64,000 bases of DNA, from NCBI GenBank assembly GCA_943789165.1, contig CALSTB010000005.1, positions 56,398 through 120,397 of the forward strand, in the 5' to 3' direction. This stretch comes from an uncultured Bacteroidia bacterium. Its GTDB lineage: Bacteria > Bacteroidota > Bacteroidia > NS11-12g > UBA9320. A program made the translations under genes and the position numbers. This document shows positions 1 to 64,000 of the stretch, one piece after another. The first letter of the stretch is position 1, and each line of letters opens with the position of its first letter. The notes under the pieces were generated by a model. That model searched no databases, was not told the DNA's origin, and worked only from the letters and a program-made list of their open reading frames with translations.

Positions 1-2945
1 GTGGTATATACTCTGAAGACTCACCTACAATAACCAATTGCACCTTTTTCAATAACAAAGCAACTACCACTTCAAAAGGCGGTGGTGGTGTATATGCAAT
101 AAATGCAGGAACTACTACGGTATCAAATTGTATATTTTTTGGAAATAAAATAGGCTCATCTACGACTAATGTTGGTTCAGATATTAAAAACGGTACTGGT
201 CATACAACCACTGTAGACTACAGTATGGTACAACTTGCTAGCGGAAGTTATACCTCTGGAAACACCAATGCCCTCACATCTGCAACCAATATGGTCTATA
301 ACCAAGACCCATTATTCAGCGGTCATGGTGGTCCAGATGGAGTAGATAATGTATGGATGACGGAGGATGACGGACTCAGATTAAATAGTAATAGCCCTGC
401 AGTAGATGCGGGACTTAATAGTGCCATAAGTGGGTATTCTACAGATATTGTAGGTACTGCTCGTGTGGTGAATACTAACGTAAATATGGGAGCTTATGAG
501 GTTCTTTGTTCTGAAACGACTGAAACGATAACAGCAAATGTTTGTGATAGCTATACCTCTCCAAGTGGCAGGCATACCTGGTTTAGAACAGGAATATATA
601 AAGACACGATTCCAAACGCAGCAGGTTGCGATAGTATTCTAACAATAAACTTAACGGTAATTGCAACACCAATAGTTACTGTCAGCACGCTCGCTGGTAG
701 TTCTCAGGGCTATACAGATGGTACAGGGACATCGGCTCAGTTTAAATATCCTACTGGAGTAGCGGTCGATGGCGCTGGAAATGTGTATGTAGCGGATCAG
801 TTAAACCACCGCATTCGAAAAATAACTGCATCAGGTGTGGTCAGCACGCTCGCTGGTAGTTCTCAGGGCTATACAGATGGTACAGGGACATCGGCTAAGT
901 TTGACTATCCTATAGGAGTAGCGGTCGATGGCGATGGAAATGTGTATGTAGCGGATGGGTCAAACCACCGCATTCGAAAAATAACTACATCAGGTGTGGT
1001 CAGCACGCTCGCTGGTAGTACATATGGCTATACAGATGGTACAGGGACATCGGCTAAGTTTAACGGTCCTAGCGGAGTAGCGGTCGATGGCGCTGGAAAT
1101 GTGTATGTAGCGGATTACTTTAACCACCGCATTCGAAAAATAACTACATCAGGTGTGGTCAGCACGCTCGCTGGTAGTTCTCAGGGCTATACAGATGGTA
1201 CAGGGACATCGGCTAAGTTTGACTATCCTTATGGAGTAGCGGTCGATGGCGCTGGAAATGTGTATGTAGCGGATCAGAATAACCACCGCATTCGAAAAAT
1301 AACTGTATCAGGTGTGGTCAGCACGCTCGCTGGTAGTACAAATGGCTATACAGATGGTACAGGGACATCGGCTCAGTTTAAATATCCTACTGGAGTAGCG
1401 GTCGATGGCGCTGGAAATGTGTATGTAGCGGATGAGTCAAACCACCGCATTCGAAAAATAACTACATCAGGTGTGGTCAGCACGCTCGCTGGTAGTACAT
1501 CTGGCTATACAGATGGTACAGGGACATCGGCTCAGTTTAAATATCCTAGCGGAGTAGCGGTCGATGGCGCTGGAAATGTGTATGTAGCGGATATCAGTAA
1601 CCACAGCATTCGAAAAATAACGTTAAGTGCTGGTAGTGCTGAAACAACTGAAACGATAACAGCAAATGTATGTGATAGCTATACCTCTCCAAGTGGAAAA
1701 ACTTGGACAACAAGCAACACGTATTCAGATACGATTCCAAACACTGCGGGTTGTGATAGTGTTATCACGGTGAACCTTACGGTGAGATATAAAAGTTCCT
1801 TCTCGTTCGCAGAAACGGTATATGAAACCTTTACATCGCCAAGCGGAAAAACATGGACAAATTCAGGCACATATTTAGACACAATACCTAATGACGTTAA
1901 TTGTGACAGCATCATAACGGTCGATTTGACTGTAATCAACAAGTTATTTGTCGATACAGATGGTTCATCAGGAACAGGAAAATCATGGGGGACTTCAATG
2001 AAAACCCTAGATGACGCCATCAAAGTAGCTAATGCAACGGGCAATCATGCTGAAATATGGGTGCGTAAAGGAATGTATTATCCTGGCGGACAATCGAGCA
2101 GCAATCGAGATTCAGCGTTCCTAATTACCAATCCAAATGTTGAATTATTAGGAGGTTTTTCTGGAACAGAGACAGAGCCTGGTCAACGAAATCAAACGGC
2201 CAATCCAACCATATTGTGTGGAGATATCGGTACAACAAACGATTCCTCGGATAATGCATATCACGTATTGATTATTGCACCAAACGGATCAGACATCGGA
2301 CCTAATTTTAAACTAGATGGGTTAACCTTTAAAAACGGTAACGCTGACGGTAGCACTAAATATACGTATGGCAGTAGAGACGTTTACCAAACCGATGGGG
2401 GAGCAATAACGATTATGGGCAGTGGAACCACTGGTCAAGAGATTAGTCCAACGATTACCAATTGTCATTTTGAAGGAAATTATGGCGATTATGGCTCGAT
2501 TTACATACGCGTGCCTAATGGTAAGTCTTTTGCAACCATTAGCCATTGTACGTTTAAAAACAACCATTCAATTTATGGCGCTATCTTTAACGATGGTCAA
2601 GCAGGTGAAGTATCTCCAAACATTGTAAACTGTGCCTTTGATGGCAACACAAGTGCCACTTCGGGTGCAGCGATATACAACTATGGTTATGGAGGCAAAT
2701 GCTCTCCAACAATCACAAGTTGTGTGTTTAACAGCAACAGTGCTAGTTCAATGGGAGGAGCAATCTATAACACGGGTTATGGTGGAACATCCAATCCAGT
2801 GATCACAAACGCTACCTTCCATGCAAACGCAGCTGGTTCTCATGCAGGAGCGATGTATAGCTTTGGTAACAGCGGAACATGCCAACCTAAGGTGACCAAC
2901 TCTATCTTTTACAAAAACACAAAAGGTGGAGATGATGGACCATAA
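1..2945 (+). CDS. Giant T9SS-secreted adhesin-like protein, upstream part (5' end beyond window): Pmp-like right-handed beta-helix repeats, six NHL repeats, Cys-containing approx. 50-aa repeats
   Basis: Frame 3 is open from nt 3. Repeated NCTFxxN...GGAIY/GAAIYN motifs match polymorphic-membrane-protein-type beta-helix repeats. There are six YVAD..NHRIRKIT NHL repeats. A DPLF..DGxDNVW.TEDDGLRL...MGAYE motif occurs. The reading frame is interrupted at 2893-2945 and continues in the next ORF. Confidence 0.6.
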   Translation, partial: GIYSEDSPTITNCTFFNNKATTTSKGGGGVYAINAGTTTVSNCIFFGNKIGSSTTNVGSDIKNGTGHTTTVDYSMVQLASGSYTSGNTNALTSATNMVYNQDPLFSGHGGPDGVDNVWMTEDDGLRLNSNSPAVDAGLNSAISGYSTDIVGTARVVNTNVNMGAYEVLCSETTETITANVCDSYTSPSGRHTWFRTGIYKDTIPNAAGCDSILTINLTVIATPIVTVSTLAGSSQGYTDGTGTSAQFKYPTGVAVDGAGNVYVADQLNHRIRKITASGVVSTLAGSSQGYTDGTGTSAKFDYPIGVAVDGDGNVYVADGSNHRIRKITTSGVVSTLAGSTYGYTDGTGTSAKFNGPSGVAVDGAGNVYVADYFNHRIRKITTSGVVSTLAGSSQGYTDGTGTSAKFDYPYGVAVDGAGNVYVADQNNHRIRKITVSGVVSTLAGSTNGYTDGTGTSAQFKYPTGVAVDGAGNVYVADESNHRIRKITTSGVVSTLAGSTSGYTDGTGTSAQFKYPSGVAVDGAGNVYVADISNHSIRKITLSAGSAETTETITANVCDSYTSPSGKTWTTSNTYSDTIPNTAGCDSVITVNLTVRYKSSFSFAETVYETFTSPSGKTWTNSGTYLDTIPNDVNCDSIITVDLTVINKLFVDTDGSSGTGKSWGTSMKTLDDAIKVANATGNHAEIWVRKGMYYPGGQSSSNRDSAFLITNPNVELLGGFSGTETEPGQRNQTANPTILCGDIGTTNDSSDNAYHVLIIAPNGSDIGPNFKLDGLTFKNGNADGSTKYTYGSRDVYQTDGGAITIMGSGTTGQEISPTITNCHFEGNYGDYGSIYIRVPNGKSFATISHCTFKNNHSIYGAIFNDGQAGEVSPNIVNCAFDGNTSATSGAAIYNYGYGGKCSPTITSCVFNSNSASSMGGAIYNTGYGGTSNPVITNATFHANAAGSHAGAMYSFGNSGTCQPKVTNSIFYKNTKGGDDGP
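670..1625 (+). repeat. Six tandem 159-bp (53-aa) NHL-repeat units with near-identical DNA sequence
   Basis: The string gtcagcacgctcgctggtag recurs at 681, 840, 999, 1158, 1317 and 1476, a period of exactly 159 nt. Long blocks (gtagcggtcgatggcgctggaaatgtgtatgtagcggat, aaccaccgcattcgaaaaataact) are identical between units. Confidence 0.9.
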
Positions 2946-4410
2946 GTTTAGTGAGTTCTATAACTATGCAGCGTATCCATACATAAAAAATAGTTCGATG
3001 CAACGTGCAAGCTCAACATACACAGCAAGCACATTCAACAGCTTAAATAGTGGAACAAACAACATCTTCCAGACCAATCCAAACTTTGAGGCGATTGCCG
3101 ATGGCAATGGTGCGGATGATGTTTGGAGAACAGGAGATGATGGATTGAGATTATCTTCCTCAAGTACCAACTTGTTAAACGGTGGAACCAATACAGGTGC
3201 CCCAACTGCGGATATCTTAGGAAATCAGCGTATGGGAACAACCGACATGGGTGCTTACGAGTATGTCAACTGTGGCTTAAATGTTAAACTAGCTACTTCG
3301 GTTACCACTCATACAGCAACGCAAAGTGTTGTGGATGGTAATTTTGTATGCTACTGTAACAGCGACAATGAATTACTCTTGGCTCTTGACACCAATGGAA
3401 CTGGGGCGGTGATTACACCTAGTCAGGTAAAACTATACATTGGCAATCCATCAACCTTGAGTTACAACTCTGCTGGCGGTATGATAACCAACACGGCTGG
3501 TGGTGTGATACTAGAAAGACGTTGGGATGTGGAACCAACGACTCAACCAACTTCTCCTGTAACGGTTCGTTACTTCTACACCAACGACAACTACGGTGAC
3601 ATTGTAACGGCTATGGCTGGATTAACATCGCCTACAACCATTACTTCGCCAAGTCAACTACAGTTTTACAAGGTAACAGGCGGCTCATCGGCAACCTTCC
3701 CGAACCCACATGATACGGGAGTAACGGGTATTGTACTGACCAACGGAACAACAGCCAGCACAACAGTGTGGGTTAATGGAACACATGGTGTACAAGACCA
3801 TACAGCAGAATACCTAGTAAGCACGTTCTCCGGTGGTGGAGGCGGAGGCGGGGGTGGATCTAGCCCACTACCAGTGGAACTGATCCAGTTCGAAGCAAGC
3901 CCAGCAGCTAGTCATACAGCAGACCTTACATGGAAGACCGCATCAGAGCTAAACAACTCACATTTTGTAGTTGAACGTAGCTATGATGGTAGAGACTTCC
4001 AGGCAGCAGCAATTGTTCAAGGAAACGGGACAACACAAAACGTGATTACCTACAACCACAACGACAATACGATTGATCTAGCACAAAACACTGTGTTCTA
4101 TCGATTACGTCAGGTGGACTTTGATGGCACCACGGCTTACTCACCAGTAAGACGAGTAGACTTTGAAGGCAGCATCATACCAAACAGCGTAACGCTTTAT
4201 CCAAACCCAACAAAAGGAACGGTTACGGTTAGCTTTACAGACGATGAGGCTGAAAGTCATGCGATTAAAGTAATTGACAACCTCGGAAGAGAGCTGTACA
4301 AGCAAACCTTCGACGGACAAGCCATAGAGCTTGATTTGTCGAGCCAAGCAACGGGCATCTACTTTATCATTTTAGATTCTGGTGAATCCTTTAAAGTGAT
4401 TAAACAGTAG
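2926..4410 (+). CDS. Giant T9SS adhesin, downstream part: second DPLF..DDGLRL..MGAYEY module, poly-Gly linker, conserved pre-CTD approx. 100-aa domain, T9SS type-A C-terminal sorting domain
   Basis: It begins in a different frame 20 nt before the upstream ORF's stop. The C-terminus VTLYPNPTKGTVTVSF...GIYFIILDSGESFKVIKQ is a Por_Secre_tail (type A CTD). A G9 run sits at aa approx. 305. The LTWKTASELNNSHFVVERS...FYRLRQVDFDGTTAYSPV domain is shared with two other proteins in the window. Confidence 0.6.
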   Translation: MEMMDHKFSEFYNYAAYPYIKNSSMQRASSTYTASTFNSLNSGTNNIFQTNPNFEAIADGNGADDVWRTGDDGLRLSSSSTNLLNGGTNTGAPTADILGNQRMGTTDMGAYEYVNCGLNVKLATSVTTHTATQSVVDGNFVCYCNSDNELLLALDTNGTGAVITPSQVKLYIGNPSTLSYNSAGGMITNTAGGVILERRWDVEPTTQPTSPVTVRYFYTNDNYGDIVTAMAGLTSPTTITSPSQLQFYKVTGGSSATFPNPHDTGVTGIVLTNGTTASTTVWVNGTHGVQDHTAEYLVSTFSGGGGGGGGGSSPLPVELIQFEASPAASHTADLTWKTASELNNSHFVVERSYDGRDFQAAAIVQGNGTTQNVITYNHNDNTIDLAQNTVFYRLRQVDFDGTTAYSPVRRVDFEGSIIPNSVTLYPNPTKGTVTVSFTDDEAESHAIKVIDNLGRELYKQTFDGQAIELDLSSQATGIYFIILDSGESFKVIKQ

Positions 4411-4450
4411 TGAGAAAGTATCGTATTACTACACAAATACAATAAGAGAA

Positions 4451-4478
4451 GGCCATTCGTTTTACGGATGGCTTTTTT
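4451..4478 (+). terminator. Rho-independent terminator after the adhesin gene
   Basis: A 9-bp stem ggccattcg/cggatggct with two G.U pairs and loop tttta is followed by TTTTTT. Confidence 0.55.
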
Positions 4479-4619
4479 GTTGTTCAATTGATTTGAAAAT
4501 ATAAAAAGTGAAGTAAACAAGATATCGGGTTGGTGAAAGTATTTACGGATATAAGTTGGTTTAAGACCAGTAGCTAGTTACGAATACTAGTTTTATATAT
4601 TACTAACGCGTAATATTAT

Positions 4620-5591
4620 TTGTATATTCGCTTTATGGAGTTCAAGCCCCTTGAATCATATCTATCTGATCCTAGTCCTTACACAAGCCGTAGACTCGTG
4701 GAACAGTTGGGTGAGGAAAAGTTTACCATTAATGACATAGGCGTTAGTTCACGGGTGTTTACCCATTGGCGATCAAATGGGTTAATCCCTGAAATAGAGG
4801 ATGGCTCATGGGTAAAACTGAATGTGTTTCAATTTATCTGGGTACAGATAATTAAAGACTTGCGTGCGTTTAACTTTTCTTTAAAGCAGATTGTCAAAGT
4901 ACGCGCTTCGCTATTTGAGTCCTTCGAAGGGTTTGCTACGGCGGATTTGTTTGATAAAAAAGGAAAGATAACCAAGGTATTGCGAGCACAGCTTAAAAAG
5001 ATGTTCGACAATCACCAAGAGATAATTGAAGGCCTAGAAAGTGGTTTCGAGTCGGATTCAAATTCAATAAAAGATTTCCTTGAGGCTTTTCAAATCCCAT
5101 TGCTCCTATCACTTAGCTTGAACGTATTGTTCCGTGCAATGGATCACACGCTACTGATTAGGCCAGATGGTCGAGTTGATTATACTTCAGAAACGCAAGA
5201 CGAGACATTGGCCAATTACTTGTCCGAGCACGATGCGGAGTCCATCTTGGTGCTTCCACTCAAAAAGTACATTCTGGTGCTGGTATCGACAAAAAAACTA
5301 GAAGATAAAGTTGGTAATATGGCCCTGGTTACCCAAGTTGAAATGGAAGTTTTACAAGCCATGCGGCAGGGAACGCTATCCGAACTTAGAATAATTTTTG
5401 ACCCCAAAGACCAACACGCAGATTTGGTGTATACCTATAAAGGGGTTGTACCCGAAAATGAAATGAGTAAAGTTTTAGATCGTTTTCGGCATAAAAAACA
5501 CGTTCAATTGTCTATGAAAACCAATGACGGTAAAACGGTATCTTTCGAATACCAAGACCGAAAACGGGTCCATAAATTAAATGGAAATTAA
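4620..5591 (+). CDS. Hypothetical protein with N-terminal MerR/excisionase-like helix-turn-helix; unknown function, adjacent to iteron-like repeats and a serine recombinase
   Basis: TINDIGVSSRVFTHWRSNGLI resembles a MerR-type HTH; the rest has no recognisable family. The more likely start is the ATG at 4635 (MEFKPL). Confidence 0.5.
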   Translation: MYIRFMEFKPLESYLSDPSPYTSRRLVEQLGEEKFTINDIGVSSRVFTHWRSNGLIPEIEDGSWVKLNVFQFIWVQIIKDLRAFNFSLKQIVKVRASLFESFEGFATADLFDKKGKITKVLRAQLKKMFDNHQEIIEGLESGFESDSNSIKDFLEAFQIPLLLSLSLNVLFRAMDHTLLIRPDGRVDYTSETQDETLANYLSEHDAESILVLPLKKYILVLVSTKKLEDKVGNMALVTQVEMEVLQAMRQGTLSELRIIFDPKDQHADLVYTYKGVVPENEMSKVLDRFRHKKHVQLSMKTNDGKTVSFEYQDRKRVHKLNGN

Positions 5592-5690
5592 TTGATAATT
5601 AATTCAGATTAATTGATAATAAACTCGGATTAATTGATAATTAATTCAGATTAATTGATAATAAACTCGGATTAATTGATTTTTAAATGG
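5588..5690. repeat. Iteron-like array: five direct copies of TTAATTGATAA spaced approx. 21 bp, organised as 2.5 tandem copies of a 42-bp unit
   Basis: Copies start at 5588, 5608, 5630, 5651 and 5672 (the last is degenerate). The array is flanked by aaatggaaattaat at 5578 and 5684. Confidence 0.85.
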
Positions 5691-5926
5691 AAATTAATGG
5701 ACAAAAAGAGGTGTAGATGCAGTAATGACAAGGCATTGAAGAACTCAAGCCAATTAAATACGGGTTCATTAGAAACGGAAACACCGCTAATGGGCATACT
5801 CCAATTGAGTTATGTCAGAAAAGTCAAAACAAGGACTTACAATACAAGAATTAAAAACCTATAGCGGATTTGAAAAACTAAGTGAGAAGGAATTAGAACA
5901 AGCGCTTCGATTTATTGAGTTGATGA

Positions 5927-7543
5927 GTGAGGTGCTTATTGAAACATTTAAGTAAAAGAATAATGCAGCATGTAGATCAACAATTGGCAGTCTTTGCCAA
6001 AGGGCAAAAGAACAACAAAGGGAAGGCCATTACAGCGGTCATGTATACCCGTGTATCGACCAAGGAACAGGCCGATAACAATCAGAGTCTCTTTACGCAA
6101 GCAAAGCACATCAAGCAATTTGCAATGAACAATGATTTGCAGATAATAGGGGAATTTGGTGGGACTTATGAAAGCGCCAAGAGTGATGAACGGGTTCAGT
6201 TCAAACAAATGATTGCCTTTGTCAAAAGACATAAGGTAGATGCCATTGTGGTATACTCGATGGATCGCTTTTCAAGAAGTGGTCCCAATGCTATTTACAT
6301 TTCAGAACAACTCAGAAAGATAGGTACTGAGATTATATCTGTAACCCAACCTGTAGACGCCTCTACAGCTGCTGGGGAATTGCAACAGGGAATTTACTTT
6401 ATGTTCTCACAATATGAGAATCAGCAAAGGCGCTTAAAGTCCATGGCGGGCACCCGTGAAAAGCTATTACAAGGACATTGGGTTACCAAACCACCCTTAG
6501 GGTACAAGAAGATCACAGAAGGTGGACAAAAGAAAATAGTCATCACAAAAGAAGGTAGATTGCTGGCAGCAGCATTTAGAAGAAAGATTAAGTACAACTA
6601 CGAATTTACTGAAATTAGTAAGTGGCTGTCAACAAGAGGTCTAAAGGTGAGTCATAAAAGATTATCTGAGTTATGTAGAAACGTATTTTATTGCGGTTTC
6701 ATGGCCCATCAGGCATTAAATGGAGAGATTGTAAAGGGCAATCATGAAGGACTCATCACACGTAATGAGTTCTTGAAGCTGAATGGCATGCTTCAAATCA
6801 GACCTGCCAAAAAGCCAAAATCAAAAATGTTGGATCATCTACCCTTAAAGAGGCACATGCATTGCTCAAAGTGCAGCAAACCAATGACGGGTTACTTTGT
6901 GCGACCAAAGAAGTTATATTACTACAAGTGCAATACGAAAGGTTGTAAAGTCAATAGAAGTGCTAAGGTGTTAAACCGAAACTGGGAACAGACGCTTTCC
7001 AATCTTCAGATAGATGCAAAATACGTTACACCCATCCAAGAACAGCTCAAAAGAAAGCTCGAAAGCTTAAAAGAAGACTCTGGTGATGGGCTAAAACAGT
7101 ATCGCAGTAACAAAACAAAGGTTGAGAGGAAGATAGAGATGTTGGAAGAACGATTTGTAATAGGAGAAATTACCAAAGACTTATTTGATAAGTACGCTGC
7201 TAAATATAGAGAAGAATTGGTGGCAATATTAGAAGAAATCGACAAATGTGGAATTTCATTATCGAACCCTGATCAGGTAATCAAGCAGGCCACTGATTTG
7301 ATGTCTAAACTTCAGAAAACCTGGCAGTTATCAAAATCAACAGAAAGATCAAAGTTGCTTAAAGCGGTCTACCCAAGCGGAATTTGGCTTGATCCTGAAA
7401 ATAACAGTTATCGAACTTTTGGTTTGAACCCAGCGGTGCGCTGTATCCTAGATATAACGGGGAAATCCGTAGAAAAGGAAAAGCGGAATAGTGAAGATAA
7501 ACTCACATATTCCGCTTTGGTAGAGGGAATCAGAACGTTATAG
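5927..7543 (+). mobile_element. Large serine recombinase (resolvase/integrase family with recombinase domain and zinc ribbon)
   Basis: N-terminal catalytic motif VMYTRVSTKEQ...DRFSRS. The C-terminus carries CSKCSKPMTGYF...YYYKCNTKGC, a zinc ribbon typical of large serine recombinases, followed by a coiled-coil tail. Length is 538 aa. The true start may be an internal Met. Confidence 0.9.
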
Positions 7544-7581
7544 AACTTTTGTTGCAGAGGCGGAAAATTCTGACATGCCAT

Positions 7582-7836
7582 AGTTAATGCAACAGAACCA
7601 AGTTTACACATTCGGCACCAGAAGCATTTAACGAACTAATGAAACAAAACGAGCAATCGATCCGACCAAGTTTGGTGAGACCAACGTTTGATATTGGTTT
7701 GGGATATCGATTTACGTCACATCTGAGCGTACAAGCTCAGTTTCGAAAATCTTGGACAACCAAATCGGTGTTAATTGCTGACCCCAATAAGCTAAACACG
7801 TCTGGTGTTAAATTAGGTTTGATGTATCGGTTTTAA
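7582..7836 (+). pseudogene. 3' remnant of an outer-membrane beta-barrel protein gene (no start codon, C-terminal ...GLMYRF)
   Basis: The sequence alternates hydrophobic beta-strand residues and ends in a C-terminal Phe, typical of OMP beta-barrels. The frame is open only from the stop at approx. 7579 and the N-terminal part is absent. It sits immediately 3' of the serine recombinase. Confidence 0.4.
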
Positions 7837-7860
7837 TACCTGATACTCCTATTTCTTTGT

Positions 7861-7868
7861 TACTTTTG
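7861..7868 (+). promoter_or_regulatory. Bacteroidetes sigma-A -7 element TAnnTTTG (TACTTTTG) 17 bp upstream of the aldehyde dehydrogenase start
   Basis: Exact match to the Bacteroidetes -7 consensus at the expected distance from the ATG. The identical octamer recurs at 21727 and 55730. Confidence 0.35.
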
Positions 7869-7885
7869 ACCTGTAAAACAGCCCT

Positions 7886-9328
7886 ATGTTTCAGCTCAAA
7901 AACTATATCAACGGTGAGTTAGTACCACCTGCTTCTATTCAGTATATCGACAATTTCGAACCAGCTACTGGTAAAATATATGCGCAAATTCCAAGATCGG
8001 ATAAGGCAGATATTGATAAAGCCGTCGCATCTGCCAAAGCAGCGTTTCCAGCTTGGAGTAAAATGCGCACTGAAGAGCGAAGTGCCATCATTATGAAGTT
8101 GTCAGATCTAATTGAGGAGAATTTAGATCGATTGGCAGAAGCGGAAAGTCGAGACAATGGCAAACCTCTGTGGTTGGCTAAATCTGTAGATATTCCTAGA
8201 GCTCGTGATAATTTTGGTTTTTTTGGAACAGCCATCAAACACTTTGCAAGTGAAAGTCATCGAACGGGTGAAGGCTTAATCAATTTTACAACAAGAACAC
8301 CCATCGGAGTGGCGGGTTGTGTTTCCCCATGGAATTTGCCCTTGTATTTGTTTAGTTGGAAGGTGGCTCCAGCATTGGCTGCAGGCAATACCGTCGTCGC
8401 CAAACCAAGTGAAGTGACACCTATGACGGCTTATTTGTTGTCGGAGTTGTGTATCGAAGCAGGTTTTCCAAAGGGCGTTTTTAACATCGTACATGGACTC
8501 GGCGCAGAAGCAGGTAACGCGATTGTCGAACATCCTGATGTGCCGATTATTTCCTTTACTGGAGGAACATCTACGGGTGCTCACATCGCACGAACAGCAG
8601 CACCGATGTTTAAGAAATTGAGCTTGGAACTGGGCGGAAAAAACCCAAACATCATTTTTGATGACTGCGATTTTGACAAAGCATTAAAAACGACATTGAA
8701 TTCATCATTTGCCAATCAAGGTCAAATCTGTTTGTGTGGATCGAGAATTTATATCCAACGAGGAATCTATGAAAAATTCCGTGATGCCTTTGTTGACAAA
8801 GTATCCAAGTTTAAAGTGGGCAACCCCATGGCTGATGATAGCCGTATGGGCGCCATCGTTTCTGAACAACACTTCGAAAAAGTAAAAAGCTATATCGCCC
8901 TAGCGAAAGAAGAAGGTGGGACGATTTTGACGGGTGGAGAGGCAGTTCAGCTGGATGGAGAATTTGCCGAGGGTTGGTACTTAAGACCTACTATTATTGA
9001 AGGACTGGATGAGAATTGTCGCACCAATCAAGAAGAGATCTTCGGACCTGTGGTGACGATCCAACCGTTTGATACGGAAGAAGAAGCCTTGGCTTTAGCG
9101 AACTCAACTGGCTATGGTTTGGCCTCAACTATTTGGACTCAGGACATATCAAAAGCACACCGAATGGCTGATACAATCAAAGCCGGCATCGTTTGGGTGA
9201 ATTGTTGGTTGGTCCGTGATTTGCGAACTCCATTTGGGGGCATGAAAAACTCTGGCGTCGGGCGTGAAGGCGGCTGGGAAGCATTGAAGTTTTTTACCGA
9301 AGCGAAGAATATTTGCATCAAGTATTAA
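7886..9328 (+). CDS. NAD(P)-dependent aldehyde dehydrogenase
   Basis: ALDH hallmarks are present: ELGGKNP, catalytic Cys in FANQGQICLCGSRIY, a GxGxxG-like FTGGTSTG, and a length of 480 aa. Confidence 0.9.
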   Translation: MFQLKNYINGELVPPASIQYIDNFEPATGKIYAQIPRSDKADIDKAVASAKAAFPAWSKMRTEERSAIIMKLSDLIEENLDRLAEAESRDNGKPLWLAKSVDIPRARDNFGFFGTAIKHFASESHRTGEGLINFTTRTPIGVAGCVSPWNLPLYLFSWKVAPALAAGNTVVAKPSEVTPMTAYLLSELCIEAGFPKGVFNIVHGLGAEAGNAIVEHPDVPIISFTGGTSTGAHIARTAAPMFKKLSLELGGKNPNIIFDDCDFDKALKTTLNSSFANQGQICLCGSRIYIQRGIYEKFRDAFVDKVSKFKVGNPMADDSRMGAIVSEQHFEKVKSYIALAKEEGGTILTGGEAVQLDGEFAEGWYLRPTIIEGLDENCRTNQEEIFGPVVTIQPFDTEEEALALANSTGYGLASTIWTQDISKAHRMADTIKAGIVWVNCWLVRDLRTPFGGMKNSGVGREGGWEALKFFTEAKNICIKY

Positions 9329-9392
9329 TAGTCGATTGACATTTGACAACTGAGAGGCTGTGCAACCCTAAATAGTGTGGATCAGACATTTT

Positions 9393-9422
9393 CAATTATC
9401 AAATATCAATTATCAATTGTTC
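9393..9422. repeat. Solo TTGATAW heptamer array (4 units) in the ALDH-DUF4290 intergenic region
   Basis: The + strand reads ttcaattatcaaatatcaattatcaattg; its reverse complement is caattgataattgatatttgataattgaa. The same motif is found at 27443 and 27845. Confidence 0.7.
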
Positions 9423-9478
9423 GTCGTTCATTGTAAATCGTACATTGTTAATTGCCCCACTCCCCTTAAATTCGCAAG

Positions 9479-10144
9479 ATGGAACACAACATGGCGTATA
9501 ATACGCAAGCAGAACCAATGGCAATCTCTGAATATGGCCGATCGGTTCAGGAAATGGTAGAACACATTTGCACAATTCCAGACAGAATAAAACGCAACGA
9601 ACTGGCTCGTACAATGATTCAGATTATGATTAACCTGAATCCCGCTGTCAAAGAGTTGGAAGATTACGAACATAAATTATGGGACCACTTATTCATCATT
9701 TCGGATTTCGAACTAGATGTGGACGGTCCGTTTGAAAAGCCAAGTAGAGAAGCAGTTGAGAAAAAACCTGAGCAGATTCCATATAAGGATGAGTTAATCA
9801 AGTTTAGATTTTACGGCAGAAACCTACAAACCATGGTGGAACAAGCAGCCGAAATGGAAGACCCAGAAATCAAAGAAGCGTTTATCAATTACATCGCTTC
9901 CTTTATGGTGAATTCATCGCGCAACTGGAATGACGAGAATCTTGACAAAGCAACTGTTATTGAGCACTTAAGAACCTTATCAAAAGGGACTTTGAACCTT
10001 ACTGAAGACGATTTGCAAATACACATTGAAGCAAACAGAACAAGGTCCAAAAACTTCAAATCAAACAGCAAACAACGCGGTAACAAGAAGTACGGTCAGA
10101 ACAGAAATCAAAACAGAAATAGAAACCAAAAGCGTAAGTATTAA
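9479..10144 (+). CDS. DUF4290 family protein with basic C-terminal tail
   Basis: A conserved Bacteroidetes protein that characteristically sits immediately upstream of murA. The C-terminus is NRNQNRNRNQKRKY. Confidence 0.55.
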   Translation: MEHNMAYNTQAEPMAISEYGRSVQEMVEHICTIPDRIKRNELARTMIQIMINLNPAVKELEDYEHKLWDHLFIISDFELDVDGPFEKPSREAVEKKPEQIPYKDELIKFRFYGRNLQTMVEQAAEMEDPEIKEAFINYIASFMVNSSRNWNDENLDKATVIEHLRTLSKGTLNLTEDDLQIHIEANRTRSKNFKSNSKQRGNKKYGQNRNQNRNRNQKRKY

Positions 10145-11451
10145 TGGGTACGTTTAAAATTACCGGGGGACATAAACTAAAAGGGGAAATCATACCGCAA
10201 GGAGCAAAGAACGAGGCACTACAGGTGTTGTCGGCCGTTTTGCTGACTCCCGAAGAAGTTATTTTAGAAAACATACCAGCCATTCGCGATGTCAATAAAC
10301 TCATTGACTTGCTAAAGGGTCTTGGCGTAAAAGTGAAGCAACTTAATTCTGAAGATTATTCGTTTAAGGCGGATGAAATCGACCTAGACTACCTAGACTC
10401 AGTTGATTTCAGAAATAAAGCAAAAAGTATTCGCGGTTCGGTTATGATTATCGGTCCGTTATTGGCTCGTTTCGGCAAAGGATATATTCCTAGTCCGGGC
10501 GGCGATAAAATTGGCAGACGAAGATTGGATACCCACTTCATTGGGTTTGAAAGCTTAGGGGCCGATTTTGAATTTCTAAGAGACGAGAACTTCTACCAAA
10601 TAAAAGCGGAGAAATTAGTGGGTGCTGACATGCTTTTACATGAAGCCTCAGTGACAGGAACAGCCAATATTGTCATGGGCGCAACTATGGCAGAAGGCAT
10701 TACCACCATTTACAACGCAGCATGTGAACCTTATGTACAGCAGTTATGTAAAATGCTGAATGCAATGGGCGCCAAAATATCTGGCGTTGGCTCCAATCTC
10801 TTGACCATAGAAGGTGTTAAATCATTGGGTGGATGTACTCATCGATTACTTCCTGACATGATTGAGGTGGGCAGTTTTATTGCTTTAGCGACCATCACCA
10901 ATTCTGACATTACCATCAAAGACGTCAACATTAAAGAACTTGGAATTATCCCTGAAACCTTTAGACGTTTGGGTGTGAATTTCGATGTGGTAGGTGACGA
11001 TATACGGGTTCACGACAACGAAACCTATACGATTGAAAGCTTCATCGACGGTTCGATGATGACGATTGCTGACGCACCATGGCCAGGACTAACACCAGAT
11101 TTGCTGAGTGTTATTTTGGTAATGTGCACACAAGCAAACGGCAATGTATTGATACATCAAAAGATGTTTGAAAGTCGGTTGTTTTTTGTCGATAGTTTGA
11201 TAGACATGGGCGCGCAAATCATCCTATGTGATCCACACCGAGCAACGGTTATGGGACTAAATCGTAGAGTGAATTTAAAAGGCATACAGATGACATCGCC
11301 TGATATTCGAGCAGGTGTGTCTTTGTTGATTGCTGCCATGAGTGCCGAAGGAGTGAGTACGATTCACAACATCGAACAGATCGACCGAGGGTATCAAAAC
11401 ATCGAAGGTCGTTTGAACGCCATTGGAGCGAAGATTGAACGCGTTGCCTAA
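10144..11451 (+). CDS. murA: UDP-N-acetylglucosamine 1-carboxyvinyltransferase MurA (Asp in place of the active-site Cys)
   Basis: The N-terminus KITGGHKLKGEIIPQGAKNEALQ and a length of 435 aa match MurA. The active-site loop reads PSPGGDKIGRRRLD, with D121 where E. coli has C115. Confidence 0.95.
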   Translation: MGTFKITGGHKLKGEIIPQGAKNEALQVLSAVLLTPEEVILENIPAIRDVNKLIDLLKGLGVKVKQLNSEDYSFKADEIDLDYLDSVDFRNKAKSIRGSVMIIGPLLARFGKGYIPSPGGDKIGRRRLDTHFIGFESLGADFEFLRDENFYQIKAEKLVGADMLLHEASVTGTANIVMGATMAEGITTIYNAACEPYVQQLCKMLNAMGAKISGVGSNLLTIEGVKSLGGCTHRLLPDMIEVGSFIALATITNSDITIKDVNIKELGIIPETFRRLGVNFDVVGDDIRVHDNETYTIESFIDGSMMTIADAPWPGLTPDLLSVILVMCTQANGNVLIHQKMFESRLFFVDSLIDMGAQIILCDPHRATVMGLNRRVNLKGIQMTSPDIRAGVSLLIAAMSAEGVSTIHNIEQIDRGYQNIEGRLNAIGAKIERVA

Positions 11452-11918
11452 TGCGTTTTTGGTTTGTTTTATTGTTAGCCGTATCGACGGTTAGTCTTGC
11501 ACCCAAAACAGACAACGATCCATTTGACTATAGCAGTTTTAAAGCGTATTACGAATTGAATGATTCTGTTCAATCTAACCTGAAAGGGAAAACGGTTTTA
11601 ATTCAATTTTGGGCTACTTGGTGTCTGCCATGTCGGGTTAAAAACGGTGAATTAAACCAAACCTATTCAGAATTCGGCAACGACCATTTCGAAATCATCA
11701 GCGTGGCCTTAGATACCGATTCAGCTGCTTGGAAAAAAGCAATCAAAAACGACAGAATTCAGTGGTCTACTCACGTAATGGACACCAATAAGTGGAACAG
11801 TCCTTTTTTGAAAAAAGCCAAAATTTATTATTTGCCCAACAACATTTTAGTGGATAGTACTGGCACAGTGATTGGACGAGAATTGTCTATCGACGATCTT
11901 GAAAAAGCCCTTAAATAG
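11451..11918 (+). CDS. TlpA-like thiol:disulfide oxidoreductase (thioredoxin fold, secreted)
   Basis: Signal peptide, then FWATWCLPCRVK (a CxxC motif). Confidence 0.8.
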   Translation: MRFWFVLLLAVSTVSLAPKTDNDPFDYSSFKAYYELNDSVQSNLKGKTVLIQFWATWCLPCRVKNGELNQTYSEFGNDHFEIISVALDTDSAAWKKAIKNDRIQWSTHVMDTNKWNSPFLKKAKIYYLPNNILVDSTGTVIGRELSIDDLEKALK

Positions 11919-12485
11919 ATTGCTTAAAATCCGACTTTAACACAGAGTAAACAGCCATGTCCATAAACTTCCCTTTAAAATAAATACGGTCTTTAAAGTG
12001 GGCTTCTTTTGTAAATCCCATACATTCAAGCAGGTGGATGGCGCCTCTATTCTCAGGAGAAAGCTTGGCTTCAATACTGTGTAGCTCTAATTGTTCAAAA
12101 CCAAATTGGACGATGGTTTGAGCAGCTTCTAGGGCGATGTGTTTGCCCCAATACGAAGTGGCAAGTTCTCCGCCTAGTTCAGCTCTTAGGTTTGGATAAT
12201 CAATTTGGTTAAATCCACAAGATCCAATGATGGTATTGTGTTCGCGCAGCAAACCAGCCCAACCAATGCCTTTTTTAGCAGCAAACGTGTCATTGGTCTT
12301 TTGAACCAAAGTTTCCGCGTCACTAGCCGATAACATGGAATCTCGTGCAATAAATTGGTTGACTGCTTGGTTTGATCGCATGGCAAAAATCGCCTCTGCA
12401 TCGCCAGGTAATATGTTTCTTAACGTTAAGCGTTTCGTTTTTAGAATCGGAAACGAGTTGAAGACTGAATCGTTGACTTTCATGA
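11911..12485 (-). CDS. GNAT family N-acetyltransferase (RimJ/RimL-like)
   Basis: ILKTKRLTLRNILPGDAEAIFAMRSN...GSCGFN...HSIEAKLSPENRGAIHLLECMGF. The start was taken at the internal Met (MKVNDSV); the ORF itself extends to 12552. Confidence 0.75.
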
Positions 12486-12663
12486 CAGCAAGATATTGTG
12501 CGAAAGTTAAGGCAATTAACTGACAGGCGACCACTAGAAACGCGTAAAACATGTTGAATTAAGGTGTCAATATGGCACGGTTCTTCTAATTCCTTTAAAC
12601 ATTGGCACGCTGGCCCGCTTGGCAAACTTATTGTAACCTGAAGTTTGATTAATCATTTTTGAA

Positions 12664-13203
12664 ATGGCTAAGAAAAAAAAGGAAGAAAAAGCAAAGGAAG
12701 AAGCAGTTGTTGACCAAGTTGACGGTCAGGCAGAAGAAACAAACGAGGAGCAGTCGAAGCCAGTAAACTGGGAAGAAAAAGCAGCGGAGTTAAACGACAA
12801 ATACCTACGGTTATATTCAGAGTTCGACAATTTCAGAAGACGTACCCAAAAGGAGCGCGCTGAATTAATTAAGTCGGCGGGGAAAGACATCTTATCAGAC
12901 TTGTTGCCAGTGGTGGACGATTTTGACAGGACTATGGATGCCATGGACAAGACGGAAGACGTAAAGGCGTTTACAGAAGGCGTTAAACTGGTTCAACAAA
13001 AATTCTTAAACGTGTTGCAAAAGCAAGGCATGGCTCATTTCGAAACGAAGGGAGAAGCCTTTGATCCAGAATTGCACGAAGCAATAACGAAGATACCTGC
13101 ACCAAGCGACGACTTGAAGGGCAAAGTGGTTGACGTGATTGAAAAGGGCTATATGCTCAACGAAAAAGTACTTCGCTACGCAAAAGTGGTGGTAGGAGAA
13201 TAA
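12664..13203 (+). CDS. grpE: Nucleotide exchange factor GrpE
   Basis: GrpE family sequence directly upstream of dnaJ. Confidence 0.95.
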
Positions 13204-13207
13204 GAAC

Positions 13208-14341
13208 ATGGCAAAAAGAGACTTTTACGAAATTCTAGGTGTATCTAAATCGGCAACAGACGCTGAGTTAAAAAAGGCGTATCGCAAGTTGGCGATTAAG
13301 TTTCACCCTGACAAAAATCCAGACAACAAGGAAGCTGAAGAGAAGTTTAAAGAAGCTGCTGAAGCCTACGAAATCTTAAGCAATCCAGACAAGCGAGCAA
13401 GATATGACCGTTTTGGTCATCAAGGTCTTGGAGGCGCTGCTGGCGGTCAAGGTGGATTTGGCGGTGGTATGTCAATGGACGACATTTTTAGCCAATTCGG
13501 CGACATCTTTGGTGGCGGCGGAGGAGGTGGAAGTCCTTTTGAAAGTTTCTTTGGCGGAGGTCGGAGTAGAAGTCGTCAAGCCATTGGCAGCAACATTCGT
13601 ATCAAACTTAAACTGAGTTTAGAAGAGATAACGAATGGCGTTGAAAAGAAAATAAAACATACCAAGAAGGTTGTAGCGCCAGGGGTAAAGTTCAATACCT
13701 GTAGCACGTGTCAAGGTCGCGGTCAGGTGACCCAAGTGACCAATACCTTTTTAGGTCAAATGCAAAGCACCACATCGTGTCCGGCTTGTGGCGGTAGTGG
13801 TAAAACCATCGGTACGCGCCCTCCAGGTGCAGACCACCAAGGATTGATTACCGAAGAAGTAACTACGACGTTAAACATCCCAGCGGGTGTTGAAGACGGT
13901 ATGCAGTTGTCGGTAAACGGAAAAGGAAACGAGATACCAGGTGGCATTCCAGGTGATTTAATCGTTTTAGTTGAAGAAAAAGACCACGACGATTTAAAGC
14001 GTGAAGGAAATAACATTATTTACAACCTATATATCAGTTTTCCAACTGCCGCGTTAGGCGCAGAAGTAGAAGTGCCAACTGTTTCAGGCCGTGTAAGAAT
14101 TAAAATTGAACCTGGCACACAAGCTGGGAAGATATTGAGGTTGCGAAATAAAGGAGTGCCTGATTTAAATGGTAGAGGTAGGGGAGATCAGTTGATCCAA
14201 ATCAACGTGTGGACACCTGCAAAACTAACATCTGAAGAAAAAGCAATTCTAAAGAAACTAGAAGAATCTGGGAACTTTAAACCTGATCCGTCGAAAAGCG
14301 AAAAAGGCTTTTTTGATAGAATGAGAGAATACTTCAATTAA
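13208..14341 (+). CDS. dnaJ: Molecular chaperone DnaJ (reduced zinc-finger region with only two CxxCxGxG motifs)
   Basis: J-domain with HPD (KFHPDKNP), a Gly/Phe-rich region, CSTCQGRG and CPACGGSG, and C-terminal domains. Length is 377 aa. Confidence 0.95.
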
Positions 14342-14343
14342 TC

Positions 14344-14892
14344 ATGTCGTTTATCCGAAAACACTGGTCGAACCTACTGTTTGCTGTGTTGGTCTTGTTA
14401 TTGATAGTCCCACAAACGGGTAAACCGATTAAAATATATCTACACCAATTACTTGCGTTTAGTCCATCCATTAAGGAGGAAAGTAAACGGACCAAGATTG
14501 AGTCTTACGACTGGGTGCTTGTCGATTCGCACGGACAAAAAATTGATTTCAATTCTTTTAAAGGCAAAAAGATTGTGGTTAATTTTTGGGCGACTTGGTG
14601 TCCACCTTGCATTGCCGAAATGTCAAGCTTTCAACAATTGTATGATGAGTTTAATGAAGACGTCGTGTTTTTGTTTGTCACCAACGACGATGAAGAAACG
14701 GTGAAACATTTCCTCACTCAAAGAAAATTACACCTACCTGTGTATCACGAAGTAACAAGTCCATTTCCAGAGTTTGAAGGGAACAATTTACCAACTACTT
14801 TTATCGTGAACGAAAATCAAGAAATCGTAGTAAAGAAAAAAGGTTCTGCGGATTGGTATTCTGAAGAGGTTAGGGATTTGTTGCGGGAATAG
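14344..14892 (+). CDS. TlpA-like thiol:disulfide oxidoreductase (membrane-anchored thioredoxin)
   Basis: N-terminal TM segment, then FWATWCPPCIAEM. Confidence 0.8.
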   Translation: MSFIRKHWSNLLFAVLVLLLIVPQTGKPIKIYLHQLLAFSPSIKEESKRTKIESYDWVLVDSHGQKIDFNSFKGKKIVVNFWATWCPPCIAEMSSFQQLYDEFNEDVVFLFVTNDDEETVKHFLTQRKLHLPVYHEVTSPFPEFEGNNLPTTFIVNENQEIVVKKKGSADWYSEEVRDLLRE

Positions 14893-14907
14893 TAGACTCA
14901 AAGTTAT

Positions 14908-15555
14908 TTAGTTCTTCATCCAGCCAGCAATGCTGCTTCGATCTCTAGTGGGAGACGCATTGACTTCATGCGACATTTCATCGCTTCTGAAAAACACCAT
15001 ACGCCCACCAATTGGAGTTATGTGAACGACTTCTTGGTCTCTTGGGTGTAGTGACAAAGCTCCTCCGTCTTCACTTTTCCAGTCATCGTTGAGGTATAAA
15101 ACGATTGAAAATTTGCGACCTTGTTCGGATTTGAATTGGTCAACATGACGTTTATACATAGAGCCCTTTTCATAAGAGGCGTAGTGACTTTCAAAACTTG
15201 CAATCGAGGTATAGCATGTTTTGTTTAAATGGCTGATAAACTTAGAGACCTTAGCCAAATACAGCATTTCAAATGGATCCTGACTTATGGCTTCAATCCA
15301 ATTAATTTTATCGCCTCGAATGTGTGAGTTAAACTGAAACTTTGATTGATTTCCAATGCCCGATTCTTTCAACTTGCCGGCCTCAGATAATCGATGAAGA
15401 TTGTTACGTAAACCAACAACAGTTTCTGGTGATAAGAAATCGTTGCAGCAACCAAAAGCATTGTCAATTAGACCTTGAATCAGTTCTTCAAATTGAATCG
15501 CCTCAGAATCCATAAATACAACTTTAATTGTTTTCCTAACTGAATGGATATCCAA
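14908..15555 (-). CDS. 2-oxoglutarate/Fe(II)-dependent oxygenase (prolyl 4-hydroxylase-like)
   Basis: HxD...H facial triad (YKRHVDQF ... GGALSLH) and a P4Hc-like LYLNDDW motif. Confidence 0.7.
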   Translation of the reverse strand: MDIHSVRKTIKVVFMDSEAIQFEELIQGLIDNAFGCCNDFLSPETVVGLRNNLHRLSEAGKLKESGIGNQSKFQFNSHIRGDKINWIEAISQDPFEMLYLAKVSKFISHLNKTCYTSIASFESHYASYEKGSMYKRHVDQFKSEQGRKFSIVLYLNDDWKSEDGGALSLHPRDQEVVHITPIGGRMVFFRSDEMSHEVNASPTRDRSSIAGWMKN

Positions 15556-15655
15556 TGAGGAGGTAGTAAAGAAAGGTATTTATTTGATCATTTTACAAGA
15601 AAATAATTGCGTAAAAATTGAGGTGCATTTTGTGTAGAAAATGATTGCGGAATCA

Positions 15656-16687
15656 CTACTTTACAATCCTAAACCCAAAGTGGTTGTTGCCTCGGTTTTC
15701 GAAGTCCGATGCCCGCGCATATGTCAAAAGTGTGGCAGAATGGTAATTCCATGAACCACCTCGACGCACACGTTTGGCCTCTGACCCTGCATTAGAATTC
15801 ATAGGGTTTGTTACGCCGTCTTTATAAAAAGAGGCGCTATAATAATCTTGACACCATTCCCACACATTGCCACCCATGTCGTATAATTTGTAAGGGTTTG
15901 GAGGGTAATACCCTGTGACAACCGAATGCCCGTCTGGATCATAAACACCTGGAGTATCGCCGTTGTAGTTGGCCTTGGCTGAGGACAATGTCCCGTCATC
16001 GGTTGGGTATTGAAGTTGTTGTCCGCCGCGTGCTGCATATTCCCATTGCGCTTCGGTTGGTAAGCTTACATTGTAATATTGAGCGAAAGCATTTGCGCCA
16101 AACCATTTGACCCAATTAACTGGCCAGTCTACATTCTTACTATTTAGGACCTCAAAGGTATTGTTGGTCGTGTTAAAAGTGATCCAACTTTTGTTATTGA
16201 TGTGTTCTGGCTCACCGCCACTGGTGCAACCGCCTGTTTCACCAAGTTGAACATATATTTCACCCGCATTTGGTGCACTGCCTTTTCCTTTAACTACTTT
16301 TTCGGTACTTGAACCGCATGGGTCGGCTACTTTTTCGTCAACCACTTCAATCCATCCGTCAGCATAAGCAGCATTCAAAAAATCGACATATTGTTGGTTG
16401 GTAATTTCCTTTTCCGACATAGTAAATGCCGAAAGTGTAACGCTCACTTCTGGCGCGTCATTGGCCATTGTGGTTCCACCCATGGTAAACGTTCCTGCAG
16501 GTATGTCGACCATTTTTATACTCGATGGGAGGTCGTTGTTTTGGGTGTTTGGGTTGTCAGAGATTGGCTCCTCTTTGTCGCCGCATGAAGAACAGAGCAA
16601 CGCGGTACATATTACAAAAGCCAATTGTAAAAGAGTTTTTGGGGAATAGTATCTATTGACAGTCATTAAACGATTCTTTGCTTGCAA
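15656..16687 (-). CDS. FGE-sulfatase (SUMF1) domain lipoprotein
   Basis: Lipobox LLCSSC. FGE-domain motifs FTMGG, WEWCQDYY, RVRRGGSWNY and a C-terminal GFRIVK. It is a stand-alone gene, not in a gldKLMN context. Confidence 0.75.
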   Translation of the reverse strand: MQAKNRLMTVNRYYSPKTLLQLAFVICTALLCSSCGDKEEPISDNPNTQNNDLPSSIKMVDIPAGTFTMGGTTMANDAPEVSVTLSAFTMSEKEITNQQYVDFLNAAYADGWIEVVDEKVADPCGSSTEKVVKGKGSAPNAGEIYVQLGETGGCTSGGEPEHINNKSWITFNTTNNTFEVLNSKNVDWPVNWVKWFGANAFAQYYNVSLPTEAQWEYAARGGQQLQYPTDDGTLSSAKANYNGDTPGVYDPDGHSVVTGYYPPNPYKLYDMGGNVWEWCQDYYSASFYKDGVTNPMNSNAGSEAKRVRRGGSWNYHSATLLTYARASDFENRGNNHFGFRIVK

Positions 16688-16754
16688 ATTACAGAAAACA
16701 TGGGAACCACTTATTTAATATTGGTAACACTGCGTGAAAAATGCTGGTTGACGC

Positions 16755-17732
16755 TTAAAACAACAACTTCATCAACACGACAATCACCACTAATGCAATC
16801 GCAAAGATGATTCCGCCGAAGATGAGGCCTTTTTTACCCGCCGTTAAAAGGGATCGTAATCCAACCTTTAAACCAATGGCCGCCATAGCCATCGCCAACA
16901 AAAAATTACTGGTGTGCTTAACAGAGGTTAGAAAGGTGGAAGGTAGAGCAACAAAGGAAAAAACGATGGAGATGAGAATGAATGCCACCAAGTACCAAGG
17001 TAGCTTGGCGCGCTTTTTAACACCGTTTTCAACTTCTTTAAAACTAGCTCCAAAGATGAGGAGGGCAGGAGTGAGTAAGGCAACGCGACCTAGTTTAATT
17101 GTCACAGCCATTTCTCCAATGGTGTCGCTCATGGCAAATCCTGCGCCTGCCACATTGCCTACAGCATGAAGTGATGCACCAATTAGGATGCTGTTTTCTA
17201 CATCTGTCAACAGTTCTGCAGTCAAGAAGGGAATGGCAATCATGCCAATCAAACCATATAGGTTGACAACAGCCAATGCCAAACCAATGTCGGCCTTGTC
17301 TTTTACCACCTTAGGTGCGAGTGCAGCAATTGCCGCCGAACCACAGATGGCAGTTCCAAATCCGATAAGCCAGCCTGTGCTTCCCGGACAGTTTAATTTT
17401 TTTGCTAATGATTTGGTCAGGACTAAAACCACAATCATAGTTACGGCAACCAATACGACTGATTGCCACCCAAGTTTGGCCAAGCTTCCGTAATTAATGC
17501 CAAAAGCCATTAACGCAATGGATATTTCCAAAACGCGACCACTACTAAATTTAATACCAAGTGTCGAGGATTCTGGTAACTTGATAATATTACCAACTGC
17601 TACGCCGATTATAAGCGCCATTAAAACCGAATTGAATCCAATCAAATCGGAAAGATAGTACGCCAGTAGGGTGATTAATAAAACAATCGCCGTACCTAAA
17701 AAGCGAGAACTTATTTGGGAAATAAGTCGCAC
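16755..17732 (-). CDS. Polytopic membrane protein, YeiH/UPF0324 (putative sulfate exporter) family-like
   Basis: Roughly 10 hydrophobic helices over 325 aa. The stop overlaps the start of the rhodanese gene by 1 nt. The family assignment comes from overall topology and composition only. Confidence 0.45.
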   Translation of the reverse strand: MRLISQISSRFLGTAIVLLITLLAYYLSDLIGFNSVLMALIIGVAVGNIIKLPESSTLGIKFSSGRVLEISIALMAFGINYGSLAKLGWQSVVLVAVTMIVVLVLTKSLAKKLNCPGSTGWLIGFGTAICGSAAIAALAPKVVKDKADIGLALAVVNLYGLIGMIAIPFLTAELLTDVENSILIGASLHAVGNVAGAGFAMSDTIGEMAVTIKLGRVALLTPALLIFGASFKEVENGVKKRAKLPWYLVAFILISIVFSFVALPSTFLTSVKHTSNFLLAMAMAAIGLKVGLRSLLTAGKKGLIFGGIIFAIALVVIVVLMKLLF

Positions 17733-18148
17733 TATTTTACCACTTCGCCAGTGTAACTAGAGATACCTCCATTCAAGTTGTAGACAGTTTTAAAGCCATT
17801 GTCAATCATAAATTGAGCTGCTTTTCCACTTCGTCCACCGCTTCTGCAATACATGACGTACGTTTTTGATTTGTCGAGTTTCTTTATTTCTTCCTGAAAT
17901 CCATCGGAATAGAAATCAATAAACGTGGTCGCTCCAGTGATGTAACCTTCTGCCACTTCTTCTGGTGTGCGCACATCTACCAAAACTACGTTGTCTTCAG
18001 CTACTTTTGAGGCTAAGTCATTTTGGTTTAAGTCCTGAACAGCAACCGATTGAGTTGATTCTGTGGTTTGGTCAACACTACTTTGTTTGGATGATTGACA
18101 TCCCACAAAACATAAAATACTTAGCGATAAGAATACAAATGCTTTCAT
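17732..18148 (-). CDS. Rhodanese-domain sulfurtransferase lipoprotein
   Basis: Lipobox FVGC. Rhodanese fold with active-site Cys in YCRSGGRSG. Confidence 0.8.
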   Translation of the reverse strand: MKAFVFLSLSILCFVGCQSSKQSSVDQTTESTQSVAVQDLNQNDLASKVAEDNVVLVDVRTPEEVAEGYITGATTFIDFYSDGFQEEIKKLDKSKTYVMYCRSGGRSGKAAQFMIDNGFKTVYNLNGGISSYTGEVVK

Positions 18149-18252
18149 TTCAATTTTTTATAATTCGAAGTTACATCCAAATTGAATAAGATAGCTATTG
18201 GAAGTTTTGATGAAGATATTGGCAACCCTAATACTTGGGTTATAGCGCCTTA

Positions 18253-19164
18253 TTAAGTCTTGTTTATACCCTCTTCGTACTGACTACGATTCGAAGGGTC
18301 CATCTTACTCAACAATTCAATTACTTTGTTTTTGATAGTTGGAGAGGCTTGGTTAAACACCTGGATAAGTTCTTCCGTTTTAGAGTTGAAGAACAGTTTT
18401 AACAAAAACGCGTTTGGTAAAGCGTCATACACCAACTTTAAATCTTTAACACTTTGGTAGATTTCATTTCTACCAGCTTCAATGTCAGTCGACATGACGT
18501 CTAACCCTTTAATGTGATACCGATACAACGCTGAACGCAAAGGTTTAAAACGTGGATCTAAGATGTTGTCGATTAAAAAATACTTGTTCCGACTCCCGTT
18601 TCCAGCATTTGACTGCCAGCCACCGGCTTGTTGGGTTCCAATATTGGCAACGTCGCGAATGTTAAGCGCTTTTGCGAAATATGGATCACCACCGTTTAAT
18701 TGATAGGTATCAAAGTCCAATCCAATGATGATGTTGGCATAAAACGCCAAAAGGCTAGTTAAGTTAGAAGTGTATGAGTTTTCTTGAAATTCAAGTGACT
18801 GAAATTGTGCATAGGTAAACACCACTGCATTGTCGAGGTAACTGAACACCTTCGTATTATAAGATGAGTTGTATACGGTCCGACTACTTTGAATATTGAT
18901 GTTGGCTTGAATCTGGTCGATTTCAAACTTCGTTACTTCAAAAACGATGTTGCAATTAATTTTTTCATTTGCCGCAACAGTTCCTGTTACCCATTTTCTA
19001 TTGTTCATGAACTGGACAATAGAGTTTTTTAAGTCGTCGAAGATTTGTTTGTTCGTTACTTGTACCTGACTGGTAATGACATCCACAGTGCAATTCAGGT
19101 CTTGAGCAAAGGCCCCAATACCCGAGAAAATAAAGGTCAAAAGGATGAGAAGGGTTTTCTTCAT
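18253..19164 (-). CDS. Secreted hypothetical protein (DUF4835-like, conserved next to coaBC in Bacteroidetes)
   Basis: Signal peptide MKKTLLILLTFIFSGIGAFAQ. The family assignment is tentative. Confidence 0.35.
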   Translation of the reverse strand: MKKTLLILLTFIFSGIGAFAQDLNCTVDVITSQVQVTNKQIFDDLKNSIVQFMNNRKWVTGTVAANEKINCNIVFEVTKFEIDQIQANINIQSSRTVYNSSYNTKVFSYLDNAVVFTYAQFQSLEFQENSYTSNLTSLLAFYANIIIGLDFDTYQLNGGDPYFAKALNIRDVANIGTQQAGGWQSNAGNGSRNKYFLIDNILDPRFKPLRSALYRYHIKGLDVMSTDIEAGRNEIYQSVKDLKLVYDALPNAFLLKLFFNSKTEELIQVFNQASPTIKNKVIELLSKMDPSNRSQYEEGINKT

Positions 19165-19167
19165 GAA

Positions 19168-20372
19168 TTATTTAATCAGTGTTTTGAGCTTATTTACAAT
19201 GTCAACAGCAACTTGTGTTTTACTCTTCAAGCCAAAAGTACAAATTTCACCTGTCTTGTCAATGGTTGTAATTTTGTTGGTATTGTGTCCAAAGCCTGCT
19301 CCGGCGTCTGATAAAGAATTTAATACAATCAAGTCTAGTTTTTTTCTTTCAAGTTTGCTTTTTGCGTTTTCAAGTTCGTTGTCTGTTTCCAACGCAAACC
19401 CGATCAACACTTGAGATTCAGTCTTTAATTGACCTAATTCAGCAAGTGTATCTGGTGTCTTAACGAGTTCTAAGTCCAACGTATTGGATGTCTTTTTAAT
19501 CTTTGTGTCAGTTTTCGTTTTTGGTGTAAAATCTGCCACTGCAGCAGACAATATTGCTGCGTTGCAAGATGGAAACAGGGCAACACAGGTGTCCCTCATT
19601 TCCTGGGCTGTTTGTACGCGAGTAACTGAAACATGATTGTGAAACTGGAAAGCCGTTGAAGTCGGTCCCAGTACCAAGGCAACGTCCGCACCTCTTTTGG
19701 CTAACTCATTGGCGATTGCAACGCCCATTTTGCCAGTACTTCGATTCCCAATGTACCGAACAGGATCAATGGGCTCATGCGTGGGTCCGGCGTTAACTAA
19801 TATCTTTTTTTTTTGAAGGTCTTTTGTCGCGCTAAAATAATCCTCAATAAAGCTGTGGATAATTTCAGGTTCTGCCATTCTGCCGTTTCCTACCAATCCA
19901 CTGGCCAATTCACCATGGGCAAATGGAATTACTTGAACGCCGTCGTTTTCAAGTTGTGATATATTCCGCAAGAGACTTGGATGTTCGGCCATGTCGAGAT
20001 CCATAGCAGGCGCTATGGCTACTTGGTTTTTGGCTGAGAAATAAGTGGCTAACAATAGGTTGTCGCAGATACCATTTGCCATTTTTAGCAATGGTATTGC
20101 TTGTTGCGGGAGCTATCAAAAACAAATCAGCCCACAGCGCAAGTTCTACGTGGTTCGACCAACTTCCTGATTCAGTATCAAAGAAATCACTGTAAACAGG
20201 GTGTTTTGGACAATGTAGAGAGTGTTAATGGACCAATAAAGGATTTGGCGGTTTCCGTCATAATGACTTTTACCTCAGCCCCAGCCTTTATCAAATTCCG
20301 GACAATATAAGCTACCTTATATGCCGCAATTCCTCCGCAAACACCAATAAGAATGTGCTTCTTATTCAACAT
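19168..20372 (-). pseudogene. coaBC: Bifunctional phosphopantothenoylcysteine decarboxylase / phosphopantothenate-cysteine ligase CoaBC, interrupted by two +1 indels in homopolymer runs
   Basis: The CoaC N-terminus (GVCGGIAAYKVAYIVRNLIKAGAEVKVIMTETAKSFIGPLTLSTLSK) is in one frame. YSDFFDTESGSWSNHVELALWADLFLIAPAT is in a second frame. MANGICDNLLLATY...CoaB is in a third. The junctions lie at CCC (approx. 20185) and AAAAA (approx. 20105). Confidence 0.85.
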
Positions 20373-20685
20373 CTTTTGAAGGGTTTCTGAAATACACTTG
20401 GCCGTTCAGAAATTCTTCAGTTGCCATTAACGTTGGCTTCGGTAAAGACTCGTAATATTTAGAGATTTCGATTTGCTCTCTGTTCTCAAATATTTCTTCT
20501 AAGTTGTCTGTGTCTGATGCGAATTCATCCAACTTTGCATTTAACTCCTCCTTTAATTGTGCAGAAAGTTGATTGGCTCTCTTACCAATAATGACAACAG
20601 ATTCATACAAGTTGCCTGTTGGTAGGTCCAATTCTCTTGTGTCTCTTGAAATCGTTGTGTTAGGTGCGTCGATGTGCTTGTTCAT
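20362..20685 (-). CDS. rpoZ: DNA-directed RNA polymerase omega subunit-like protein
   Basis: NLYESVVIIGKRANQLSAQLKEEL resembles the omega core motif. Length is 107 aa. It lies between bamD and coaBC, as in other Bacteroidetes. Confidence 0.5.
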   Translation of the reverse strand: MNKHIDAPNTTISRDTRELDLPTGNLYESVVIIGKRANQLSAQLKEELNAKLDEFASDTDNLEEIFENREQIEISKYYESLPKPTLMATEEFLNGQVYFRNPSKDVE

Positions 20686-20694
20686 ATCTCAAAT

Positions 20695-21516
20695 TTAATT
20701 GGGTGTCGCTTGAAGTTTAACAATTCTCTCTTCACTGTCAGATTGAATTTGCTTCACTTCTTTAACGTATTTATTGTCGGTGTAAATTGTTAAATATTCT
20801 TTTGCTTCTTCTACTGCGGTGCCAAATCTATCCTCTTGAAGCGTCTTAACACTTTGCTTTGCGTACAGGTAGGCCGACTTTACAATATAGAAATCCACTA
20901 ATTCTTTGTTAGGGATGTCTGGAAAATCAATGGTTGCGTTTTTAAACGAAGTATAAGCCGATAGGTATGATTCCATATTGTAATACAGCATGGCCGTATT
21001 AAAGGCTTTTTCATGAAGTCTTGCACGCAATTCGTCAATCAACTTGTTGCCCGTTTCTACAGAACTACTTTTAGGATATCGATTGATAAACAATTGTATC
21101 GCCTCTATCGCTTTTTTCGTATTGGTTTGGTCAAGTTCAGCAACCAAGGTTTTTTCAAACTCACAGCGGGCAATCATAAATGCCGCTTGCTCGTGGTATT
21201 TACTTTGCGGATATCGTTCAGCAAAGTTTTGAAAATGATACCCTGCTAGCGCATAGTCATTCATGCCGAAATGTGTGTAGGAGTAAAGGAAATACACCTC
21301 TTCTGCATCACCTCCTCGACTAAACTTTCCAATGAGTTGCTCCAACATGATTTGCGCTCTCGCATAATCACCTTTGTTGTAATACTTTCTGGCAGTTTCT
21401 AACTTCTGCTCAAGCGTACCTTTTTTTAACACCTTCTGGTATTCGCAACCAGTGGTTAAACTAAAGCATAAAAGTGTGAATATGATTAGGCGTGCGCTCA
21501 TTTTAAAAGTCTGCAA
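20695..21516 (-). CDS. bamD: Outer membrane protein assembly factor BamD (TPR lipoprotein)
   Basis: Lipobox LTTGC. TPR-like repeats (YYNKGDYARAQ..., YHFQNFAERYPQSKY). Length is 273 aa. Confidence 0.8.
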   Translation of the reverse strand: MQTFKMSARLIIFTLLCFSLTTGCEYQKVLKKGTLEQKLETARKYYNKGDYARAQIMLEQLIGKFSRGGDAEEVYFLYSYTHFGMNDYALAGYHFQNFAERYPQSKYHEQAAFMIARCEFEKTLVAELDQTNTKKAIEAIQLFINRYPKSSSVETGNKLIDELRARLHEKAFNTAMLYYNMESYLSAYTSFKNATIDFPDIPNKELVDFYIVKSAYLYAKQSVKTLQEDRFGTAVEEAKEYLTIYTDNKYVKEVKQIQSDSEERIVKLQATPN

Positions 21517-21726
21517 AGATAAATTTTAATTCAGGTAATACAATACTTTAAACGGTATTAGAAGCCATTTGTTACACGCTAATATTCACAGCCTTAACAT
21601 ATCTTAGAAAAAACTGATTTATTATAGTTACGTCTGGTCTTGTGACGCGCTGATAGACTCTATTTTCGGCGGATTATTTATGCGTAAACTATGCAACGAC
21701 TTTAGTGACAATTTCACCCCTTTTCG

Positions 21727-21734
21727 TACTTTTG
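21727..21734 (+). promoter_or_regulatory. TACTTTTG -7 element 22 bp upstream of the alpha-oxoamine synthase gene
   Basis: gTACTTTTGcgc; the same 11-mer TACTTTTGCGC also occurs at 55730. Confidence 0.35.
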
Positions 21735-21756
21735 CGCAAATATTTACTGATAATAA

Positions 21757-23007
21757 ATGGATCTATTCGAAAAATTGACATCAAACATGGGACCGTTGGC
21801 ACTCCATGCAGATGCAGCTAAGGGGTATTACACGTTTCCAAAACTAGAAGGTGAAATTTCTCCAAGAATGATGTTTAATGGTAAGGAGCGCTTAACCTGG
21901 AGTTTGAACAACTACCTAGGATTGGCGAACCATCCAGAAGTGCGTAAAGCAGACGCGGATGCAGCTGCAGCATACGGTTTAGCTTACCCAATGGGTGCTA
22001 GAATGATGTCGGGAAACAGCTCGAATCATGAACTTTTGGAAGAAGAACTGAGCAAATTTGTTCAGAAAGAAGATACCATGCTTTTGAACTTCGGTTACCA
22101 AGGTGTGTTGTCGATTATTGATGCAATTGTAGACCGTCACGACGTAATTGTGTACGATGCCGAATCACACGCTTGTATTATTGACGGTGTTCGTTTACAT
22201 CAAGGAAAAAGATTCGTTTACGCGCATAATGATCTTGAAAACTTAGAAAAACAACTTGGAAGAGCTACCAAGCTTGCTGAAAAAACAGGTGGTGCAATTC
22301 TATTGATTACTGAAGGTGTTTTCGGAATGTCTGGAAACCAAGGAGATCTTAAAGGAATTGTAGCACTGAAGAAAAAATACAATTTTAGAATTTTTGTTGA
22401 CGACGCTCACGGATTCGGTACTCTTGGTAAAACGGGTGCTGGTGCTGGTGAAGAGCAAGGCGTACAAGACGAAATCGATTTGTACTTCTCGACTTTTGCT
22501 AAATCTATGGCGAGCATCGGGGCATTTGTAAGTGGCGACAAAAAAATCATCGATTATTTACGATACAATACGCGTTCTCAAATCTTCGCTAAATCACTGC
22601 CAATGCCGTTGGTGATTGGTGCGTTAAAGCGACTTGAGTTGTTAAGAACCAAGCCAGAAATTAAAGACAATTTATGGAAGGTCGTTGACGCTTTACAAGG
22701 TGGTTTGCGTAAAGAAGGGTTTAATATTGGTACGACAAAGTCGTGCGTAACGCCAGTAATTTTAAACGGAACTGTCGAAGAAGCATTGCACTTGATTCAC
22801 GATTTACGTGAGAACTATATGATTTTCTGTTCAATCGTTGTGTATCCTGTGGTACCAAAAGGCATCATCATGCTGCGATTGATCCCAACTGCCGCACATT
22901 CATTGGCGGACGTAGAAGAAACCATCATTGCGTTTGGAGCAATCAAAGAAAAACTAGCAAACGGAGAATATCAAAAACACGAAGTGGCAGACTTGTCGCT
23001 CGGATAA
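21757..23007 (+). CDS. PLP-dependent alpha-oxoamine synthase family enzyme (8-amino-7-oxononanoate synthase / 2-amino-3-ketobutyrate CoA ligase / serine palmitoyltransferase-like)
   Basis: Class-II aminotransferase fold with the PLP lysine in FSTFAKSMAS. Also NYLGLANHPEV and DDAHGFG. Length is 416 aa. Confidence 0.85.
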   Translation: MDLFEKLTSNMGPLALHADAAKGYYTFPKLEGEISPRMMFNGKERLTWSLNNYLGLANHPEVRKADADAAAAYGLAYPMGARMMSGNSSNHELLEEELSKFVQKEDTMLLNFGYQGVLSIIDAIVDRHDVIVYDAESHACIIDGVRLHQGKRFVYAHNDLENLEKQLGRATKLAEKTGGAILLITEGVFGMSGNQGDLKGIVALKKKYNFRIFVDDAHGFGTLGKTGAGAGEEQGVQDEIDLYFSTFAKSMASIGAFVSGDKKIIDYLRYNTRSQIFAKSLPMPLVIGALKRLELLRTKPEIKDNLWKVVDALQGGLRKEGFNIGTTKSCVTPVILNGTVEEALHLIHDLRENYMIFCSIVVYPVVPKGIIMLRLIPTAAHSLADVEETIIAFGAIKEKLANGEYQKHEVADLSLG

Positions 23008-23030
23008 TCGTTTGAAACACATAGAGATTA

Positions 23031-23063
23031 GGCCTTGAACAATTTGTTCAGGGCCTTTTTTTT
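23031..23063 (+). terminator. Rho-independent terminator
   Basis: ggccttgaaca / tgttcagggcc stem (one mismatch) followed by TTTTTTTT. Confidence 0.7.
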
Positions 23064-23071
23064 GCATCAAA

Positions 23072-23926
23072 TTGAAAGATTGGTTTCTGTATACACTTAG
23101 AGAGCAAAAAGGCGTTGCGTTTTTAGTCCTCCTACTGTTCCTTTCGTTGGTCGCGAGGTTCTGGCCACTCCCAGAAATAGATCGCCACATTGAACTTGTG
23201 TATGCCGATGCAGATTCAATTAGTGAAATGCCTCCCTCATCCAAATTCTCCAATCAACGAAGAGAAATGCAACCACATACATGGACACTTCACAACTTTG
23301 ATATCAATTATGCCAAAGCAAAAGAACTAAGGCAAATGGGGTTTTCAAACGACTTTATCTCGCAATGGTTTTCGGTAAAACAGGAGGTTGGCTTTGTCAC
23401 GTCATGGGAGGAATTTGAAAAATTAGGATTGCTTTCTTATTCTGATGTTAAGAAGGTTAAACCGTATTTTGATTTTACTCGTTATGCTAAACGCGACACA
23501 CAGTTTACACCTCGAGAACAAAAAGTGATCCCAATGGTATTGCTCAATTCAGCCGATACTGGTGACCTCAAACAACTCCCTGGCATTGGTACGGCTTATT
23601 CCAAGCGCATAGTTTCGTATCGCGACAAGCTTGGTGGTTTTTACCACATCGACCAACTGTTGGAAGTGTATGGAGTGGACAGTCAACTGCTGGCTAAGAT
23701 TGTGCCTTACCTGAAAATAGATGCGGTTTATCACAAATTAGATATGAATACAGCCTCTAAGGAAGACTTGCGTTTGCATCCATACATCAACTACAAACAA
23801 GCCAACGCCATTGTGGCGTATCGCGCGCAGCACGGGAGTTTTAATCGGTTGGAAGAGTTGCTGCAGGTATACGTATTAGACCAAGAATGGCTAACGAAAG
23901 TGCAACCGTATTTGTTCGTGAATTAA
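23072..23926 (+). CDS. ComEA-like protein with two helix-hairpin-helix DNA-binding domains
   Basis: TTG start. N-terminal TM segment. Two HhH_3 motifs: LKQLPGIGTAYSKRIVSYR and LRLHPYINYKQANAIVAYRAQHGSF. Confidence 0.7.
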   Translation: MKDWFLYTLREQKGVAFLVLLLFLSLVARFWPLPEIDRHIELVYADADSISEMPPSSKFSNQRREMQPHTWTLHNFDINYAKAKELRQMGFSNDFISQWFSVKQEVGFVTSWEEFEKLGLLSYSDVKKVKPYFDFTRYAKRDTQFTPREQKVIPMVLLNSADTGDLKQLPGIGTAYSKRIVSYRDKLGGFYHIDQLLEVYGVDSQLLAKIVPYLKIDAVYHKLDMNTASKEDLRLHPYINYKQANAIVAYRAQHGSFNRLEELLQVYVLDQEWLTKVQPYLFVN

Positions 23927-24966
23927 GGTTTGTAACCCGACTCACGCAAGATCTTGTCATGGTCAATATCTGCTAACAATTGAGCCAAACTTACATCAGG
24001 ATGTTTGTCCATATACAACCGAATGATCTGCCATCCAGCCCACACAGCAATCTTGGCTGGAGCTTCTTGAGGTACATTCACACCTTTCGAAAACGGTGCT
24101 TCTACTAATACGCCAGAGTATGCTCTTATGTCAGTATTATAAAGCAATTCCTGATCGATTAAATGTGTCCAAATCTGAGGTTCGTTATTTTTACACCACT
24201 CGATTTTTCCTTTGTCGTACCCAATTTTTAAGGAATCTGCAGTCTCAGGTAAAAGGCAATCCATGGCATACAATACCTTGCCCTGGTAAATCATTGCATC
24301 GAGCAAACGCTGACCTTTCGATTCGTCAGGGAATTCGGTTTCAATCCAACCTCTAATAGCATTTGGTACCATGAATTCTTTACGGAAACGCTTGATAATG
24401 AAATTGGGAAATTGCAAATCTGGCGTTTGATAAGGTGTGAATTGTTCTCCCAAATACATATCCAAACAGATTCCTAGTGCATGCTGACTGGAGATTACTT
24501 GACTTCTGAAGGGCGTTACAACAGTGTATACCTTAGGTATTAATTTCTCGGGGAAGTAATAATGGTAATAAGAAAATGCCTCGCTTAACTCTGTATTTAA
24601 AAAGTCCAAATCAGGATAAATGGAATCAACCGTTTTGTACAGATGAATCATATCTGGAAACGTGACAAATTTGATAAGTCCTTCAGCACTTTCGTCGGCC
24701 GAGACAAAACCATCACGGGTTTCTGTACCCATAATGCCTCTTTTGAAATCGAGAATAAAAACGGAATCTAGTTTGTCAAGATTTTGATAATCTTCAGTGT
24801 TTCGAATGGCGAAAATGTCGTCTTCGAGTCGTTCGACTTTAATTTCGACTTCAGATCCGCTTATATCCACCTTGAATTTGTTTGAATCTTTACAGCCGTA
24901 AAAGCCTAAAACGATTATTAGAAATGAGCACTGGATTAACGGGATTATTCTCGTTTTTTTTACCAT
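23923..24966 (-). CDS. gldB: Gliding motility lipoprotein GldB
   Basis: Lipoprotein signal MVKKTRIIPLIQCSFLIIVLGFYGC. The C-terminal region AKIAVWAGWQIIRLYMDKHPDVSLAQLL...ESGYKP aligns with the F. johnsoniae GldB C-terminus. nadE is adjacent, as in F. johnsoniae. Confidence 0.7.
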   Translation of the reverse strand: MVKKTRIIPLIQCSFLIIVLGFYGCKDSNKFKVDISGSEVEIKVERLEDDIFAIRNTEDYQNLDKLDSVFILDFKRGIMGTETRDGFVSADESAEGLIKFVTFPDMIHLYKTVDSIYPDLDFLNTELSEAFSYYHYYFPEKLIPKVYTVVTPFRSQVISSQHALGICLDMYLGEQFTPYQTPDLQFPNFIIKRFRKEFMVPNAIRGWIETEFPDESKGQRLLDAMIYQGKVLYAMDCLLPETADSLKIGYDKGKIEWCKNNEPQIWTHLIDQELLYNTDIRAYSGVLVEAPFSKGVNVPQEAPAKIAVWAGWQIIRLYMDKHPDVSLAQLLADIDHDKILRESGYKP

Positions 24967-24995
24967 TTTTGTCGTAACATTATAATTGCAAAAGT

Positions 24996-25727
24996 ATGAA
25001 CTTGAAATCAATAGCCACCACAGCATTAGCGGTATTGTTATTTGGTATTTCTTATAACGCTAACGCACAAGATCAGCGTTTTCGCATAGGAATGAAATTT
25101 TCTGGAAACTTGTCATGGATTTCACCTGTGACTAAAAATATTGATAAAGTAGGCACCTCTGGAGGTTACAGCTATGGTATTATGGGAGATTATAATTTTC
25201 AAAAATATTATGCATTGAGTGCAGAACTTCTGTTAACAGACATATCAGGTAGCATTGTACATACAGATTTATTGAAACATACCGATACGGCGAATGGAAC
25301 GACCAGTCACAGTAACGTGCAATACGATTACAGAACAACTTATGTTCAACTACCTATTTCCTTCAAATATAAAACAAAAGAATTTGGGTATTGGACGTAC
25401 TGGGCACAATTTGGTACGGCACCGTCATTTTTGACGAGCGCACGTGCAGACATAACAGGGAATACAGTTCCATTCGAAGACCCAACCGAAATCCGTGTAA
25501 ACAAATCGGCGAATGACGATTACCACTATGACAATTTTGACGATAAAGTATTCTTATTAAGAATGCCTTTAATTATTGGGGCTGGTGTAGAGTATTCGTT
25601 GGCTGGAAATACATCTTTATACGCAGGTCTTAGAATGGATAACGACTTTATCGACATGTTCACAGCAGATAAATCGACCATCGGTAAAAACAAATTTGCA
25701 AGCTTAAACATTGGTATCTTCTTTTAA
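24996..25727 (+). CDS. Outer membrane beta-barrel protein (PorT/OMP_b-brl_2-like)
   Basis: Signal peptide ...YNANAQ, alternating beta-strand pattern, C-terminal NIGIFF. Confidence 0.6.
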   Translation: MNLKSIATTALAVLLFGISYNANAQDQRFRIGMKFSGNLSWISPVTKNIDKVGTSGGYSYGIMGDYNFQKYYALSAELLLTDISGSIVHTDLLKHTDTANGTTSHSNVQYDYRTTYVQLPISFKYKTKEFGYWTYWAQFGTAPSFLTSARADITGNTVPFEDPTEIRVNKSANDDYHYDNFDDKVFLLRMPLIIGAGVEYSLAGNTSLYAGLRMDNDFIDMFTADKSTIGKNKFASLNIGIFF

Positions 25728-25744
25728 TCAGATACCAATCCACG

Positions 25745-27382
25745 ATGAAAATTGTCTTATCTCAACTTAATTACACCATTGGCGACCTCAGTGGTAACAT
25801 TCAAAAAATGGCCAATCATATCGAAAAGGCCAAGGCAGATGGTGCCGATTTAGTTGTCTTTTCTGAGTTAAGTTTATGCGGTTATATTCCTAAAGACAAA
25901 CTCAATTACGAAAGCTTTATTCAGCGGTGTTACAACGCACTAACCGAGCTGGCTTCACACACTAAAGGCATTGCCATTGTGGTTGGGATGCCAACACGAA
26001 GCAACCTTTCCAAAGGTAAGAAGCTGTATAACTCAGCCGTGTTTGTGGCAAATGGTGTCATCGAGTCCGAAATTCACAAAACGCTTTTACCAACATACGA
26101 TGTTTTTGACGAGTATCGCTATTTTGAACCAAATACCAACTTCGAGTTGGTCACCTATAAAGGCATCAAAATAGCCATCACAATCTGTGAAGACTTATGG
26201 AATTTGGATGATCCCAAATTGTACCCAACAACTCCAATGGATGAGTTGAAAAAATTGAATCCAGATTTAATGGTGAACATTTCTGGTTCTCCTTACAGCT
26301 ACAACCACGTCGAAGAACGGAAGAATCGGATGGTTGATAATGCAAAGAATTATAAGCTCCCGCTCGTGTATGTGAATCAAATTGGAGCGCATACAGATAT
26401 CTTGTTTGATGGTGGGTCAATGTTCATCAACCAAACAGGCGAAATAGCAGAAGAATTAAAGTATTTCGAAGAAGACTATCGTTGTATTGATTGGTCGAAA
26501 GACGCTGTGTACAAAGACAATAGTCTGGATTACAAAGACGAAGACATTGAATTAATTCATGATGCCCTTGTGATGGGCATTAAAGATTACTTCGGGAAAA
26601 TGGGCTTCAAAAAGGCGATGTTGGGATCCTCCGGAGGAATTGACTCAGCTGTAATAAATGCCTTGGCTGTTGAGGCCCTAGGTGCAGAAAATGTACTGGC
26701 AGTTTTATTGCCATCGAAATATTCGTCAGAAGGTTCGGTTGTGGATGCAGAAGCGCTGGCAAAAAACTTGGGTTGTCCGTATAAAACCATTTCCATAGAA
26801 GACATGGTTAGTTCTGTTGAACAGACCCTAGAACCCCATTTTGAGGGATATGCGCCAGACGTAACCGAAGAAAACATTCAAGCAAGAAGCCGAGGATTAC
26901 TCTTAATGGCACTGAGTAATAAATTCGGAAGCATGGTGCTCAATACAAGCAATAAAAGCGAAACTGCCGTTGGATACGCGACGCTTTATGGCGATATGTG
27001 TGGTGGACTATCAGCCATTGGTGACTTGTATAAAATGCAGGTATACGAAATGGCAAGGTACATCAATCGAAATGGTGAAATCATTCCTGAAGCAATCATA
27101 AACAAAGCACCTTCAGCGGAACTGCGTTTCGACCAAAAAGACAGTGACTCATTACCACCTTACGAACTGCTTGATAAGATTCTAAGCTTGTATATCGAGC
27201 AACAAAAAGGATGGGAAGAGATTGTCGGAGAAGGTTATGATGAACACACCGTACGACGTGTAATCAAGCTTGTCGACCGCAATGAATACAAACGTTTTCA
27301 GGCGGCACCAATACTCCGCATTTCGAATCTAGCCTTTGGTATTGGCAGACAAATGCCGTTGGTGGCGAAGTATTACAACTAA
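25745..27382 (+). CDS. nadE: Glutamine-dependent NAD+ synthetase NadE (nitrilase domain + NAD synthase domain)
   Basis: The N-terminal CN-hydrolase domain has Cys in FSELSLCGY. The PP-loop is GSSGGIDSAV. Length is 545 aa. Confidence 0.95.
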   Translation: MKIVLSQLNYTIGDLSGNIQKMANHIEKAKADGADLVVFSELSLCGYIPKDKLNYESFIQRCYNALTELASHTKGIAIVVGMPTRSNLSKGKKLYNSAVFVANGVIESEIHKTLLPTYDVFDEYRYFEPNTNFELVTYKGIKIAITICEDLWNLDDPKLYPTTPMDELKKLNPDLMVNISGSPYSYNHVEERKNRMVDNAKNYKLPLVYVNQIGAHTDILFDGGSMFINQTGEIAEELKYFEEDYRCIDWSKDAVYKDNSLDYKDEDIELIHDALVMGIKDYFGKMGFKKAMLGSSGGIDSAVINALAVEALGAENVLAVLLPSKYSSEGSVVDAEALAKNLGCPYKTISIEDMVSSVEQTLEPHFEGYAPDVTEENIQARSRGLLLMALSNKFGSMVLNTSNKSETAVGYATLYGDMCGGLSAIGDLYKMQVYEMARYINRNGEIIPEAIINKAPSAELRFDQKDSDSLPPYELLDKILSLYIEQQKGWEEIVGEGYDEHTVRRVIKLVDRNEYKRFQAAPILRISNLAFGIGRQMPLVAKYYN

Positions 27383-27439
27383 GTTGTTCAATAGATGATT
27401 GCATCTCAACGTTAGGTGGATTCAATATTCAAATGGATA

Positions 27440-27875
27440 AAGGATAATTGATATTTGATAATCCAATTGATGTCTGATATGAAACTTGATGGACCTGTTC
27501 AAATAAAAAGCCTAGAGTATGCTATCGATATTGTCATATTGTATAAAGACTTGGACTTAAAAAGGGAGTGGATAATGTCTAAACAATTACTGAGGTCTGG
27601 TACTGCTATCGGGGCATTGGTGGTAGAATCTGAGCATGCAGAGAGTAAAAAGGATTTTGTGCACAAGCTTTCAATTGCGCTAAAAGAAGCAAATGAAACC
27701 AGTTATTGGTTAATGTTGTTGTATAAGACAGACTATTTGGCAAAGCGCGATTTCTCAAAGCATAACAATAAGGTGGACGAACTGAAGCGATTGCTTATTT
27801 CGAGTATAAAAACGACTAAGGAGCGGTATCTTAAATAAGGAATTGTCAATTATCATTTATCAAATATCAATTAGA
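27440..27875. mobile_element. IVS-like cassette: four-helix-bundle protein gene bracketed by inverted TTGATAW heptamer arrays
   Basis: Upstream is gataattgatatttgataatcc (27443-27465). Downstream is aattgtcaattatcatttatcaaatatcaattag (27841-27874), whose reverse complement is taattgatatttgataaatgataattgacaatt. Confidence 0.5.
27455..27838 (+). CDS. Four-helix bundle protein (TIGR02436, 23S rRNA intervening-sequence protein family)
   Basis: The LEYAIDIVILYKDLDLKRE...SGTAIGALVVESEHAESKKDFVHKLSIALKEANETSYWLMLL pattern matches the family. Confidence 0.7.
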   Translation: MIIQLMSDMKLDGPVQIKSLEYAIDIVILYKDLDLKREWIMSKQLLRSGTAIGALVVESEHAESKKDFVHKLSIALKEANETSYWLMLLYKTDYLAKRDFSKHNNKVDELKRLLISSIKTTKERYLK

Positions 27876-27877
27876 AA

Positions 27878-28726
27878 ATGAAGCTTAACAACGATATATT
27901 AGAAGTAGAAATTGCAACTTTAGGGGCAGAATTGCAAAGCATAAAAAGCGTTACCACCGTTAAAGAATACTTGTGGCAATCAGATCCAGCTGTGTGGGCA
28001 CGACAGGCGCCTTTGTTGTTTCCGGTAGTTGGGCAGTTGAAAAATGACAATTACAAAATAGGAGACGAAAAGTATACGCTTGGCAAACACGGCTTTGCGC
28101 GTGACTCTGAGTTTGAGTTAGTCAAATGGAATCCAACAGAGGCCGTTTTTTCTCTCAAGTCTTCGGCAGACACCTTTAAGTCGTACCCGTTTCATTTTGA
28201 TTTCAGAGTAGGGTACAAGCTTGAGGACAATACAATTGTACAAAGCTTCGAGGTGATGAATACCGACAATCAAAACATACCTGTCAGTTTTGGCGCGCAT
28301 CCAGCCTTTAACGCTGATCCGATAGAAGGTCATTACGTTGAGTTTGAAAAAGCGGAAGACCAAGAATCGGTGATTATTGAAGACGGCATTCGCGTGAATA
28401 AATCCATTCCTGTATTTAACCAGAATAAGATTCAATTAACACAATCCATATTCGACAACGATGCACTCATTTTTAGCAAGTTGAATTCAAAAAGCGTTGT
28501 ATTGAAAAACAACCAACATGAAACCTTGGTAGAAGTTAAATTTGAGGGCTTTCCGTTTCTCGGTATTTGGGCCAAACCAAAAGCCAATTATGTGTGTATT
28601 GAACCATGGTGTGGAATTGCTGATCACCAAGATCACAATTTGAATATATTCGAGAAAGAAGGCATCTTGGTAATTGCTCCGGGAGGAAAGGAAAATCGAA
28701 CGATGAAAATGATTTTTGGCGTCTAG
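27878..28726 (+). CDS. Aldose 1-epimerase family protein (galactose mutarotase-like)
   Basis: Mutarotase-like beta-sandwich motifs (HGFARD, FGAHPAFN, GIEPWCG). Length is 282 aa. Confidence 0.75.
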   Translation: MKLNNDILEVEIATLGAELQSIKSVTTVKEYLWQSDPAVWARQAPLLFPVVGQLKNDNYKIGDEKYTLGKHGFARDSEFELVKWNPTEAVFSLKSSADTFKSYPFHFDFRVGYKLEDNTIVQSFEVMNTDNQNIPVSFGAHPAFNADPIEGHYVEFEKAEDQESVIIEDGIRVNKSIPVFNQNKIQLTQSIFDNDALIFSKLNSKSVVLKNNQHETLVEVKFEGFPFLGIWAKPKANYVCIEPWCGIADHQDHNLNIFEKEGILVIAPGGKENRTMKMIFGV

Positions 28727-29952
28727 CCTACAATCTTTCCAACGCTTTCACCGAAACCAACTCGTCTCGTTTCATCTTGGCAAAAAGCACGCATCGTAAT
28801 GGTGTCGCCATCTAAAATGAACTTACGCGTATCGCCATTTTGCAATGGAATGTCTTTTTTACCACCCCAACTCAACTCCAACATACTGCCGTAGCTGTTT
28901 TCGTCTTTACCGCTGATGGTACCACTCGCCATAACGTCTCCAACATTCACATTACAGCCATTAACGGTGTGATGAGCCAGTTGTTGCGCCATGTTCCAGT
29001 AAATGTATTTGAAATTACTTTTACTGATGGTGGTTGGGCCACTTCCTTCAGGGATCAAATCCACCTCAAGGCTGATGTCAAAGTTTTTATCTCCTTCATA
29101 TTGTAAGTATGGCAATACGGCTGGTTCTTGTTTCACACTCGCACAACGGAAAGGCTCAAGTGCCTCCATTGTTACAATCCATGGTGCCATGGTCGAGGCA
29201 AAGTTTTTGGCTAAGAAAGGCCCGAGTGGCACGTATTCCCACTTCTGAATGTCTCTTGCACTCCAGTCATTGAAGACCGTCATACCAAAAATGTGGTCTT
29301 CTGCCTGACTTACCGGAATAGCTGAGCCCAACTCTGTTTGACGCCCGACGATGAACGCCATTTCCAATTCAAAGTCTACTCGTTTACTTGGACCAAAAAC
29401 TGGTTGCGTTGCATCCGGTGGAATGGTTTGTCCGTTTGGTCGTTTGATATCAGTACCACTTACTACAATAGAGCTTGCTCTTCCGTGGTATCCAACAGGA
29501 ATGTGTCTCCAGTTAGGTAACAAGGCATTGGCTGGGTCTCTAAACATTTTACCTACGTTGGTAGCATGTTCGATACTGCTATAAAAATCGGTATAATCCC
29601 CAATGTGAATAGGTAAAACCATAGTGGCATTCAATCGATCCACTAAAATGGTATCTCGGTGTTTATGTAAATCAGAGTTTGAATCCGACAAAGCAGTTTG
29701 CAAGTATTGTCTTAATGCCGACCAACTCGCTTTACCAGTAGCAATAAAGTCGTTTAAAGTGGTAGCATTAAAAACAGACGCATCTATAGATAAACCATTG
29801 AACAATCCCAATTCACTAGATTTTCTCAAGTCGATCATCCAATCACCAATGGCGACACAAGGTGTTGGTTTTCCGTCGCGTTTAAATACGCCGTACGGTA
29901 GATTATGTATTGAAAAGTCGTGAAAATCAGATACGTTTAACCAGTTTTGCAT
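28723..29952 (-). CDS. fahA: Fumarylacetoacetase (tyrosine/homogentisate catabolism)
   Basis: The N-terminal FAH_N domain has DFHDFSIHNLPYGVF. The C-terminal FAA-hydrolase domain follows. Length is 409 aa. Confidence 0.85.
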   Translation of the reverse strand: MQNWLNVSDFHDFSIHNLPYGVFKRDGKPTPCVAIGDWMIDLRKSSELGLFNGLSIDASVFNATTLNDFIATGKASWSALRQYLQTALSDSNSDLHKHRDTILVDRLNATMVLPIHIGDYTDFYSSIEHATNVGKMFRDPANALLPNWRHIPVGYHGRASSIVVSGTDIKRPNGQTIPPDATQPVFGPSKRVDFELEMAFIVGRQTELGSAIPVSQAEDHIFGMTVFNDWSARDIQKWEYVPLGPFLAKNFASTMAPWIVTMEALEPFRCASVKQEPAVLPYLQYEGDKNFDISLEVDLIPEGSGPTTISKSNFKYIYWNMAQQLAHHTVNGCNVNVGDVMASGTISGKDENSYGSMLELSWGGKKDIPLQNGDTRKFILDGDTITMRAFCQDETRRVGFGESVGKIVG

Positions 29953-30017
29953 GTTGCTTTTTTTGAGGCTTCGAAATTAATCATTATCCATTATCCGAGC
30001 CTATATTCGCCGCTGAA

Positions 30018-31079
30018 ATGTATTCCCTACTTAAGAAATTTCTATTTAAACTCGACGCAGAAAAGGCCCATCACCTGACGACAAGCTTACTTCGGTTTGC
30101 ACGTAAAATGGGTATTTTACGTATCATCCAAAAGCTCATGGTTGGAAAGGTGCACCACCAACCAATACAAGTTGCTGGACTAACTTTTCGCAACAAGCTA
30201 GGACTTGCTGCTGGATTTGATAAAAACGCGGAATACTTGCGTGAAATGGAGATTTTGGGTTTTGGTTCTGTGGAAATTGGCACCGTAACCCCATTGGGTC
30301 AGGAAGGCAATCCAAAGCCAAGGCTGTTTCGATTACCGAACGACACGGCACTTATTAACCGCATGGGTTTTAACAACGAAGGTGTTGAGGCTGCAGCCTT
30401 TTTATTGGAATTATACCGCCGTCAACATCCACGTAGTAAAATGATTATTGGTGGGAACATCGGCAAGAATAAAGTAACACCTAATGAAGAAGCGCACGAA
30501 GACTACCGCAAGTGTTTTGAACGCTTGTATGGATTGGTGGATTATTTTGTCGTGAACGTTAGTTCGCCGAATACCCCGAACCTTAGAGCGTTACAGGACA
30601 AAGATTCGTTGCGAGTGATCTTTCAAACCCTGAGAAATGTTGAGCCAGAGTTGATCAAACACACTGAAAAACAGCGGCCGTTATTTGTCAAGATTTCACC
30701 AGACAATTCATTTGAGCAAATCGACGATATTTTGTCGTTGGTGAAGGAATACAACCTTGCAGGCATTGTTGCTACTAACACCACCATTTCAAGAGATGAT
30801 TTAGCCACTTCTTCTGACCTTGTTTCTAACATCGGAGCGGGTGGTTTAAGCGGCAAACCTGTCCAACAGCGTTCTGATGAGGTAGTTGCCTATATCCACA
30901 GCAAAGATAAGGCTATCGTGATTATTGGGGTAGGAGGTATTCAAACTGGTGAAGATGCATTACAAAAAATCAATGCTGGCGCCGACTTAGTGCAAGTGTA
31001 TTCGTGCTTTATCTATGAAGGTCCGAAAATGATATCACGGATTACTCAGCGCATAGCTGAGGGAATTCTTAATGCTTAA
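30018..31079 (+). CDS. pyrD: Dihydroorotate dehydrogenase (quinone), class 2
   Basis: N-terminal membrane-association helix, FRNKLGLAAGFDKN, GFGSVEIGTVTP. Length is 353 aa. Confidence 0.95.
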   Translation: MYSLLKKFLFKLDAEKAHHLTTSLLRFARKMGILRIIQKLMVGKVHHQPIQVAGLTFRNKLGLAAGFDKNAEYLREMEILGFGSVEIGTVTPLGQEGNPKPRLFRLPNDTALINRMGFNNEGVEAAAFLLELYRRQHPRSKMIIGGNIGKNKVTPNEEAHEDYRKCFERLYGLVDYFVVNVSSPNTPNLRALQDKDSLRVIFQTLRNVEPELIKHTEKQRPLFVKISPDNSFEQIDDILSLVKEYNLAGIVATNTTISRDDLATSSDLVSNIGAGGLSGKPVQQRSDEVVAYIHSKDKAIVIIGVGGIQTGEDALQKINAGADLVQVYSCFIYEGPKMISRITQRIAEGILNA

Positions 31080-31134
31080 TTATTAATTTTGAATGTCTGG
31101 AGTGCACATCTGCTCATAGCAAATTCATTGGAAA

Positions 31135-31494
31135 ATGAACATCAAAACACATCAAGTAGCTGATTTAATAATTGCTGAAGTCTCGTCCGATGAATACATC
31201 ATCAACAATACAGATGACGGACTTGATTTCCTCGGTACTTTATACTTTCAGGGTTTTGATAAAGTAACTATTAATGAAACGAATGTGGTGCCGGTATTTT
31301 TTGATCTCAAAAATGGTATGGCCGGTGAGATTCTTCAGAAATTCTCAAACTACAGAGTACAGCTTGTTATAGTGGGTGACTTTTCAAAATACGAAAGTAA
31401 AAGCCTGGCTGATTTCATAAGTGAAAGTAACAAAGGCAGGCAAGTGAATTTTGTCTCGTCAATCACGGAAGCGATTGGTAGATTGTCTGCTTAA
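31135..31494 (+). CDS. DUF4180 domain protein
   Basis: Family-level similarity only; 119 aa, cytoplasmic. Confidence 0.45.
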   Translation: MNIKTHQVADLIIAEVSSDEYIINNTDDGLDFLGTLYFQGFDKVTINETNVVPVFFDLKNGMAGEILQKFSNYRVQLVIVGDFSKYESKSLADFISESNKGRQVNFVSSITEAIGRLSA

Positions 31495-31587
31495 TACACT
31501 AAACTTTTAGATGTAGGAAACAGGAGTAAATTTGACGAGCCAGTGTTATAAGCTTCAATTTTCCTAACTTTGAGAAGCATAGAGACC

Positions 31588-32004
31588 ATGAAACTAAAGT
31601 TGCAATTATTCTTATTAGGATGGTTATTTCTTGGATGCCGTGATTCTGGGGAGTTTCCAAGTGCTGCCGGACCATATGTCTATTACTACATAAATAATCA
31701 AACAAGTCGAGATTTGTTTACAAGTGGGTCGTTCAACTCTGGCAACGATTTCGATACCGTAGTGCTGCCTTATGGTATGACGACAAATTTTATTTTTACC
31801 CAAGCTTACTATCCGGAATTTGGCAAACCATCTGCGAGCTTAAATCTGATAAACCTGATGGACCAAGATTCAATTAACTACAAAGTGGTTTATAGTCAAG
31901 AGCCATTAATCGATTCATTGTGGGAAACGCATGATTATGATTCAATTCCCAATTTTTCAGAAGAGCACTGGACACTAACCGTAGTTGACTCGATGCTCCA
32001 ATAG
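31588..32004 (+). CDS. Hypothetical lipoprotein
   Basis: Signal peptide MKLKLQLFLLGWLFLGC with a lipobox; no family assigned. Confidence 0.4.
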   Translation: MKLKLQLFLLGWLFLGCRDSGEFPSAAGPYVYYYINNQTSRDLFTSGSFNSGNDFDTVVLPYGMTTNFIFTQAYYPEFGKPSASLNLINLMDQDSINYKVVYSQEPLIDSLWETHDYDSIPNFSEEHWTLTVVDSMLQ

Positions 32005-32023
32005 CGTCGATCCAAACCAGTAA

Positions 32024-32060
32024 TCAAGAATTAAACATTAAGAATTAAAAATTAAGAATT
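32024..32060. repeat. Short tandem repeat (AAGAATTAAA-like) x3-4 in an intergenic region
   Basis: aatcaagaattaaacattaagaattaaaaattaagaatta. Confidence 0.6.
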
Positions 32061-33048
32061 ATTTGCCGTCCGGCAACGTAATGCCTTCCTCAACTTCCTT
32101 TTGCTCGTCGCCTTTTTTGCGTTGTTTTTCGGTGATACCGGTATATCGACGTGGGTATTTGATGATGTCATTGACCAATGAATCTAGGTCGTGGGTCGCT
32201 TTGTTAAGATTGTTCCATAAAGCATCGTCCGTGGCAAGTTTGCCTAGTGAGCCTTCCCCAGCCTGAATCGAACTTAAGGTCTTTTTGATTTCAGATATTG
32301 CGGCAGTCATCTCTGTCGAAAGTCCCTTTAAATCCATTGCAGCCAATTCTTGTGTGGTTTCATCCAAACTTGCGACAATCTCATTAATCTTTGGTGTGCT
32401 GGTTTTTAAGTCTTTGGTCATGCTTTCAATGTTTGAAAGAATCGCATCCACTTGAGCATCTTTTCCATCCAACAAAGCGTTCATCTTTACAGCAGTGGTT
32501 TTAAACGATGCCAAGGCCTCACTTAAATCTTGTAATGTCGAGTTTAAACTAACGTCTGAAATGGCAGCGTCAACGTTGCCTAGTACTTTATTTATACTTT
32601 CGGATAAAGGTGACAAAACACTGGTTAAGGCTTGCGCCATTCCAGCATCTTTTTTAGAAATCAACGTGTCACCAGTTACCGCCAAGGTTGGCAGGGCTAT
32701 ACTATCATGAGGAATAATGATTTCAATTGCCTTACTACCAAGTAAGTCGTTGTTCGTAATTTTTAAAGTAGAATTTTTCGGGATTTCCAATTCTTTAGGA
32801 ACCTGAACACTAACGATTACTTGTCGAGATTTATAATCCATTTCTACGGAAGTGACGGTCCCAACCGATACGCCATGAAAAACGACAGGGTTGGAGCGAA
32901 ACAGTCCATCAACTTTATCATAAACGGCGTAATAGGTATTGTTTTTTGAAAACAAGGTTTCGCCCTTTAAAAAATTGAATCCGAGTATCAGAACAGTGAT
33001 CGCAAAAGCAGCAATTAATCCGACTTTGGTTTCGTTGGAAACTTTCAT
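32059..33048 (-). CDS. MlaD/MCE-domain protein with long C-terminal coiled-coil
   Basis: N-terminal TM segment, an MCE domain (VYDKVDGLFRSNPVVFHGVSVGTV), then a Q/A/L-rich coiled coil. Confidence 0.75.
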   Translation of the reverse strand: MKVSNETKVGLIAAFAITVLILGFNFLKGETLFSKNNTYYAVYDKVDGLFRSNPVVFHGVSVGTVTSVEMDYKSRQVIVSVQVPKELEIPKNSTLKITNNDLLGSKAIEIIIPHDSIALPTLAVTGDTLISKKDAGMAQALTSVLSPLSESINKVLGNVDAAISDVSLNSTLQDLSEALASFKTTAVKMNALLDGKDAQVDAILSNIESMTKDLKTSTPKINEIVASLDETTQELAAMDLKGLSTEMTAAISEIKKTLSSIQAGEGSLGKLATDDALWNNLNKATHDLDSLVNDIIKYPRRYTGITEKQRKKGDEQKEVEEGITLPDGK

Positions 33049-33135
33049 TTAATTCTTTCTATCAACTTAAAGCCCAAAGATAGGGAATCAACAGATTCAG
33101 GCTACTCTTTGACGATAATTCACATGAAATGTGGG

Positions 33136-33927
33136 TTACTTTTCGAGCTTCGACTTATATTCTACAACGGACTCAAAGATTGAATGGGCAATTTTATTTT
33201 GACCTGCGTCAGAAACCAAATATTGCTTTTCATCCGGATTGGTTAAAAATCCCGATTCAACAAGGATGCTTGGCATAGCTGTTTTCCATAACACTACAAA
33301 TCCAGCCTCCTTTACACCAAGGTTTTTGCGGATATGCTTTTTCTCAACCGTTTTCTGGAAAGTTGAGGCAAGTGTCAAACTTTGTGTTCTATAAGCGTTT
33401 TGGTATAAGCTCAATATAATGTGACCTTCATCCGAATCAGGATCAAAGCCGCCATATTCCGCGTTCTCCTTGTAATCTTCTTCTAAGATTATGGAGTTGT
33501 TCTCTCGTTTACTGACTTCTAGGTTCCCCTGACTCTTACTCAATCCCATAACATACGTTTCAGTTCCATGAAACGTGGATTGTGCATGTGCATTACAATG
33601 CACAGAGATAAATAAGTCGGCGTTATTCTGATTGGCAATTGCTGCCCGTTGCCATAATGGAACAAATTTGTCTGTACTCCTGGTATAGATCACCTTAATG
33701 TTTGGAAGACTGTCGGTAATTTTAGCTCCAAGCTTTTTGGCAATTTTTAAGCAGATGTCTTTTTCATATACATCTTTACCATAAGAAATACATCCAGGAT
33801 CATGTCCACCATGTCCTGCGTCGATAACAATCGTATTTAACGATAATTTTTGAAGGTTTAGCGGATGTGAAGTTGCCACGACCATAAAAACCATCAGAGA
33901 AGCCGATAATGCAATGCGTTTAAGCAT
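33136..33927 (-). CDS. N-acetylmuramoyl-L-alanine amidase (Amidase_3 family)
   Basis: Signal peptide. Zn-binding VIDAGHGGHDPG and a downstream H...E motif. Confidence 0.85.
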   Translation of the reverse strand: MLKRIALSASLMVFMVVATSHPLNLQKLSLNTIVIDAGHGGHDPGCISYGKDVYEKDICLKIAKKLGAKITDSLPNIKVIYTRSTDKFVPLWQRAAIANQNNADLFISVHCNAHAQSTFHGTETYVMGLSKSQGNLEVSKRENNSIILEEDYKENAEYGGFDPDSDEGHIILSLYQNAYRTQSLTLASTFQKTVEKKHIRKNLGVKEAGFVVLWKTAMPSILVESGFLTNPDEKQYLVSDAGQNKIAHSIFESVVEYKSKLEK

Positions 33928-34013
33928 AATGTAATTTATTAGCTGCGTTCAAAGTTATTAACTCTTTATCCACAAAATTTATTGTGTGGTATCAAGTATG
34001 GATTTAGTTAGTT

Positions 34014-36608
34014 TTGAACCCAACATTGAACATGATCAAATTTAAAGGTAGATATATGATTTTCAGGCGGATAGCTTCCAGAGTTATCCCTGTGATTTGT
34101 TGCCTTGTATTGTTTACTGCACAATGCCAATCTCAAGTTTTAGATTCAACACAAGTAGTTGATTCGATTTCTACCTCATTAAAACCAGGAAAAGACGGCG
34201 TAAAATCACCGGTCATGGTCGATGCTGTTGATTCCATCATTACGTCTATCAAAGACAAAAAGATGTACATGTACAAAAAGGCCGTTGTGACCTATGAGGA
34301 CATGAAACTGGAAGCCGATTTTATTGAAGTTGATTTTAATACAAATGAAATTCACGCAAAAGGTTTACCCGATTCGACTGGTGAAATAGTTGGGAAGCCC
34401 ATTTTTACAACAGACGGCAAGCCGTTTAACGCTGATGAAATGTGGTACAATTTCAAAACCAAAAAAGGGATTTCAACTGGAGTTGTGACCACGCAAGAAG
34501 GTGGATTAATACGTGGAGGGAAGATTTTGAAAGACTCCAACGACAATATGTTCATCAAAAATGCGACGTACACCACGTGTAATGCCGAGCACCCGCACTT
34601 TTGGATAGCAGCCAATAAGTTTAAAGTCATCCCAGAAAAGCAAGTGATTAGCGGTCCAGCCAATCTGGTTATCTCTGGAATCAATACACCTATTGTTTTA
34701 CCATTTGGCTTCTTTCCGATCCAAAAGAAAAGATCCAAAGGTTTGGTAGTGGGTAGTTTCGACCAGCAAGATCGATGGGGGTATGGCTTACGTGATTTTG
34801 GTTTTTATACGCCGGTAAATGACAAGCTTGATTTACTCATTTCAGCAGATATTTACCTTAGAGGTAGCTTTGGTTTCTCGGCAAAATCCAATTATAAAAA
34901 ACTGTACCGGTACAATGGCTACGCTTTAATCAAGTACAACAAGTTTATTGAAGGTGAGAAAGAAACTTCCGATTATGAAGAAGTAAACAACTACCGAATC
35001 GAGTGGATTTACCGACAAGATGCGCGTGCAAAACCTGGAAGAACTTTCTCATCGGACGTTAGATATATCACCCGTAATCAACAAAAATATGCGTCAACCG
35101 ACGTAAACGAGATTGTTGCCACAACAGCAAACTCCAGTGTGGCTTACAGTAAAAGTTTTGCTAACCGAATGGTGTTTCTTACCACCAACGGTAGGATAAC
35201 ACAAAACTTGAGTACGGGCGATTTAGACATAGAGTTACCCGAAATGAATGTAAACGTGCAACGTATGCAGCCGTTTAAAAATATGTCTGGACCAAAAGAC
35301 AAATACAAAGTCTTACGGAACTTTGGTTTCAATTATACGACGGCTTTCAGAAACAACGTCAGTGTGAATCAAGATTCCATTTTTAACAAAGCAGGCAAGC
35401 GAACTTTGGAGTTAAATCCTAGTTTTTTAGAAAGTGTTCGAAACGGTGTAAGACATTCTGCCAACTTCAATACGAGTTTTAACGTGTTAAAATATTTCAA
35501 TGTGTCTCCAAATGCATCATTCACTGATTTTTGGTATTTCAAAACAACTGAGAAACTATGGGAGAACGACACCCTACTCGAGGAAGACGTTAAAGGATTC
35601 TCAAGAGCTGCGGCCTATTCAGCAGGTTTTCAGGTGAACACTGTAATATATGGTACCAAGTCTTTTAAAGGACGGGTGCAGGCTGTGAGACACATCATAC
35701 GTCCAACGGTAGGCATGAGTTGGTCACCAGATTACCAGAAATCGTCGAACAGCGGATTCCGATTTGTGCAAACAGATACCAGTGGTACGATTTCTCCATA
35801 CTCAATTTATGAAAACGGCATTTACAGCGGACCGTCAGGAACTGGAAATGGGTCGATTGATTTTTCGGTAAACAACAACTTAGAAATGAAGTTGTTAACG
35901 CCAAACGATACCAGTAATGGGGGCGTAAAAAAGGTAAAAATCATCGAAAGTTTTAACTTTAGTAGTCGATACAACATGTTTGCGGATTCACTAAAATTGA
36001 GACCAATCAACATCACAGCTTTTACCACCTTGTTTAACAAACTAAGAGTTAATTTTTCAACCCGTGTAGATCCATATCAATACGCCTTTGATTCTTCATC
36101 CAATCGCTATACCTCTATAGATAAGTTCACAATAGCTGAAGGGAAACTAGGTGAGCTACGGTCGGGTTCCATACAATTGTCAACCAGTTTAAATCCTGAT
36201 GCGCTGAAAAGACGTTCGAATAACGATGAAGGTGAGTTTGTTTCAGGAATGGACTACTTTATGGATTTTAGTATCCCATGGGATTTGAGTCTTAACTTTA
36301 GTAGCCAGTTTAATCGAAGTGTTGGTGAAACAGAACGCACAAGTGACCAAACGTTAATGTTCAGCGGTAACGTAAAACTTACAGAGTATTGGAAGATTGG
36401 TTTTAGATCTGGTTATAGTTTTACCACTGGTCAACCTGGAATTACGAGTATCGACTTTGCAAGAGACTTGCATTGTTGGGTGTTTAATTTTCATTGGATT
36501 CCTGTAGGAACCTATCGGCAATTCAACTTTGAGTTAAAAGTGAAAGCAGCCATGTTGAAAGACTTGAAAATTAAGAGAAGAGATACCTGGCAGAATCCAA
36601 ACTTTTAG
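34014..36608 (+). CDS. lptD: LptD-like (OstA) LPS-assembly outer membrane protein
   Basis: N-terminal OstA-like region (VVTYEDMKLEADFIEVDFNTNEIHAKG), then a large beta-rich region. Length is 864 aa. It is next to the amidase, as is conserved in Flavobacteriia/Cytophagia. Confidence 0.65.
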   Translation: MNPTLNMIKFKGRYMIFRRIASRVIPVICCLVLFTAQCQSQVLDSTQVVDSISTSLKPGKDGVKSPVMVDAVDSIITSIKDKKMYMYKKAVVTYEDMKLEADFIEVDFNTNEIHAKGLPDSTGEIVGKPIFTTDGKPFNADEMWYNFKTKKGISTGVVTTQEGGLIRGGKILKDSNDNMFIKNATYTTCNAEHPHFWIAANKFKVIPEKQVISGPANLVISGINTPIVLPFGFFPIQKKRSKGLVVGSFDQQDRWGYGLRDFGFYTPVNDKLDLLISADIYLRGSFGFSAKSNYKKLYRYNGYALIKYNKFIEGEKETSDYEEVNNYRIEWIYRQDARAKPGRTFSSDVRYITRNQQKYASTDVNEIVATTANSSVAYSKSFANRMVFLTTNGRITQNLSTGDLDIELPEMNVNVQRMQPFKNMSGPKDKYKVLRNFGFNYTTAFRNNVSVNQDSIFNKAGKRTLELNPSFLESVRNGVRHSANFNTSFNVLKYFNVSPNASFTDFWYFKTTEKLWENDTLLEEDVKGFSRAAAYSAGFQVNTVIYGTKSFKGRVQAVRHIIRPTVGMSWSPDYQKSSNSGFRFVQTDTSGTISPYSIYENGIYSGPSGTGNGSIDFSVNNNLEMKLLTPNDTSNGGVKKVKIIESFNFSSRYNMFADSLKLRPINITAFTTLFNKLRVNFSTRVDPYQYAFDSSSNRYTSIDKFTIAEGKLGELRSGSIQLSTSLNPDALKRRSNNDEGEFVSGMDYFMDFSIPWDLSLNFSSQFNRSVGETERTSDQTLMFSGNVKLTEYWKIGFRSGYSFTTGQPGITSIDFARDLHCWVFNFHWIPVGTYRQFNFELKVKAAMLKDLKIKRRDTWQNPNF

Positions 36609-38857
36609 CGCTGGAAAGGATCTATCTCACTACCCACTGATGTATTGTCCGTAGGTTGTTTGTACTTGTCACAATCCAATTCAATCGTAAATTCAATTTC
36701 AGGTTTGTTGAAATCGTTTTTGTTGATGCTAATTTTTGAATCCTTTTTAATGGATTGCATAAACAAACCAAAAATAGGCAAAGCCATGTTCGCACCTTGA
36801 CCTAATGATGTTGAACGGAAATGCACTTGTCGGTCTTCTGCACCAACCCAACATCCTCCTACTAAGTCAGGTGAAATGCCCATAAACCAACCATCAGAGT
36901 TGTTTTGCGTCGTTCCTGTCTTACCGCCTACTGGGAAGCCAATACCATATCGCGTACGTAATCTAGTAGCTGTACCGCCTTCTGGTATTTTTTGAAGCAT
37001 TTTACACATCACATAAGCAGTTTGAATGTTCATCGCTTCTTCTGTTTTGGGTATAAACTCAGCCAAAACGTTGCCATGTTTGTCTTCAATACGCGTGATA
37101 AAAATAGGTTCAGTCCAAACGCCATTATTGGCAAAAGCACTGTACGCCCCAACCATTTCATAAACGGAGATGTCCATCGTTCCTAAACAAATAGAAGGGT
37201 AAGGCATAAACTTCTTTGTGTCGATGCCGAGTTTGTCGCTAAAGTCTTTCACCTTAAGCGGTGAATTTGGCTCCATACGCTTCATCACACGCGCAGTCAT
37301 GGTGTTATGCGAATGTTTCAATCCTTCATAAATCGGCAAAGGATCCGCCTTTGGTTTGCTGGAGTTTTGTGGTGTCCACGTACTTCCGTCTTCCGACTCA
37401 AACGTCACTGGACCACTCGAAATCAGCTCACAAGGTTGAATGATTTGATCTTCAATCGCTCTTGCATAGACGATTGGTTTGAAAGTCGAACCAACTTGTC
37501 GGGTCGACCATTTGTTGACATGGTCATACTGGAAATGAGCAAAGTCAATACCACCAACCCACGCTTTGATATACCCATTTTTTGGGTCCATCGCCATAAA
37601 GCCAGTGTGTAGTATCTGTTTGTAATATTTTAAAGAGTCGATGGGCGACATCGTAGTGTCGATTGTTCCCTTGCATGAAAAAATCCGCATAGGAACGGCC
37701 GTTTTCATTTTAATATCAATTTCGGCATCGGAAAGACCTTCTTTTTTGGCCAACTTATATTGTTGTGTGTTTTTTAAATGCTTGGGAATATAGTTTTTGT
37801 CCTCATTCCAAGCATTCTCCTCATCGCGCCACGGCATAGTCTTGGTGCGCTTTATCTCGCCATAAAGTTGTTCTTGCAAACTCGACATGTGCTTCTCGAC
37901 AGCGTCTTCCGCATATTGCTGCATTCGACTATCAATAGTGGTATAGACTTTTAATCCATCCGAGTAAATGTTGAACCCGTTTTTCTTACACCATCTTTTC
38001 ATAAACTGATGTACTTGCTCACGGAGATATGTAGCCATGCCTCGGTTGTGAGATGAGAAATTGTAGTCCAATACGAGTTCCAAGCTTTTAATGCTATCAC
38101 ACTGAATTTCAGCTAGGTAGTCGTATTTTTCCATCTGGTTTAACACGACGTTACGCACGTGTTTTGCGTTGTTTGGATTCCGGTATGGGTCGTATTTAGA
38201 AGGCGCTCGTAGCATGCCCACCAATACCGCAGCTTCTTCGATATTTAAGGAAGCTACTGGCTTGTTAAAAAACGTTTTGGCAGCTGATTTAATCCCGGAA
38301 CTATTCCCCCAACGCACCGTATTGAAATATAAGGTGATGATTTCATGTTTGGTGTATTCCCGTTCAAGTTTAACGGCGATAATCCATTCCTTAAACTTCA
38401 TCAGTACACGTTGTATTTTGTTTTTTGACTCTAAGTCGTGGAACAGATTTTTCGCCAATTGTTGACTAATCGTACTTCCTCCTCCGTCGCGACCAAGTTT
38501 CGATACTGCACGTATAAGTGCCTTGATGTCAATACCACTGTGTTTGTAAAATCTAGCATCTTCAGTAGCTACAAGTGCGTTTACCATGTACTCTGGTAAA
38601 TCGTTGTATTCTATGTTCGTTCTATTTTCTAAACGGTATAATTTGCCGAGTAACTCGTTGTCGTCAGAGTATATTTCGGTAGCCAATGTTGTGTTTGGAT
38701 TGGCAACTTCATTTACGTCAGGCATATAACCCCACCAGCCCCAACTCACGGTAAACATGAAAAGGATGAATGCGCCTAAGCCAATGAAATAGTATTTCCA
38801 CAACAGGCGAGGAATGTTTCGCTTCCCTGTTTTTTTGGATGTCTTTTTGCCGAACAT
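36605..38857 (-). CDS. mrcA: Penicillin-binding protein 1A (bifunctional glycosyltransferase/transpeptidase)
   Basis: GT51 motifs (EDARFYKHSGID, RxGGSTISQQ) and transpeptidase SxxK (STFKP). Length is 750 aa. Confidence 0.9.
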   Translation of the reverse strand: MFGKKTSKKTGKRNIPRLLWKYYFIGLGAFILFMFTVSWGWWGYMPDVNEVANPNTTLATEIYSDDNELLGKLYRLENRTNIEYNDLPEYMVNALVATEDARFYKHSGIDIKALIRAVSKLGRDGGGSTISQQLAKNLFHDLESKNKIQRVLMKFKEWIIAVKLEREYTKHEIITLYFNTVRWGNSSGIKSAAKTFFNKPVASLNIEEAAVLVGMLRAPSKYDPYRNPNNAKHVRNVVLNQMEKYDYLAEIQCDSIKSLELVLDYNFSSHNRGMATYLREQVHQFMKRWCKKNGFNIYSDGLKVYTTIDSRMQQYAEDAVEKHMSSLQEQLYGEIKRTKTMPWRDEENAWNEDKNYIPKHLKNTQQYKLAKKEGLSDAEIDIKMKTAVPMRIFSCKGTIDTTMSPIDSLKYYKQILHTGFMAMDPKNGYIKAWVGGIDFAHFQYDHVNKWSTRQVGSTFKPIVYARAIEDQIIQPCELISSGPVTFESEDGSTWTPQNSSKPKADPLPIYEGLKHSHNTMTARVMKRMEPNSPLKVKDFSDKLGIDTKKFMPYPSICLGTMDISVYEMVGAYSAFANNGVWTEPIFITRIEDKHGNVLAEFIPKTEEAMNIQTAYVMCKMLQKIPEGGTATRLRTRYGIGFPVGGKTGTTQNNSDGWFMGISPDLVGGCWVGAEDRQVHFRSTSLGQGANMALPIFGLFMQSIKKDSKISINKNDFNKPEIEFTIELDCDKYKQPTDNTSVGSEIDPFQR

Positions 38858-38858
38858 G

Positions 38859-41468
38859 TTACTGAATATAGTTTCTTACAAAAAACAACGTGTATGCATC
38901 TGCGTTGTTATCGACAAGCAAAGTACGAAAATTACTTTGAGAGATAATATATAAGTCGTACGCCCGAATACCTACTTCCTTAAAAAACTTGTCTTTTTTA
39001 ATAAACTCCAAGTAGTATGATTCAGCCTTGTCTTTGTCCGCAAAGCTTTGTGCAGCAATCACATTTTTATCTCCAACGATATACGTGTTGATTTTAATAT
39101 TTTCCAATCCGTGTTGTTCACGGTTGTAATCGCTGAAACCTGCAAGGATATCTGTCGTATTGCCACCGTCATAAATCACGATAAAATAGTGTTCTTCACC
39201 CGGATTGAATTTGTATTTCTGTGATTCTTCTTCATTCACATCAACATTGTCCTTTTCTCTTAGGTACTGCAAATTGTAACTGGCTTCATTGGCAATCCGC
39301 GTTCCAGGATATTGGTCTACAATGCGTTGCAATTCAGTCATATAGGCATCTTTGCCTTTGGTGCGACCAAATATTAAAGCCTGTAAGTAATCGAATTTCG
39401 CTTGAAGGCTGTTACCGGCATATTTTTCTGTGACCTCTTGTTTAATGGCTAAGGCTTTCTCATAATCTGCATTCAAGTAAGCCGTATAGGCAGCATCATA
39501 TAAATTCGAAACTTCATTGTTTCCCCCCAGTTGTTCCGCCAATTCTCGATTGTTTAAAACGAGGTTAAACGGACTCTTTGGATATTTTTTATCCAATAGT
39601 TTCGAATATTTATCGGCTTCATCATTAGCCCCTAATTCTGTTGCAATCTTGTTAAGGATGAAATACGTTTCAGGTTCATTTACGCCTTCAGGGAATCTGT
39701 TCAGAGAAGACAATAAATACGTTTTGGCTTTCGGATATTCCTTCAAATCCTCAAAATATATTTTCCCTGTGTTAAACAAGGCCATTTCAATTTTGCTCAA
39801 AGCTGCCAATTTCGCTTCAGCTGAAAACGGAATGTTTTTGTAATACTTCTTCAGATCTTCCGACACATTTTTAATAACATCTTGGGCATCCGAATCTTGG
39901 TCTGGATCATAGATGTCTTTTGTCTTGTCAGCAACCTTATCAGGGTCTTTGGTTTGGTCATCGACCTTATTCAACGTGGCCTGCATACTCACATACCGCC
40001 ACAAATCTGTTTTGGGTCGATTGCCCCATTGACGTTTGAAATCATTTGATCCTCGCGCAACTGCAGAAGTGTTATAGAAGTACCAAGTGCCTCCAGCAAC
40101 AGGAGTGGTGGTGACTTTATTGGGCTGACCAAATGGGTCGAAGTCATCAATTATCGGTTTGTTTTGATTTGCCTTTTCTTTAGCGATTTGTGCTTGCCTC
40201 AGTTCCTCTGCTTGTTGTGCAGCAATTTTTTTATCTAATTCTGGTTTAGGTAATTCCGATAATTTTAACAAACTGTCCATGGTATACACCATAACCAAGT
40301 TTTCAATTAAGTCGGTAAGGACAATCTGTTTTGCTTTGATGTTTTCATAGTCAGAACGTGTATTCGACATAAACATGGCCGTGCTATCAAAATACTTTTG
40401 CGACTTTTCATAGTCCTTTTGTTCAAAGTAAATTTTGGCTAGAGCCAGATAACTATTCGCTTTTTGGTCCTTGTTTTTTACACTCGATTGTGCAGACATC
40501 GCATAGTACGCGATAGCCTCATTCATGTTGCCAGCCTGTACCTCTAAGTTTGCCAACTCAAAATAGATTTGATCATAGTAGTCGATGTTTTTATCATCAG
40601 CCAACATCTTTTTCAAATACTTGCGCGGCGTTCTTAAAGACTTTTCCTCACTCAAGCCAATGGTTTTGATTAGACCTAAGTTTGATTGAAAAGCCAGTAC
40701 GTACGGAGGGTTTAGTTTGATGGTTTTAATGAAATGTCCTTTGGACTTTTCACTTTCTTTGTTTTTGAGATAAAGTTGAGCAAGTATGAAGTTGTATCTC
40801 GACTTTTCGTCGCGCTTTCGCGTTAGTTTTAATGCACCCTCAAGTGCATCAATTGCCTGTAAGTATTTTTCTTGCTGAATGTATATTTCTGCCGAGATGG
40901 CTAAAAAGTCCTTCTGTAATCTACTTGGAAATTCACCTTCTTTCTTAACCACGCTCATGATGGCTTCTGCATCATAAAACTTCTCTTGAGCGATGTAAGA
41001 CATGAGAATACCAAGTTTTGCGTCGTACTTACGCTCGCCATTTGGAAACTGGTTTGCAACGTATTGATAGGTTTCAATCGCTGTGAACAATTCGTTTTGA
41101 AATAGATACGATTGACCTATTAAATACCAAGCGTCATCCACCCATTTGCTCTTTGGGTGTTTTTTAATGACCCCAGAACACTTTTTATATACCTCTTCTA
41201 AATTCGGTTTTTGTGCGATGCGTTGTTCGGCCGTGCCATATGGAAAAACCCGTAAGATTTCATTAAAGTCATCGACGTTCTGTGACTTCAACGTTTCTTT
41301 GGTTTCCATCAATTGAACCTTAGCCAAATACAGTCCATTGAAACGGGCATTCATGTCATGCCAATTCCTTTTTAACCAACTGTCGTTGTTAGATTGCGCG
41401 AAGGCGGATACCTGAATCAGTATCAGAAGGGATAAACCAAGCGCTTTTTTAGGTGCAATTAATGTCAC
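38859..41468 (-). CDS. Large secreted tetratricopeptide-repeat protein
   Basis: Signal peptide followed by many TPR-like repeats over 869 aa. Its start lies 2 bp from the mrcA stop, so the two are probably co-transcribed. Confidence 0.65.
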   Translation of the reverse strand: MTLIAPKKALGLSLLILIQVSAFAQSNNDSWLKRNWHDMNARFNGLYLAKVQLMETKETLKSQNVDDFNEILRVFPYGTAEQRIAQKPNLEEVYKKCSGVIKKHPKSKWVDDAWYLIGQSYLFQNELFTAIETYQYVANQFPNGERKYDAKLGILMSYIAQEKFYDAEAIMSVVKKEGEFPSRLQKDFLAISAEIYIQQEKYLQAIDALEGALKLTRKRDEKSRYNFILAQLYLKNKESEKSKGHFIKTIKLNPPYVLAFQSNLGLIKTIGLSEEKSLRTPRKYLKKMLADDKNIDYYDQIYFELANLEVQAGNMNEAIAYYAMSAQSSVKNKDQKANSYLALAKIYFEQKDYEKSQKYFDSTAMFMSNTRSDYENIKAKQIVLTDLIENLVMVYTMDSLLKLSELPKPELDKKIAAQQAEELRQAQIAKEKANQNKPIIDDFDPFGQPNKVTTTPVAGGTWYFYNTSAVARGSNDFKRQWGNRPKTDLWRYVSMQATLNKVDDQTKDPDKVADKTKDIYDPDQDSDAQDVIKNVSEDLKKYYKNIPFSAEAKLAALSKIEMALFNTGKIYFEDLKEYPKAKTYLLSSLNRFPEGVNEPETYFILNKIATELGANDEADKYSKLLDKKYPKSPFNLVLNNRELAEQLGGNNEVSNLYDAAYTAYLNADYEKALAIKQEVTEKYAGNSLQAKFDYLQALIFGRTKGKDAYMTELQRIVDQYPGTRIANEASYNLQYLREKDNVDVNEEESQKYKFNPGEEHYFIVIYDGGNTTDILAGFSDYNREQHGLENIKINTYIVGDKNVIAAQSFADKDKAESYYLEFIKKDKFFKEVGIRAYDLYIISQSNFRTLLVDNNADAYTLFFVRNYIQ

Positions 41469-41561
41469 GATTCAAATTAATATTGGTATTAGTTATAACT
41501 TTGAATCTGCAATAATATTTTATAACTGGGTAATTTTAGTATTGGAGTTCCCACAATTAAA

Positions 41562-42422
41562 ATGAAAGTATCTCGAATAAAGGAATTTTTAACCAAAAAA
41601 CTGCGGAATCGGTACCGCTTAATCATACGAAATGACGTCAATTTAGAAGAGCGTGTTTCGATGGTGCTCACCCCATTAAATGTGGTTCTGTTGTTGAGTG
41701 GTTTACTCGTAGTTTTTTCTGCTATTGCGATTTTCTTATTGCCTATTACGCCATTACGTTATTTGATGCCTGGAGGAGGGGAAATTAATCCGCGACATTT
41801 TAACGCCATGCAGCAACGATTGGATTCGTTTGAACGTGTAATGGATTTGCAGACTGAAAGGGATTCTAACTTATATCGCATTTTGATGGGAATGGATACG
41901 TTACCTGCTTCGTTTAATGATAAAAAGCTACCTCCCAAGGTGCAAGAAGGTTGGACTTTCTTTCCAACTGCCTCTGCTCAAGCGGTGCCAAGTGGACAGC
42001 AAACAGCCAATTCTGCGACAGAAAAAACGGTAATAGAACAACCACTTAAAAGCGTCTATTCGTTTTATACACCATTAAAAGGCGTGATTACCGATACGTT
42101 TAATGTAAGAAACAAACATACCGCCATAGATATTTCATCGTATCCAAATGCTGCCGTCAAAGCGACTTTGGATGGAACAGTAGTGCTTAGTTCTTGGACA
42201 CCAGAAACCGGGCACGTGATGATATTGCAGCACACCGATAATTTTATTTCAGTCTATAAACACAATGCCGTGTTATTGAAAAAACAAGGCGCTCGTGTTC
42301 GAGTGGGAGAGGTTATCGCGTTAATGGGGAACAGTGGAGAGCTTACTTCTGGTCCGCATTTGCATTTTGAATTGTGGCACAACGGCAGTGCTGTAAACCC
42401 AACAGACTATATTAAATTTTAG
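41562..42422 (+). CDS. M23 family metallopeptidase (membrane-anchored)
   Basis: N-terminal TM segment. The C-terminal M23 domain carries HTAIDI...HLHFELW. Confidence 0.85.
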   Translation: MKVSRIKEFLTKKLRNRYRLIIRNDVNLEERVSMVLTPLNVVLLLSGLLVVFSAIAIFLLPITPLRYLMPGGGEINPRHFNAMQQRLDSFERVMDLQTERDSNLYRILMGMDTLPASFNDKKLPPKVQEGWTFFPTASAQAVPSGQQTANSATEKTVIEQPLKSVYSFYTPLKGVITDTFNVRNKHTAIDISSYPNAAVKATLDGTVVLSSWTPETGHVMILQHTDNFISVYKHNAVLLKKQGARVRVGEVIALMGNSGELTSGPHLHFELWHNGSAVNPTDYIKF

Positions 42423-42440
42423 AATCACCATATTTGCATT

Positions 42441-42848
42441 ATGTTATCAAATAAAAAGAAAGAAACACAAGTATCTCCAAACGGATCAATCAATGTGATC
42501 GGTTCTGATACCGTTATTGAAGGCAACATTACTTCAAATGGCGACGTACGTATTGATGGCACCTTAGTAGGATCTGTCAAAACCTCATCTAAACTTGTTT
42601 TAGGTATATCAGGTAAAATAGAAGGAGATGTGAATGCCAAATCTGCTGACATTAGCGGTAAGATTTCTGGTAACGCACATGTTTCGGAAATTCTGTATTT
42701 GAAATCGACGTCAAGAATCGTAGGCGACATACATACCAATAAACTTGTGGTTGAATCTGGTGGAGAATTCAATGGCAAGTGTGAGATGGGTAAAACTGCG
42801 ATACCAATAGATTCTGCAAAACAAACCAAAGGCGCTATTGGACAATAA
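42441..42848 (+). CDS. Bactofilin (polymer-forming cytoskeletal protein)
   Basis: The beta-helical bactofilin repeat pattern (GNITSNGDVRIDGTLVGSV...GKIEGDV...GKISGNAHV) runs across the whole 135-aa protein. Confidence 0.85.
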   Translation: MLSNKKKETQVSPNGSINVIGSDTVIEGNITSNGDVRIDGTLVGSVKTSSKLVLGISGKIEGDVNAKSADISGKISGNAHVSEILYLKSTSRIVGDIHTNKLVVESGGEFNGKCEMGKTAIPIDSAKQTKGAIGQ

Positions 42849-43044
42849 AGTCGGGCAAAACGTATTAAAATATTCTGGACTCGCTTTCCAGATTGTGGCC
42901 ACAATACTCATTTTGGTATATGCTGGCGGGAAACTCGACACGTATCTTGAAAATACGACGCCTTGGTTTACCTTACTTGGTTCTGTGTTAGGTGTAGTCG
43001 GATCGATGGTGTATTTAATTGTGAAAGTGTCAAAAAACAAATAA
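42838..43044 (+). CDS. AtpZ/AtpI-family small membrane protein (ATP synthase gene 1)
   Basis: 68 aa, two TM helices and a basic C-terminus; it sits at the head of the atp operon. Confidence 0.55.
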   Translation: MDNKVGQNVLKYSGLAFQIVATILILVYAGGKLDTYLENTTPWFTLLGSVLGVVGSMVYLIVKVSKNK

Positions 43045-43121
43045 GCTTTCTTCAAATATTTTCTGATATTAATTGGCATATCCCTACAATAAGTTCACCT
43101 TTGCGGCTGAATTTGTAGTCA

Positions 43122-43493
43122 GTGAAATCATACCTCATTAGATTGATAATTATGGCGGCGGTAGTCGCAGGATTAATGCAGTTAATTCACAGTGCATTTA
43201 GTCTTTCAGTTGCGACTTGGAGCTGGGCGGCTTTTGGTTTCTTTTTTACCTTAAATCTACTGATTCATTTTCTCTCAGAAAGCATGCTGAAATCCAGCCA
43301 AAAATCGTTCTTAACATTTATGTATGGAAGCATCGCAATGAGATTTATTTTTAGCATATTTTTCATAGTTATTTACCTGATGGTCAATGAGGTAAGGGAT
43401 AAAATAGTCATAGTGAATTTTCTATTTCTATATTTATTATTCACAACTTTTGAATTATATCATTTAGTTACTAAATTGCGCACCGAAAAATAA
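43122..43493 (+). CDS. Small polytopic membrane protein, AtpI-like position upstream of atpB
   Basis: 123 aa, four predicted TM helices; the assignment rests on position and size only. Confidence 0.35.
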   Translation: MKSYLIRLIIMAAVVAGLMQLIHSAFSLSVATWSWAAFGFFFTLNLLIHFLSESMLKSSQKSFLTFMYGSIAMRFIFSIFFIVIYLMVNEVRDKIVIVNFLFLYLLFTTFELYHLVTKLRTEK

Positions 43494-43500
43494 GGAGCTA

Positions 43501-44676
43501 TTGATGTTTCAAACCACTGAAAATAAGGAAGTTACGAAAGTGTTTGGATTAAGAAAAATCTTATTGTTTGGCCTGTTTTTCTGTTTTGCAGCTGCGTTTG
43601 CAGTGGCTGAACACGAAGAATCGCATGAAGAACATGCTGAGAAGGAAGAATTTGATGCAGGTAAGATGATTATGCATCACATTGCTGATGCGCACGAGAT
43701 TCACTTTTTCACCTTAAATGAAGGTAAAGAAAATGAATGGCATGCAACAATTCCTTTGCCTATTATTTTAATTGGAGATGGTGGTGTTAAGCTTATGAGC
43801 TCATCGCACTTTTACCACGGAGAAGAAATTCATCTTGATGAAGGTCATGCATATGCGTATGGTGACTATGTTATGATTGATGAAGTAATTTATAATAAAG
43901 ATGCTTCGGGAGATCACGGAATTGCTCGTGACTCAGAAGGGTCAATAACCAATTCAAAACCTTTGGACATGTCGATCACTAAAACAGTGGTTGGTTTGTT
44001 CCTTTCAGTATTTATCCTTCTTTGGATATTCATATCTGTAGGTAAAGCATACAAAAAGAGAGGCCACACGCAAGCACCAAAAGGATTGCAAGCGCTTATC
44101 GAACCTCTTGTTGAATTTGCACATGAGCAAATCATTATTCCATCGGTCGGTAGCAAAGAGAAGGCTGCTAAGTTTACACCGTTCTTATTGTCAGTATTTT
44201 TCTTCATCTGGATAGCCAACTTGTTAGGCTTGATGAGTTTTCTTGGAGGATACAACGTAATGGGATCTATGAGTGTGACTTTGGTATTGGCATTCTTTGT
44301 CTTTGTGATTACCAACATCAACGGAAACAAACATTACTGGAAACACATTTTTGCGCCGGAAGGAGTGCCATTTGCTATTAAGCTGATACTGGTGCCAATC
44401 GAAGCATTACAAATTTTAATTAAACCATTGGTCTTGATGGTACGTTTGACAGCGAACATCACAGCGGGACACATTATCATATTAGCCTTTACTGCGTTGA
44501 TTTTTATCTTCGGACAAAGTAGTGCAGTAGCGGGGTATGGAGTAGGTGTTGGATCTTTGGTATTTATGGTATTTATGTTCTTTATTGAATTGTTGGTTGC
44601 CTTCTTACAAGCCTATGTATTTACATTACTATCGGCCTTGTACTTTGGTTCAGCAGTTGAAGACGGACATCATTAA
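43501..44676 (+). CDS. atpB: F0F1 ATP synthase subunit a (N-terminally extended)
   Basis: The conserved C-terminal region has the essential Arg in LTANITAGHIII. Confidence 0.9.
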   Translation: MMFQTTENKEVTKVFGLRKILLFGLFFCFAAAFAVAEHEESHEEHAEKEEFDAGKMIMHHIADAHEIHFFTLNEGKENEWHATIPLPIILIGDGGVKLMSSSHFYHGEEIHLDEGHAYAYGDYVMIDEVIYNKDASGDHGIARDSEGSITNSKPLDMSITKTVVGLFLSVFILLWIFISVGKAYKKRGHTQAPKGLQALIEPLVEFAHEQIIIPSVGSKEKAAKFTPFLLSVFFFIWIANLLGLMSFLGGYNVMGSMSVTLVLAFFVFVITNINGNKHYWKHIFAPEGVPFAIKLILVPIEALQILIKPLVLMVRLTANITAGHIIILAFTALIFIFGQSSAVAGYGVGVGSLVFMVFMFFIELLVAFLQAYVFTLLSALYFGSAVEDGHH

Positions 44677-44695
44677 CAAGCAAATTTTTATTTAA

Positions 44696-44968
<273 letters not shown>

Positions 44969-44992
44969 GTTAAACTAGAAAAATACTATACT

Positions 44993-45021
44993 GGGGCCGA
45001 TAGTCGGCTCCAGGTTTTTTT
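44993..45021 (+). terminator. Hairpin + T-run between atpE and atpF (probable partial terminator/attenuator)
   Basis: ggggccga / tcggctcc stem (one G.U) with loop tag, followed by TTTTTTT. Confidence 0.5.
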
Positions 45022-45051
45022 CTTGTTTTAAACGAATTAAATTAAGCATTT

Positions 45052-45555
45052 ATGATTCTTCTAAATTTATTAGCAGCTCCTTTGGGTCTTATTATCTGGA
45101 CCTCTTTGGCATTCATTATTGTATTAGTGCTTCTTAAAAAGTTGGCTTGGAAGCCGATTTTGAACACATTACAAGAACGAAATGATTTTATCGATAAATC
45201 GTTAAAGTCTGCTGAAGAAGCGAAAGTTCAAATGAGTCAGTTAAAATCAGACAATGAGAAATTATTGGCTGAAGCGAGAGTTGAGCGCGAAAAAATGCTC
45301 AAGGAAGCTCGCGAAACGAAAGAAAGCATTATTGCTGAAGCAAAGAAAACGGCTTCTGCAGAAGGAGAGCGATTGGTAAACAGCGCACGTGAAGAGATTG
45401 AAAAAGAGAAAGCGAAAGCAATGTCTGATATCAAAACTCAAGTAGCTGCATTGTCTATTGATATTGCTGAGAAAGTGCTTCGTTCAGAATTGTCTAACAA
45501 AGACAAGCAAGCTGAAATTGTTGAAGAACACTTGAAACAATCTCAATTATCGTAA
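45052..45555 (+). CDS. atpF: F0F1 ATP synthase subunit b
   Basis: N-terminal TM segment, then a long charged coiled coil; 167 aa. Confidence 0.85.
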
Positions 45556-45556
45556 T

Positions 45557-46093
45557 ATGTCGAGTAGAGTAGCAACACGATACGCAAAATCACTCATTGA
45601 CTTAGCAAAAGCTCAGTCGATAGACGGCAAAGTGTATGAGGAGATGGAGGCTTTTGGCAACCTAGCTCAGGCTAGTGCTGATTTAAGAAGCTTGTTGTCG
45701 AATCCTGTCGTTTCTGCAAAAGACAAGCTTGTTGTTTTAAACAGAGTATTCGAAGATTCAACAGATTTGACGAAAAGCTTTGTGTCGATGGTAGTAGACC
45801 GAAAACGTGAATCGGAGCTTGCTAGCATTGCAAAAGTGTACATCCAAATGTATGATGAAGCGCAAGGAGTAGTAAGGGTTTCTGTGAAATCTGCCATTGC
45901 TCTTGACGAGAAATCATTAGGTGATGTAAAGCGATATTTAAAAGGCTTGGTAAAGCAAGAAGAACTGCAAATTGAAAACATCATCGATTCTTCCGTAATT
46001 GGAGGCATGGTGATTCAGTTTGACGACAAATTGCTTGACTTAAGCATCGCAAAAGAATTAAAAGAAATTAGAAAGCAATTAATTTATAATTAA
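45557..46093 (+). CDS. atpH: F0F1 ATP synthase subunit delta
   Basis: OSCP/delta family, 178 aa, between atpF and atpA. Confidence 0.85.
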   Translation: MSSRVATRYAKSLIDLAKAQSIDGKVYEEMEAFGNLAQASADLRSLLSNPVVSAKDKLVVLNRVFEDSTDLTKSFVSMVVDRKRESELASIAKVYIQMYDEAQGVVRVSVKSAIALDEKSLGDVKRYLKGLVKQEELQIENIIDSSVIGGMVIQFDDKLLDLSIAKELKEIRKQLIYN

Positions 46094-46099
46094 TAGGTT

Positions 46100-47680
46100 A
46101 TGGCTCAGATCAGACCAGATGAAGTTTCATCGATCATTAAAGAACAGTTATCACATGTTCAAACCGCTGCCCAATTAGAAGAAATTGGTACAGTGTTACA
46201 AGTGGGTGATGGTATTGCCCGTATCCATGGTTTAACAAACGTTAAATCAGGAGAGCTTATTGAATTCGACAATGGTATCAATGCAATCGTATTGAACCTT
46301 GAAGAAGACAACGTCGGAGCAGTTTTACTTGGTGCCTCTTCAGAAATTAGAGAAGGTGACAACGTTAAACGTACAAACCGAATTGCGTCAATCAAGGTTG
46401 GAGAAGGAATGCTTGGACGTGTTGTTGACACACTTGGTAAGCCTCTTGACGGAAAAGGAGAAATCACTGGTGACTTGTACGAAATGCCTTTGGAGCGTAA
46501 AGCACCTGGTGTTATCTACAGAGAGCCTGTAACAGAACCACTTCAAACTGGATTGAAAGCGATTGACGCGATGATTCCAATTGGTAGAGGTCAGCGTGAG
46601 TTGATTATTGGTGACAGACAGACTGGTAAAACAGCTGTTGCGATTGATACTATTATCAACCAAAAAGAATTTTACGACAAAGGAGAACCTGTATATTGTA
46701 TTTACGTAGCTTGTGGACAGAAGTCTTCAACGGTAAAGCAAGTGGTTAAAGCACTAGAAGAAAAAGGTGCAATGGCCTACACAACAGTAGTTTCTTCAAG
46801 TGCTGCGGATCCAGCACCGATGCAGTTTTACGCGCCAATGGCGGGTGCTGCAATTGGTGAGTTTTTTAGAGACACTGGCCGACCAGCCTTGATTATCTAT
46901 GATGATTTGTCGAAACAAGCAGTAGCATATCGTGAGGTATCCTTGCTTCTTAAACGTCCTCCAGGACGTGAGGCATACCCAGGTGACGTTTTCTACTTGC
47001 ACTCAAGATTATTAGAAAGAGCAGCAAAAATCAACAGCTCTGATGAGATTGCAGCTCAAATGAATGATTTACCAGACAACTTGAAGCCTCTTGTAAAAGG
47101 TGGTGGATCTTTGACTGCATTACCGATTATTGAAACACAAGCAGGTGACGTATCTGCCTATATTCCAACCAACGTAATTTCGATTACTGATGGTCAGATT
47201 TTCTTGGAAAGTGATTTGTTTAACTCTGGTGTGCGTCCAGCGATTAACGTAGGTATCTCGGTATCACGTGTTGGGGGTTCTGCTCAGATCAAGTCAATGA
47301 AAAAGACTTCTGGTACGTTGAAACTAGATCAAGCACAATACAGAGAATTAGAAGCCTTCGCTAAATTCGGTTCGGATTTAGACGCGGCAACTAAAGCAGT
47401 ATTGGACAAAGGTTCAAGAAACGTGGAAGTGTTAAAGCAAGGACAATATTCACCATTATCTGTTGGACAACAAGTAGCTATTATCTACTTAGGTACCAAA
47501 GGATTGTTGAAGAATGTACCTGTAAATAAAGTAAGAGCTTTCGAAGCGGAATACTTAGAAACTTTAGCGAAGAAAAGTCCTGATACATTAGCACAACTAA
47601 GTGCTGGTAAATTAAGTGACGAAATCACTGGAGCGTTAGAAACTATTGGTGCTGAAGTAGCTAAAAACTTCGCAGGATAA
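46100..47680 (+). CDS. atpA: F0F1 ATP synthase subunit alpha
   Basis: Walker A GDRQTGKT and conserved alpha-subunit sequence throughout. Confidence 0.97.
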
Positions 47681-47697
47681 TTTAAAACAAAAGCATT

Positions 47698-48582
47698 ATG
47701 CCTAACTTAAAAGAGGTACGGAATAGGATAACATCAACCCAATCGACGCAGCAGATTACCAAAGCCATGAAATTGGTTTCGGCAACTAAACTGCGTAAAG
47801 CACAAACGGCTATCACTAAAATGAGACCGTATGCTGAGAAGTTGAATGAGATTCTTGTAAATCTGGGAGATAGTGCGAAAGACGACGACGGCTTAAAAGC
47901 GTATTTTGAATACCGAGAGCCTAAAAAGGCATTAGTTGTTGTTGTATCCTCAGATCGTGGATTGTGCGGTGCGTTTAACTCAAACATTATCAAAGCAACC
48001 AAGAAATTGGTTCAAGAGAATTACGAGGCAAACGGAATCGAATTTGAATTAATGTTTATTGGTAAAAAAGCGTACGACCCTTTCAAAAGAGGAGATTACA
48101 ACTTGAACACCAAGAACATGGCTCACTTATTAACGATTGATGCAGAAAGCACTTTTGAAGTAGCTGAAGGCATTATTCAACGTTACAAAAGCGGTGAGTT
48201 CGATGAAGTTCGTGTGATTTACAACGAGTTCAAGAATGCTGCTACACAATACGTTAGAGTTGAGAAAATGCTTCCTGTAGAAATGGAAAAGTTTGAAGCA
48301 AAAGGTGCTAAACCAACGGTTACAGACTACATCTTCGAACCTGGGAAAGCAGAGATTTTATACGATTTAGTTCCTAGAGCGGTCAAAACACAATTGTTTA
48401 AAGCGTGTTTAGATTCATTGGCCTCTGAACATGGTGCCCGTATGGTATCTATGGATAAGGCAACTGAAAACGCTGGTGAACTTATAGAGAAGTTGAAATT
48501 GAAATACAACCAAGCACGACAAGCGGCAATTACCGGCGAGATTTTAGAGATCGTTGGTGGAGCAGCTGCATTGGAGGCTTAG
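47698..48582 (+). CDS. atpG: F0F1 ATP synthase subunit gamma
   Basis: Gamma-subunit N- and C-terminal helices; 294 aa. Confidence 0.9.
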   Translation: MPNLKEVRNRITSTQSTQQITKAMKLVSATKLRKAQTAITKMRPYAEKLNEILVNLGDSAKDDDGLKAYFEYREPKKALVVVVSSDRGLCGAFNSNIIKATKKLVQENYEANGIEFELMFIGKKAYDPFKRGDYNLNTKNMAHLLTIDAESTFEVAEGIIQRYKSGEFDEVRVIYNEFKNAATQYVRVEKMLPVEMEKFEAKGAKPTVTDYIFEPGKAEILYDLVPRAVKTQLFKACLDSLASEHGARMVSMDKATENAGELIEKLKLKYNQARQAAITGEILEIVGGAAALEA

Positions 48583-48603
48583 TACGAATACAAACTTTAC
48601 AAA

Positions 48604-48638
48604 AGAGCCGTACAGCAATGTATGGCTCTTTTTTTTTA
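48604..48638. terminator. Bidirectional rho-independent terminator shared by atpG (+) and the convergent adhesin gene (-)
   Basis: agagccgtaca / tgtatggctct stem with loop gcaa, followed by TTTTTTTTT; the stop of the minus-strand gene lies inside the T-run. Confidence 0.7.
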
Positions 48639-51600
48639 CCAAACATGCAATACTCCCGAGTACACGTGTTTGGTTCCATCTATTGCGATGATGTCTATAT
48701 TCATCAAATACACACCTGGAAACAAGTCTTTGTTGATGAGGTTGTTTTTGTCTTTCGACTCAACCACCATTACCCCAAATCGGTCGTATAAGCTTAACTC
48801 AATACTTTGAATATTGTGGTTTGGCACAACGTTAAAAGATTCGTTGATGCCGTCGTTGTTAGGACTGTAGGTGTTTGGGATGTAGAATTCATACTCTCCA
48901 GATACAGTAGCCATGTTCTCTGTAGTGTCTAAACAACCTTCCTCAGATTCGATAATCAAACGGATGACATGTTCTCCGTTCTGGGTAAATAAGTGTATAA
49001 ATGAACCATCGTTTTGCTCCATCTCCGCATTGTCGATCGTCCAGAAATTACGCATATTGCGTATAGACGTATTGGTTATTTCCACTTCGAAACCATCAGA
49101 TTCTTTAACCTCAAATGACGCTTCTGGTTGTTCGTATACATCAATATCTACATAAGATGTGTCCACGCAAATTCCATTGCTCTCAACAATGAAAGCCACC
49201 TGCTTTTTCCCAGCTGTGGTATATGCATGAACCACACTATCTGTATAAAAAGACTGACCGTCAATCAACCAATTGTATGATTTATAATCACCAGTTATGG
49301 AAGAGTTGAAGGTGAATTCTGCGTTTGGTAGGCAGCCGCTTACCGTATTGGGTAAGATTGTCCCTTTGGGAGCTTCAATCACGTTTATGTTGACTGATAG
49401 TGTATCGCTGATGCAACCTTGACTGAACATAACAAATTTAACATTGTATTGTCCAGAGTCAGAATAACGGTGCGTATTTTGGGATCCATCGGATGAGAAA
49501 AAACTGTTGCCATCACCATAGTCCCAGTAGCTGGAATCTAAATCAAAGTCAAATTCAACATTGGTCTTTATAGTGACATTCAATGCTTCTTTAGGACAAA
49601 TGTTGTTTGCATGCACAACCATATTCGGCTTAGGTTTTGCCCCAACGTAAATCGTTACTTTACTAGAATCTGTACATTCATAATGTCTCGCAGTTACGGT
49701 AACGTCGTATTTGCCTTTGGTATATGCATGTGAGCTGTAAGGTAATATTGGGTTGGCTGTAGCCGTAGTTTGGTCGCCATAATTCCAGTGAATTTCTTGC
49801 GTTCCTCCTGTTCCGTTGCTGTGGGTTAATTGGTAATTGAAATCAACTGTAGCGATTGAATCACAGTAAATCGAATCCATAGGAAGAAATTGAATCGACG
49901 GTGTTGTAAGGATGTCGTAATACGCAGTATCTGTATGCACAACACATCCTAAATCAGTCTTTTGTTTGAAATAGACATAATCTTGATGCTTTAAGCTGTC
50001 TGTGCTATACACGATATCAGGTCCACCGATTATTTTATTACCATTCAGGTAAACCACATTTTCGGAGAAATAGGCAGAAGGTTTTGCTGTAATGGTGCTT
50101 CCGTAACACGCAACGACATCTGAACTTATGACACTAGCGCGTTTGACTGTTTCTATTGTAATGGCAGGAGAATAGGCGGCTTGGAACATGTCGGTTGCTG
50201 TTTGCGTAGATCTAATCCTAAATCTATAATTGGTAGCAGTTGTATCAGTTTCTGAAATCACATACGAGAAACTTCCGGTCGTTTGAGAAGAGATTAGGCT
50301 ATCAACAGGTGTAAAACTTGAAAAGGCACCAGATCCATCAGTCAATTCAAGAATAAATTGATTGCTTGCGTCTGGTGTAAACCACGTTTTAAATGGAATC
50401 AGAATCGTATCTGAATTACAATATAGGTTTCGGAAGCCATCGCTAAATTCTATAGGCGATTTGAAATGATTTGTTTGGTATTCTGTAAGAACAACATCTT
50501 CAGTGTCGAAATAGAGGCCTACTCTGTTCTGAACAAGCGTATCAACGAATATGTCTTTTTTAAGGGCAATACTAAAAGTCACACTGCCAATGCTCCCTGG
50601 TTCGTCGATAGATTTTGGTGGTAGATGTATGCCATTAAACTCAAACCAAAGGTGGTTCCCTTCTAAAATGTAGGCAAACTCGTGGCTACTTCTGTGGACT
50701 TGCAAAGTCGACAAATCAAATAAGTCCGATAGTGTGTCTCTTACAACCACATCGATGGCCGACGCTGTTCCTTCGTTTTGAAATTCTACCGTATACGTTA
50801 AGCGTCTATCTGTAACCGTGAAAATGCTATCTGGGTAAGCGGTTTTGATATTTGGGTCGTATGGCGCAACCACAACTAACACCGCTGTGTCTGCGTTGTT
50901 GGTTCTATTCCCATCATTTTTAGTAGACGAAGAATCACTCGAAGCGATGAAGGAAATTTTATTACCAACTGAAAGTCCTTTTGTCGCCAAATACAATGAC
51001 AAACGATGATTTACGTTTGGTAAAAGGTTGTACACCGTTGTTTGATAGGTCCCAGATCCCAATGAAGTCCAAGATTTGTGACTCTTAGATAAAGTCGCAA
51101 TATTGTTTGCGGTTTCAACAGTGATGACAGCGCTATCAATAACGGATATGCCTTTGTTGCTCACCACTAAGTTGGCGTAACAATCTGTTCCTTTTCTAAC
51201 AGTTGTGCCTGAACTAAAGCCCAGTTTGACATCAAGGTCTGTAATGGTTTTATGGTAGTTAATAAAGGTATCGATGTGCTTTGTTTCATTTGCGGAGAGC
51301 GAAATAGAAATGGATTTTGTACATCTGTTTTTCCAGATACTCGTGTCGTTAACGAGGGAAATCGCGTACTTACCCGAATCTAAATTAAACAAATAGTAAC
51401 CATCCTTATCTGTAGTCACGTAGTGATTACCAGGCTGTGCGACTACCATTTGACCTCGAATTGGTTTTGAACTAGAATCTATCTTACAAGACGTGCCACC
51501 AGTATACACGTAGCCAGCAATACCATCTTTTAGTTTTGAGTAAAACACAATGTCATGAATCGAATCTTTCTGAATTTGTATTGTGTCAGAAGCGCACTGG

Positions 51601-53105
51601 TCTACATACCACGGACTTGGCATTAATGAAGCGACAGTAGTTCCTGTATCCACACAAAATGCAAAACCCCCATTTGACTCTGTGTATTGATAATACCCTT
51701 GATTCGAAAAGCCTACTTTCCGAATGTGCCGTAAACTATCTTCCCCCGTGTTTTGGGTGCAATTGCTATTGATGTCGTTTAGCGTGAATCCATGCACTTT
51801 CCCAGTAGCGTTTGTTGTGTCAAACTGTAATCTGTAAACGTAAGTGGATACCGCATTTAAAGGGCACGCATTGTCACGTATCGTAATAGGAAATACGAGA
51901 GGGTGTTGTGTTAACTTGGTTAAATCGACCTTTGCTATATCTAAACATATTTCAGCAGCGGGGTTGGTGTCTGTGGGATTAAGAATGTGGAAAGTAACAC
52001 CATAAGGTAGTGTTGGAGGTACGAATGAAACGGTATCCGCAGGAGGTGCCGCAAATGGAGGTGGAGGGACTAAAACCTTATCGTACGTTTGTATCGTAAA
52101 GCAATATTCTTCCATGCATGGCGTCAGCTTTATAGTCTGTATTTTTTCACCTTTAATAATTGGCGGATTGTTTCCAGGGCATAGTGTCGTGATGTATTGC
52201 ATGTCACGTCTCGTTATGCCAATCTTTCTATAAGTACCAGCTGAATCCTTGCGCCACTCTGTAATTTCCAACACGGCAACAGTGATTTCGTCACACTTTG
52301 TAGGTGTCCAAATCATTGACCCATTGGCTTCATCTAAATAGATACCAATTGGAGGAGTTGCATTTGGATTGTTGTAAGGATACTTTAAAGTCCCGGGGTA
52401 ATATACTTGAAAAGGCTGCTCAAAAGTATAATTACCACTGTACGAGATTTTATTGTTATATCCTCTCAATGGATTTGCAAACGAATAGGATAAAGAATCA
52501 AAGTCTGTTAGATCGAAACCACCAACCGAAGAATAACTAGGTTGGTTGCAACACAACTGTCCAATTGGAGGATATAAAAACTGTGGAGAATTGTTAACCG
52601 GAGCCTCACACAGATTAATCAAAGCATAGGTATAGAAATTCTGATTTGCAGCACCAGTGTTGATGTTACTATTGCGACAGCATTGACCTGTCTCTAACCG
52701 TATTTCACATGTTCCATTGGAAAGTAAATTACTGTAAGGTGCTTTTTTGAAATCTACACTAACTGTATAAGTGTGCGCTTCAATGCCATCACCCGTTCTA
52801 CTAGTGTTTGAAGGATAACACCTTGCACTTGCTGATTTACATAAAGGTGTTACCTCTTTGATGGATTCAAGATTCAAGGATACGCCAACCTTTGTTCCAG
52901 TTTGTTGCGAAATAAACTGAGTGTTAGAACTTGGGTTGCTAACTGGAACTCCACCACAATAACGATAGTAAACTAATTTAAACGTATACGCATATGCCGA
53001 ATCACAGGTATAGGTAATATCGGCCCCCATAACGTGGGTAGCATATGACTTGCTTCCAATACCTAGGCATATTACGGTGATTAACAAACAAAGAAACTTT
53101 TTCAT
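48636..53105 (-). CDS. Large (1489 aa) cell-surface protein with PKD-like domains and a T9SS type-B C-terminal sorting domain
   Basis: Signal peptide. PKD motifs (WNYGDQT..., WDYGDGNSF...). C-terminal YEFYIPNTYSPNNDGINESFNV...GVYLMNIDIIAIDGTKHVYSGVLHVW matches the type-B CTD (TIGR04131-like). Confidence 0.8.
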   Translation of the reverse strand: MKKFLCLLITVICLGIGSKSYATHVMGADITYTCDSAYAYTFKLVYYRYCGGVPVSNPSSNTQFISQQTGTKVGVSLNLESIKEVTPLCKSASARCYPSNTSRTGDGIEAHTYTVSVDFKKAPYSNLLSNGTCEIRLETGQCCRNSNINTGAANQNFYTYALINLCEAPVNNSPQFLYPPIGQLCCNQPSYSSVGGFDLTDFDSLSYSFANPLRGYNNKISYSGNYTFEQPFQVYYPGTLKYPYNNPNATPPIGIYLDEANGSMIWTPTKCDEITVAVLEITEWRKDSAGTYRKIGITRRDMQYITTLCPGNNPPIIKGEKIQTIKLTPCMEEYCFTIQTYDKVLVPPPPFAAPPADTVSFVPPTLPYGVTFHILNPTDTNPAAEICLDIAKVDLTKLTQHPLVFPITIRDNACPLNAVSTYVYRLQFDTTNATGKVHGFTLNDINSNCTQNTGEDSLRHIRKVGFSNQGYYQYTESNGGFAFCVDTGTTVASLMPSPWYVDQCASDTIQIQKDSIHDIVFYSKLKDGIAGYVYTGGTSCKIDSSSKPIRGQMVVAQPGNHYVTTDKDGYYLFNLDSGKYAISLVNDTSIWKNRCTKSISISLSANETKHIDTFINYHKTITDLDVKLGFSSGTTVRKGTDCYANLVVSNKGISVIDSAVITVETANNIATLSKSHKSWTSLGSGTYQTTVYNLLPNVNHRLSLYLATKGLSVGNKISFIASSDSSSTKNDGNRTNNADTAVLVVVAPYDPNIKTAYPDSIFTVTDRRLTYTVEFQNEGTASAIDVVVRDTLSDLFDLSTLQVHRSSHEFAYILEGNHLWFEFNGIHLPPKSIDEPGSIGSVTFSIALKKDIFVDTLVQNRVGLYFDTEDVVLTEYQTNHFKSPIEFSDGFRNLYCNSDTILIPFKTWFTPDASNQFILELTDGSGAFSSFTPVDSLISSQTTGSFSYVISETDTTATNYRFRIRSTQTATDMFQAAYSPAITIETVKRASVISSDVVACYGSTITAKPSAYFSENVVYLNGNKIIGGPDIVYSTDSLKHQDYVYFKQKTDLGCVVHTDTAYYDILTTPSIQFLPMDSIYCDSIATVDFNYQLTHSNGTGGTQEIHWNYGDQTTATANPILPYSSHAYTKGKYDVTVTARHYECTDSSKVTIYVGAKPKPNMVVHANNICPKEALNVTIKTNVEFDFDLDSSYWDYGDGNSFFSSDGSQNTHRYSDSGQYNVKFVMFSQGCISDTLSVNINVIEAPKGTILPNTVSGCLPNAEFTFNSSITGDYKSYNWLIDGQSFYTDSVVHAYTTAGKKQVAFIVESNGICVDTSYVDIDVYEQPEASFEVKESDGFEVEITNTSIRNMRNFWTIDNAEMEQNDGSFIHLFTQNGEHVIRLIIESEEGCLDTTENMATVSGEYEFYIPNTYSPNNDGINESFNVVPNHNIQSIELSLYDRFGVMVVESKDKNNLINKDLFPGVYLMNIDIIAIDGTKHVYSGVLHVW

Positions 53106-53242
53106 GATGTGGTTTTACCTTACGCAAATTCGGTAAATTTTGACTCGAATCCTAGCAGCACACTTTGTCATAATTTCCACGTGACACAATAATTACATTC
53201 TAAAAAACGCTATTACTAATACCCTATTGAATTGAAATTGAA

Positions 53243-53995
53243 ATGTTTAGATTGTTGTCCTGTATGGTTTTGGTCTGCCTAGGTGTCACCTCCTATGGAC
53301 AAATCATCGTAGTTACCGATACGGTACCTCAAGAACACAGCCTTCAAGAAACACGTAGTACCCAAGTGCTTGAGCTTAAAATGCAACAGTTAGAACTCAA
53401 TAGAAAAATAGAGTTATTGCAGCGAGACACAACAGATCTAAACAAAGAAATTAATCTTCTAAAAAAAGAAAACACAGAGTTAGGGAATGAACTCAGTCAA
53501 TACAAAAATGGCATTTTCTTTGGCATCGGCTTTGGCTTTAATTACTTCACTAGTAGTCCACCCAAATATTACATCAAAAACGACAGCACCATTGGGGAGT
53601 ACGGAAACGAGAATGGCTTAAGCTTTATTTTAAGTGGATTTATGGCGTATAAAATCAAAGAAAAGCACAGCCTCATTTTTAATGTACCATTAGGTGACGT
53701 CACCAATAGAGAAGAGTTTAAGATTGGTTTGTTCAATCAAAAAATGGCTGGAGGAATAGGGTACGGCCGCAACCTGGGGAACGTATCCCTAATTTTTATC
53801 ATGAATATTAGTCCATACGAATCCATTGAGAAAGAACTGCTTTCTGAAGAAAAATTTGATATGGAGAAATACACCAAAATTGACCCAAGAGACTACCCAA
53901 GCACAACGCGGTATAGTCCGAGTTTTACCATTGGGTTTTCTTATAATTTTCAAAGTGGTGGGCAAATCAACCCAGCCAATCTGACGGGTTATTAG
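53243..53995 (+). CDS. Secreted hypothetical protein: signal peptide, coiled coil, beta-rich C-terminal half
   Basis: Signal peptide MFRLLSCMVLVCLGVTSYGQ. Coiled coil LELKMQQLELNRKIELLQRDTTDLNKEINLLKKENTELGNEL. A Gly/aromatic beta-rich region follows. Confidence 0.4.
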   Translation: MFRLLSCMVLVCLGVTSYGQIIVVTDTVPQEHSLQETRSTQVLELKMQQLELNRKIELLQRDTTDLNKEINLLKKENTELGNELSQYKNGIFFGIGFGFNYFTSSPPKYYIKNDSTIGEYGNENGLSFILSGFMAYKIKEKHSLIFNVPLGDVTNREEFKIGLFNQKMAGGIGYGRNLGNVSLIFIMNISPYESIEKELLSEEKFDMEKYTKIDPRDYPSTTRYSPSFTIGFSYNFQSGGQINPANLTGY

Positions 53996-55641
53996 GTCTG
54001 TAATACACCAACATTAAATGCCTCAACTGGTTGGTTGTTGGCCATTTCGATACCAGAAGATATCCAATCACGCGTATGTACGGGGTCAATAATGGCATCT
54101 ACCCACAATCGAGAAGCGGCATATTCTGGAGTTGTTTGTTCGTTATACCGATTAATGATTTTATCTAAAAGGCTTTTTCGTCTTTCGCAGTTATTTCTTC
54201 TCCAGTTTTCTTCAGCAGATGCTTTCTCGATTTGTAACAACACCTTGGCTGCTTGTTCTCCTCCCATTACCGCAATCTTGGCTGTTGGCCAAGCGACAAT
54301 CAAACGCGGATCATACGCTTTACCACACATGGCATAGTTGCCTGCTCCATAACTGTTGCCCATGATTATGGTAAATTTAGGAACTGTACTGTTGCTCATC
54401 GCATTCACCATTTTGGCACCATCTTTTATGATACCTCCTTGTTCAGATCGTGAACCAACCATAAAACCAGTTACGTCTTGTAAAAACACCAACGGAATTT
54501 TTTTCTGGTTGCAGTTCATGATAAACCGTGCTGCTTTGTCGGCAGAGTCGCTAGTAAATGACACCTCCAAACTGCATTTCTCCTTTTTTGGTTTTAACGA
54601 TTTGTCGGTTGTTGGCAACCACTACCAACTGCCCAGCCATTGATTCTACCAAACCCACAAATAATGGTTTTACCAAAATCTTTTTTATACTGTTCAAAAA
54701 CTCCGTCGTCCATTAACTGTGTGACAAGCGTGATTGAATCATAAGGCTTACCTCGATCATGCGGCATGATGCCATACAATTTCTTTTGGTCAGGAATGCT
54801 GAATTTCTTATCGCTGTGATTGAAGCCAGCTATTTCGAAACTACCAACCTTGTCCATCAAGAATTTTATTCGATCCAGACACTGCTTCGTCGTTTGGGAA
54901 CCGATCATCTATGACGCCAGACATTTCTGTTTGAGAAACGGAGCCTCCTAATGTTTCGTTGTCAATGGTCTTCTCCGATGGCTGCCTTTACCAAGATAGG
55001 ACTTCCTGCTAGGAAAAGACTGGAACCGGTTTTGTCAACGATTAGTGCCTCGTCTGCTCATAATCGGGTAGGTAGGCACCGCCGGCCACACAGCTGCCCA
55101 TTACGGCAGCAATTTGAGCGATGCCTTTGCTACTCAGTCATAGCGTTATTTCTAAAGATTCGACCGAAGTGTTCTTTGTCGGGAAGATTTCGTCTTGCAT
55201 AGGAAGATATACGCCTGCACTATCCACCAAATAGATAATGGGTAGCCTGTTTTCCAACGCAATTTCCTGAAACCGTAAGTTCTTTTTACCGGTGATTGGA
55301 AACCATGCACCCGCTTTAACCGTCGCGTCGTTTGCTACTATGATGCATTGACGGCCTTGTATCTTCGTAATGCCACCAACGACTCCCCCGGCAGGACAGC
55401 CTCCATGTTCGGCATACATACCATCACCCTGCATGCGCACCTATTTCCAAGAAAGTAGCGTCATCGTCCTTTAAGTAGTCGATACGCTCACGAGCCAGCA
55501 TCTTGCCTTTACTCTTTTTGTTTGGCTGCAGATTTTCCTCCTCCACCCATTTGATAGCACTTATTTGCCTATTGAGCTTCGAGACAAGTTGTCGGAGTCT
55601 TATCCTCGTTTCTTGTTAAATTCCAGTTGTTCTGCATTCAT
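53992..55641 (-). pseudogene. Acyl-CoA carboxylase carboxyltransferase subunit (propionyl-CoA carboxylase beta / methylmalonyl-CoA decarboxylase alpha family), fragmented by at least 4 frameshifts
   Basis: N-terminal MNAEQLEFNKKR... then [53 protein letters not shown] in another frame. The middle pieces are [19 protein letters not shown]... and LMDDGVFEQYKKDFGKTIICGFGRINGWAVG. The C-terminal piece is LVFLQDVTGFMVGSRSEQGGIIKDGAKMVNAMSNSTVPKFTIIMGNSYGAGNYAMCG. Confidence 0.8.
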
Positions 55642-55729
55642 ATTTCAAATATAGGATTCCCCTCGGGCTTCGCATTTCGCATTAAAAATAAATTTACCCA
55701 TTTTTTTAAATGAAAAGGAGTAAGAATGT

Positions 55730-55737
55730 TACTTTTG
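55730..55737 (+). promoter_or_regulatory. TACTTTTG -7 element immediately upstream of a hairpin/T-run unit
   Basis: tTACTTTTGcgc, the same 11-mer as at 21727. Confidence 0.3.
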
Positions 55738-55741
55738 CGCC

Positions 55742-55832
55742 GGCTGACACGACCAGCTCCCTTCGAACTCCCCCAGGGCAGGAATGCAGCAAGGGTAAGT
55801 AGGTTGTAGCGGTGCGATGTCAGCCTTTTTTT
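55742..55832 (+). ncRNA. Candidate small structured RNA or 5' attenuator: 8-bp closing stem enclosing approx. 68 nt, followed by T7
   Basis: ggctgaca (55742-55749) pairs with tgtcagcc (55818-55825). The enclosed region is GC-rich with internal ccc/ggg complementarity. TTTTTTT at 55826-55832 is on the + strand. It lies between a -7-like promoter motif and the fsa/tal start at 55943. Confidence 0.3.
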
Positions 55833-55942
55833 ATGGATTCATTTTTCTCTAAAATGGATTCTATTTCCAGATGACTTTTCTTAATTTTTTCAGGATTCAA
55901 TTGAAAAAAAACCGTTGATTTGCAGTCTAACAATTGTAACAA

Positions 55943-56599
55943 ATGAAATTTTTCGTCGACACCGCCAACTTAGACCAAATAGCAGAAGCACAAGATCTCG
56001 GAATCTTGGATGGAGTAACTACCAACCCATAGCTTGATGGCCAAAGAAGGTATTTCTGGAGTAGATAATGTATTAGCACATTACAAAGCCATTTGTGATA
56101 TCGTAGATGGGGACGTAAGTGCTGAAGTTATTTCAACCGATTTCGCTGGTATGGTGAGAGAAGGTGAAACTTGGCACAGATTGACGATAAGATAGTGGTT
56201 AAAGTTCCGATGATTAAGGATGGTGTAAAGGCGATTAGCTATTTCACCGACAATGGAATCAAAACCAATTGTACTTTGGTGTTTTCGGCTGGACAAGCAA
56301 TATTAGCAGCAAAAGCGGGTGCTACTTACTTGTCACCGTTTATTGGTCGTGTTGACGACATTAGTTGGGATGGTATGGAGTTGATTGAGCAAATCAGCAA
56401 TATTTATGCGATTCAAGGATTTTCAACACAAATATTAGCTGCGTCTATTCGCAACCCTTTACACATTGTAAAAGCCGCTGAAGCCGGCGCCGATGTTTGT
56501 ACCTGTCCATTAAGTTCAATCTTAGGATTGTTAAACCACCCATTAACAGATATAGGATTAGCAAAATTTTTGGCAGATCATCAAAAATCAAGCAACTAA
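55943..56599 (+). pseudogene. Fructose-6-phosphate aldolase / transaldolase (TalC/Fsa family) interrupted by at least 2 frameshifts
   Basis: [29 protein letters not shown] runs into a TAG stop. SLMAKEGISGVDNVLAHYKAICDIVDGDVSAEVISTDFAGMVREGET is in a second frame. IVVKVPMIKDGVKAISYFTDNGIKTNCTLVFSAGQAILAAKAGATYLSPFIGRVDD...GADVCTCP is in a third. Confidence 0.8.
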
Positions 56600-56621
56600 T
56601 CGGATAAGAAAAACGTTATAA

Positions 56622-56651
56622 AGAGCAACTACCTGTAGTTGCTCTTTTTTA
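56622..56651 (+). terminator. Rho-independent terminator after the fsa/tal gene
   Basis: agagcaacta / tagttgctct stem with loop cctg, followed by TTTTTT. Confidence 0.7.
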
Positions 56652-56669
56652 TTTATTATTACCCCGATT

Positions 56670-57392
56670 TTGAAAAACATCGTCATCATACCGACCTACA
56701 ACGAAATTGAGAATGTGGAACACATGATCAGGACAGTCATGTCTTTAGATTTCGAGGTTGACCTTCTCATTGTTGACGATAATTCTCCAGATGGGACAGG
56801 TACAAAAGTGACCGAGTTGCAAAAGGAGTTTGATAACCTGTTTCTAGAAACGAGAAAAGAAAAGAATGGATTAGGTACGGCCTATATCCATGGGTTTAAA
56901 TGGTGTTTGGATCATCAATACGATTTCATTTTTGAAATGGATTGTGATTTTTCACACAACCCCAAAGACTTAATTCGATTATGGGAAGCATGCCAAGACG
57001 AATCTGTGGGCGTTGCTGTTGGATCAAGATACGTAGACAATTTGGTAAACGTAGTTAACTGGCCAATGGGTCGGGTTTTACTTTCTTATTTCGCGTCTAT
57101 GTATGTTCGGTTCATTACACGGATGAAGATTATGGATACCACAGCGGGTTTTGTGTGTTATAAATCAGAAGTCTTAAAAGCCATCAACTTAGATAAAATT
57201 CGATTTAGAGGGTATGCGTTTCAAATTGAGATGAAGTTCACAGCACTAAAGCACGGTTTTAGTATCGTTGAGGTTCCAATCATCTTCACAGATCGAACCA
57301 AAGGCACTTCTAAAATGAGTAAAGGTATTGTTAAAGAGGCACTTTTAGGTGTCATTCAAATGAAGCTTCAAAGCTTTTTTAGGAAGTATTAA
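56670..57392 (+). CDS. GT2 family glycosyltransferase, polyprenol-phosphate mannose/glucose synthase-like
   Basis: IVIIPTYNEIENVEHMI ... DLLIVDDNSPDGT ... DCD; TTG start; 240 aa. Confidence 0.85.
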   Translation: MKNIVIIPTYNEIENVEHMIRTVMSLDFEVDLLIVDDNSPDGTGTKVTELQKEFDNLFLETRKEKNGLGTAYIHGFKWCLDHQYDFIFEMDCDFSHNPKDLIRLWEACQDESVGVAVGSRYVDNLVNVVNWPMGRVLLSYFASMYVRFITRMKIMDTTAGFVCYKSEVLKAINLDKIRFRGYAFQIEMKFTALKHGFSIVEVPIIFTDRTKGTSKMSKGIVKEALLGVIQMKLQSFFRKY

Positions 57393-57576
57393 AGCCGTCC
57401 CAAAATAGGAATGACCATCGCCGTATTGGGAATTATTCCACTTTTATTTAAAAAGTAACATCTTGTAAGGAGCACGTAGTCAGCGTGTTGTATATTAGTT
57501 TTTCTTTGGTAAGCTAGTTGTAAACCCTATGCTGTAGTCAAAGTGTGCCGTGTGCATACTTTTTAATTATAGTCGC

Positions 57577-60500
57577 ATGATTAAAGATTTTTACCACAAC
57601 GGTGTTAAAACGCTTACCGTTATTCTTTGCGTTTTGTTTTCAAGTCATTTTGTTTCTGCCCAATCTTGTGGCAGCATATAGTTAGGAGATGATGTCGAAG
57701 TGTGTTCTGGAAGCTCAGCAACACTAACACCTACCGAAGATTTTAAGTTATCTGGAAATTTGGAAAGCCTATTGGCATATAAAGGGGTGGTTTCTAACCC
57801 TAGCAATGCGTTAGGTGATCCTGATGGTTCTGGTGCTTACTTCTGCAGAGGAAATTCAGGAACATATACGGGCGCTGTTTGGTCGGTCCCATGTAACCTA
57901 CCTTCTGGAACCAAGTTGAAAATTAGAGTGAAGGTGCCGTCTGGTACTGCTTACTTCAAGGTCTATGGAGCGAAAGATAACTATTCCTATAGCTCAGACT
58001 ATACATTAATTGCCTGTAAGTATGTGTCGGGTAGTTCATACCAAGACATATGTGTAACCACCAACGGTGAGTTTAATATATTAAAGATTTTAGATCAAGG
58101 TTGTTCTCCTTTTAAGGTGGACGCGATCACATTTGAGAAAACATGTACGGCGACCTATTCATGGAGTTCAGGTCAAACGACCAAATCCATTACTGTTAGT
58201 CCAACAACCACAACTTCGTATGTCTTAACCGCATCTTTATGTGGAAACACGCTAAAAGATACTATTGAGGTAGCAGTTAAAAGTTGCAATTCGGGTGATC
58301 CAACGTGTTCGAAGGTCGTAGGAAATACAAGAGGATGTTCAAGCAAGCCTTATGTTATTTGGTTAAAGGATAAAAATGGAAGTGCGCATTATTTGAGTGG
58401 TGATTCTACGGATTATAAATGGTACGAATACAGTAATGGAGATGCAAAATTGATAGCTACTGGAATAAGTGCTTCAGGATTGTCTGGAACATTCGATGTA
58501 GAGTTAATGTTTGCTGGGATGACTTCAACCCCTCCAACGAATAGTCCAAAGTATAGTTCATGTTTTAGTGTTGGGAGCACAACGGGTTGGAATTATTTTA
58601 CCACGACAACCGGGACTTTAACTTCAACCAATTACGGTACAATGTCGTTATCCAGAAAAGGGCCAGCGGCTCAAATTGGTGACGGAGCAAACATTACACA
58701 AGATGGTTATGGGGCATCAGGTTGGTTTAATATTACTGGTGGAACTGGACATATTACAACAGGTGATTTTAATGTAATGCTAAGCGGGTGTATTATACCT
58801 ATAATTGAGACATCAGTTTGCGTTGACGATACATTAAGCTTGTGTATTGATGATCTTGTAAACTTAGATAGCATTTACGGAGAAGACGTGACAGTACAAG
58901 CAAGTACCACGACTTCTAGCGGTGCGAAAGTAACAGTTGAAACAGGGAGTTATACGATGGGTGTTGATTGCTGCAACGGCAACAAGCCAAATGCAATTAC
59001 ATACCAGTACGTTTCAAGCAATAAAATTGACAACAGTCAGACTAATAGCAATGTAACAACCTATACAAACCCTAATGGAGCAAAGGCACTAATTATCGTT
59101 AGTGGAAACTCTACAGCGTCGGATACGTCAAATCCGTTGTATAGAGGCTACGTTGATGCAGGAGAAAAGTTTACGGTTATTAGATCACAATCTAACAAAT
59201 GGCAAGCCAATCACTACATAAGAATTATGTCAGCCGATGGTTCGAGTTTGTTGCAATTTTCTAATATCCATGTGTCATGTAGCCAGCCTTTAGTTTCTGG
59301 TGAACAGTTTGGAAATATTGTAATTTCATCAGTGACTACAAACGGGTCAACTTGTTCGGGAGGAGCACCTGACTGCGAATCTTCTATCACATATATTCCT
59401 GCAAATGGTTTTGTAGGCTTAGATACAATCAGCTTTGAAGTGTGTACATCCGGTGCTAATTCATGGTGCAGTGAGGTTCCAATTGTAGTTGATGTGAAGA
59501 ATTGTACAGTGTCTCCAGAATGTAAATCAATTGTTGGAAATACAAGAGGTTGTGCCAATACACCGTATGTCATTTATTTGGTTGATAAAAATGGGGCGGC
59601 ACATCACCTTAAAGGTGACTCAACGGCTTACGAATGGAATGTGTATACCAATGGTACAGCTCAGTTTACAGCCAGTGATATTTCTGCATCGGGCTTAAGT
59701 GGCACTTTTGATGTCGATTTAACCTTCTCTGGAGCGACAACAACACCTCCAACGAATAGTCCAAAATACAGCTCATGTTTTAGTGTAGGTAGTGTGAATG
59801 GATGGGTATATTACCCAACTACAACAGGTACTATTACTTCAACAAGCTATGGAACAATGTCAATCAGTCGCCAGGGACCTTCGTTCCAAGTTGGTGATGG
59901 TGCGAATATTACCCAAGATGGTTACGGTGCTAGTGGATGGTTAGCGGTGACAGGTGGAAATGGCCACATTAAAGCTGGGGACATAAACATTATGTTGACG
60001 GAAGAATGTGACACCAATTCTGAATGTGATGAGACTCACACATTTGATCCATGTATCGTAACGTATGGTAAAGGGTCGTACAACAATTCATCAACAACCA
60101 TTTCAATCACACAAACGGTTTCTGAAATTAAAGAAATTGTTGTGGAAGGAATTTATAAAGGTGGACAGCCTACAGGTGGAAGCTTTACCAATGGGTCAAC
60201 TACTGTGAATTGGTCTAGCTCAGATGCGAAAGCACTTGACAATGTTTCAGGTACTACCGATAAAGGATATTATCAAGCAACCTTGCCAGCAGCTTCATCT
60301 GTAACTATGAATGTATCTAACAACCAAAGCAAAATGCATGGTATGGCGGCTTACGTTGTGATGAAAGACGAATTCTGTGCAGACAACTTTACATCAGTTT
60401 CTGATGAACGTTATTATACGTATCACAACACACAAACATCGACGTTCTCGATGCCAGCGACCATCAACGAAAAAACCATTACTGCAGTTTTACCAATTGC

Positions 60501-61446
60501 AGAAATGAACAACGATACGCGTATTGCAGTATTTACATTAACAGCTGGTAGTGCTTCAGAATCGGTAACGATTAATTCATACGACCTTGGTCGATCAATG
60601 ACTTTACAAACCTTAACGTTGAACGACGTACCGGGTGGCGTAACAAGTGCAACCTTAACTATGAGCTCTCCATCTTCAAATGGTGATAGCTATGTAACAG
60701 GTAGTGCAATGTTTAACTGGTATTTACCATGTGAAACCAACTCAGGTAAAAATAGAATTGCAGGAACTGTATTCTTTGACGCTGATAGAGATACAACGTT
60801 GGACAACGACGAGGACGGAGAGCCAGGTGTAATGGTGTATTTGTATGACGACAAGGATGATGATGGTATGTTTGACGACAACGAGTTGACGCCAATCGAC
60901 AGCATGTTATCCGGATCAGATGGAACATTTGAATTCTTCGTAGACTACGTGTGCAACGAAGGTTATATCAACAACTTAGAGTACCAATCGAGCATAGACA
61001 ACCCAAGCAATATGTTGGGCGAACCTGACGGGGATTATGCAACGTATAACAACAACGCGGACAATCTAATTGTTGAGTTGGATGGTACGATTAAAGACGG
61101 CGAAACGTATTCTATATTCTTAAGAACGATTGAGACTGGAGCGTATGCGATCATCAGTGAGTCAACGGATGGTATTAATTTCTATCACAACGACAACATT
61201 GCCATCTTAACTTCTTCAAGCGGAGAGTATACAATCACGGCAGATAGAGACGTGAATTTCATCAAATTCGATAAGAACTCGATCAATACAATTTCTGGAT
61301 ATAATTCATATGGAAGTACGAGTACTAACTCAGCCGATTACGGTATCCACGGAATCGAATTCTGTAAAGGCATCAATAGTTTTCTTAATCGATACGGATT
61401 TAAATACGTACCCAGCAAATACAGAGTTGACTACGGACAATTATGA
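57577..61446 (+). CDS. Giant T9SS adhesin, part 1: signal peptide, in-frame TAG at 57679-57681, two approx. 170-aa internal repeats, SdrD-B-like domain
   Basis: MIKDFYHNGVKTLTVILCVLFSSHFVSAQSCGSI, then TAG, then LGDDVEVCSGSSATL... in the same frame. The repeats are CSKVVGNTRGC...MLSGC and CKSIVGNTRGC...MLTEEC. GTVFFDADRDTTLDNDEDGEPGVMVYLYDDKDDDGMF is SdrD-B-like. Confidence 0.6.
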
Positions 61447-63460
61447 ATATGCTCAGTTTGATGGTCCGAACCAAGAAGATGTAGGAAACGACTACGGCTT
61501 TAACGGTCCAGTTGAAATGAGTGGTTATGTATTCTACGATACAGATTCTAGTGGAACATTTGATAACGGTGAATCTGGAACACCAAATATTACTGTGTTC
61601 TTATTCCCTGATTTAGACAACGATGGTGTATTGGATTTAGCTGAGAGCTTGTTGTTGATCACTTCAGTTGAAACGGATCAGAATGGATACTACGAGTTTG
61701 AAAGAGATTACATCGCAGACTTGTTGAATCTTCCAGATGGTTTGTTGAATTCGTACATCATTACTACGGATAGAAATGACTATCCAGCTAACTCATCTTA
61801 TACAACAGACAATCAAGAGGAAGCGGAATTTGATGGTTACGGTCAAGAAGATCCTGACAATAATTTTGGTCACGTACAAAGTGCACCATTAAATTACTGT
61901 GGTAAATTAGAAATTACCATCGATAAGAATAAAGTAGATGGTTCTTCAGGACATGAAAATTTCCCTGTGTATTTAGACTTAACTCACAGCGCATTTAAAT
62001 ACAGACAAAACTGGCCTTATAGCTGGGATCAAGGAATGTTCAATCCAAACGGATACGATGTTCAGGTGTGCAACGCAAATGGTGATGAATTACCAATTGA
62101 AATCGTTGGATACGATTCTACTTCTGGAAACATTAAAATGTGGGTTCAGGTAGATAAATTGTCGTCTACCGACAATACAATCTTAACCGTTAAACATGGT
62201 GTTTCTTCCGGAACAGTTTCTAATCCAAGTACAACGGCTGTTTGGGGGTCTGATTACAAAGCGGTTTACCACTTTGAAGACCTGAATGATGCAACAAGCA
62301 ACGATAATGATGCAACTAATTACGGTTCGTCATTGGCAACTGGTCAGATCGGTTCTTCTGTAGATCTTGATGGAAACGATCACTTACTTGTACCTTATAG
62401 CTCAAGCTTGGATATTGGTGGTAAGAAATTAACCATGTCGGCTTGGGTAAATGTAGCACCATCTCCTTCATCGGATGCACCGTTTGCAGTGAAAGGACCA
62501 ACAGTAAACCAAGAGGCTTATATGTTTGGTGTAGATGGAGGGACAAATCCAGTGAAGATTAATTCTCGTGTGACGACAAACAATGGTCATTACCGACATG
62601 ATGATGGAGCACTTGGAACAAATCAATGGGTGTACGTACAATTTGTATACGACGGTGATTTAGGATCTGGTCAAAAGAGTGTGTATGTAAACGGTAGCTT
62701 ATCACATACAAAATCAGCGTCAGGAGATATCAATACTGGTTCTCACGATTTATACATCGGAAAGCGTATTGGTTCTGACAACAGATACTTAACAGGTAAA
62801 ATTGACGAATTACGTATTACGTGTGCTGCAACAACGGCAGACTGGATATCAACCGAGTATAACAACCAATTGAGTCCAACCACATTTGCAACGATTACAG
62901 ATTCGTCTGGTTGTGGTGCCGTACCAGTAACTTGGTTAGAGTTTACAGCTAAAAAGGTAAGCGCAAATGACGTTGAACTTAACTGGTCAACAGCATCAGA
63001 AATCAACAACAGTCATTTCGAAGTTGAGCGTTCGTTTAACGGAACTGACTTTGTAACGATTGGAAGTCCAGTGCAAGGTGCAGGTAACAGTTCTCAAATC
63101 GAGCGTTACGACGCAATGGATTACGATTTGCCCGAAGGCGTTGCGTACTATAGAGTGAAGCAAATTGACTTCGATGGGCAATATGATTATACACCAGTTA
63201 GGGTTGTAGAAGTATTGAGTAGAAACGCGATGGTGGTGTATCCAAATCCAGCGAACAACGAAGTGAATATTAGTTTCAAAGGTGCCAAAGGTCAAGAGGT
63301 AGTGGTTACAAACCTTATGGGACAGGTTCTTGAAACGGTAGTATTATCTCGAGAAGGTTTTGCAACCATCAATACAACAGATTATCCGCACGGTGTGTAC
63401 TTCATTGAAGTACAAGGTGCTAATATGGTTAGGACGCAAAAGTTCACCATAGAGAAATAA
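61310..63460 (+). CDS. Giant T9SS adhesin, part 2 (frame-shifted continuation): SdrD-B-like, DUF2341-like, LamG (concanavalin-like) domains, conserved pre-CTD domain, type-A T9SS CTD
   Basis: It overlaps part 1 by approx. 135 nt in another frame. The LamG motifs are LTMSAWVNV...NQWVYVQFVYDG...VYVNG...LYIGKRIG...GKIDELRIT. The pre-CTD domain is NWSTASEINNSHFEVERS...YYRVKQIDFDGQYDYTPV. The CTD is VVYPNPANNEVNISF...GVYFIEVQ...QKFTIEK. Confidence 0.6.
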   Translation: MEVRVLTQPITVSTESNSVKASIVFLIDTDLNTYPANTELTTDNYEYAQFDGPNQEDVGNDYGFNGPVEMSGYVFYDTDSSGTFDNGESGTPNITVFLFPDLDNDGVLDLAESLLLITSVETDQNGYYEFERDYIADLLNLPDGLLNSYIITTDRNDYPANSSYTTDNQEEAEFDGYGQEDPDNNFGHVQSAPLNYCGKLEITIDKNKVDGSSGHENFPVYLDLTHSAFKYRQNWPYSWDQGMFNPNGYDVQVCNANGDELPIEIVGYDSTSGNIKMWVQVDKLSSTDNTILTVKHGVSSGTVSNPSTTAVWGSDYKAVYHFEDLNDATSNDNDATNYGSSLATGQIGSSVDLDGNDHLLVPYSSSLDIGGKKLTMSAWVNVAPSPSSDAPFAVKGPTVNQEAYMFGVDGGTNPVKINSRVTTNNGHYRHDDGALGTNQWVYVQFVYDGDLGSGQKSVYVNGSLSHTKSASGDINTGSHDLYIGKRIGSDNRYLTGKIDELRITCAATTADWISTEYNNQLSPTTFATITDSSGCGAVPVTWLEFTAKKVSANDVELNWSTASEINNSHFEVERSFNGTDFVTIGSPVQGAGNSSQIERYDAMDYDLPEGVAYYRVKQIDFDGQYDYTPVRVVEVLSRNAMVVYPNPANNEVNISFKGAKGQEVVVTNLMGQVLETVVLSREGFATINTTDYPHGVYFIEVQGANMVRTQKFTIEK

Positions 63461-63491
63461 AGGCCTAGATAAATTACTGATTATGTGCGAA

Positions 63492-63524
63492 ACGGTCTCC
63501 CTCTTTGGGGGGCCGTTTTTTTTA
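63492..63524. terminator. Rho-independent terminator between convergent T9SS protein genes
   Basis: acggtctccc / ggggggccgt stem (two G.U pairs) with loop tcttt, followed by TTTTTTTT. Confidence 0.65.
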
Positions 63525-63531
63525 TTCAGTA

Positions 63532-64000
63532 TTAACGCTTTAAAACTCTGATAACTTCCGTATAAGTTCCTGACGTTATTTTTAGCAAGTAAATGCCCGC
63601 TGGAATTTCATTCGTTTGCATTTTGTAATCAGTTGTTGACCAATCGATTTTAGAGGATTGAAGTGTACGACCTGATAAATCAATTAGATCTAACTGCACG
63701 TTTCGCCTTTTTGCTTCGTCAAAGTGCACATTTATATAACCGTTAAATGGGTTTGGAGCTACAGTGAAATCAACGAAATGGTAATTTCTATCAATGACAA
63801 CCACATTTGACATTCGTAGGCTCCGTTTAAATCAATTTGTTTTAAACGGTAATATTTGATAGGATGAAGCACGAGATCTTCATCATAGTAAGTATAATTT
63901 GAAATCTCGGTCGTTGTTCCTTGTCCGTCAACAAAGTCGAGTGTAATCCATCCTTTGCCTTCAACAAAACGCTGAATTTCGAATCCCTTGTTGTTAAATT
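63532..64000 (-). CDS. 3' portion of a third T9SS cargo protein (pre-CTD domain + type-A CTD), extends beyond the window end, single-base frameshift at approx. 63815-63830
   Basis: On the minus strand, FNNKGFEIQRFVEGKGWITLDFVDGQGTTTEISNYTYYDEDLVLHPIKYYRLKQIDLNGAYE is in one frame. The CTD SNVVVIDRNYHFVDFTVAPNPFNGYINVHF...GIYLLKITSGTYTEVIRVLKR is in the -1 frame. Confidence 0.6.

Follow-up and report, generated by a model that had tools for sequence, protein, structure and literature searches.

Antigenic variation by segmental gene conversion is represented in bacteria by Borrelia VlsE, Treponema TprK, and Neisseria pilE/pilS. In highly repetitive beta-propellers, such as WRAP of Nostoc, the identity of the blades has been read as repeated amplification from one blade (Pereira & Lupas 2022, PMC9218822), and the main text of that study does not contain the terms "hypervariable", "gene conversion", "recombination", or "NHL". 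In fungi, the WD40 repeats of HNWD/NLR proteins (het-d/het-e) show concerted evolution within and between about ten paralogues (Paoletti, Saupe & Clave 2007, PMC1805685), and hypervariable residues have been described in cell-surface LRR proteins of Flavobacterium psychrophilum that carry a T9SS signal (Altae-Tran et al. 2020, PMC10392669). No earlier description of a hypervariable NHL propeller associated with T9SS was found in the limited literature searched. Here, we describe such a candidate in an uncultured Bacteroidia bacterium, at the start of a 64,000-nucleotide stretch of DNA (the window, meaning the whole stretch that was analysed), in which six near-identical units probably owe their shared scaffold to recombination and their differences to the exchange of short patches on a single predicted face.

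TRF reported one array at 681-1621, with a period of 159, 5.9 copies, 91% matches, 0 indels, and a score of 1526. In frame with the ORF at 225-2945, six 159-nt units of 53 codons each span 681-1634:

681 to 839, forward strand: NHL unit (blade) 1, delimited by TRF, reading frame, Pfam, and AF2
840 to 998, forward strand: NHL unit (blade) 2, on the same four lines of evidence
999 to 1157, forward strand: NHL unit (blade) 3, likewise
1158 to 1316, forward strand: NHL unit (blade) 4, likewise
1317 to 1475, forward strand: NHL unit (blade) 5, likewise
1476 to 1634, forward strand: NHL unit (blade) 6, whose final 4 codons (LSAG) diverge into the linker

The original prediction, made from the sequence alone, had already proposed six near-identical 159-bp NHL units with a period of 159 nt (53 aa), on which TRF, the reading frame, and Pfam agree; it had placed the array at 670-1625, with both limits displaced by about 10 nt. 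Compared pairwise, units 1-5 share 90-96% of their nucleotides, unit 6 shares 83-88% with them, and 129 of the 159 columns are invariant across all six, with invariant runs of 30, 22, 21, 19, and 16 nt and exact matches between units as long as 46-90 nt. The DNA was also said to be conserved beyond the needs of the protein, which is upheld by the absence of synonymous differences from about 43 scaffold codons in units 1-5 and by a scaffold pS of 0.011. Near-identity of blades that includes synonymous sites, the criterion of Pereira and Lupas, is thus found in the window array. In most relatives' cassettes the terminal blade ends in ITLSAG, and in a minority in ITFCSE or IGQATC.

Pfam NHL (PF01436) matches six stretches of the array with 166.8 bits (gathering cut-off 20; E=2e-50), and TEN_NHL matches it with 128.6 bits. 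A single-sequence AF2 run on the linker, propeller, and second linker (429 aa) yielded a pLDDT of 43; with a 21-sequence alignment as input, the propeller was modelled with a pLDDT of 95.6, a pTM of 0.93, and 24 strands (6 x 4). Each unit contains strands A (residues 24-29), B (35-39), C (44-48), and D (53 together with 1-5) in this AF2 model. The Foldseek matches are six-bladed NHL propellers, including the teneurin-like protein 9ifo (TM 0.88), SOQ1, NHLRC2, Pizza6, and TRIM71, with a probability of 1.00 and TM values of at most 0.88, and the top PDB sequence matches are designed, perfectly symmetric Pizza6 proteins (E=1e-52). The six 159-nt units are therefore predicted to be the six blades of one NHL beta-propeller in a multidomain protein, and the modelled fold closes with exactly six blades.

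The architecture of this protein is a beta-helix, a Cys-linker, the propeller, further Cys-linkers, a second beta-helix, and a T9SS type A sorting domain, encoded as follows:

3 to 506, forward strand: start of the 5'-truncated gene, right-handed beta-helix-like, with a "choice-of-anchor Q" motif (NCBIfam choice_anch_Q, aa 126-167; weak DUF5123)
507 to 680, forward strand: pre-propeller Cys-linker module SETTETITANVCDSYTSPSGRHTWFRTGIYKDTIPNAAGCDSILTINLTVIATPIVT, which precedes every propeller in relatives
511 to 568, forward strand: 58-nt direct repeat, left copy, matching the right copy (1640-1697) at 56/58 positions
1635 to 1940, forward strand: two post-propeller Cys-linker modules (…ETTETITANVCDSYTSPSGKTWTT…CDSVITVNLTV; …FTSPSGKTWTNSGTYLDTIPNDVNCDSIITVDLTV), delimited by comparison with relatives
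1941 to 2942, forward strand: beta-helix-like (PMP-like) region of the same protein, with a weak Chlam_PMP match and conserved in relatives
2931 to 2941, forward strand: +1 frameshift site GATGATGGACC, where relatives have GATGTGGACC or GATGATGACC, both in frame
2926 to 4410, forward strand: overlapping +1-frame ORF, which in relatives encodes the C-terminal portion of the same protein

The pre-propeller module has no match in Pfam or NCBIfam. Window positions 1-568 are 98.2% identical to gene A of the related locus L001 and 99.4% identical, at the protein level, to L011, and the window gene consists of gene A 5' sequence joined to gene B 3' sequence at the repeated linker. Its own 5' end lies outside the window; the N-terminus of the relative P0031 (MKSFYLARLTAVLFSIICFSFSNTVAQ) is signal-peptide-like in its (unscored) appearance. 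The repeat-bearing ORF ends at a TAA (2943-2945), and the T9SS type A sorting domain (Por_Secre_tail, E=9e-13, aa 424-490; TIGR04183) ends the ORF at 2926-4410, at about nt 4195-4395. The array had been described as lying inside a T9SS adhesin; a role as adhesin is putative, and the T9SS assignment is correct for relatives, where the sorting domain is on the same gene, but not for the window, where it falls in the next, +1-frame ORF. The reading frame is unbroken in 9 of 12 related gene copies, with the read-through sequence KGGD(V/D)DHKFSEF in P0002, P0003, P0058, and P0081, and the frameshift allele, present in three assemblies, resembles a hybrid of two in-frame alleles. The +1 frameshift may be an assembly artefact; since the sorting domain is out of frame, the window copy may also be a pseudogene. 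A poly-Gly linker (3833-3859) was considered as a slippery homopolymer and rejected, because mixed GGN codons encode the tract. The frameshifted gene had been overlooked in the original prediction, as had about eight variable codons per unit on one predicted face and a cassette number of 0-3.

The differences between units are gathered in a few patches, recognised as variable columns:

702 to 707 in unit 1, repeating at +159 nt per unit, forward strand: hypervariable patch A, unit codons 8-9
Unit nucleotides 58-60, 64-69, and 73-75, forward strand: other patches, codons 20, 22-23, and 25
Unit nucleotides 118-123, forward strand: patch at codons 40-41
Unit nucleotides 148-150, forward strand: less variable patch at codon 50

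Variation among units 1-5 of the window is confined to codons 8, 9, 20, 22, 23, 25, 40, 41, and 50, except that unit 2 has Asp in place of Ala at codon 32; changes within the patches are multi-nucleotide. The same positions vary across 98 distinct blades, in which eight codons (8, 9, 20, 22, 23, 25, 40, and 41) are strongly variable and pi reaches 37% at hypervariable codons versus 1.3% in the scaffold. The corresponding pN/pS values, 1.5-1.8 at 11 hypervariable codons versus 0.55-0.72 at scaffold codons, are crude, uncorrected NG86 proportions calculated outside any formal site model from codons that recombine and are saturated. The hypervariable residues are enriched in Tyr, Ser, Thr, and Asn. 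According to the AF2 strand limits, positions 8-25 make up the D-A loop and the first residues of strand A, with the B-C turn at positions 40-41; from this strand topology, rather than from coordinates, all hypervariable residues are predicted to lie on the same propeller face. Among unrelated NHL arrays the scaffold consensus differs from one array to the next, yet the variable positions are the same. Diversity resides in the putative binding face, not in repeat number, and the propeller presumably functions as a secreted, cell-surface-attached binding module with diversified specificity.

Comparison of closely related loci indicates how such diversity may arise. Loci L001 and L005 are 99.77% identical over 23.5 kb, with 19 of 54 differences within blades, and L003 and L009 are 99.7-99.97% identical, with 17 of 47 differences within blades; in both pairs the blade differences are clustered multi-nucleotide patches, including 3-nt indels. 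The larger swapped tracts are mostly found verbatim in other blades, some of them in the same genome, and patch haplotypes recur in nearly random combinations. The window array is 7.5-7.9% divergent from its syntenic counterparts in L001/L005, with flanks at 1.1-1.2%, and 68-69 of the 72-75 array differences are inside patch windows. Because patch sequences are also present in other blades, short-tract gene conversion is suggested, acting among the 66 or more blades of each genome. Scaffold DNA is near-identical over the 98 distinct blades, at least 7 paralogous genes, and several strains. Recent expansion and concerted evolution had both been offered for the excess DNA conservation, and concerted evolution is its best reading, given that the scaffold is shared in this way.

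Repeated re-amplification from single blades, the model of Pereira and Lupas, could also be a source of identical scaffolds. In its strict form, each propeller would be freshly amplified from a single blade, and the variable positions would reflect point mutation under positive selection with no ongoing exchange; repeated independent amplification is documented across all propeller lineages (PMC9218822), and the scaffold identity within the window fits a very young amplification. We nevertheless regard this explanation as unlikely, since one scaffold is common to blades of different genes and strains with no propeller-specific scaffold substitutions, a common synonymous variant (ACG/ACC, codon 3) is scattered across propellers, hypervariable codons differ by 2-3 nt and codon indels while about 39 scaffold codons are identical, and the whole patches by which near-identical strains differ can be found elsewhere in the pool of blades.

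The related sequences are all metagenome assemblies, several with clear indel errors, and the unit spacings of 160, 161, and 164 nt in some related contigs are indel errors inside arrays. Collapse, expansion, or consensus mixing might thus have generated the repeat number, the patch mosaics, or both, and the hybrid-looking frameshift allele and the joining of gene A and gene B sequence in the window gene point in the same direction; some apparent inter-strain patch swaps could have come about when consensus building or polishing mixed reads from paralogues. As an account of the whole pattern, assembly error is quite improbable: six units recur in nine loci from independent assemblies, including one closed 3.07-Mb MAG, the window array keeps a perfect reading frame, patch differences keep codon boundaries with indels of 3 nt, and each blade has patches that identify it, so that it can be placed with reads of more than about 200 nt.

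Variation in unit number, by slippage or unequal crossing-over, had been the central expectation of the original prediction, which took the presence of the same six copies in orthologs as evidence to the contrary. Exactly six units were counted in 23 of 23 related arrays, distributed over those nine loci, and at every one of these the blade anchors come in groups of 6, 12, or 18. The copy-number claim is refuted because orthologs carry the same six copies, and unit-number slippage is not what varies. What does differ is the number of whole propeller cassettes per gene (0, 1, 2, or 3), and every length difference corresponds to one or more complete propellers with their linkers. Repeated Cys-linker modules bound each cassette; in the window, the 58-nt direct repeats bracket a 1128-nt linker-plus-propeller cassette, and gene A of L001, a propeller-less paralogue, aligns to window positions 1-568 and 1644-4531 without the propeller between. 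In the closed genome, the gene family comprises at least 7 genes and at least 66 blades. A contingency locus, in which slipped-strand mispairing or unequal RecA-dependent crossing-over shifts the number of 159-bp units, could draw on the exact inter-unit matches, which suffice for homologous recombination, and on the differing cassette number; it is very improbable in view of the constant six units, the six that predicted propeller closure needs, and the restriction of length changes to whole cassettes.

Downstream of the gene lies a recombinase module:

4620 to 5591, forward strand: 323-aa ORF (orf323), which accompanies the recombinase in all syntenic loci
5587 to 5680, no strand assigned: AT-rich 21/42-bp tandem repeat (ATTAATTGATAATWAAYTCRG x4.5) between orf323 and the recombinase
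5927 to 7543, forward strand: large serine recombinase (Pfam Resolvase and Recombinase)

The product of orf323 has no match in Pfam and is 98-100% identical in L001, L002, L003, L005, L008, and L009. Homology to all related loci stops at about 7523, 20 nt short of the recombinase stop codon, and this junction adjoins tRNA genes in L002 and L008. The junction also resembles a tRNA 3' end (TGGTAG…GAATCGAAC). Because the paralogues are unlike one another towards their 5' ends and the window opens within the gene, the left end of the putative mobile block is undefined. That the variable codons are written by targeted mutagenesis or programmed rearrangement (a DGR, or an invertase/shufflon run by the neighbouring serine recombinase) is scarcely credible despite the sharp localisation of variation and a recombinase gene 3 kb downstream, and both forms were rejected, since no reverse transcriptase occurs in the ten ORFs of at least 150 aa at 4620-14892 (~10 kb), no extra template-like unit is present in the window or on the opposite strand of any locus, no opposite-strand blade anchors occur in any locus, substitutions hit all bases and codon positions rather than adenine-templated sites only, and the recombinase, a large integrase-type enzyme encoded at a tRNA-end junction, is missing from four paralogous genes that show the same blade variation.

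The joint explanation that we consider likely combines six blades, homogenising recombination, patch conversion, selection, and cassette turnover. Homologous recombination between blades and paralogues would homogenise the gene family, and short conversion tracts would carry single hypervariable patches from blade to blade, creating new combinations. Selection would maintain diversity on the ligand-binding face and purge arrays with a blade number other than six, and larger events between repeated Cys-linker modules would gain or lose whole 1.1-kb propeller cassettes (0-3 per gene). A more ambitious interpretation, offered tentatively, is bacterial combinatorial receptor diversification, in which at least 66 interchangeable NHL blades per genome would share an invariant scaffold that keeps them competent for recombination, short-tract conversion of 3-4 patches per blade would keep rewriting the binding face of T9SS surface propellers, and the system would spread with a tRNA-targeting serine-recombinase module. 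On this interpretation, the system would be a prokaryotic counterpart of NLR diversification in fungi or VLR diversification in lampreys, and the recurrence of its positional pattern in unrelated phyla would mark it as a general class of variable surface binders in bacteria that has not been described before.

If the joint explanation is true, the propeller would be a natural counterpart of engineered binder scaffolds, with a rigid, six-fold symmetric frame and about 48 Tyr/Ser/Thr/Asn-rich variable residues on a single face that recombination among many blades diversifies, and its genes would encode rapidly evolving surface recognition proteins of uncultured Bacteroidia, as candidates for roles in adhesion or in arms races with phages or grazers. 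The locus would also provide a bacterial test case for the coexistence of concerted evolution and diversifying selection in one repeat, and an example of a fold-closure constraint suppressing the copy-number instability expected of long perfect repeats. In practical terms, such genes are prone to mis-assembly or frameshift in metagenomes.

Among known systems, VlsE, TprK, and pilE/pilS resemble this one in that an expressed surface-protein gene receives short tracts from a pool of related cassettes. Unlike in those systems, no dedicated silent array or expression site is evident here, nor any high-frequency switching; other blades of expressed paralogues appear to act as donors. Pizza6 and the NHL sensor domain of M. 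tuberculosis PknD share the six-fold symmetric NHL propeller with identical blades, but Pizza is artificial with 42-aa blades, whereas the natural unit here has 53-54 aa and a D-A loop that is 11 residues longer and bears most of the hypervariable positions. The highly repetitive propellers (PMC9218822) are likewise bacterial, with blades near-identical even at the nucleotide level, common frame-disrupted copies, and uncertain gene assemblies, but here the scaffold is common to a multigene pool and the variation is confined to one predicted face and mobile patch by patch. In the fungal HNWD family (PMC1805685), similarly, a few diversifying positions per repeat lie on the interaction surface and diversity comes from repeat exchange. 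Two of its hallmarks are found here, namely homogenisation within and between paralogous loci (as seen in the low scaffold pi) and an excess of non-synonymous change at a few codons per repeat on the interaction face (by crude NG86 and strand topology); the third, variable unit number between alleles, was not observed in any of the 23 arrays. Furthermore, HNWD proteins are eukaryotic intracellular NLRs with WD40 repeats of highly variable number, in contrast to the NHL propeller with its fixed six and its predicted secretion by the T9SS, and RIP, invoked for HNWD (PMC1805685), does not exist in bacteria. The F. psychrophilum LRR proteins (PMC10392669) form an open solenoid whose repeat number varies, with 2-14 repeats per protein, whereas the propeller here is predicted to be closed and six-bladed and occurs as multiple cassettes per protein. 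We read the present system as a variation on three described themes: highly repetitive propellers, the WD40 diversification of fungal NLRs, and the hypervariability of T9SS-associated LRR proteins.

The window carries one tandem array (681-1621; period 159, 5.9 copies, 91% matches and zero indels in Tandem Repeats Finder), which lies in frame with ORF 225..2945, itself open as far as the window's left edge, and in which Pfam NHL matches six stretches (E=2e-50). The near-identical 159-nt NHL repeats of the original prediction are thus real, with boundaries about 10 nt away from those first proposed. The array encodes a six-bladed NHL propeller, one unit per blade:

681: start of NHL unit 1
840: start of NHL unit 2
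999: start of NHL unit 3
1158: start of NHL unit 4
1317: start of NHL unit 5
1476: start of NHL unit 6

The 53-residue unit consensus is VSTLAGSxxGYTDGTGTSA(Q/K)FxxPxGVAVDGAGNVYVADxxNHRIRKITxSGV, and 129 of the 159 nucleotide columns are invariant across the six units. Pairwise identity among units 1-5 is 90-96%, and the divergence of unit 6 is limited to the stretch that runs into the downstream linker. Except for an Ala-to-Asp replacement in codon 32 of unit 2, all differences among units 1-5 fall in codons 8, 9, 20, 22, 23, 25, 40, 41 and 50, many of which differ at two or three nucleotides (codon 40, for example, reads CAG, GGG, TAC, GAG or ATC); the roughly 43 other codons contain zero synonymous differences. 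Rather than a uniformly young repeat, the array combines an unchanging DNA scaffold with a set of hypervariable positions. Across 98 distinct blades, the scaffold has a nucleotide diversity of 1.3% (1.6% for third positions) and the hypervariable codons one of 37%, with pN/pS, from a crude Nei-Gojobori estimate, of 0.55-0.72 and 1.5-1.8, respectively. The variable residues are mainly Tyr, Ser, Thr, Asn and Gln.

Blades built as a four-strand meander present the loop before strand A and the B-C turn on one face, with the A-B and C-D loops on the opposite face. AF2 gave a pLDDT of 43 from the single sequence and, on a 21-sequence alignment of propeller-length segments, a model with pLDDT 95.6, pTM 0.93 and six sets of four strands (in unit numbering, A 24-29, B 35-39, C 44-48, and D 53 plus 1-5). 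Its Foldseek neighbours are six-bladed NHL propellers, among them the designed Pizza6, a teneurin-like protein (TM 0.88), SOQ1, NHLRC2, Thin and TRIM71. The Pizza6 designs, which are artificial and perfectly symmetric, are also the best sequence matches among solved structures (E=1e-52), which fits a natural protein that is almost as symmetric. Positions 8, 9, 20, 22, 23 and 25 occupy the D-A loop and the start of strand A, and positions 40 and 41 the B-C turn; given the strand topology of the model, these hypervariable positions are predicted to share one propeller face, with the invariant DGAGN loop and the weakly variable position 50 on the opposite one.

Thousands of NHL-array proteins were retrieved by protein search, and the same modules recur in the close relatives among them (79-99% identity). 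Six unrelated ones from other lineages (P0044, P0110, P0092, P0103, P0097 and P0016) each have a near-identical blade consensus of their own, and their variable positions are the same as here (~9, 22-23, 25 and 40-41). Lineage-specific scaffolds with common variable positions are what concerted evolution predicts, and these sequences suggest that hypervariable-face propellers form a widespread class.

Unit number was compared in nine array-bearing loci, with blades counted by a conserved 17-nt anchor. Besides the window, these comprise four metagenome contigs (L001-L004) and, in the closed 3.07-Mb Bacteroidia MAG OX044357.1, L005-L007 and L009, alongside the array-less L010 and L011. The window has 6 anchors, L003 and L009 have 12 each, and L001, L002, L004, L005, L006 and L007 have 18 each; four propeller-less paralogues have zero. 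Long gaps between anchors occur only after every sixth blade, and the unit count is exactly six in 23 of 23 arrays, each unit being 159 or 162 nt long, so the predicted length variation through unit number is not supported. This constancy holds despite exact matches of 46-90 nt between unit pairs in the window, ample for homologous recombination; ring closure, which needs six blades, is the obvious constraint. In the L007 arrays, several spacings of 160 or 161 nt represent frameshifts or assembly errors. In a Verrucomicrobiota MAG (L016, 3722-5100), NHL units are mostly 165 nt (162-174), begin with the 17-nt Bacteroidia blade anchor at up to 3 mismatches, and are again followed by a long gap after unit six, a similar organisation in a different phylum.

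Propellers number 0 to 3 per gene. Window 1-568 is a 98.2% match to a propeller-less paralogue in L001 (gene A), and 508-7523 a 97.9% match to the 3′ part of a three-propeller paralogue there (gene B). Gene A aligns on both sides of the 1128-nt window cassette (propeller plus linker), without a propeller between the flanks, and the linker modules on either side of the cassette hold the two copies of a 58-nt direct repeat that bracket it (identical at 56 of 58 positions):

507-680: Cys-linker module, about 50 aa, two conserved Cys
1635-1793: Cys-linker module, as above
1794-1940: Cys-linker module, as above

These modules, of pattern …TANVCDSYTSPSG…TW…DTIPN.AGCDS.IT.NLTV, have zero Pfam or NCBIfam matches, are found on both sides of every propeller and form tandem runs in relatives (of up to five in the related protein P0002); they appear to serve as recombination joints for cassette gain and loss. 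OX044357.1 holds at least 7 genes of the propeller family at six chromosomal sites, with 66 blades. All seven match the window protein at 94-99.8% identity over the C-terminal 490 aa (six of them at 99.4% or more), indicating that homogenisation reaches beyond the blades. The family architecture is, in order:

1: beta-helix-like region with a choice-of-anchor Q motif
2: Cys-linker module
3: NHL propeller
4: Cys-linker modules
5: second beta-helix-like region
6: region of ~420 residues with a poly-Gly spacer
7: T9SS sorting domain

The nine-Gly run in the C-terminal region (3833-3859) uses mixed GGN codons with no homopolymer and is thus no obvious slippage site. The repeats had been placed within a T9SS adhesin gene. 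In relatives the sorting domain is in the same reading frame as the repeats (uninterrupted KGGD(V/D)DHKFSEF); in the window the repeat ORF stops at TAA 2943-2945, and ORF 2926..4410, in the +1 frame, carries the T9SS sorting domain (type A; Por_Secre_tail, TIGR04183) at its end. At 2931-2941, paralogues carry the in-frame alleles GATGTGGACC and GATGATGACC, and three assemblies (window, L001 gene B and L004) carry the +1 allele GATGATGGACC, which looks like a hybrid of the two and could be a real, shared mutation or a consensus artefact.

Downstream of the propeller gene lie the following features:

4620..5591: orf323, a conserved 323-aa ORF with zero Pfam matches
5587-5680: perfect 42-bp (2 x 21-bp) AT-rich tandem repeat, ATTAATTGATAATWAAYTCRG x4.5
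5927-7543: large serine recombinase

Placed directly past the orf323 stop codon and ahead of the recombinase, the tandem repeat may serve as an array of protein-binding sites. Six loci with different flanks share homology with the window up to one and the same nucleotide, …CTTTGGTAG (also …TATTCCGCTTTGGTAG), ~20 nt ahead of the recombinase stop codon (window 7500-7545). In L002 (18106-18180) and the related locus L008 (6191-6267), this junction abuts the 3′ ends of tRNA-Glu and tRNA-Met, respectively (minus strand), and only tRNA-like remnants are present there in the window, L001/L005 and L003/L009. Because of this common end and the tRNA 3′ ends, the block of propeller gene, orf323 and recombinase looks like a putative mobile unit targeting tRNA ends, with the adhesin-like propeller gene as its possible cargo. 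Ordinary chromosomal genes (aldehyde dehydrogenase, EPSP-synthase-family enzyme, GrpE, DnaJ) follow from 7886 on.

In two near-identical pairs, L001/L005 (99.77% identity over 23.5 kb) and L003/L009 (99.7-99.97%), the blades, at 8-12% of the length, hold 19 of 54 and 17 of 47 differences, respectively. These are clustered multi-nucleotide replacements, 3-nt indels included, in codons 7-13, 21-26, 40-44 and 51. Most of the larger replaced tracts are present verbatim in other blades, one of 45 nt being common to blade 6 of another paralogue and another to a blade of the same genome. The three hypervariable codon groups, patches A, B and C, have 24, 65 and 42 DNA haplotypes in near-random combination. 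Furthermore, the window array is 7.5-7.9% divergent from syntenic L001/L005, versus 1.1-1.2% for the rest of the 7-kb block, and 68-69 of the 72-75 array differences fall within patch windows. This pattern points to gene conversion in short tracts between blades, with selection acting on the products, and the original expectation of concerted evolution is supported by scaffold identity across blades and by patches found in other blades. Some apparent patch events could instead stem from consensus mixing in metagenome assemblies, and individual patches, the gene A/B junction and the frameshift are possible assembly artefacts; the six-unit organisation, repeated in nine loci, is unlikely to be purely one. 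A DGR writing the variable codons is also unlikely, as the ten ORFs of at least 150 aa over the next ~10 kb (4620-14892) include zero RT, no template copy was found and all bases vary. An invertase or shufflon is unlikely, with inverted blades absent from every locus examined and the serine recombinase absent from four paralogues. Under gene conversion, the hypervariable face would be diversified via patch exchange within a multigene blade pool, and we infer a function in variable ligand binding at the cell surface.

In the literature searched, no earlier description of a hypervariable NHL/T9SS propeller was found. Highly repetitive propellers occur in all propeller lineages and have been read as repeated amplification from single blades (PMC9218822, whose main text lacks the terms 'hypervariable', 'gene conversion', 'recombination' and 'NHL'). 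The closest mechanistic analogue is the fungal het-d/het-e WD40 family, which shows concerted evolution across ~10 paralogues and has, in each repeat, four interaction-surface positions under positive selection (PMC1805685), but its repeat number is highly variable and its proteins are intracellular. The closest ecological and secretory analogue is provided by the LRR surface proteins of Flavobacterium psychrophilum, which bear a T9SS signal and have their hypervariable residues along one side (PMC10392669) but, unlike the propellers, are open solenoids of variable length.

What the first reader, a model, noticed from the sequence alone, without database searches (positions are those of the whole stretch)
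4620..7840. Candidate end of an integrative element: HTH protein, iteron-like repeat array, large serine recombinase, truncated OMP gene
A 538-aa large serine recombinase (catalytic S in RVSTKEQ plus zinc ribbon) is followed within 40-95 bp by a start-less 3' fragment of an outer-membrane beta-barrel gene ending ...GLMYRF. This is the signature of integration into a gene by a serine integrase, which produces no target duplication. Upstream of the recombinase lie five phased TTAATTGATAA repeats spaced about 21 bp apart, and a 323-aa protein whose only recognisable feature is an N-terminal MerR/Xis-like HTH. The trio of DNA-binding protein, iterons and integrase is typical of a replication- or excision-control module of an ICE, integrative mobilisable element or prophage. 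None of these genes is assigned here to a characterised element family. If the OMP remnant marks attR, the element lies to the left and may include the giant adhesin at 1-4410, with the other junction outside the window.
Basis: partly seen in the sequence, partly recalled or inferred. Interest (0 to 1): 0.8.

Follow-up and report, generated by a model that had tools for sequence, protein, structure and literature searches.

The report
Serine-integrase element that targets tRNA ends
The window holds the right-hand end of a multicopy mobile element of marine Bacteroidia whose large serine integrase gene ends in its own attachment site; relatives of this integrase sit at the 3' tip of tRNA genes, a target that a 2020 survey said had not been reported for serine integrases, and here the element sits on a tRNA-like decoy site and did not split the outer-membrane gene.

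Summary

- **Junction.** It lies at window 7520-7523 (GTAG), inside the last codons of the recombinase gene. Public contigs carrying the same element (98-100% identical) diverge exactly there, into at least 8 different right flanks.
- **Family target.** 47 of 80 related loci have a tRNA or tmRNA gene on the opposite strand whose 3' end overlaps the recombinase stop.
- **Terminator.** The last ~15 codons of the recombinase encode, on the antisense strand, a strong hairpin plus U-run. This would work as a replacement terminator for the tRNA (inferred).
- **Decoy site.** The 27 nt after GTAG in the window are a tRNA-T-arm-like sequence. It also forms the left boundary of ~10-kb adhesin-carrying copies of the element elsewhere.
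- **OMP fragment.** Strains without the element at this site (Z|X allele) carry the identical truncated fragment, so this element did not truncate it.
- **Conserved core.** A MerR-type HTH protein, a 47-aa ORF and the recombinase.
- **Repeats.** The 21-bp array is real but lineage-specific, with 3 or 5 copies.
- **Adhesin.** It probably travels with the element. The left end lies outside the window.

Verdict: a new variant of a known kind, of moderately high interest.

The parts
1..4410 (+). 3' part of a giant T9SS adhesin gene (NHL repeats, Por_Secre_tail). It appears as two overlapping ORFs, 225-2945 and 2926-4410. It is probably cargo of the element.
   Evidence: Pfam NHL, TEN_NHL and Por_Secre_tail. 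The same adhesin 3' region lies left of the recombinase module in contigs with different right flanks.
4450..4479 (+). Terminator-like hairpin and T-run after the adhesin gene.
   Evidence: Read from the sequence: GCCATTCG-TTTTA-CGGATGGC followed by TTTTTT. It was not reported by the simple terminator scan of 4300-7950.
4494..4536 (+). Degenerate direct copy of the element's right end (relic P-type arm ending in TTGGTGA).
   Evidence: Local alignment to 7463-7530 and comparison by eye. The L007 and L011 relatives have well-preserved copies of the right end at the equivalent place.
4570..4573 (+). Candidate inner left boundary of the three-gene core (GTAG|CTAGTTACGAATA).
   Evidence: L094 has GTAG|CTGTTGAATA 48 nt before its ORF1, with an unrelated left flank. 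Contig L086 starts at window-equivalent 4587. This arm lacks the TTATCGAAC motif of the other left arms, so it is only a candidate.
4598..4615 (+). Palindrome TATTAC-N6-GTAATA just upstream of ORF1. It is a probable operator for the MerR-type protein.
   Evidence: Read from the sequence. Different palindromes occupy the same position in L007, L008, L010 and L094. Function is inferred.
4635..5591 (+). ORF1, 318 aa (323 aa from TTG 4620). It has an N-terminal MerR-type winged HTH and a C-terminal two-thirds of unknown fold. It is the conserved partner of the recombinase.
   Evidence: Found upstream of the recombinase in about 20 of 80 loci by tblastn. The family has 1316 representatives. MerR match. 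The AF2 model is poor, pLDDT 59.
5587..5682 (+). Array of 21-bp repeats (4 exact and 1 degenerate ATTAATTGATAA). It is lineage-specific and variable in copy number.
   Evidence: L005 has 3 copies and L094 has 5. The array is absent in L006-L011. Sequence divergence changes abruptly here in L005 and L107.
5732..5751 (+). Conserved hairpin GGCATTGA-AGAAC-TCAAGCC upstream of ORF2.
   Evidence: Present with compensatory changes, judged by eye and not counted, in L006, L007, L010, L072, L078 and L054. No Rfam family matches.
5812..5955 (+). ORF2, 47 aa, conserved small protein directly upstream of the recombinase.
   Evidence: Called in every public contig. A homologous ORF with the motif GL(T/S)xxEL..GFE..ELxxAL.FIE is present in L006, L007, L008 and L010.
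5963..7543 (+). Large serine recombinase (526 aa from ATG 5963). The last 6 codons (EGIRTL*) are encoded by the flank.
   Evidence: Cluster members differ only in the tail after ...YSALV.
7369..7421 (+). Internal sequence in the recombinase gene that resembles a left-arm half-site (CTACCCAAGCGGAAT ... GTTATCGAACTTTT).
   Evidence: the repeat finder I2 and D11. The same feature occurs in L007, L008 and L011. It encodes the invariant YP.GI and YRT motifs. Its significance is unknown.
7480..7518 (-). Right-arm (P) hairpin. On the minus strand it forms a stem-loop followed by a U-run, like an intrinsic terminator. It is embedded in recombinase codons KRN...YSAL.
   Evidence: The perfect 11-nt arms are I19. 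RNA fold gives -20.6 kcal/mol, z=-6.7. Equivalent hairpins with different stem sequences occur in 7 other family members.
7520..7523 (.). Crossover core GTAG, the right junction of the element.
   Evidence: Identity to L001, L005, L085, L086 and L089 ends at 7523. Identity to L002-L004 and L098-L100 begins at 7520.
7524..7550 (+). tRNA-T-arm-like right arm (AGGGAATCAGAACGTTATAGAACTTTT). It is a decoy or relic attachment half-site, not a tRNA.
   Evidence: 25 of 26 identical to the sequence that follows GTAG at the left boundary of the adhesin block in L089, L091, L111, L112, L114 and L115 (22 of 26 to L001). ARAGORN finds no tRNA and Rfam finds nothing.
7639..7836 (+). 65-aa C-terminal fragment of an OMP beta-barrel. 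It is an older pseudogene remnant and is not part of the element.
   Evidence: Pfam OMP_b-brl positions 131-175 of 175. It is identical in occupied and unoccupied alleles. No homolog other than itself was found.

Best explanation
Window 1-7523 is the right-hand part of an integrated, multicopy mobile element of an uncultured marine Bacteroidia species.

**Conserved core.** Three genes: ORF1 (a MerR-type HTH protein), ORF2 (47 aa) and a large serine recombinase (LSR).

**Right end.** The element ends at GTAG (7520-7523), inside the LSR's last codons, so the LSR's C-terminal tail depends on where the element sits.

**Usual target (inferred mechanism).** In this LSR family the target is the extreme 3' end of a tRNA or tmRNA gene on the opposite strand, with the crossover at about the discriminator/CCA position (TGGTAG is the reverse complement of CTACCA). 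I infer that the half-site on the tRNA side is read through the universal T-loop sequence (ATCGAAC, the reverse complement of GTTCGAT), which lies at a fixed distance from the acceptor end. That would explain the use of many different tRNAs.

**Built-in terminator (inferred function).** The arm on the element side is a hairpin plus T-run embedded in the LSR coding sequence. On the tRNA strand it forms an intrinsic terminator that would replace the one displaced by insertion.

**This copy.** The element is not joined to a tRNA. It is joined to a 27-nt tRNA-T-arm-like decoy or relic half-site that lay upstream of an already truncated OMP gene. Strains with the unoccupied site (Z-GTAG-X) coexist with occupied ones.

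**Extent.** The adhesin gene to the left most likely travels with the core as a ~10-kb composite. Its left boundary, GTAG|GGGGAATCAGAACGTTATCGAAC, is predicted about 3.6 kb left of the window start.

**Accessory genes (inferred).** ORF1 probably regulates the module through the palindrome in front of its own gene, and ORF1 or ORF2 may act as a directionality or accessory factor.

**What is shown and what is inferred.** Shown: the junction positions, the alleles, the tRNA association, the hairpins and the gene conservation. Inferred: catalysis by the LSR, T-loop recognition, terminator function, and the roles of ORF1 and ORF2.
For: **Junction.** Identity of 99-99.8% to L001, L005, L085, L086 and L089 ends at window 7523. 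Beyond it lie different flanks:
- HD/PIG-L genes (site Y)
- tRNA-Met at two loci
- tRNA-Glu next to gapA
- a tRNA-Glu-like stub next to ruvB

.

**Tails.** Members of the cluster at 90% identity or more are nearly identical up to ...YSALV and then carry at least 8 different tails. JGI and ENA marine metagenomes add more junctions.

**X site alleles.** The occupied form is in the window and L096. The unoccupied form Z|X is in L003, L004, L098, L099 and L100. Identity starts exactly at 7520.

**Family trait.** 47 of 80 loci (47 of the 70 with enough flank) have a tRNA or tmRNA on the opposite strand whose 3' end lies 35-116 nt before the LSR stop in all but two of them. They cover Met, Glu, Arg, Leu, Ala, Thr, Asp, Val, Lys and tmRNA.

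**Hairpin.** Hairpin plus U-run in 8 of 8 members folded, z from -3.6 to -7.5, with different stem sequences.

**Left junctions.**
- L008 has unrelated flank-GTAG|CACGAATCC..., while L007 and L011 have another right-end copy there.
- The right-arm 30-mer occurs with 5 different left arms and 3 different interiors.
- Contig L112 starts exactly at GTAG|GGGGAATCAG and is colinear with the L089 unit, which sits at another locus.

**Multicopy.** L109, L111 and L118 carry a second, inverted copy 4 kb away.

**Core conservation.** ORF1 and the LSR are the only ORFs of 70 aa or more shared across loci. ORF2, below that length limit, is conserved too.

**Literature.** PMC7192596 (2020) states that S-Ints were not known to target tRNA genes (14 of 297 cases, 'not reported previously').
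Against: - The left end of the window's own copy is not visible.
- The shared sequence to the left has no fixed boundary. It fades out inside the NHL repeats at different points. This pattern fits homologous exchange better than a single site-specific end.
- L111, L114 and L115 share a right flank but have different left arms. L094 and L089 share a right flank but differ to the left of a breakpoint inside ORF1. These are not simple insertions, so rearrangement or tandem arrays must also occur.
- No circular junction and no empty tRNA site was recovered.
- All data are assemblies, mostly metagenomic. One scaffold (L002) looks chimeric.
- The crossover dinucleotide within GTAG is not resolved.
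- Recognition of the T-loop is inferred only from sequence patterns.
Confidence: 0.72

Rival explanations
1. One reading: a serine integrase element integrated into an outer-membrane beta-barrel gene. The 3' fragment at 7582-7836 is then the displaced half of the target and marks attR.
For: The fragment matches only the C-terminal 45 positions of OMP_b-brl, so it really is truncated. It lies 40-95 nt from the recombinase stop.
Against: Contigs without the element at this site carry the same 65-aa fragment and the same 116 nt upstream of it. The junction is at 7520-7523. The sequence next to it is a conserved 27-nt attachment arm, not OMP coding sequence. The family targets tRNA 3' ends.
Confidence: 0.04
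2. Only the ~3-kb three-gene core (about 4574-7523) is the mobile unit, and the adhesin is a chromosomal neighbour. The many right flanks joined to 'adhesin + core' would then come from LSR-mediated or homologous rearrangements between copies and pseudo-sites.
For: - Only ORF1, ORF2 and the LSR are conserved across the family.
- L008 has a clean 3.2-kb unit flanked by GTAG.
- L094 has a core without an adhesin.
- Contigs start at window-equivalent 4587 and about 4479.
- A relic right-end copy lies at 4494-4536.
- There is an inverted second copy with a truncated LSR.
- Similarity to the left has no fixed boundary.
Against: - In every contig of the near-identical element (LSR at least 98% identical) whose left flank is visible, that flank is the adhesin. 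The only exception is the mosaic L094.
- The GTAG|P' boundary upstream of the adhesin block occurs with several different left arms.
- L112 breaks exactly at that boundary.
- The inner arm lacks the TTATCGAAC motif.
Confidence: 0.2
3. The LSR runs a programmed site-specific shuffling system. Portable sites (terminator hairpin - GTAG - pseudo-tRNA 30-mer) in front of surface-protein genes let it excise, invert or exchange adhesin cassettes, so this would not be a classical insertion element.
For: - Five left arms combine with three interiors at the same 30-mer.
- Adhesin N-terminal modules vary behind a constant 3' part.
- L007 has an array of such sites separating single-ORF units.
- There are inverted copies flanking a 4-kb segment.
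Against: Across species, insertion at tRNA 3' ends dominates. The adhesin linkage is seen only in this lineage. No pair of contigs demonstrates an inversion or a reciprocal product. The variation could be between strains rather than within a clone.
Confidence: 0.1
4. The varying flanks are assembly chimeras caused by a repeated element in metagenomes.
For: L002 joins phage-like genes to Z through a scaffold gap and a duplicated segment. Several contigs break at element boundaries.
Against: Breaks fall at the same nucleotide in more than 15 independent assemblies from ENA, NCBI, JGI and Logan. tRNA overlap holds in isolate genomes such as Pontibacter, Formosa, Dokdonia and Chitinophaga. P|X is seen twice independently, in the window and in L096.
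Confidence: 0.03

Closest known systems
Large serine integrases and transposases of phages and integrative elements (phiC31, Bxb1, A118; TnpX of Tn4451, TndX of Tn5397; CcrA/B of SCCmec; XisF)
   Same: Domain set of Resolvase, Recombinase and zinc ribbon, with the catalytic Ser motif. It is integrase-like by PHROG 95 (E=6.5e-70). Junctions share only a 4-nt core, with no long target duplication. As with TnpX and TndX, there are several insertion sites, and the sites resemble the element's ends.
   Different: - Only 22-27% identity to any phage integrase in GenBank phages.
- Far below the NCBIfam cutoffs for XisF and the Ccr proteins.
- The target is the 3' tip of tRNA genes.
- The crossover lies inside the integrase ORF.
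- One arm doubles as a terminator hairpin.
- No phage or conjugation genes are seen next to it.
tRNA-targeting genomic islands and prophages with tyrosine integrases
   Same: Insertion at the 3' end of tRNA or tmRNA genes preserves the tRNA. The integrase gene is adjacent to the tRNA. Tandem arrays form at the same site (PMC7192596).
   Different: The catalyst is a serine recombinase, not a tyrosine recombinase. There is no long direct repeat of the tRNA 3' part: the crossover is at about the discriminator/CCA position, so only about 4-6 nt are shared.
SSV1-type archaeal virus integrases (attP inside the int gene) - from general knowledge, not tested here
   Same: The attachment site lies within the integrase ORF, so integration changes the gene product.
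   Different: SSV-type enzymes are tyrosine recombinases and their gene is split in two. Here only the last few codons are exchanged and the enzyme stays intact.
IS607-family serine transposases
   Same: A MerR-like HTH is combined with serine-recombinase chemistry in a small, promiscuous element.
   Different: Here the HTH is on a separate 318-aa protein and the recombinase is of the large type. The NCBIfam IS607 score is 45 bits against a cutoff of 110.
Integron cassette arrays
   Same: Arrays of units are separated by hairpin-containing sites next to the recombinase (L007).
   Different: The recombinase is a serine type, not the tyrosine IntI. The sites are not attC. The array is anchored at a tRNA gene. 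Cassette exchange has not been demonstrated.

Membership tests
Large serine recombinase (integrase type) | N-terminal resolvase catalytic domain with the nucleophilic serine | tested here: met
   Pfam Resolvase E=9e-26. YTRVSTKEQ is invariant in 20 homologs.
Large serine recombinase (integrase type) | Recombinase domain and zinc-ribbon domain C-terminal to the catalytic domain | tested here: met
   Pfam Recombinase E=4.3e-6. The four invariant Cys are C301, C304, C323 and C328. PF13408 is annotated in several homologs.
Large serine recombinase (integrase type) | Short att sites with a 2-bp crossover and no target-site duplication | tested here: inconclusive
   Only the 4-nt GTAG is shared by all junction types. 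The dinucleotide within it could not be resolved.
Large serine recombinase (integrase type) | Catalyses integration and excision of the element that carries it | not testable with these tools
   At least 8 right junctions and two alleles at site X imply mobility. No circular form was recovered.
Prophage | Phage structural or replication genes within the element | tested here: not met
   None are present in the 10 kb left of the recombinase in L001, L089 or L109-L118. The closest phage integrase is 27% identical.
Integrative conjugative or mobilisable element | Relaxase, T4SS or oriT genes | tested here: not met
   No such Pfam families appear among the called genes of any locus within 10 kb. 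The far-left part of the window's copy is unseen.
Iteron-controlled replicon | Rep initiator next to conserved iterons | tested here: not met
   ORF1 has no Rep-like match in Pfam, NCBIfam, PHROGs or PDB. The array is missing in relatives and varies between 3 and 5 copies.
MerR-family regulator (ORF1) | N-terminal winged-HTH of MerR type | tested here: met
   The family profile matches 5e01 and 5d90 at E=3e-6 over residues 33-114. MerR_1 hits 54 of 77 members.
MerR-family regulator (ORF1) | Dimerisation coiled coil and effector domain; binding to a dyad in the promoter spacer | not tested
   A palindrome at 4598-4615 lies in front of the gene. The C-terminal 200 aa have no recognisable homolog, and the AF2 model has pLDDT 59.
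IS607 family | Small serine recombinase with a fused N-terminal MerR-like HTH | tested here: not met
   NCBIfam transpos_IS607 scores 45.2 bits against a cutoff of 110. The recombinase is 526 aa and has no HTH fusion.
tRNA gene (flank X) | Cloverleaf detectable by ARAGORN or Rfam | tested here: not met
   There is no tRNA in the window and no Rfam match in 4300-7950. Only about 17 nt resemble the tRNA-Met 3' end.

The most novel reading that the evidence does not exclude
A Bacteroidota-wide clade of large serine recombinases has evolved to read the universal geometry of tRNA 3' ends (T-loop plus acceptor tip). These enzymes carry their own attachment arm inside their stop-proximal codons, and that arm doubles as a replacement tRNA terminator. 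In this marine lineage, pseudo-tRNA 30-mers behind terminator hairpins serve as portable landing or exchange sites. Through them the enzyme moves and reshuffles T9SS adhesin cassettes. This would be an integron-like cassette system built on a serine recombinase.
Probability: 0.15. Interest if true: 0.85.

Novelty: new variant of a known kind. Interest (0 to 1): 0.63.

Why it matters
- **Unusual target.** Serine integrases are prized genome-engineering tools and are thought to avoid tRNA genes. A 2020 survey found 14 cases among 297 and called the use 'not reported previously' (PMC7192596).
- **Specificity.** If the enzyme reads the T-loop and acceptor geometry, it would be a natural example of a serine integrase with a predictable, near-universal target.
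- **Annotation.** The attachment site lies inside the integrase ORF and one arm carries a built-in terminator. This changes how such elements should be delimited: the integrase's C-terminal tail reports the insertion site.
- **Ecology.** For marine Bacteroidia, the link to giant T9SS adhesins suggests a route for spreading or varying surface proteins.

Tried and rejected
**Look-ups that returned nothing**
- Exact look-ups of the recombinase from GTG 5927 and ATG 5963 found nothing, because the tail is site-specific.
- Look-up of the adhesin C-terminal ORF found nothing.

**Searches that returned nothing or little**
- A metagenome scan for the Z-GTAG-arm junction found nothing.
- The word-based search with ORF1 gave only 5 hits. 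The profile search was needed.
- ORF1 has no Pfam, NCBIfam or PHROG family, and the 6-sequence profile has no PDB match.
- The OMP fragment has no homolog but itself, so no intact version could be used to define a target.
- Rfam found nothing in 4300-7950.
- The simple terminator scan missed the right-arm hairpin because its loop is longer than 8 nt.

**Analyses not pursued**
- The AF2 model of ORF1 was too poor (pLDDT 59) to justify a fold search.

**Ideas dropped**
- My first candidate for the left arm, TA|CTAACGCGTAATAT at 4601-4616, is better explained as an operator palindrome. Relatives have different palindromes at the same place.
- I considered that flank X might be a decayed tRNA. Only about 17 nt align.
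- I considered that L002 shows a prophage at the site. It is a gapped scaffold with a duplicated segment, and every other Z contig has the L003-type left sequence.

**Literature**
- Searches found no description of this family. Subscription journals are not covered.

Full report

- ORF 4620-5591 is real. Public gene calls start it at ATG 4635, giving 318 aa.
- The repeat array has four exact TTAATTGATAA copies exactly 21 bp apart and a fifth degenerate copy. TRF reports period 21 and period 42, the latter at 100% match.
- The large serine recombinase (LSR) probably runs from ATG 5963 to 7543 (526 aa). It has Pfam Resolvase and Recombinase domains, an invariant YTRVSTKEQ motif and four invariant zinc-ribbon cysteines.
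- The 65-aa ORF at 7639-7836 matches only the last 45 positions of the OMP_b-brl profile.

**2. Where the junction really is.** A public contig with a 100% identical recombinase (L001) is 99.4% identical to the window from 2660 to 7523. It then diverges completely, 20 nt before the recombinase stop.

The same break at 7523 is seen against four other sources:

- L005, the GTDB species representative 'Bacteroidia bacterium 3300054976_154'
- L085
- L086
- L089-L095

The right flanks beyond the break are all different:

| Right flank | Locus |
|---|---|
| HD/PIG-L genes (site Y) | L001 |
| tRNA-Met | L005 |
| a second tRNA-Met locus | L086 |
| tRNA-Glu next to gapA | L085 |
| tRNA-Glu-like stub next to ruvB | L089-L095 |

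Contigs that share the window's right side include three with an aldehyde dehydrogenase identical in protein sequence. In those three, DNA identity is 99.95-100%, and it begins exactly at 7520. To the left they carry a different sequence, Z. The shared core is therefore GTAG (7520-7523).

The 90%-identity cluster of the recombinase contains near-identical proteins that differ only after ...YSALV, with at least 8 different tails. Marine JGI and ENA metagenomes add further junctions. The element is therefore mobile or recombinationally active, and its right end lies inside its own recombinase gene.

**3. The family targets tRNA 3' ends.** An alignment of homologs showed C-terminal tails such as RIELPTSGL and GIEP. 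These are antisense translations of tRNA T-arms.

I scanned one genome per GTDB species.

- 47 of the 80 loci have a tRNA or tmRNA on the opposite strand next to the recombinase stop. That is 47 of the 70 loci with enough flank.
- In all but two of them the tRNA 3' end lies 35-116 nt upstream of the stop.
- The tRNAs are Met 13, Glu 11, Arg 8, Leu 7, Ala 3, and Thr, Asp, Val, Lys and tmRNA 1 each.

The junction maps to about the discriminator/CCA position, because TGGTAG is the reverse complement of CTACCA.

Mageeney et al. 2020 (PMC7192596) state that S-Ints were 'not known for targeting tRNA genes'. They found 14 cases in 297 and called the use previously unreported. My other literature searches found no description of this clade. 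The closest phage integrases are only 22-27% identical.

**4. A terminator inside the coding sequence.** Immediately on the element side of the junction, every family member has an A-run, an inverted repeat and a T-run. The stem sequences differ between members.

I folded the tRNA-sense strand of eight members. All give a strong hairpin (-16 to -25 kcal/mol, z from -3.6 to -7.5) followed by a U-run that starts 4-5 nt after the tRNA 3' end. In the window this is 7480-7518, which encodes KRN...YSAL.

I infer that this arm is both the recombinase's half-site and a replacement intrinsic terminator for the tRNA gene, whose own terminator is displaced by insertion.

**5. What abuts the recombinase in the window.** The 27 nt after GTAG (AGGGAATCAGAACGTTATAGAACTTTT) are not a tRNA.

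They are 25 of 26 identical to a sequence that follows GTAG upstream of the adhesin block in L089/L091, L111, L112, L114 and L115, and 22 of 26 identical to the copy in L001. That 30-mer contains GAATC.G and TTATCGAAC motifs, like the antisense of a tRNA T-arm. The left arms of the L007, L008 and L011 elements contain the same motifs.

The 30-mer occurs with five different left arms, each a hairpin plus a few nt plus GTAG. It is followed by three different interiors. Z is itself about 75% identical to the left arm of L111.

Site X has two alleles in the population:

- unoccupied Z|X in L003, L004, L098, L099 and L100
- occupied P|X in the window and in the independent assembly L096

Both alleles carry the identical 65-aa OMP fragment, 116 nt downstream of the junction. 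So the OMP gene was truncated earlier and is not the target of this element. The fragment has no database homolog other than itself.

**6. Extent of the element.** Across species, only ORF1, the 47-aa ORF2 and the LSR are conserved. L008 shows a clean 3.2-kb unit: unrelated flank-GTAG|CACGAATCC...LSR...GGTAG|tRNA-Glu. L007 and L011 have another right-end copy at the left junction, which indicates tandem arrays.

In the window's lineage, every contig of the near-identical element with a visible left flank has the same T9SS adhesin 3' region there. The only exception is the mosaic L094.

- L089 (ruvB site) and L112 (tRNA-Glu site) contain the same ~10-kb unit: P' arm, 111-aa and 183-aa ORFs, adhesin, ORF1, ORF2 and LSR.
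- Contig L112 starts exactly at GTAG|GGGGAATCAG.
- L109, L111 and L118 hold a second, inverted copy with a 65-aa LSR stub 4 kb away, which shows multicopy status in one genome.

I therefore favour a composite element that includes the adhesin, with its left end about 3.6 kb left of the window.

The alternative is that only 4574-7523 is the unit. Several observations support it:

- a relic right-end copy at 4494-4536
- GTAG|CTAGTT at 4570-4573
- the adhesin-less core of L094
- contig starts at window-equivalent 4587 and about 4479
- the lack of a fixed left boundary of similarity inside the NHL repeats

.

Mosaicism is evident. L094 switches inside ORF1. In L005 and L107 divergence drops abruptly at the repeat array: 88.6% versus 96.7% in L107.

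**7. Accessory parts.**

- ORF1 belongs to a large unannotated family of 1316 representatives. It has a MerR-type N-terminal HTH. The rest of the protein is unknown, and the AF2 model is poor.
- A palindrome at 4598-4615 precedes ORF1. Relatives have different palindromes at the same place. This suggests autoregulation, which is an inference.
- The 21-bp array starts at the ORF1 stop codon. It has 5 copies in the window and L094 and 3 in L005, and it is absent from L006-L011. It is a lineage-specific VNTR, perhaps a binding platform, and not a conserved iteron origin.
- A hairpin at 5732-5751 upstream of ORF2 appears conserved with compensatory changes. I judged this by eye and did not count it.

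**8. Verdict.** This is an element end, the element lies to the left, and the adhesin is probably included. But the crossover is inside the LSR ORF, the OMP fragment is a bystander, and the repeats are not a conserved module.

The wider result is a Bacteroidota clade of large serine recombinases that insert at the 3' tip of tRNA genes and carry a terminator-like arm in their own coding sequence. This is a new variant of a known kind. What remains uncertain is the left end of this copy, the exact crossover dinucleotide, and whether the many arm combinations reflect transposition, tandem accretion or programmed shuffling.

Noticed in passing
window 2926-2945: The adhesin reading frame is split into two overlapping ORFs (225-2945 and 2926-4410). 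Relatives have one ORF of 1665-2146 aa. This is either a frameshift or a sequencing error in a repeat-rich gene.
   Followed up: no
window 5732-5751: The hairpin GGCATTGA-AGAAC-TCAAGCC upstream of the 47-aa ORF is conserved in distant relatives, apparently with compensatory stem changes such as AGAT..ATCT and GTC..GAC. Some Rufibacter and Pontibacter loci have two copies. No Rfam family matches.
   Followed up: partly
window 7369-7421: The recombinase gene contains a sequence like a left-arm half-site. CTACCCAAGCGGAAT is 89% complementary to the right end, and GTTATCGAACTTTT is repeated 130 nt downstream in flank X. It encodes the invariant YP.GI and YRT motifs, so protein and DNA constraints cannot be separated.
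   Followed up: partly
L109, L111, L118 (about 15450-21596): A second, inverted copy of adhesin-ORF1-ORF2 with the recombinase cut to a 65-aa stub lies 4 kb beyond tRNA-Glu/gapA and replaces the fixH-fixG-fixP genes seen in L110, L112 and L116. It may mark a rearrangement or inversion between element copies.
   Followed up: no
L007 172, 1639, 1721, 2940, 6152: An array of GTAG/GTAC sites with left-arm-like sequences separates single-ORF units upstream of the core. The site at 1721 is a near-perfect dyad (GGTTCGATAA...GTAG...TTATCGAAT). It looks like tandem accretion or a cassette array.
   Followed up: partly
L002 1-9512: Phage-like genes (NinG, AAA_25, 5'-3' exonuclease, DUF3310, DnaA_C-like) are joined to Z in one gapped scaffold that has a 96%-identical duplicated segment. 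All other Z contigs have the L003-type left sequence, so this join is probably chimeric.
   Followed up: partly
L003 2650-4830: An IS3-family element (HTH_Tnp_1 and rve) and an inverted NHL-adhesin fragment lie just left of Z in the unoccupied allele. A ~40-nt direct repeat occurs at 4566-4605 and 4679-4718.
   Followed up: no
L005 vs window 5629-5638; L107 vs window: Sequence identity jumps at the repeat array. In L107 the adhesin-ORF1 side is 88.6% identical and the ORF2-LSR side 96.7%. In L005 the figures are 95.7% and 99.1%. The right part of the module appears to have been exchanged more recently than the left.
   Followed up: partly
L105, L106, L108, L089 right flanks: Several right flanks carry only 18-20 nt of tRNA-like sequence (up to GAATCGAAC), followed by unrelated DNA. 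These could be solo half-sites or relics of earlier events.
   Followed up: no

Follow-up and report, generated by a model that had tools for sequence, protein, structure and literature searches.

A helically phased repeat array of variable copy number between a MerR-type regulator gene and a large serine recombinase operon in a mobile element of marine Bacteroidia

The locus described here lies in a window of 64,000 nucleotides (the whole stretch of DNA that was analysed), which the T9SS sorting domains and DUF4290 detected with Pfam identify as Bacteroidota chromosome. Three genes follow one another on its forward strand, and all features of the window mentioned below are given on that strand: a gene for a MerR-type regulator (4635-5591, 318 aa), an ORF of 47 aa (5812-5955) and a large serine recombinase gene (5963-7543, 526 aa from the ATG at 5963). 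Between the first and the second of them lie an array of short direct repeats (5577-5704), a conserved imperfect inverted repeat (5732-5751) and a conserved hairpin (5764-5795). All relatives that were inspected, the most distant at 21% identity, have this trio of genes, for a MerR-like protein, a small ORF product and a large serine recombinase. An earlier note on this DNA, made from the sequence alone, had rightly located the array between a gene for an HTH protein and a serine recombinase gene and had proposed that it might consist of Rep-protein iterons, a partition site or a cooperative transcription-factor array.

The start of the regulator gene is placed at the ATG at 4635 in agreement with its homologues, upstream of which the ORF lister had chosen a TTG at 4620. 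The N-terminal ~130 residues of the protein form a winged HTH of MerR topology followed by a helical domain, which bears out the HTH assignment of the earlier note, and the C-terminal half is alpha/beta and gave no informative match. The window regulator itself has no Pfam match; an exhaustive profile search recovered 1,316 relatives, the distant members of which pass the Pfam MerR_1 cutoff. A structure model built from 26 sequences reached a pLDDT of 84 (with six sequences the pLDDT was 59 and the model unusable), and its best structural match is CvkR (PDB 7xn2). The recognition region, SSRVFTHWR, is invariant across lineages that carry the window array, lineages that carry the array of L009 (a more distant relative, see below) and lineages that carry none, and the very distant members L036 and L037 have a different recognition helix. 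Alignment with L008 and L009 points to a probable Bacteroidota-type promoter for the regulator gene at 4611-4634, where a -7 box a few bases before the ATG has the sequence ATTATTTG in the window, against TATATTTG in both relatives; this call is based on TAnnTTTG, the consensus published for Bacteroidetes.

Downstream of the array, the spacer holds two conserved elements that were recognized by comparison. The inverted repeat at 5732-5751, GGCATTGAAGAACTCAAGCC (= GGCATTGAAnAACnCAAGCC), begins 27 bp after the end of the array and is kept in all relatives within ~34% protein identity, array-less ones included; its ATTGAA and CAA are invariant, and in L019 the GGC/GCC pair has become GAT/ATC. At the same position, the more distant L036 and L037 have a different palindrome, which accompanies their different recognition helix. 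The second element, at 5764-5795, has the form CATTAG-AAA-CGG-AAACA-CCG-CTAATG plus outer pairs and is kept in the same range of relatives with several compensatory changes across lineages. RNAalifold, applied to ten distinct sequences, predicted 17 pairs over both hairpins, eight of which show double-sided compensatory changes (CATTAG/CTAATG, GTGAG/CTCAC and CTTCAG/CTGAAG are examples), six of these eight in hairpin 2, and hairpin 2 was also recovered in the single-sequence MFE fold. A search of Rfam with positions 4300-8000 returned no known RNA family at E<=1. Judging from this covariation, hairpin 2 probably forms in the RNA, as a leader or intercistronic structure. The inverted repeat may also be an RNA hairpin, but it is the most plausible candidate for the primary operator to which the MerR-type protein would bind, by analogy with CvkR, which binds a 15-nt inverted repeat before transposition genes (PMC9938897).

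The operon that follows consists of the small ORF, which ends 7 nt before the ATG of the recombinase, and of the recombinase gene. A small ORF of 44-61 aa is present in every relative examined, and the 47-aa product in the window has no Pfam, PHROG or NCBIfam match. The recombinase has the Resolvase catalytic domain (Pfam PF00239, 9e-26) and the Recombinase domain (PF07508, 4e-6) that characterize large serine recombinases and matches the integrases of PHROG 95 (8e-70), and the Zn_ribbon_recom domain gave only weak matches, in distant relatives. No TAnnTTTG occurs on either strand between 3346 and 7814, and other genes of the window have one just upstream. Given this gap and the near-consensus box before the regulator gene, co-transcription of the whole trio is plausible.

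The array itself is built of six homologous units of 21-22 bp, each a 9-10-nt spacer followed by ATTAATKGAYAA, with an A+T content of 81%. ATTAATTGATAA recurs at exact 21-bp steps at the core starts 5587, 5608, 5629 and 5650, and degenerate cores follow at 5671 and 5693. The exact 11-mer TTAATTGATAA accordingly occurs four times (5588, 5609, 5630 and 5651). The earlier note had listed five copies, of which those at 5588, 5630 and 5651 stand; the one given at 5608 is an exact copy that starts at 5609, and the fifth, at 5672, is TTAATTGATTT and agrees at only 9/11 positions. It had missed a sixth, degenerate site, ATTAATGGACAA, which lies in the distal flank at 5693, 22 bp past the fifth, and it is this site that extends the array to six units and to 5577-5704. 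Its description was otherwise accurate, in that the spacing of 21-22 bp (two helical turns) is strictly observed throughout the array and AAATGGAAATTAAT flanks both ends, at 5579-5592 and at 5685-5698. For the interval 5587-5680, Tandem Repeats Finder reported a period of 42 bp (2.2 copies, 100% matches, score 188) and, for the same interval, a period of 21 bp (4.5 copies, 87% matches, score 146); the array is the sole high-scoring non-coding tandem repeat that this program found in the 64-kb window. No further exact copy of TTAATTGATAA occurs elsewhere in the window, where seven matches with one mismatch against 4.4 expected correspond to chance level. Unit 1 overlaps the upstream gene, of which it supplies the last five codons (KLNGN) and the TAA stop codon (5589-5591).

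Further features of the array concern its physical properties. The palindromic hexamer ATTAAT occurs eight times within it, against an expectation of 0.08 per 112 bp, at successive spacings of 11, 10, 21, 11, 10, 21 and 22 bp, and the AB unit pairs also make AATTAAT-N5-ATTAATT palindromes, which are absent from L001-type alleles. With units of 21 or 22 bp and an ATTAAT every 10-11 bp, all sites look to the same side of the helix, and intrinsic curvature of the DNA is predicted: in a simple dinucleotide wedge model, the curvature of 5577-5704 is exceeded by 0.5% of the 128-bp tiles of the window and by 2.6% of shuffled sequences. The internal unit types differ from one another at four positions, every one of them within the 9-nt spacer, and have an unvaried 12-nt core (P ~0.02), a test that counts few independent events, since the two 42-bp units are 100% identical and thus very recent duplicates.

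Two ways in which such a sequence might act on the downstream genes can be weighed at this point. Adjacent units give TTGATA-17 bp-GATAAT three times in the direction of the recombinase operon (at 5592, 5613 and 5634), each matching the sigma-70 consensus at 10/12 positions with an optimal 17-bp spacer that arises from the 21-bp period itself, so that the array could be taken for a series of tandem promoters. However, the host belongs to the Bacteroidia, for which the sigma-70 consensus is that of the wrong phylum: the primary sigma factor of Bacteroidota uses TTTG at -33 and TAnnTTTG at -7, not the sigma-70 hexamers, and there is no TTTG within the array. Moreover, the number of sigma-70-like matches in the region (6) barely differs from the shuffled expectation (5.4), the array of L009 does not form the pattern, and we regard tandem promoters as very improbable. 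It is also unlikely, to our mind, that the array acts as RNA, that is, as an A+U-rich intercistronic spacer which would affect the processing, the stability or the translational coupling of a co-transcribed trio. The absence of a canonical -7 box between 3346 and 7814, together with the near-consensus box before the regulator gene, speaks for this view, as does the fact that no terminator was found after the regulator gene, and hairpin 2 covaries like RNA structure, so that the region is probably transcribed. On the other hand, taken by itself the array does not fold significantly as RNA (z -1.9, centroid unpaired), the repeat resembles no known RNA motif in Rfam, and helical phasing is a property of DNA that would be meaningless for RNA.

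The array and its neighbours sit within a tRNA-targeting mobile element of marine Bacteroidia. The module is multi-copy, with two copies 1.25 Mb apart in the complete chromosome OX044357.1, and its copies share a defined junction at specific targets. The homology of all copies ends at 7523, and the right end of the element (7510-7523) reads ...TTCCGCTTTGGTAG, also written ...CCGCTTTGGTAG and ...TTTGGTAG; it falls within the last codons of the recombinase, which cross the element end into flanking DNA. At least seven different right flanks were found, each directly after ...CCGCTTTGGTAG, and they comprise the 3' ends of tRNA-Glu(ttc) and tRNA-Met(cat), both lying on the opposite strand, truncated tRNA fragments and T-arm-like pseudo-sites. 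The copy in the window, where there are no tRNA genes, is flanked by one of these pseudo-sites (AGGGAATCAGAACGTTATAGAACTTTT, 7524-7550), which resembles a tRNA T-arm and is not a tRNA gene; the same motif of ~26 nt recurs at L014:1744 and L016:3014, where the surrounding sequence is unrelated on either side. A candidate left boundary, 4531/4532, is suggested by a module-free duplicate of the flank (L014:1-1111), but the 18-mer found there, GGTTCTGTTGCATTAACT, occurs more than once. All window-type copies, irrespective of their right flank, have a T9SS/NHL surface-protein gene ahead of the module, so that the true left end may lie further upstream; the real element may then measure ~10 kb and carry this gene as cargo. 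No empty insertion site was recovered among the copies examined.

This context bears directly on the iterons and the partition site of the earlier note, which would make the adjacent protein a Rep protein or a centromere binder. Phased, A+T-rich direct repeats of ~21 bp beside the gene of a DNA-binding protein do recall such sites, and serine-integrase biology makes a circular excised form of the element probable. Yet the adjacent protein is MerR-type and not Rep-like, and Pfam, PHROG and NCBIfam revealed no Rep, ParA or ParB gene in the unit. All copies are chromosomal and lie beside tRNA or housekeeping genes; no homologue of the regulator family was found by tblastn on 72,556 plasmids and 50,697 phages, nor was there a match in viral contigs. 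Finally, most members of the family lack the array, and an origin or a centromere could not be absent from them. Replication-origin iterons were rejected because there is no Rep initiator and no autonomous replicon and the repeats are not retained with the protein through the family, and a partition site because the unit contains the MerR-like gene, the 47-aa ORF and the recombinase only and thus no NTPase of the ParA, ParM or TubZ type; we see hardly any room for either. The case also advises caution, since an "iteron-like" geometry is by itself no sign of a replicon.

The earlier note had suggested looking for the same array next to homologous recombinase genes in other genomes, and it does recur there in phase. 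Among 28 near-identical, window-type loci, 13 have six sites, 12 have four, two have three and one has five; the regulator proteins of these array-variable elements are 97-100% identical. The spacings are 21 and 22 bp in all 3-, 4-, 5- and 6-site alleles, and the array was wholly lost from none of the 28 loci. At a single insertion site (tRNA-Glu/GAPDH), L039 and L047 carry six sites and L040, L046 and L001 carry four, from which it follows that units are gained and lost in situ. The array thus shows the copy-number polymorphism at an orthologous locus that defines a VNTR. The earlier note had named a common polymorphism without conserved phasing as a finding that would tell against a binding array, and its two halves have parted: copy number is polymorphic (3-6 sites), but phasing is kept in every allele.

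Outside the window lineage the picture changes. L009, whose regulator is 43% identical to that of the window, has a different motif, TGTATTTAA, five times at the same place, from the stop codon onward and at spacings of 22, 21, 11 and 11 bp, which implies that amplification in helical register happened twice. L009 also retains one TTAATTC-NNN-TTAATTG segment that is homologous to the window unit; the spacer is therefore older than both amplifications and may simply be unstable. L010, L018-L023, L025, L033, L036 and L037 lack the array although they keep the gene trio, and, L009 being set apart at 43%, no relative with a regulator of <=42% identity has one; in these array-less lineages only ~3-30 nt separate the stop codon from the conserved element downstream. 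Missing as it is from most lineages that keep both the trio and the leader, the array is dispensable for the element. A natural chimera, L008, is instructive with respect to the regulator. Its residues 1-100 are 74% identical to L009 and 52% to the window, and its residues 235-318 together with all DNA from window position 5337 on are 99-99.7% window-type, six-site array included. An L009-like MerR domain is thus combined with a window-type array, so that the type of array does not follow the HTH domain; both arrays may be read by one and the same helix, or else the array may have another binding partner or none at all. The core of the window array contains ATTGAT and that of the L009 array ATTGTA, each of which matches the invariant half-site ATTGAA of the inverted repeat at 5/6 positions. 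It is tempting to see the cores as half-sites of the conserved operator, a weak lead that we would expect by chance with a frequency of ~10-25% per array (our estimate).

Such a distribution can be explained by a neutral minisatellite (VNTR), in which a slippage-prone, A+T-rich spacer with self-complementary ATTAAT motifs would have expanded by replication slippage or unequal exchange, would have no function and would owe its 21-bp period to accident. This explanation is the main rival of the one that we favour below, and we give it only slightly less weight. It accounts for the occurrence of 3-, 4-, 5- and 6-site alleles among near-identical elements and of four against six sites at the same insertion site, for the complete identity of the 42-bp units, a mark of recent duplication, for the many lineages that have the same module without the array and for terminal units that duplicate the gene's own 3' end, as expected of local duplication; the TTAATTC-NNN-TTAATTG segment, ancestral to the arrays of the window and of L009, fits it as well. 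It accounts less well for two independent amplifications with periods that are multiples of ~10.5 bp (21/22 and 11), a coincidence that we estimate at ~1 in 20, for unit variation that is restricted to the spacer part, for the fact that none of the 28 window-lineage loci is wholly array-less and for the absence of any other such array in the 64 kb of this genome. Of the functions proposed in the earlier note, the cooperative transcription-factor array survives only as an accessory element, for the recognition helix is invariant though arrays differ or are missing. A better candidate for the primary operator is the conserved inverted repeat 27 bp downstream.

The reading that we favour, if tentatively, is that of a lineage-specific, copy-number-variable and curved accessory array for binding or bending beside the operator and leader of the recombinase. 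According to this scenario, a tandem repeat would have been inserted where a short spacer separates the regulator's stop codon from the conserved operator/leader of the operon formed by the 47-aa ORF and the recombinase gene, and would since then have expanded and contracted rapidly within one lineage. The gain or loss of whole 21-bp units would change the number of sites and not the helical register. Phased, curved DNA could serve as an accessory platform for a DNA-binding protein, either the MerR-type protein of the element, spreading from its primary operator at 5732-5751, or a nucleoid protein of the host, and the binding or wrapping of the array would tune the expression of the recombinase operon. 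The anatomy, phasing, polymorphism and phylogenetic distribution of the array are observed, as are the MerR fold and the context of the element; that a protein binds the array, which protein this may be and that recombinase expression is the output are inferred. The two in-register amplifications, the asymmetry between core and spacer, the predicted curvature and the absence of losses from the window lineage are what favours a function of this kind. So do the exceptional nature of the array among the non-coding sequences of the window, the phase kept in all alleles, the neighbouring MerR-type gene with CvkR as its nearest structure and the position 27 bp before the conserved inverted repeat and hairpin. 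Hypervariability, absence from most relatives and the missing coupling to the HTH domain favour neutrality, and variation in copy number even at one site is how a neutral minisatellite behaves, which speaks against an accessory role. Also against it are the preference of MerR-type regulators for short inverted repeats and the finding that no TAnnTTTG lies between the array and the operon, which leaves a promoter-proximal role conjectural.

One might go further and suppose a contingency-type rheostat, in which slippage by whole 21-bp (two-turn) units would alter the number of phased sites offered, beside the operator of the recombinase operon, to the MerR-type regulator or to a nucleoid protein. 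We give this extension a small chance. If it were true, sub-populations would differ heritably but reversibly in how often the element, with its serine recombinase, its tRNA targets and its gene for a giant T9SS surface protein, is excised and integrated, and the rheostat together with the two-hairpin leader would represent an undescribed control circuit for the large serine recombinases of Bacteroidota.

The question deserves attention because little is known of the native regulation of large serine recombinases beyond a few phages, even though these enzymes are major tools of genome engineering. We found no literature on MerR-like partners of serine integrases or on Bacteroidetes serine-recombinase elements. 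The module reported here, a MerR-type protein, a small ORF and a large serine recombinase with an operator-like inverted repeat and a covarying hairpin before the recombinase operon, is widespread in Bacteroidota, and this surrounding module with its conserved leader may prove of greater value as a lead than the array. Should the array modulate the expression of the recombinase, it would set the mobility of the element like a simple natural dial, and the natural 3- to 6-site alleles would provide a convenient experimental handle; should it be neutral, it could still serve as a strain-typing marker for these marine Bacteroidia.

It remains to place the array among known systems. Formally it is a VNTR and, like intercistronic VNTRs such as the mycobacterial MIRUs, it is a repeat of tens of bp in the intergenic part of what is plausibly one transcription unit, polymorphic between strains at one locus and beginning at the stop codon of the upstream gene. 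Unlike MIRUs, it is confined to one lineage of mobile elements instead of being dispersed through the genome, its unit is locked to two helical turns, and L009, of a sister lineage, has another phased repeat in its place. With plasmid iterons (RepA, pi, TrfA) and the ParR/parC repeats it has in common phased, A+T-rich repeats of ~20 bp and an adjacent gene for a DNA-binding protein, whereas Rep and Par proteins, a replicon and plasmid relatives are all lacking here, and the array is dispensable. Another parallel is offered by the arrays of excisionase (Xis) sites, such as X1/X1.5/X2 of lambda Xis and X1-X4 of gp36 of mycobacteriophage L5. There, winged-helix proteins of the MerR/Xis type occupy the sites head-to-tail, and the DNA is bent; the sites are placed no more than ~100 bp from the crossover, the enzymes served are tyrosine integrases, and Xis proteins have 55-110 aa. 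Helically phased direct repeats in a tRNA-targeting integrative element are shared with the present case. The array described here, however, lies 1.05 kb from the candidate left junction (4531/4532) and as far as 1.8 kb from the right end, its recombinase belongs to the large serine type, for which arm sites are not needed, and the adjacent protein has 318 aa. A Xis-site array was rejected on these grounds, as the repeats are not adjacent to the crossover in the manner of att arms and no small Xis protein is adjacent. The defining features of iterons, centromeres and Xis arrays were thus looked for and not found, and the array belongs to none of these classes.

As regards the regulator, CvkR is a MerR-type repressor of type V-K CRISPR-associated transposons that is encoded by the mobile element itself and acts upstream of the transposition genes (PMC9938897). 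This protein of 150 aa recognizes one inverted repeat of 15 nt, found in two promoters, and MerR-type regulators, CvkR included, normally bind short inverted repeats and not arrays of direct repeats (PMC9938897). The protein of the window differs from it by its length of 318 aa, by an extra alpha/beta C-terminal half and by its serine-recombinase partner. The repeats of the array are direct, and the closer analogue of the CvkR site is the palindrome at 5732-5751. By analogy, then, the nearest functional counterparts of the locus would be the CvkR-type MerR repressors of mobile-element recombination genes and the phased arrays of excisionases.

The module of the window belongs to a gene trio, made up of a MerR-like protein of about 310 aa, an ORF of 44-61 aa and a large serine recombinase (window 4635-7543; in two of the other module loci, L036:4084-6773 and L037:5001-7709), that is still kept at 21% identity. 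The family of the regulator comprises 1,316 members in a profile search versus only 5 in a word-based search, and source annotations call these proteins "MerR regulator" at most, or "hypothetical".

Between the regulator gene and the operon of the 47-aa ORF and the recombinase, on the 5' side of the latter, lies a conserved non-coding element of two hairpins (window 5732-5751 and 5764-5795), which has counterparts in the module loci L007, L009, L010, L018-L023 and L025. Eight of its 17 predicted pairs have undergone double-sided compensatory changes, and a comparison with Rfam returned no match. The first hairpin could serve as operator for the MerR-type protein, the second looks like an RNA leader, and the whole may represent an undescribed cis-regulatory motif of Bacteroidota serine-recombinase elements. 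At one locus (L024:9600-11041), module homology ends directly 3' of hairpin 1, between CCAAGC and TTTAAGG, and about 1.3 kb of unrelated sequence, followed by a tRNA-Glu gene, stands in place of the small ORF and the recombinase gene; this arrangement may be a deletion or recombination product with its breakpoint at the conserved inverted repeat.

At the other end of the operon, the reading frame of the recombinase crosses the end of the element and continues in the target DNA (junctions at window 7510-7550, L001:5920-5994, L013:2932-3008, L041:6690 and L043:5895), so that the codons of the C-terminal tail come from the complement of a tRNA 3' end or a pseudo-site. The versions with such a target-encoded tail measure 531-542 aa. 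The tRNA 3' end itself is restored by a CTACCA terminus supplied by the element, and a T-arm-like motif of the CAGAATCGAAC type is common to at least seven target sites. Immediately to the right of the element, a 65-aa ORF (window 7639-7836) ending in GVKLGLMYRF seems to be the C-terminal fragment of a beta-barrel protein of the outer membrane, and may be the leftover of a gene broken by rearrangement. The 18-mer GGTTCTGTTGCATTAACT (window 7582-7599, minus strand) is repeated at homology breakpoints close to the element; two direct copies in L014 (L014:1108 and L014:2228) flank about 1.1 kb with an HNH-like motif, and the 18-mer may mark the terminus of a further small mobile element.

To the left, a gene for a T9SS-sorted surface protein with NHL repeats (window 225-4410; L014:3375-9776; L016:3114-9776; also L038-L044) precedes the module in all near-identical, window-type copies, irrespective of their right flank, and may be cargo of an element of about 10 kb. 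Its product ranges from 392 to 2,220 aa across copies; the window version is broken up, with one ORF of 906 aa and another of 494 aa. The 159-bp (53-aa) NHL repeats are variable in number (5.9 copies at window 681-1621).

The regulator gene of L008 (L008:844-1794, against window 4635-5591) is a recombinant: its 5' two-thirds resemble L009, a diverged relative, and from window position 5337 through the recombinase gene the L008 DNA matches that of the window at 99.7% identity. This shows that element lineages have recently exchanged DNA at a single chromosomal site, where L008 has the right flank of L014. Several module copies have decayed (L038:4571-7271; L041:2851-4780; L045:2755-4672), with IS3-family insertions (HTH_Tnp_1 plus rve) inside the recombinase gene of L038, where the small ORF is also partly duplicated, and inside the regulator genes of L041 and L045; the recombinase of L007 is split into 240 and 180 aa.

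Finally, due to the 21-bp period of the array, neighbouring units create three times the pattern TTGATA-17 bp-GATAAT (window 5592-5662), which agrees with the sigma-70 consensus at 10 of 12 positions. This likeness is probably irrelevant in the Bacteroidota host; cloned in E. coli, the same fragment would likely behave as a strong tandem promoter.

Follow-up and report, generated by a model that had tools for sequence, protein, structure and literature searches.

The element at 55730-55832 of the window, by which we mean the whole 64,000-nt stretch of DNA that was analyzed, is almost certainly ffs, the gene for the bacterial small SRP (4.5S) RNA, of an uncultured Bacteroidota lineage. SRP RNA is a universal housekeeping RNA that helps deliver membrane proteins, and ffs is an already known gene, so that the element is real but ordinary. 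The original prediction, which was made from the letters of the DNA, offered either an independent RNA of ca. 90 nt, with its own promoter and a T-run end, or an attenuator in the leader of the downstream fsa/Tal gene. The first of these was right in kind, though the RNA is ffs and not a novel sRNA. The result mainly aids annotation: it places an essential ffs gene and explains a puzzling structured intergenic element.

Layout and identity of the element

The features of the element, together with a second promoter-like box that lies outside the RNA, are as follows:

55730-55737, + strand: ffs −7 box of the Bacteroidota type, TACTTTTG (consensus TAnnTTTG); from the sequence and homologous loci
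55742-55825, + strand: SRP (4.5S) RNA hairpin, spanning 84 nt with the outermost pair included; from the RF04183 match and covariation
55742-55749, + strand: 5' arm of the closing stem, GGCTGACA; from the sequence, the fold and compensatory changes among short-form homologues
55753-55760, + strand: conserved 5' block CCAGCTCC, paired across bulges with GGTTGTAGCGG
55773-55777, + strand: 5' side of the helix-8 symmetric loop, CCAGG, which aligns with the Rfam consensus and would contribute to the binding site for the Ffh M domain
55781-55784, + strand: GGAA apical tetraloop (GNRA type), closed by GCA/TGC (55778-55780 with 55785-55787)
55788-55792, + strand: 3' side of the symmetric loop, AGCAA, which contains the universal AGCA; from the Rfam alignment and conservation
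55802-55819, + strand: conserved 3' block GGTTGTAGCGG and then TGCGATG, with bulged bases; from conservation
55818-55825, + strand: 3' arm of the closing stem, TGTCAGCC; from the sequence, the fold and the short-form alignment
55826-55832, + strand: T7 run, likely to form, with the closing stem, an intrinsic terminator and the 3' end of the RNA; from the sequence and homologous loci
55915-55922, + strand: TTGATTTG, which agrees with the −7 box at 7 of 8 positions and stands 20 nt ahead of the fsa ATG; a candidate promoter of fsa itself

The −7 box is followed by four bases (cgcc) and then by the closing stem, whose arms form a perfect 8-bp helix around 68 nt (55750-55817). The seven T residues stand directly 3' of the stem, and a 110-nt spacer separates them from the fsa ATG (55943). 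The box, the stem, its interior, the T run, and the gap to fsa were thus all found where the original prediction had placed them, and the ORF list of the window agreed with its statement that no + strand gene ends here, there being no + strand ORF end near the hairpin.

The Rfam scan that the original prediction had proposed was run, and it identified the element as SRP RNA. Family RF04183 (Bacteroidales_small_SRP, clan CL00003) matched positions 55735-55829 of the + strand with a score of 72.6 bits (E value of 1e-14; the gathering score of the family is 55.2 bits), and the match, which was not truncated, covered model positions 1-107 of 107. RF04183 was the sole Rfam family at threshold in the whole 64-kb window. 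A permissive scan of 55400-56100 (E up to 1) returned SRP RNA only and no cis-regulatory RNA family. Every conserved block of the family was present, the only departures being in the terminal helix, from whose two strands 6 nt and 8 nt are deleted. The minimum free energy (MFE) and centroid folds were the same single hairpin.

A novel sRNA is ruled out by the Rfam match and the Ffh-binding motifs. A terminator of the neighboring − strand gene was also considered and ruled out, since it is the start of that gene (55641), and not its end, that adjoins the element. A literature search for descriptions of Bacteroidetes 4.5S RNA found nothing relevant, and an SRP54 domain (ffh) was absent from the 10 mid-sized ORFs of the window that were scanned, which says little either way; ffh would normally sit elsewhere in the genome.

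Single features of the element were not beyond chance, while their ensemble was far beyond it. The TAnnTTTG motif, which is the −7 consensus of the Bacteroidetes primary sigma factor (PMC7366714), occurred 59 times in the window versus 70 expected, so the motif alone is not enriched. The main text of the same paper, on the B. thetaiotaomicron transcriptome (PMC7366714), holds no mention of 4.5S or SRP. The MFE was −33 kcal/mol, with z-scores of −1.37 for the + strand and −1.82 for the − strand, and fold stability was therefore uninformative, failing even to pick the strand. Scans for generic σ70 promoters and short-loop terminators called nothing at the element, as is to be expected of Bacteroidota promoters and of a hairpin that encloses 68 nt, both of which fall outside those patterns. 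A 45-nt core pattern, in turn, occurred once in the window, with 0 matches expected. Since the single features are weak, the case rests on homology.

Compared with the RF04183 family, the RNA from the window has the same full-length match, the same single hairpin, and the same core (CCAGCUCC...GAA...CCCCCAGG...AGCAAGGGUA...GGUUGUAGCGG), and its promoter and T-run context is that of the homologous loci. It differs in that its terminal helix is without 6 nt (5' strand) and 8 nt (3' strand) of the model, in that its host is not a member of the Bacteroidales, and in that no tRNA follows the gene, unlike what is often seen in Bacteroidales; there are no tRNA genes anywhere in the 64-kb window.

The E. 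coli 4.5S RNA (ffs) is one hairpin with a GGAA tetraloop and no Alu domain. Its symmetric loop (AGG on the 5' side, AGCA on the 3' side) and asymmetric loop bind the M domain of Ffh, and the 114-nt RNA is matured from a longer precursor by RNase P. The RNA from the window shares with it the single hairpin, the GGAA tetraloop, the AGG/AGCA symmetric loop, the asymmetric loop, and the lack of an Alu domain; the lower-stem sequence, in contrast, could not be aligned by eye, and the length of the RNA, with its ends as proposed below, would be about 88 nt versus 114 nt. The 55802-55819 block, which holds the ACGA/UGCGAU segment with its bulged bases, is presumably the equivalent of the E. coli distal site, as judged by its distance from the tetraloop; this nearly invariant segment is kept in the short form of the RNA. 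The UGUAGC block of Bacteroidota and the AUGUAGC block of E. coli were considered as positional homologues, an idea that was dropped since their distances from the tetraloop disagree.

By analogy with the family, transcription would start at ca. 55741-55743, a few bases past TACTTTTG and at the foot of the closing stem, and would end in the U run after that stem, giving an RNA from ca. 55742 to 55829, or about 88 nt. Little or no 5' leader is expected because the box stands so close to the helix. The G+C-rich closing helix and U7 would serve as the RNA's own intrinsic terminator. The RNA would fold into a single long hairpin whose apical part, domain IV, comprises the GGAA tetraloop, the symmetric loop (CCAGG/AGCAA), and the asymmetric loop next to it. 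Domain IV would, as its homology with E. coli 4.5S RNA suggests, bind the M domain of Ffh, and the tetraloop would speed docking of the receptor FtsY, as it does in E. coli. The lower part of the hairpin would then activate GTP hydrolysis, freeing the ribosome and the nascent membrane protein to the translocon.

Homologous loci and the shortened terminal helix

The core pattern, with variable positions left free, was run on contigs from one genome per species and recovered at least 120 loci. All of the matches listed came from Bacteroidota or Chlorobiota and shared the same hairpin, and their common layout was a TAnnTTTG box, a few bases, the hairpin, and then a T run or a tRNA gene. Among the matches listed, 112 loci had complete flanks; an upstream TAnnTTTG box was present in 101 of them, a run of at least four T residues downstream in 91, mostly exactly at the end of the terminal helix, and a tRNA gene downstream in 24. 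The box stood 19-23 nt before the conserved core in 79 of the 101 box-bearing loci among the matches listed. In the window, the distance from box to core is 15 nt and that from core to T run is 13 nt, both shorter because the terminal helix is without 6 nt (5') and 8 nt (3'); the 4-nt gap between box and helix is the same as in homologous loci. The element thus appears, from its sequence, to have its own promoter and a defined 3' end, as an independent RNA gene would.

The original prediction had called for stem covariation to be checked in related genomes, and strong covariation was found in an alignment of 65 Bacteroidota homologues. RNAalifold returned a hairpin of 25 pairs, with compensatory changes in 14 of them. 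Of the alignment cells, 97.2% were paired, versus 82.9% in shuffled alignments and at most 53% with slid partners; the covariation score was 0.451, versus 0.165 and at most 0.083, respectively, and 0 of 500 shuffles reached the observed value. The three pairs that close the tetraloop covary, one of them being represented by GC in 27 sequences, UA in 17, AU in 17, and CG in 4. CCAGG and AGCAA were identical in 65 of 65 sequences, as was the CCAGCTCC block at 55753-55760, all of these being letters that were fixed in the search pattern. The invariance of many core columns is therefore partly built in. The covariation is not circular, because the covarying pairs sit at positions left free in the pattern or outside it; the Rfam model, too, is independent of the pattern-based retrieval. 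Membership in the SRP RNA family, a covariation-backed fold, and conservation of the promoter and the T run are thus observed at this locus.

The length from helix to helix is 84 nt in the window versus a mode of 96-97 nt among the matches listed. The outer helix of the long forms, GGGUAAG/CUUACCC, and their small internal loop are both missing from the RNA of the window. Its 84 nt keep every column that is conserved in at least 90% of the 65 aligned sequences apart from one G and one C, both of which belong to the missing outer helix.

A metagenome scan with the window's own core led to a contig, L121, that is collinear with window positions 53181-58173. A protein search with the intact Fsa encoded by this contig then yielded close homologues of 86-100% identity, on contigs L122-L136; where the sources of these relatives are labeled, they are MAGs of a Flavobacteriales, Bacteroidia or Bacteroidetes bacterium. 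On every one of contigs L122-L136, ffs was located just upstream of fsa and had the same 84-nt short form. All relatives of this clade passed the RF04183 threshold, with scores of 71-81 bits. The substitutions seen among them kept pairing intact: a U-A pair beside the asymmetric loop became C-G in L126, a U-A pair of the closing stem became U-G in L135 and L136, and a compensatory change from C-G to U-A was found in L136 inside the otherwise invariant CCAGC/GCGG block (CTAGC with GCAG). In an alignment of the clade relatives and four Cyclobacteriaceae short forms, 99.3% of cells were paired, and 9 of 26 pairs showed compensatory changes, including closing-stem positions 1-4 and 6.

A shortened terminal helix was also observed in the Cyclobacteriaceae loci L010 (Lunatimonas), L042 (Algoriphagus), L058 (Mongoliibacter), L110, and L113 and in a further Bacteroidota genome, L098. 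Three of these (L098, L042, and L010) measure 78-82 nt from helix to helix and pass the RF04183 threshold. The short forms tested scored 63-81 bits against RF04183, all above threshold, and long forms scored 95-108 bits; the window's score is below that of the long forms because of its truncated terminal helix. The Cyclobacteriaceae RNAs (80 nt in L042, 82 nt in L010) resemble that of the window in their truncated terminal helix, and they also have fsa downstream on the same strand. They differ in that their closing stem, GGCGGCA/UGCCGCC, is one base pair shorter and in that they belong to another Bacteroidota order.

As judged from these alignments, the shortening removes only the outermost helix and the internal loop and is a feature of the lineage, in a gene that looks functional. 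A separate origin in the Cyclobacteriaceae is probable, since long forms prevail in the other lineages sampled. An SRP RNA of 80-84 nt without the outer helix is present in at least two Bacteroidota lineages, which helps to define the minimal functional RNA of the phylum. RF04183, despite its name, covers Bacteroidota well outside the Bacteroidales. Neither the short form nor the adjacency of ffs and fsa alters how SRP is understood.

Position of ffs upstream of fsa

Among the matches listed, fsa was found downstream of the RNA on the same strand in 34 of 122 loci, which belong to several Bacteroidota orders, and in 26 of these 34 it was located within 600 nt. No fsa was present downstream of the same RNA in the other 88 of the 122 loci listed. 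In all relatives of the clade, the gene order is ffs, fsa, GT2. As few as 13 nt separate the T run from the fsa ATG in L132 and L133 (GCA_020635355.1; site at 2391-2520 of L132), and about 22-35 nt do so in L082, L050, L018, and L057. L043 and L100 were grouped with the loci that have short ffs-fsa spacers (13-35 nt in several). Because these spacers are only 13-35 nt long, they leave no room for a −33/−7 promoter of fsa.

Where the spacer is this short, fsa probably owes its transcription to the ffs promoter, by read-through, or to a promoter within ffs. For the window, with its 110-nt spacer, an independent fsa promoter at TTGATTTG is plausible.

We also considered, as an addition to the identification of the element as ffs and not as its replacement, that the ffs terminator is leaky, so that part of the transcription from the ffs promoter would reach fsa and the glycosyltransferase gene, the SRP RNA being cut out of the longer transcript. 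Such an arrangement would agree with the conserved same-strand adjacency (34 of the 122 loci among the matches listed), with spacers that in several genomes are too short to hold a promoter, and with the gene order kept throughout the clade. On the other hand, seven U residues after a 13-pair G+C-rich stem should terminate transcription efficiently, spacers are longer and contain promoter-like boxes in the window and at many other loci, and gene order can persist without co-transcription. We therefore regard it as possible, but rather unlikely, that in many Bacteroidota outside the Bacteroidales, and perhaps in this organism, ffs forms the 5' unit of an ffs-fsa(-GT2) transcription unit. If true, a sugar-phosphate aldolase gene would be driven by read-through from the strong ffs promoter. 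The widely conserved adjacency of ffs and fsa, with very short spacers, offers a testable case of co-transcription of SRP RNA and mRNA. The B. subtilis scRNA gene (scr), which is located directly upstream of dnaX and on the same strand, offers a precedent for such read-through and is treated here as a lead; its product is of the large SRP RNA type, with an Alu domain, and its downstream gene differs from fsa.

The second option of the original prediction, in which the hairpin is a dedicated regulated attenuator or riboswitch-like leader that controls fsa, is not supported and appears highly improbable. The link to fsa that it proposed does stand as far as gene order goes, for the same adjacency and the same short gaps (13 nt in two loci, about 22-35 nt in others) that bear on read-through could be cited in its favor; the dedicated attenuator does not. 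The RNA is kept in the 88 of 122 loci among the matches listed that have no downstream fsa, and in 24 of the 112 listed loci with complete flanks a tRNA gene comes next. The sole Rfam match is to SRP RNA, the covarying pairs are all in one hairpin, and the MFE fold equals the centroid fold, with no antiterminator alternative. The unpaired bases that are conserved make up the Ffh-binding motifs. In the window, the spacer contains a TTGATTTG box of its own, 20 nt ahead of the fsa ATG, and there is no leader-peptide ORF between the promoter and the stem, the two being only 4 nt apart.

Broken neighboring genes and other features of the window

Both genes that flank ffs are broken in the window:

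55943-56599, + strand: fsa (fructose-6-phosphate aldolase), with an extra base at ca. 56029 and a missing base at ca. 56166, split into three ORFs
53992-55641, − strand: divergent acyl-CoA carboxyltransferase gene, which codes for 544 aa when intact and is in at least four ORF pieces in the window

Both are intact in L121 and in most contigs of the same species, and the intact Fsa orthologue of L121 (218 aa) matched TIGR00875 with 275 bits, against a cut-off of 246. When the window was compared with L123, to which it is otherwise identical over 51929-60000, all 79 differences fell within 54000-56175. Some 55 of them are substitutions; the 24 indel positions are mostly bases that the window has in excess, and many lie outside homopolymers. 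The RNA, the promoter, and the T run had zero differences from L121 or from the same-strain L123. The RNA and its immediate flanks were identical in L121-L125, and the adjacent 1.6 kb differed from those contigs at about 5% of positions. In L122 and L128, which are from the same or a sister species and have long-read-style contig names, the carboxyltransferase gene is broken at other places.

We read 54000-56175 as more probably a locally poor consensus than gene decay. The stretch is either an error-dense consensus or very recently decayed, and in either case the ffs finding is unaffected. That the element could be a decaying, non-functional copy of ffs in a degraded stretch, the true gene being located elsewhere, is suggested by the two broken neighbors and by the clustering of all 79 differences around it; this reading was rejected as having next to no likelihood, since none of the 79 differences lies in the RNA, the promoter or the T run, five other assemblies, in which the flanking genes are unbroken, have an identical sequence, the hairpin has lost none of its pairs, ffs sits at this locus in all relatives, and the different breaks of the carboxyltransferase gene in L122 and L128 point to sequence error.

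Several further observations were made in the window and its relatives. The divergent carboxyltransferase gene has a perfect −7 box, TATATTTG (55653 to 55646, − strand), only 4 nt before its ATG (55641-55639), a position which implies that the mRNA would be leaderless or nearly so.

At 48636-53105 of the window, the − strand carries a gene for a 1489-aa protein, between ORFs of 526 and 294 aa and a gene for a 250-aa protein. The 1489-aa protein has a C-terminus that, by eye, resembles a type IX secretion / CHU_C sorting domain. In length, the 526- and 294-aa ORFs equal the genes for ATP synthase alpha and gamma in L126. Since the gamma gene abuts the 250-aa gene in sister-species contigs (L126, L129, and L131), the 1489-aa gene is a lineage-specific insertion.

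Downstream of GT2, the window contains a large surface-protein gene (57700-63460). Compared with L121, it has about 20% substitutions (67 in 57750-58173) and no indels; L122 was also compared. Its neighbors, the carboxyltransferase gene excepted, are nearly identical, and the diverged gene among near-identical neighbors therefore marks a hypervariable surface locus. The ORFs at 57700-61446 and 61310-63460, which overlap by 137 nt, may be one frameshifted gene. Also downstream of GT2, an IS element with HTH_Tnp_1 and rve transposase genes was found in L122, L124, and L125 (6322-7658). It is absent from L123, and hence from the window, which is identical there, so that the insertion is polymorphic at the strain level.

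An exact-sequence look-up of two window proteins gave no match; the start codons of the two ORFs may be wrong, because the ORFs exceed the gene calls of the same species. At 5927-7543 (+ strand), a 538-aa large serine recombinase with Pfam Resolvase and Recombinase domains is encoded, a possible sign that a mobile element has integrated in this first part of the window.
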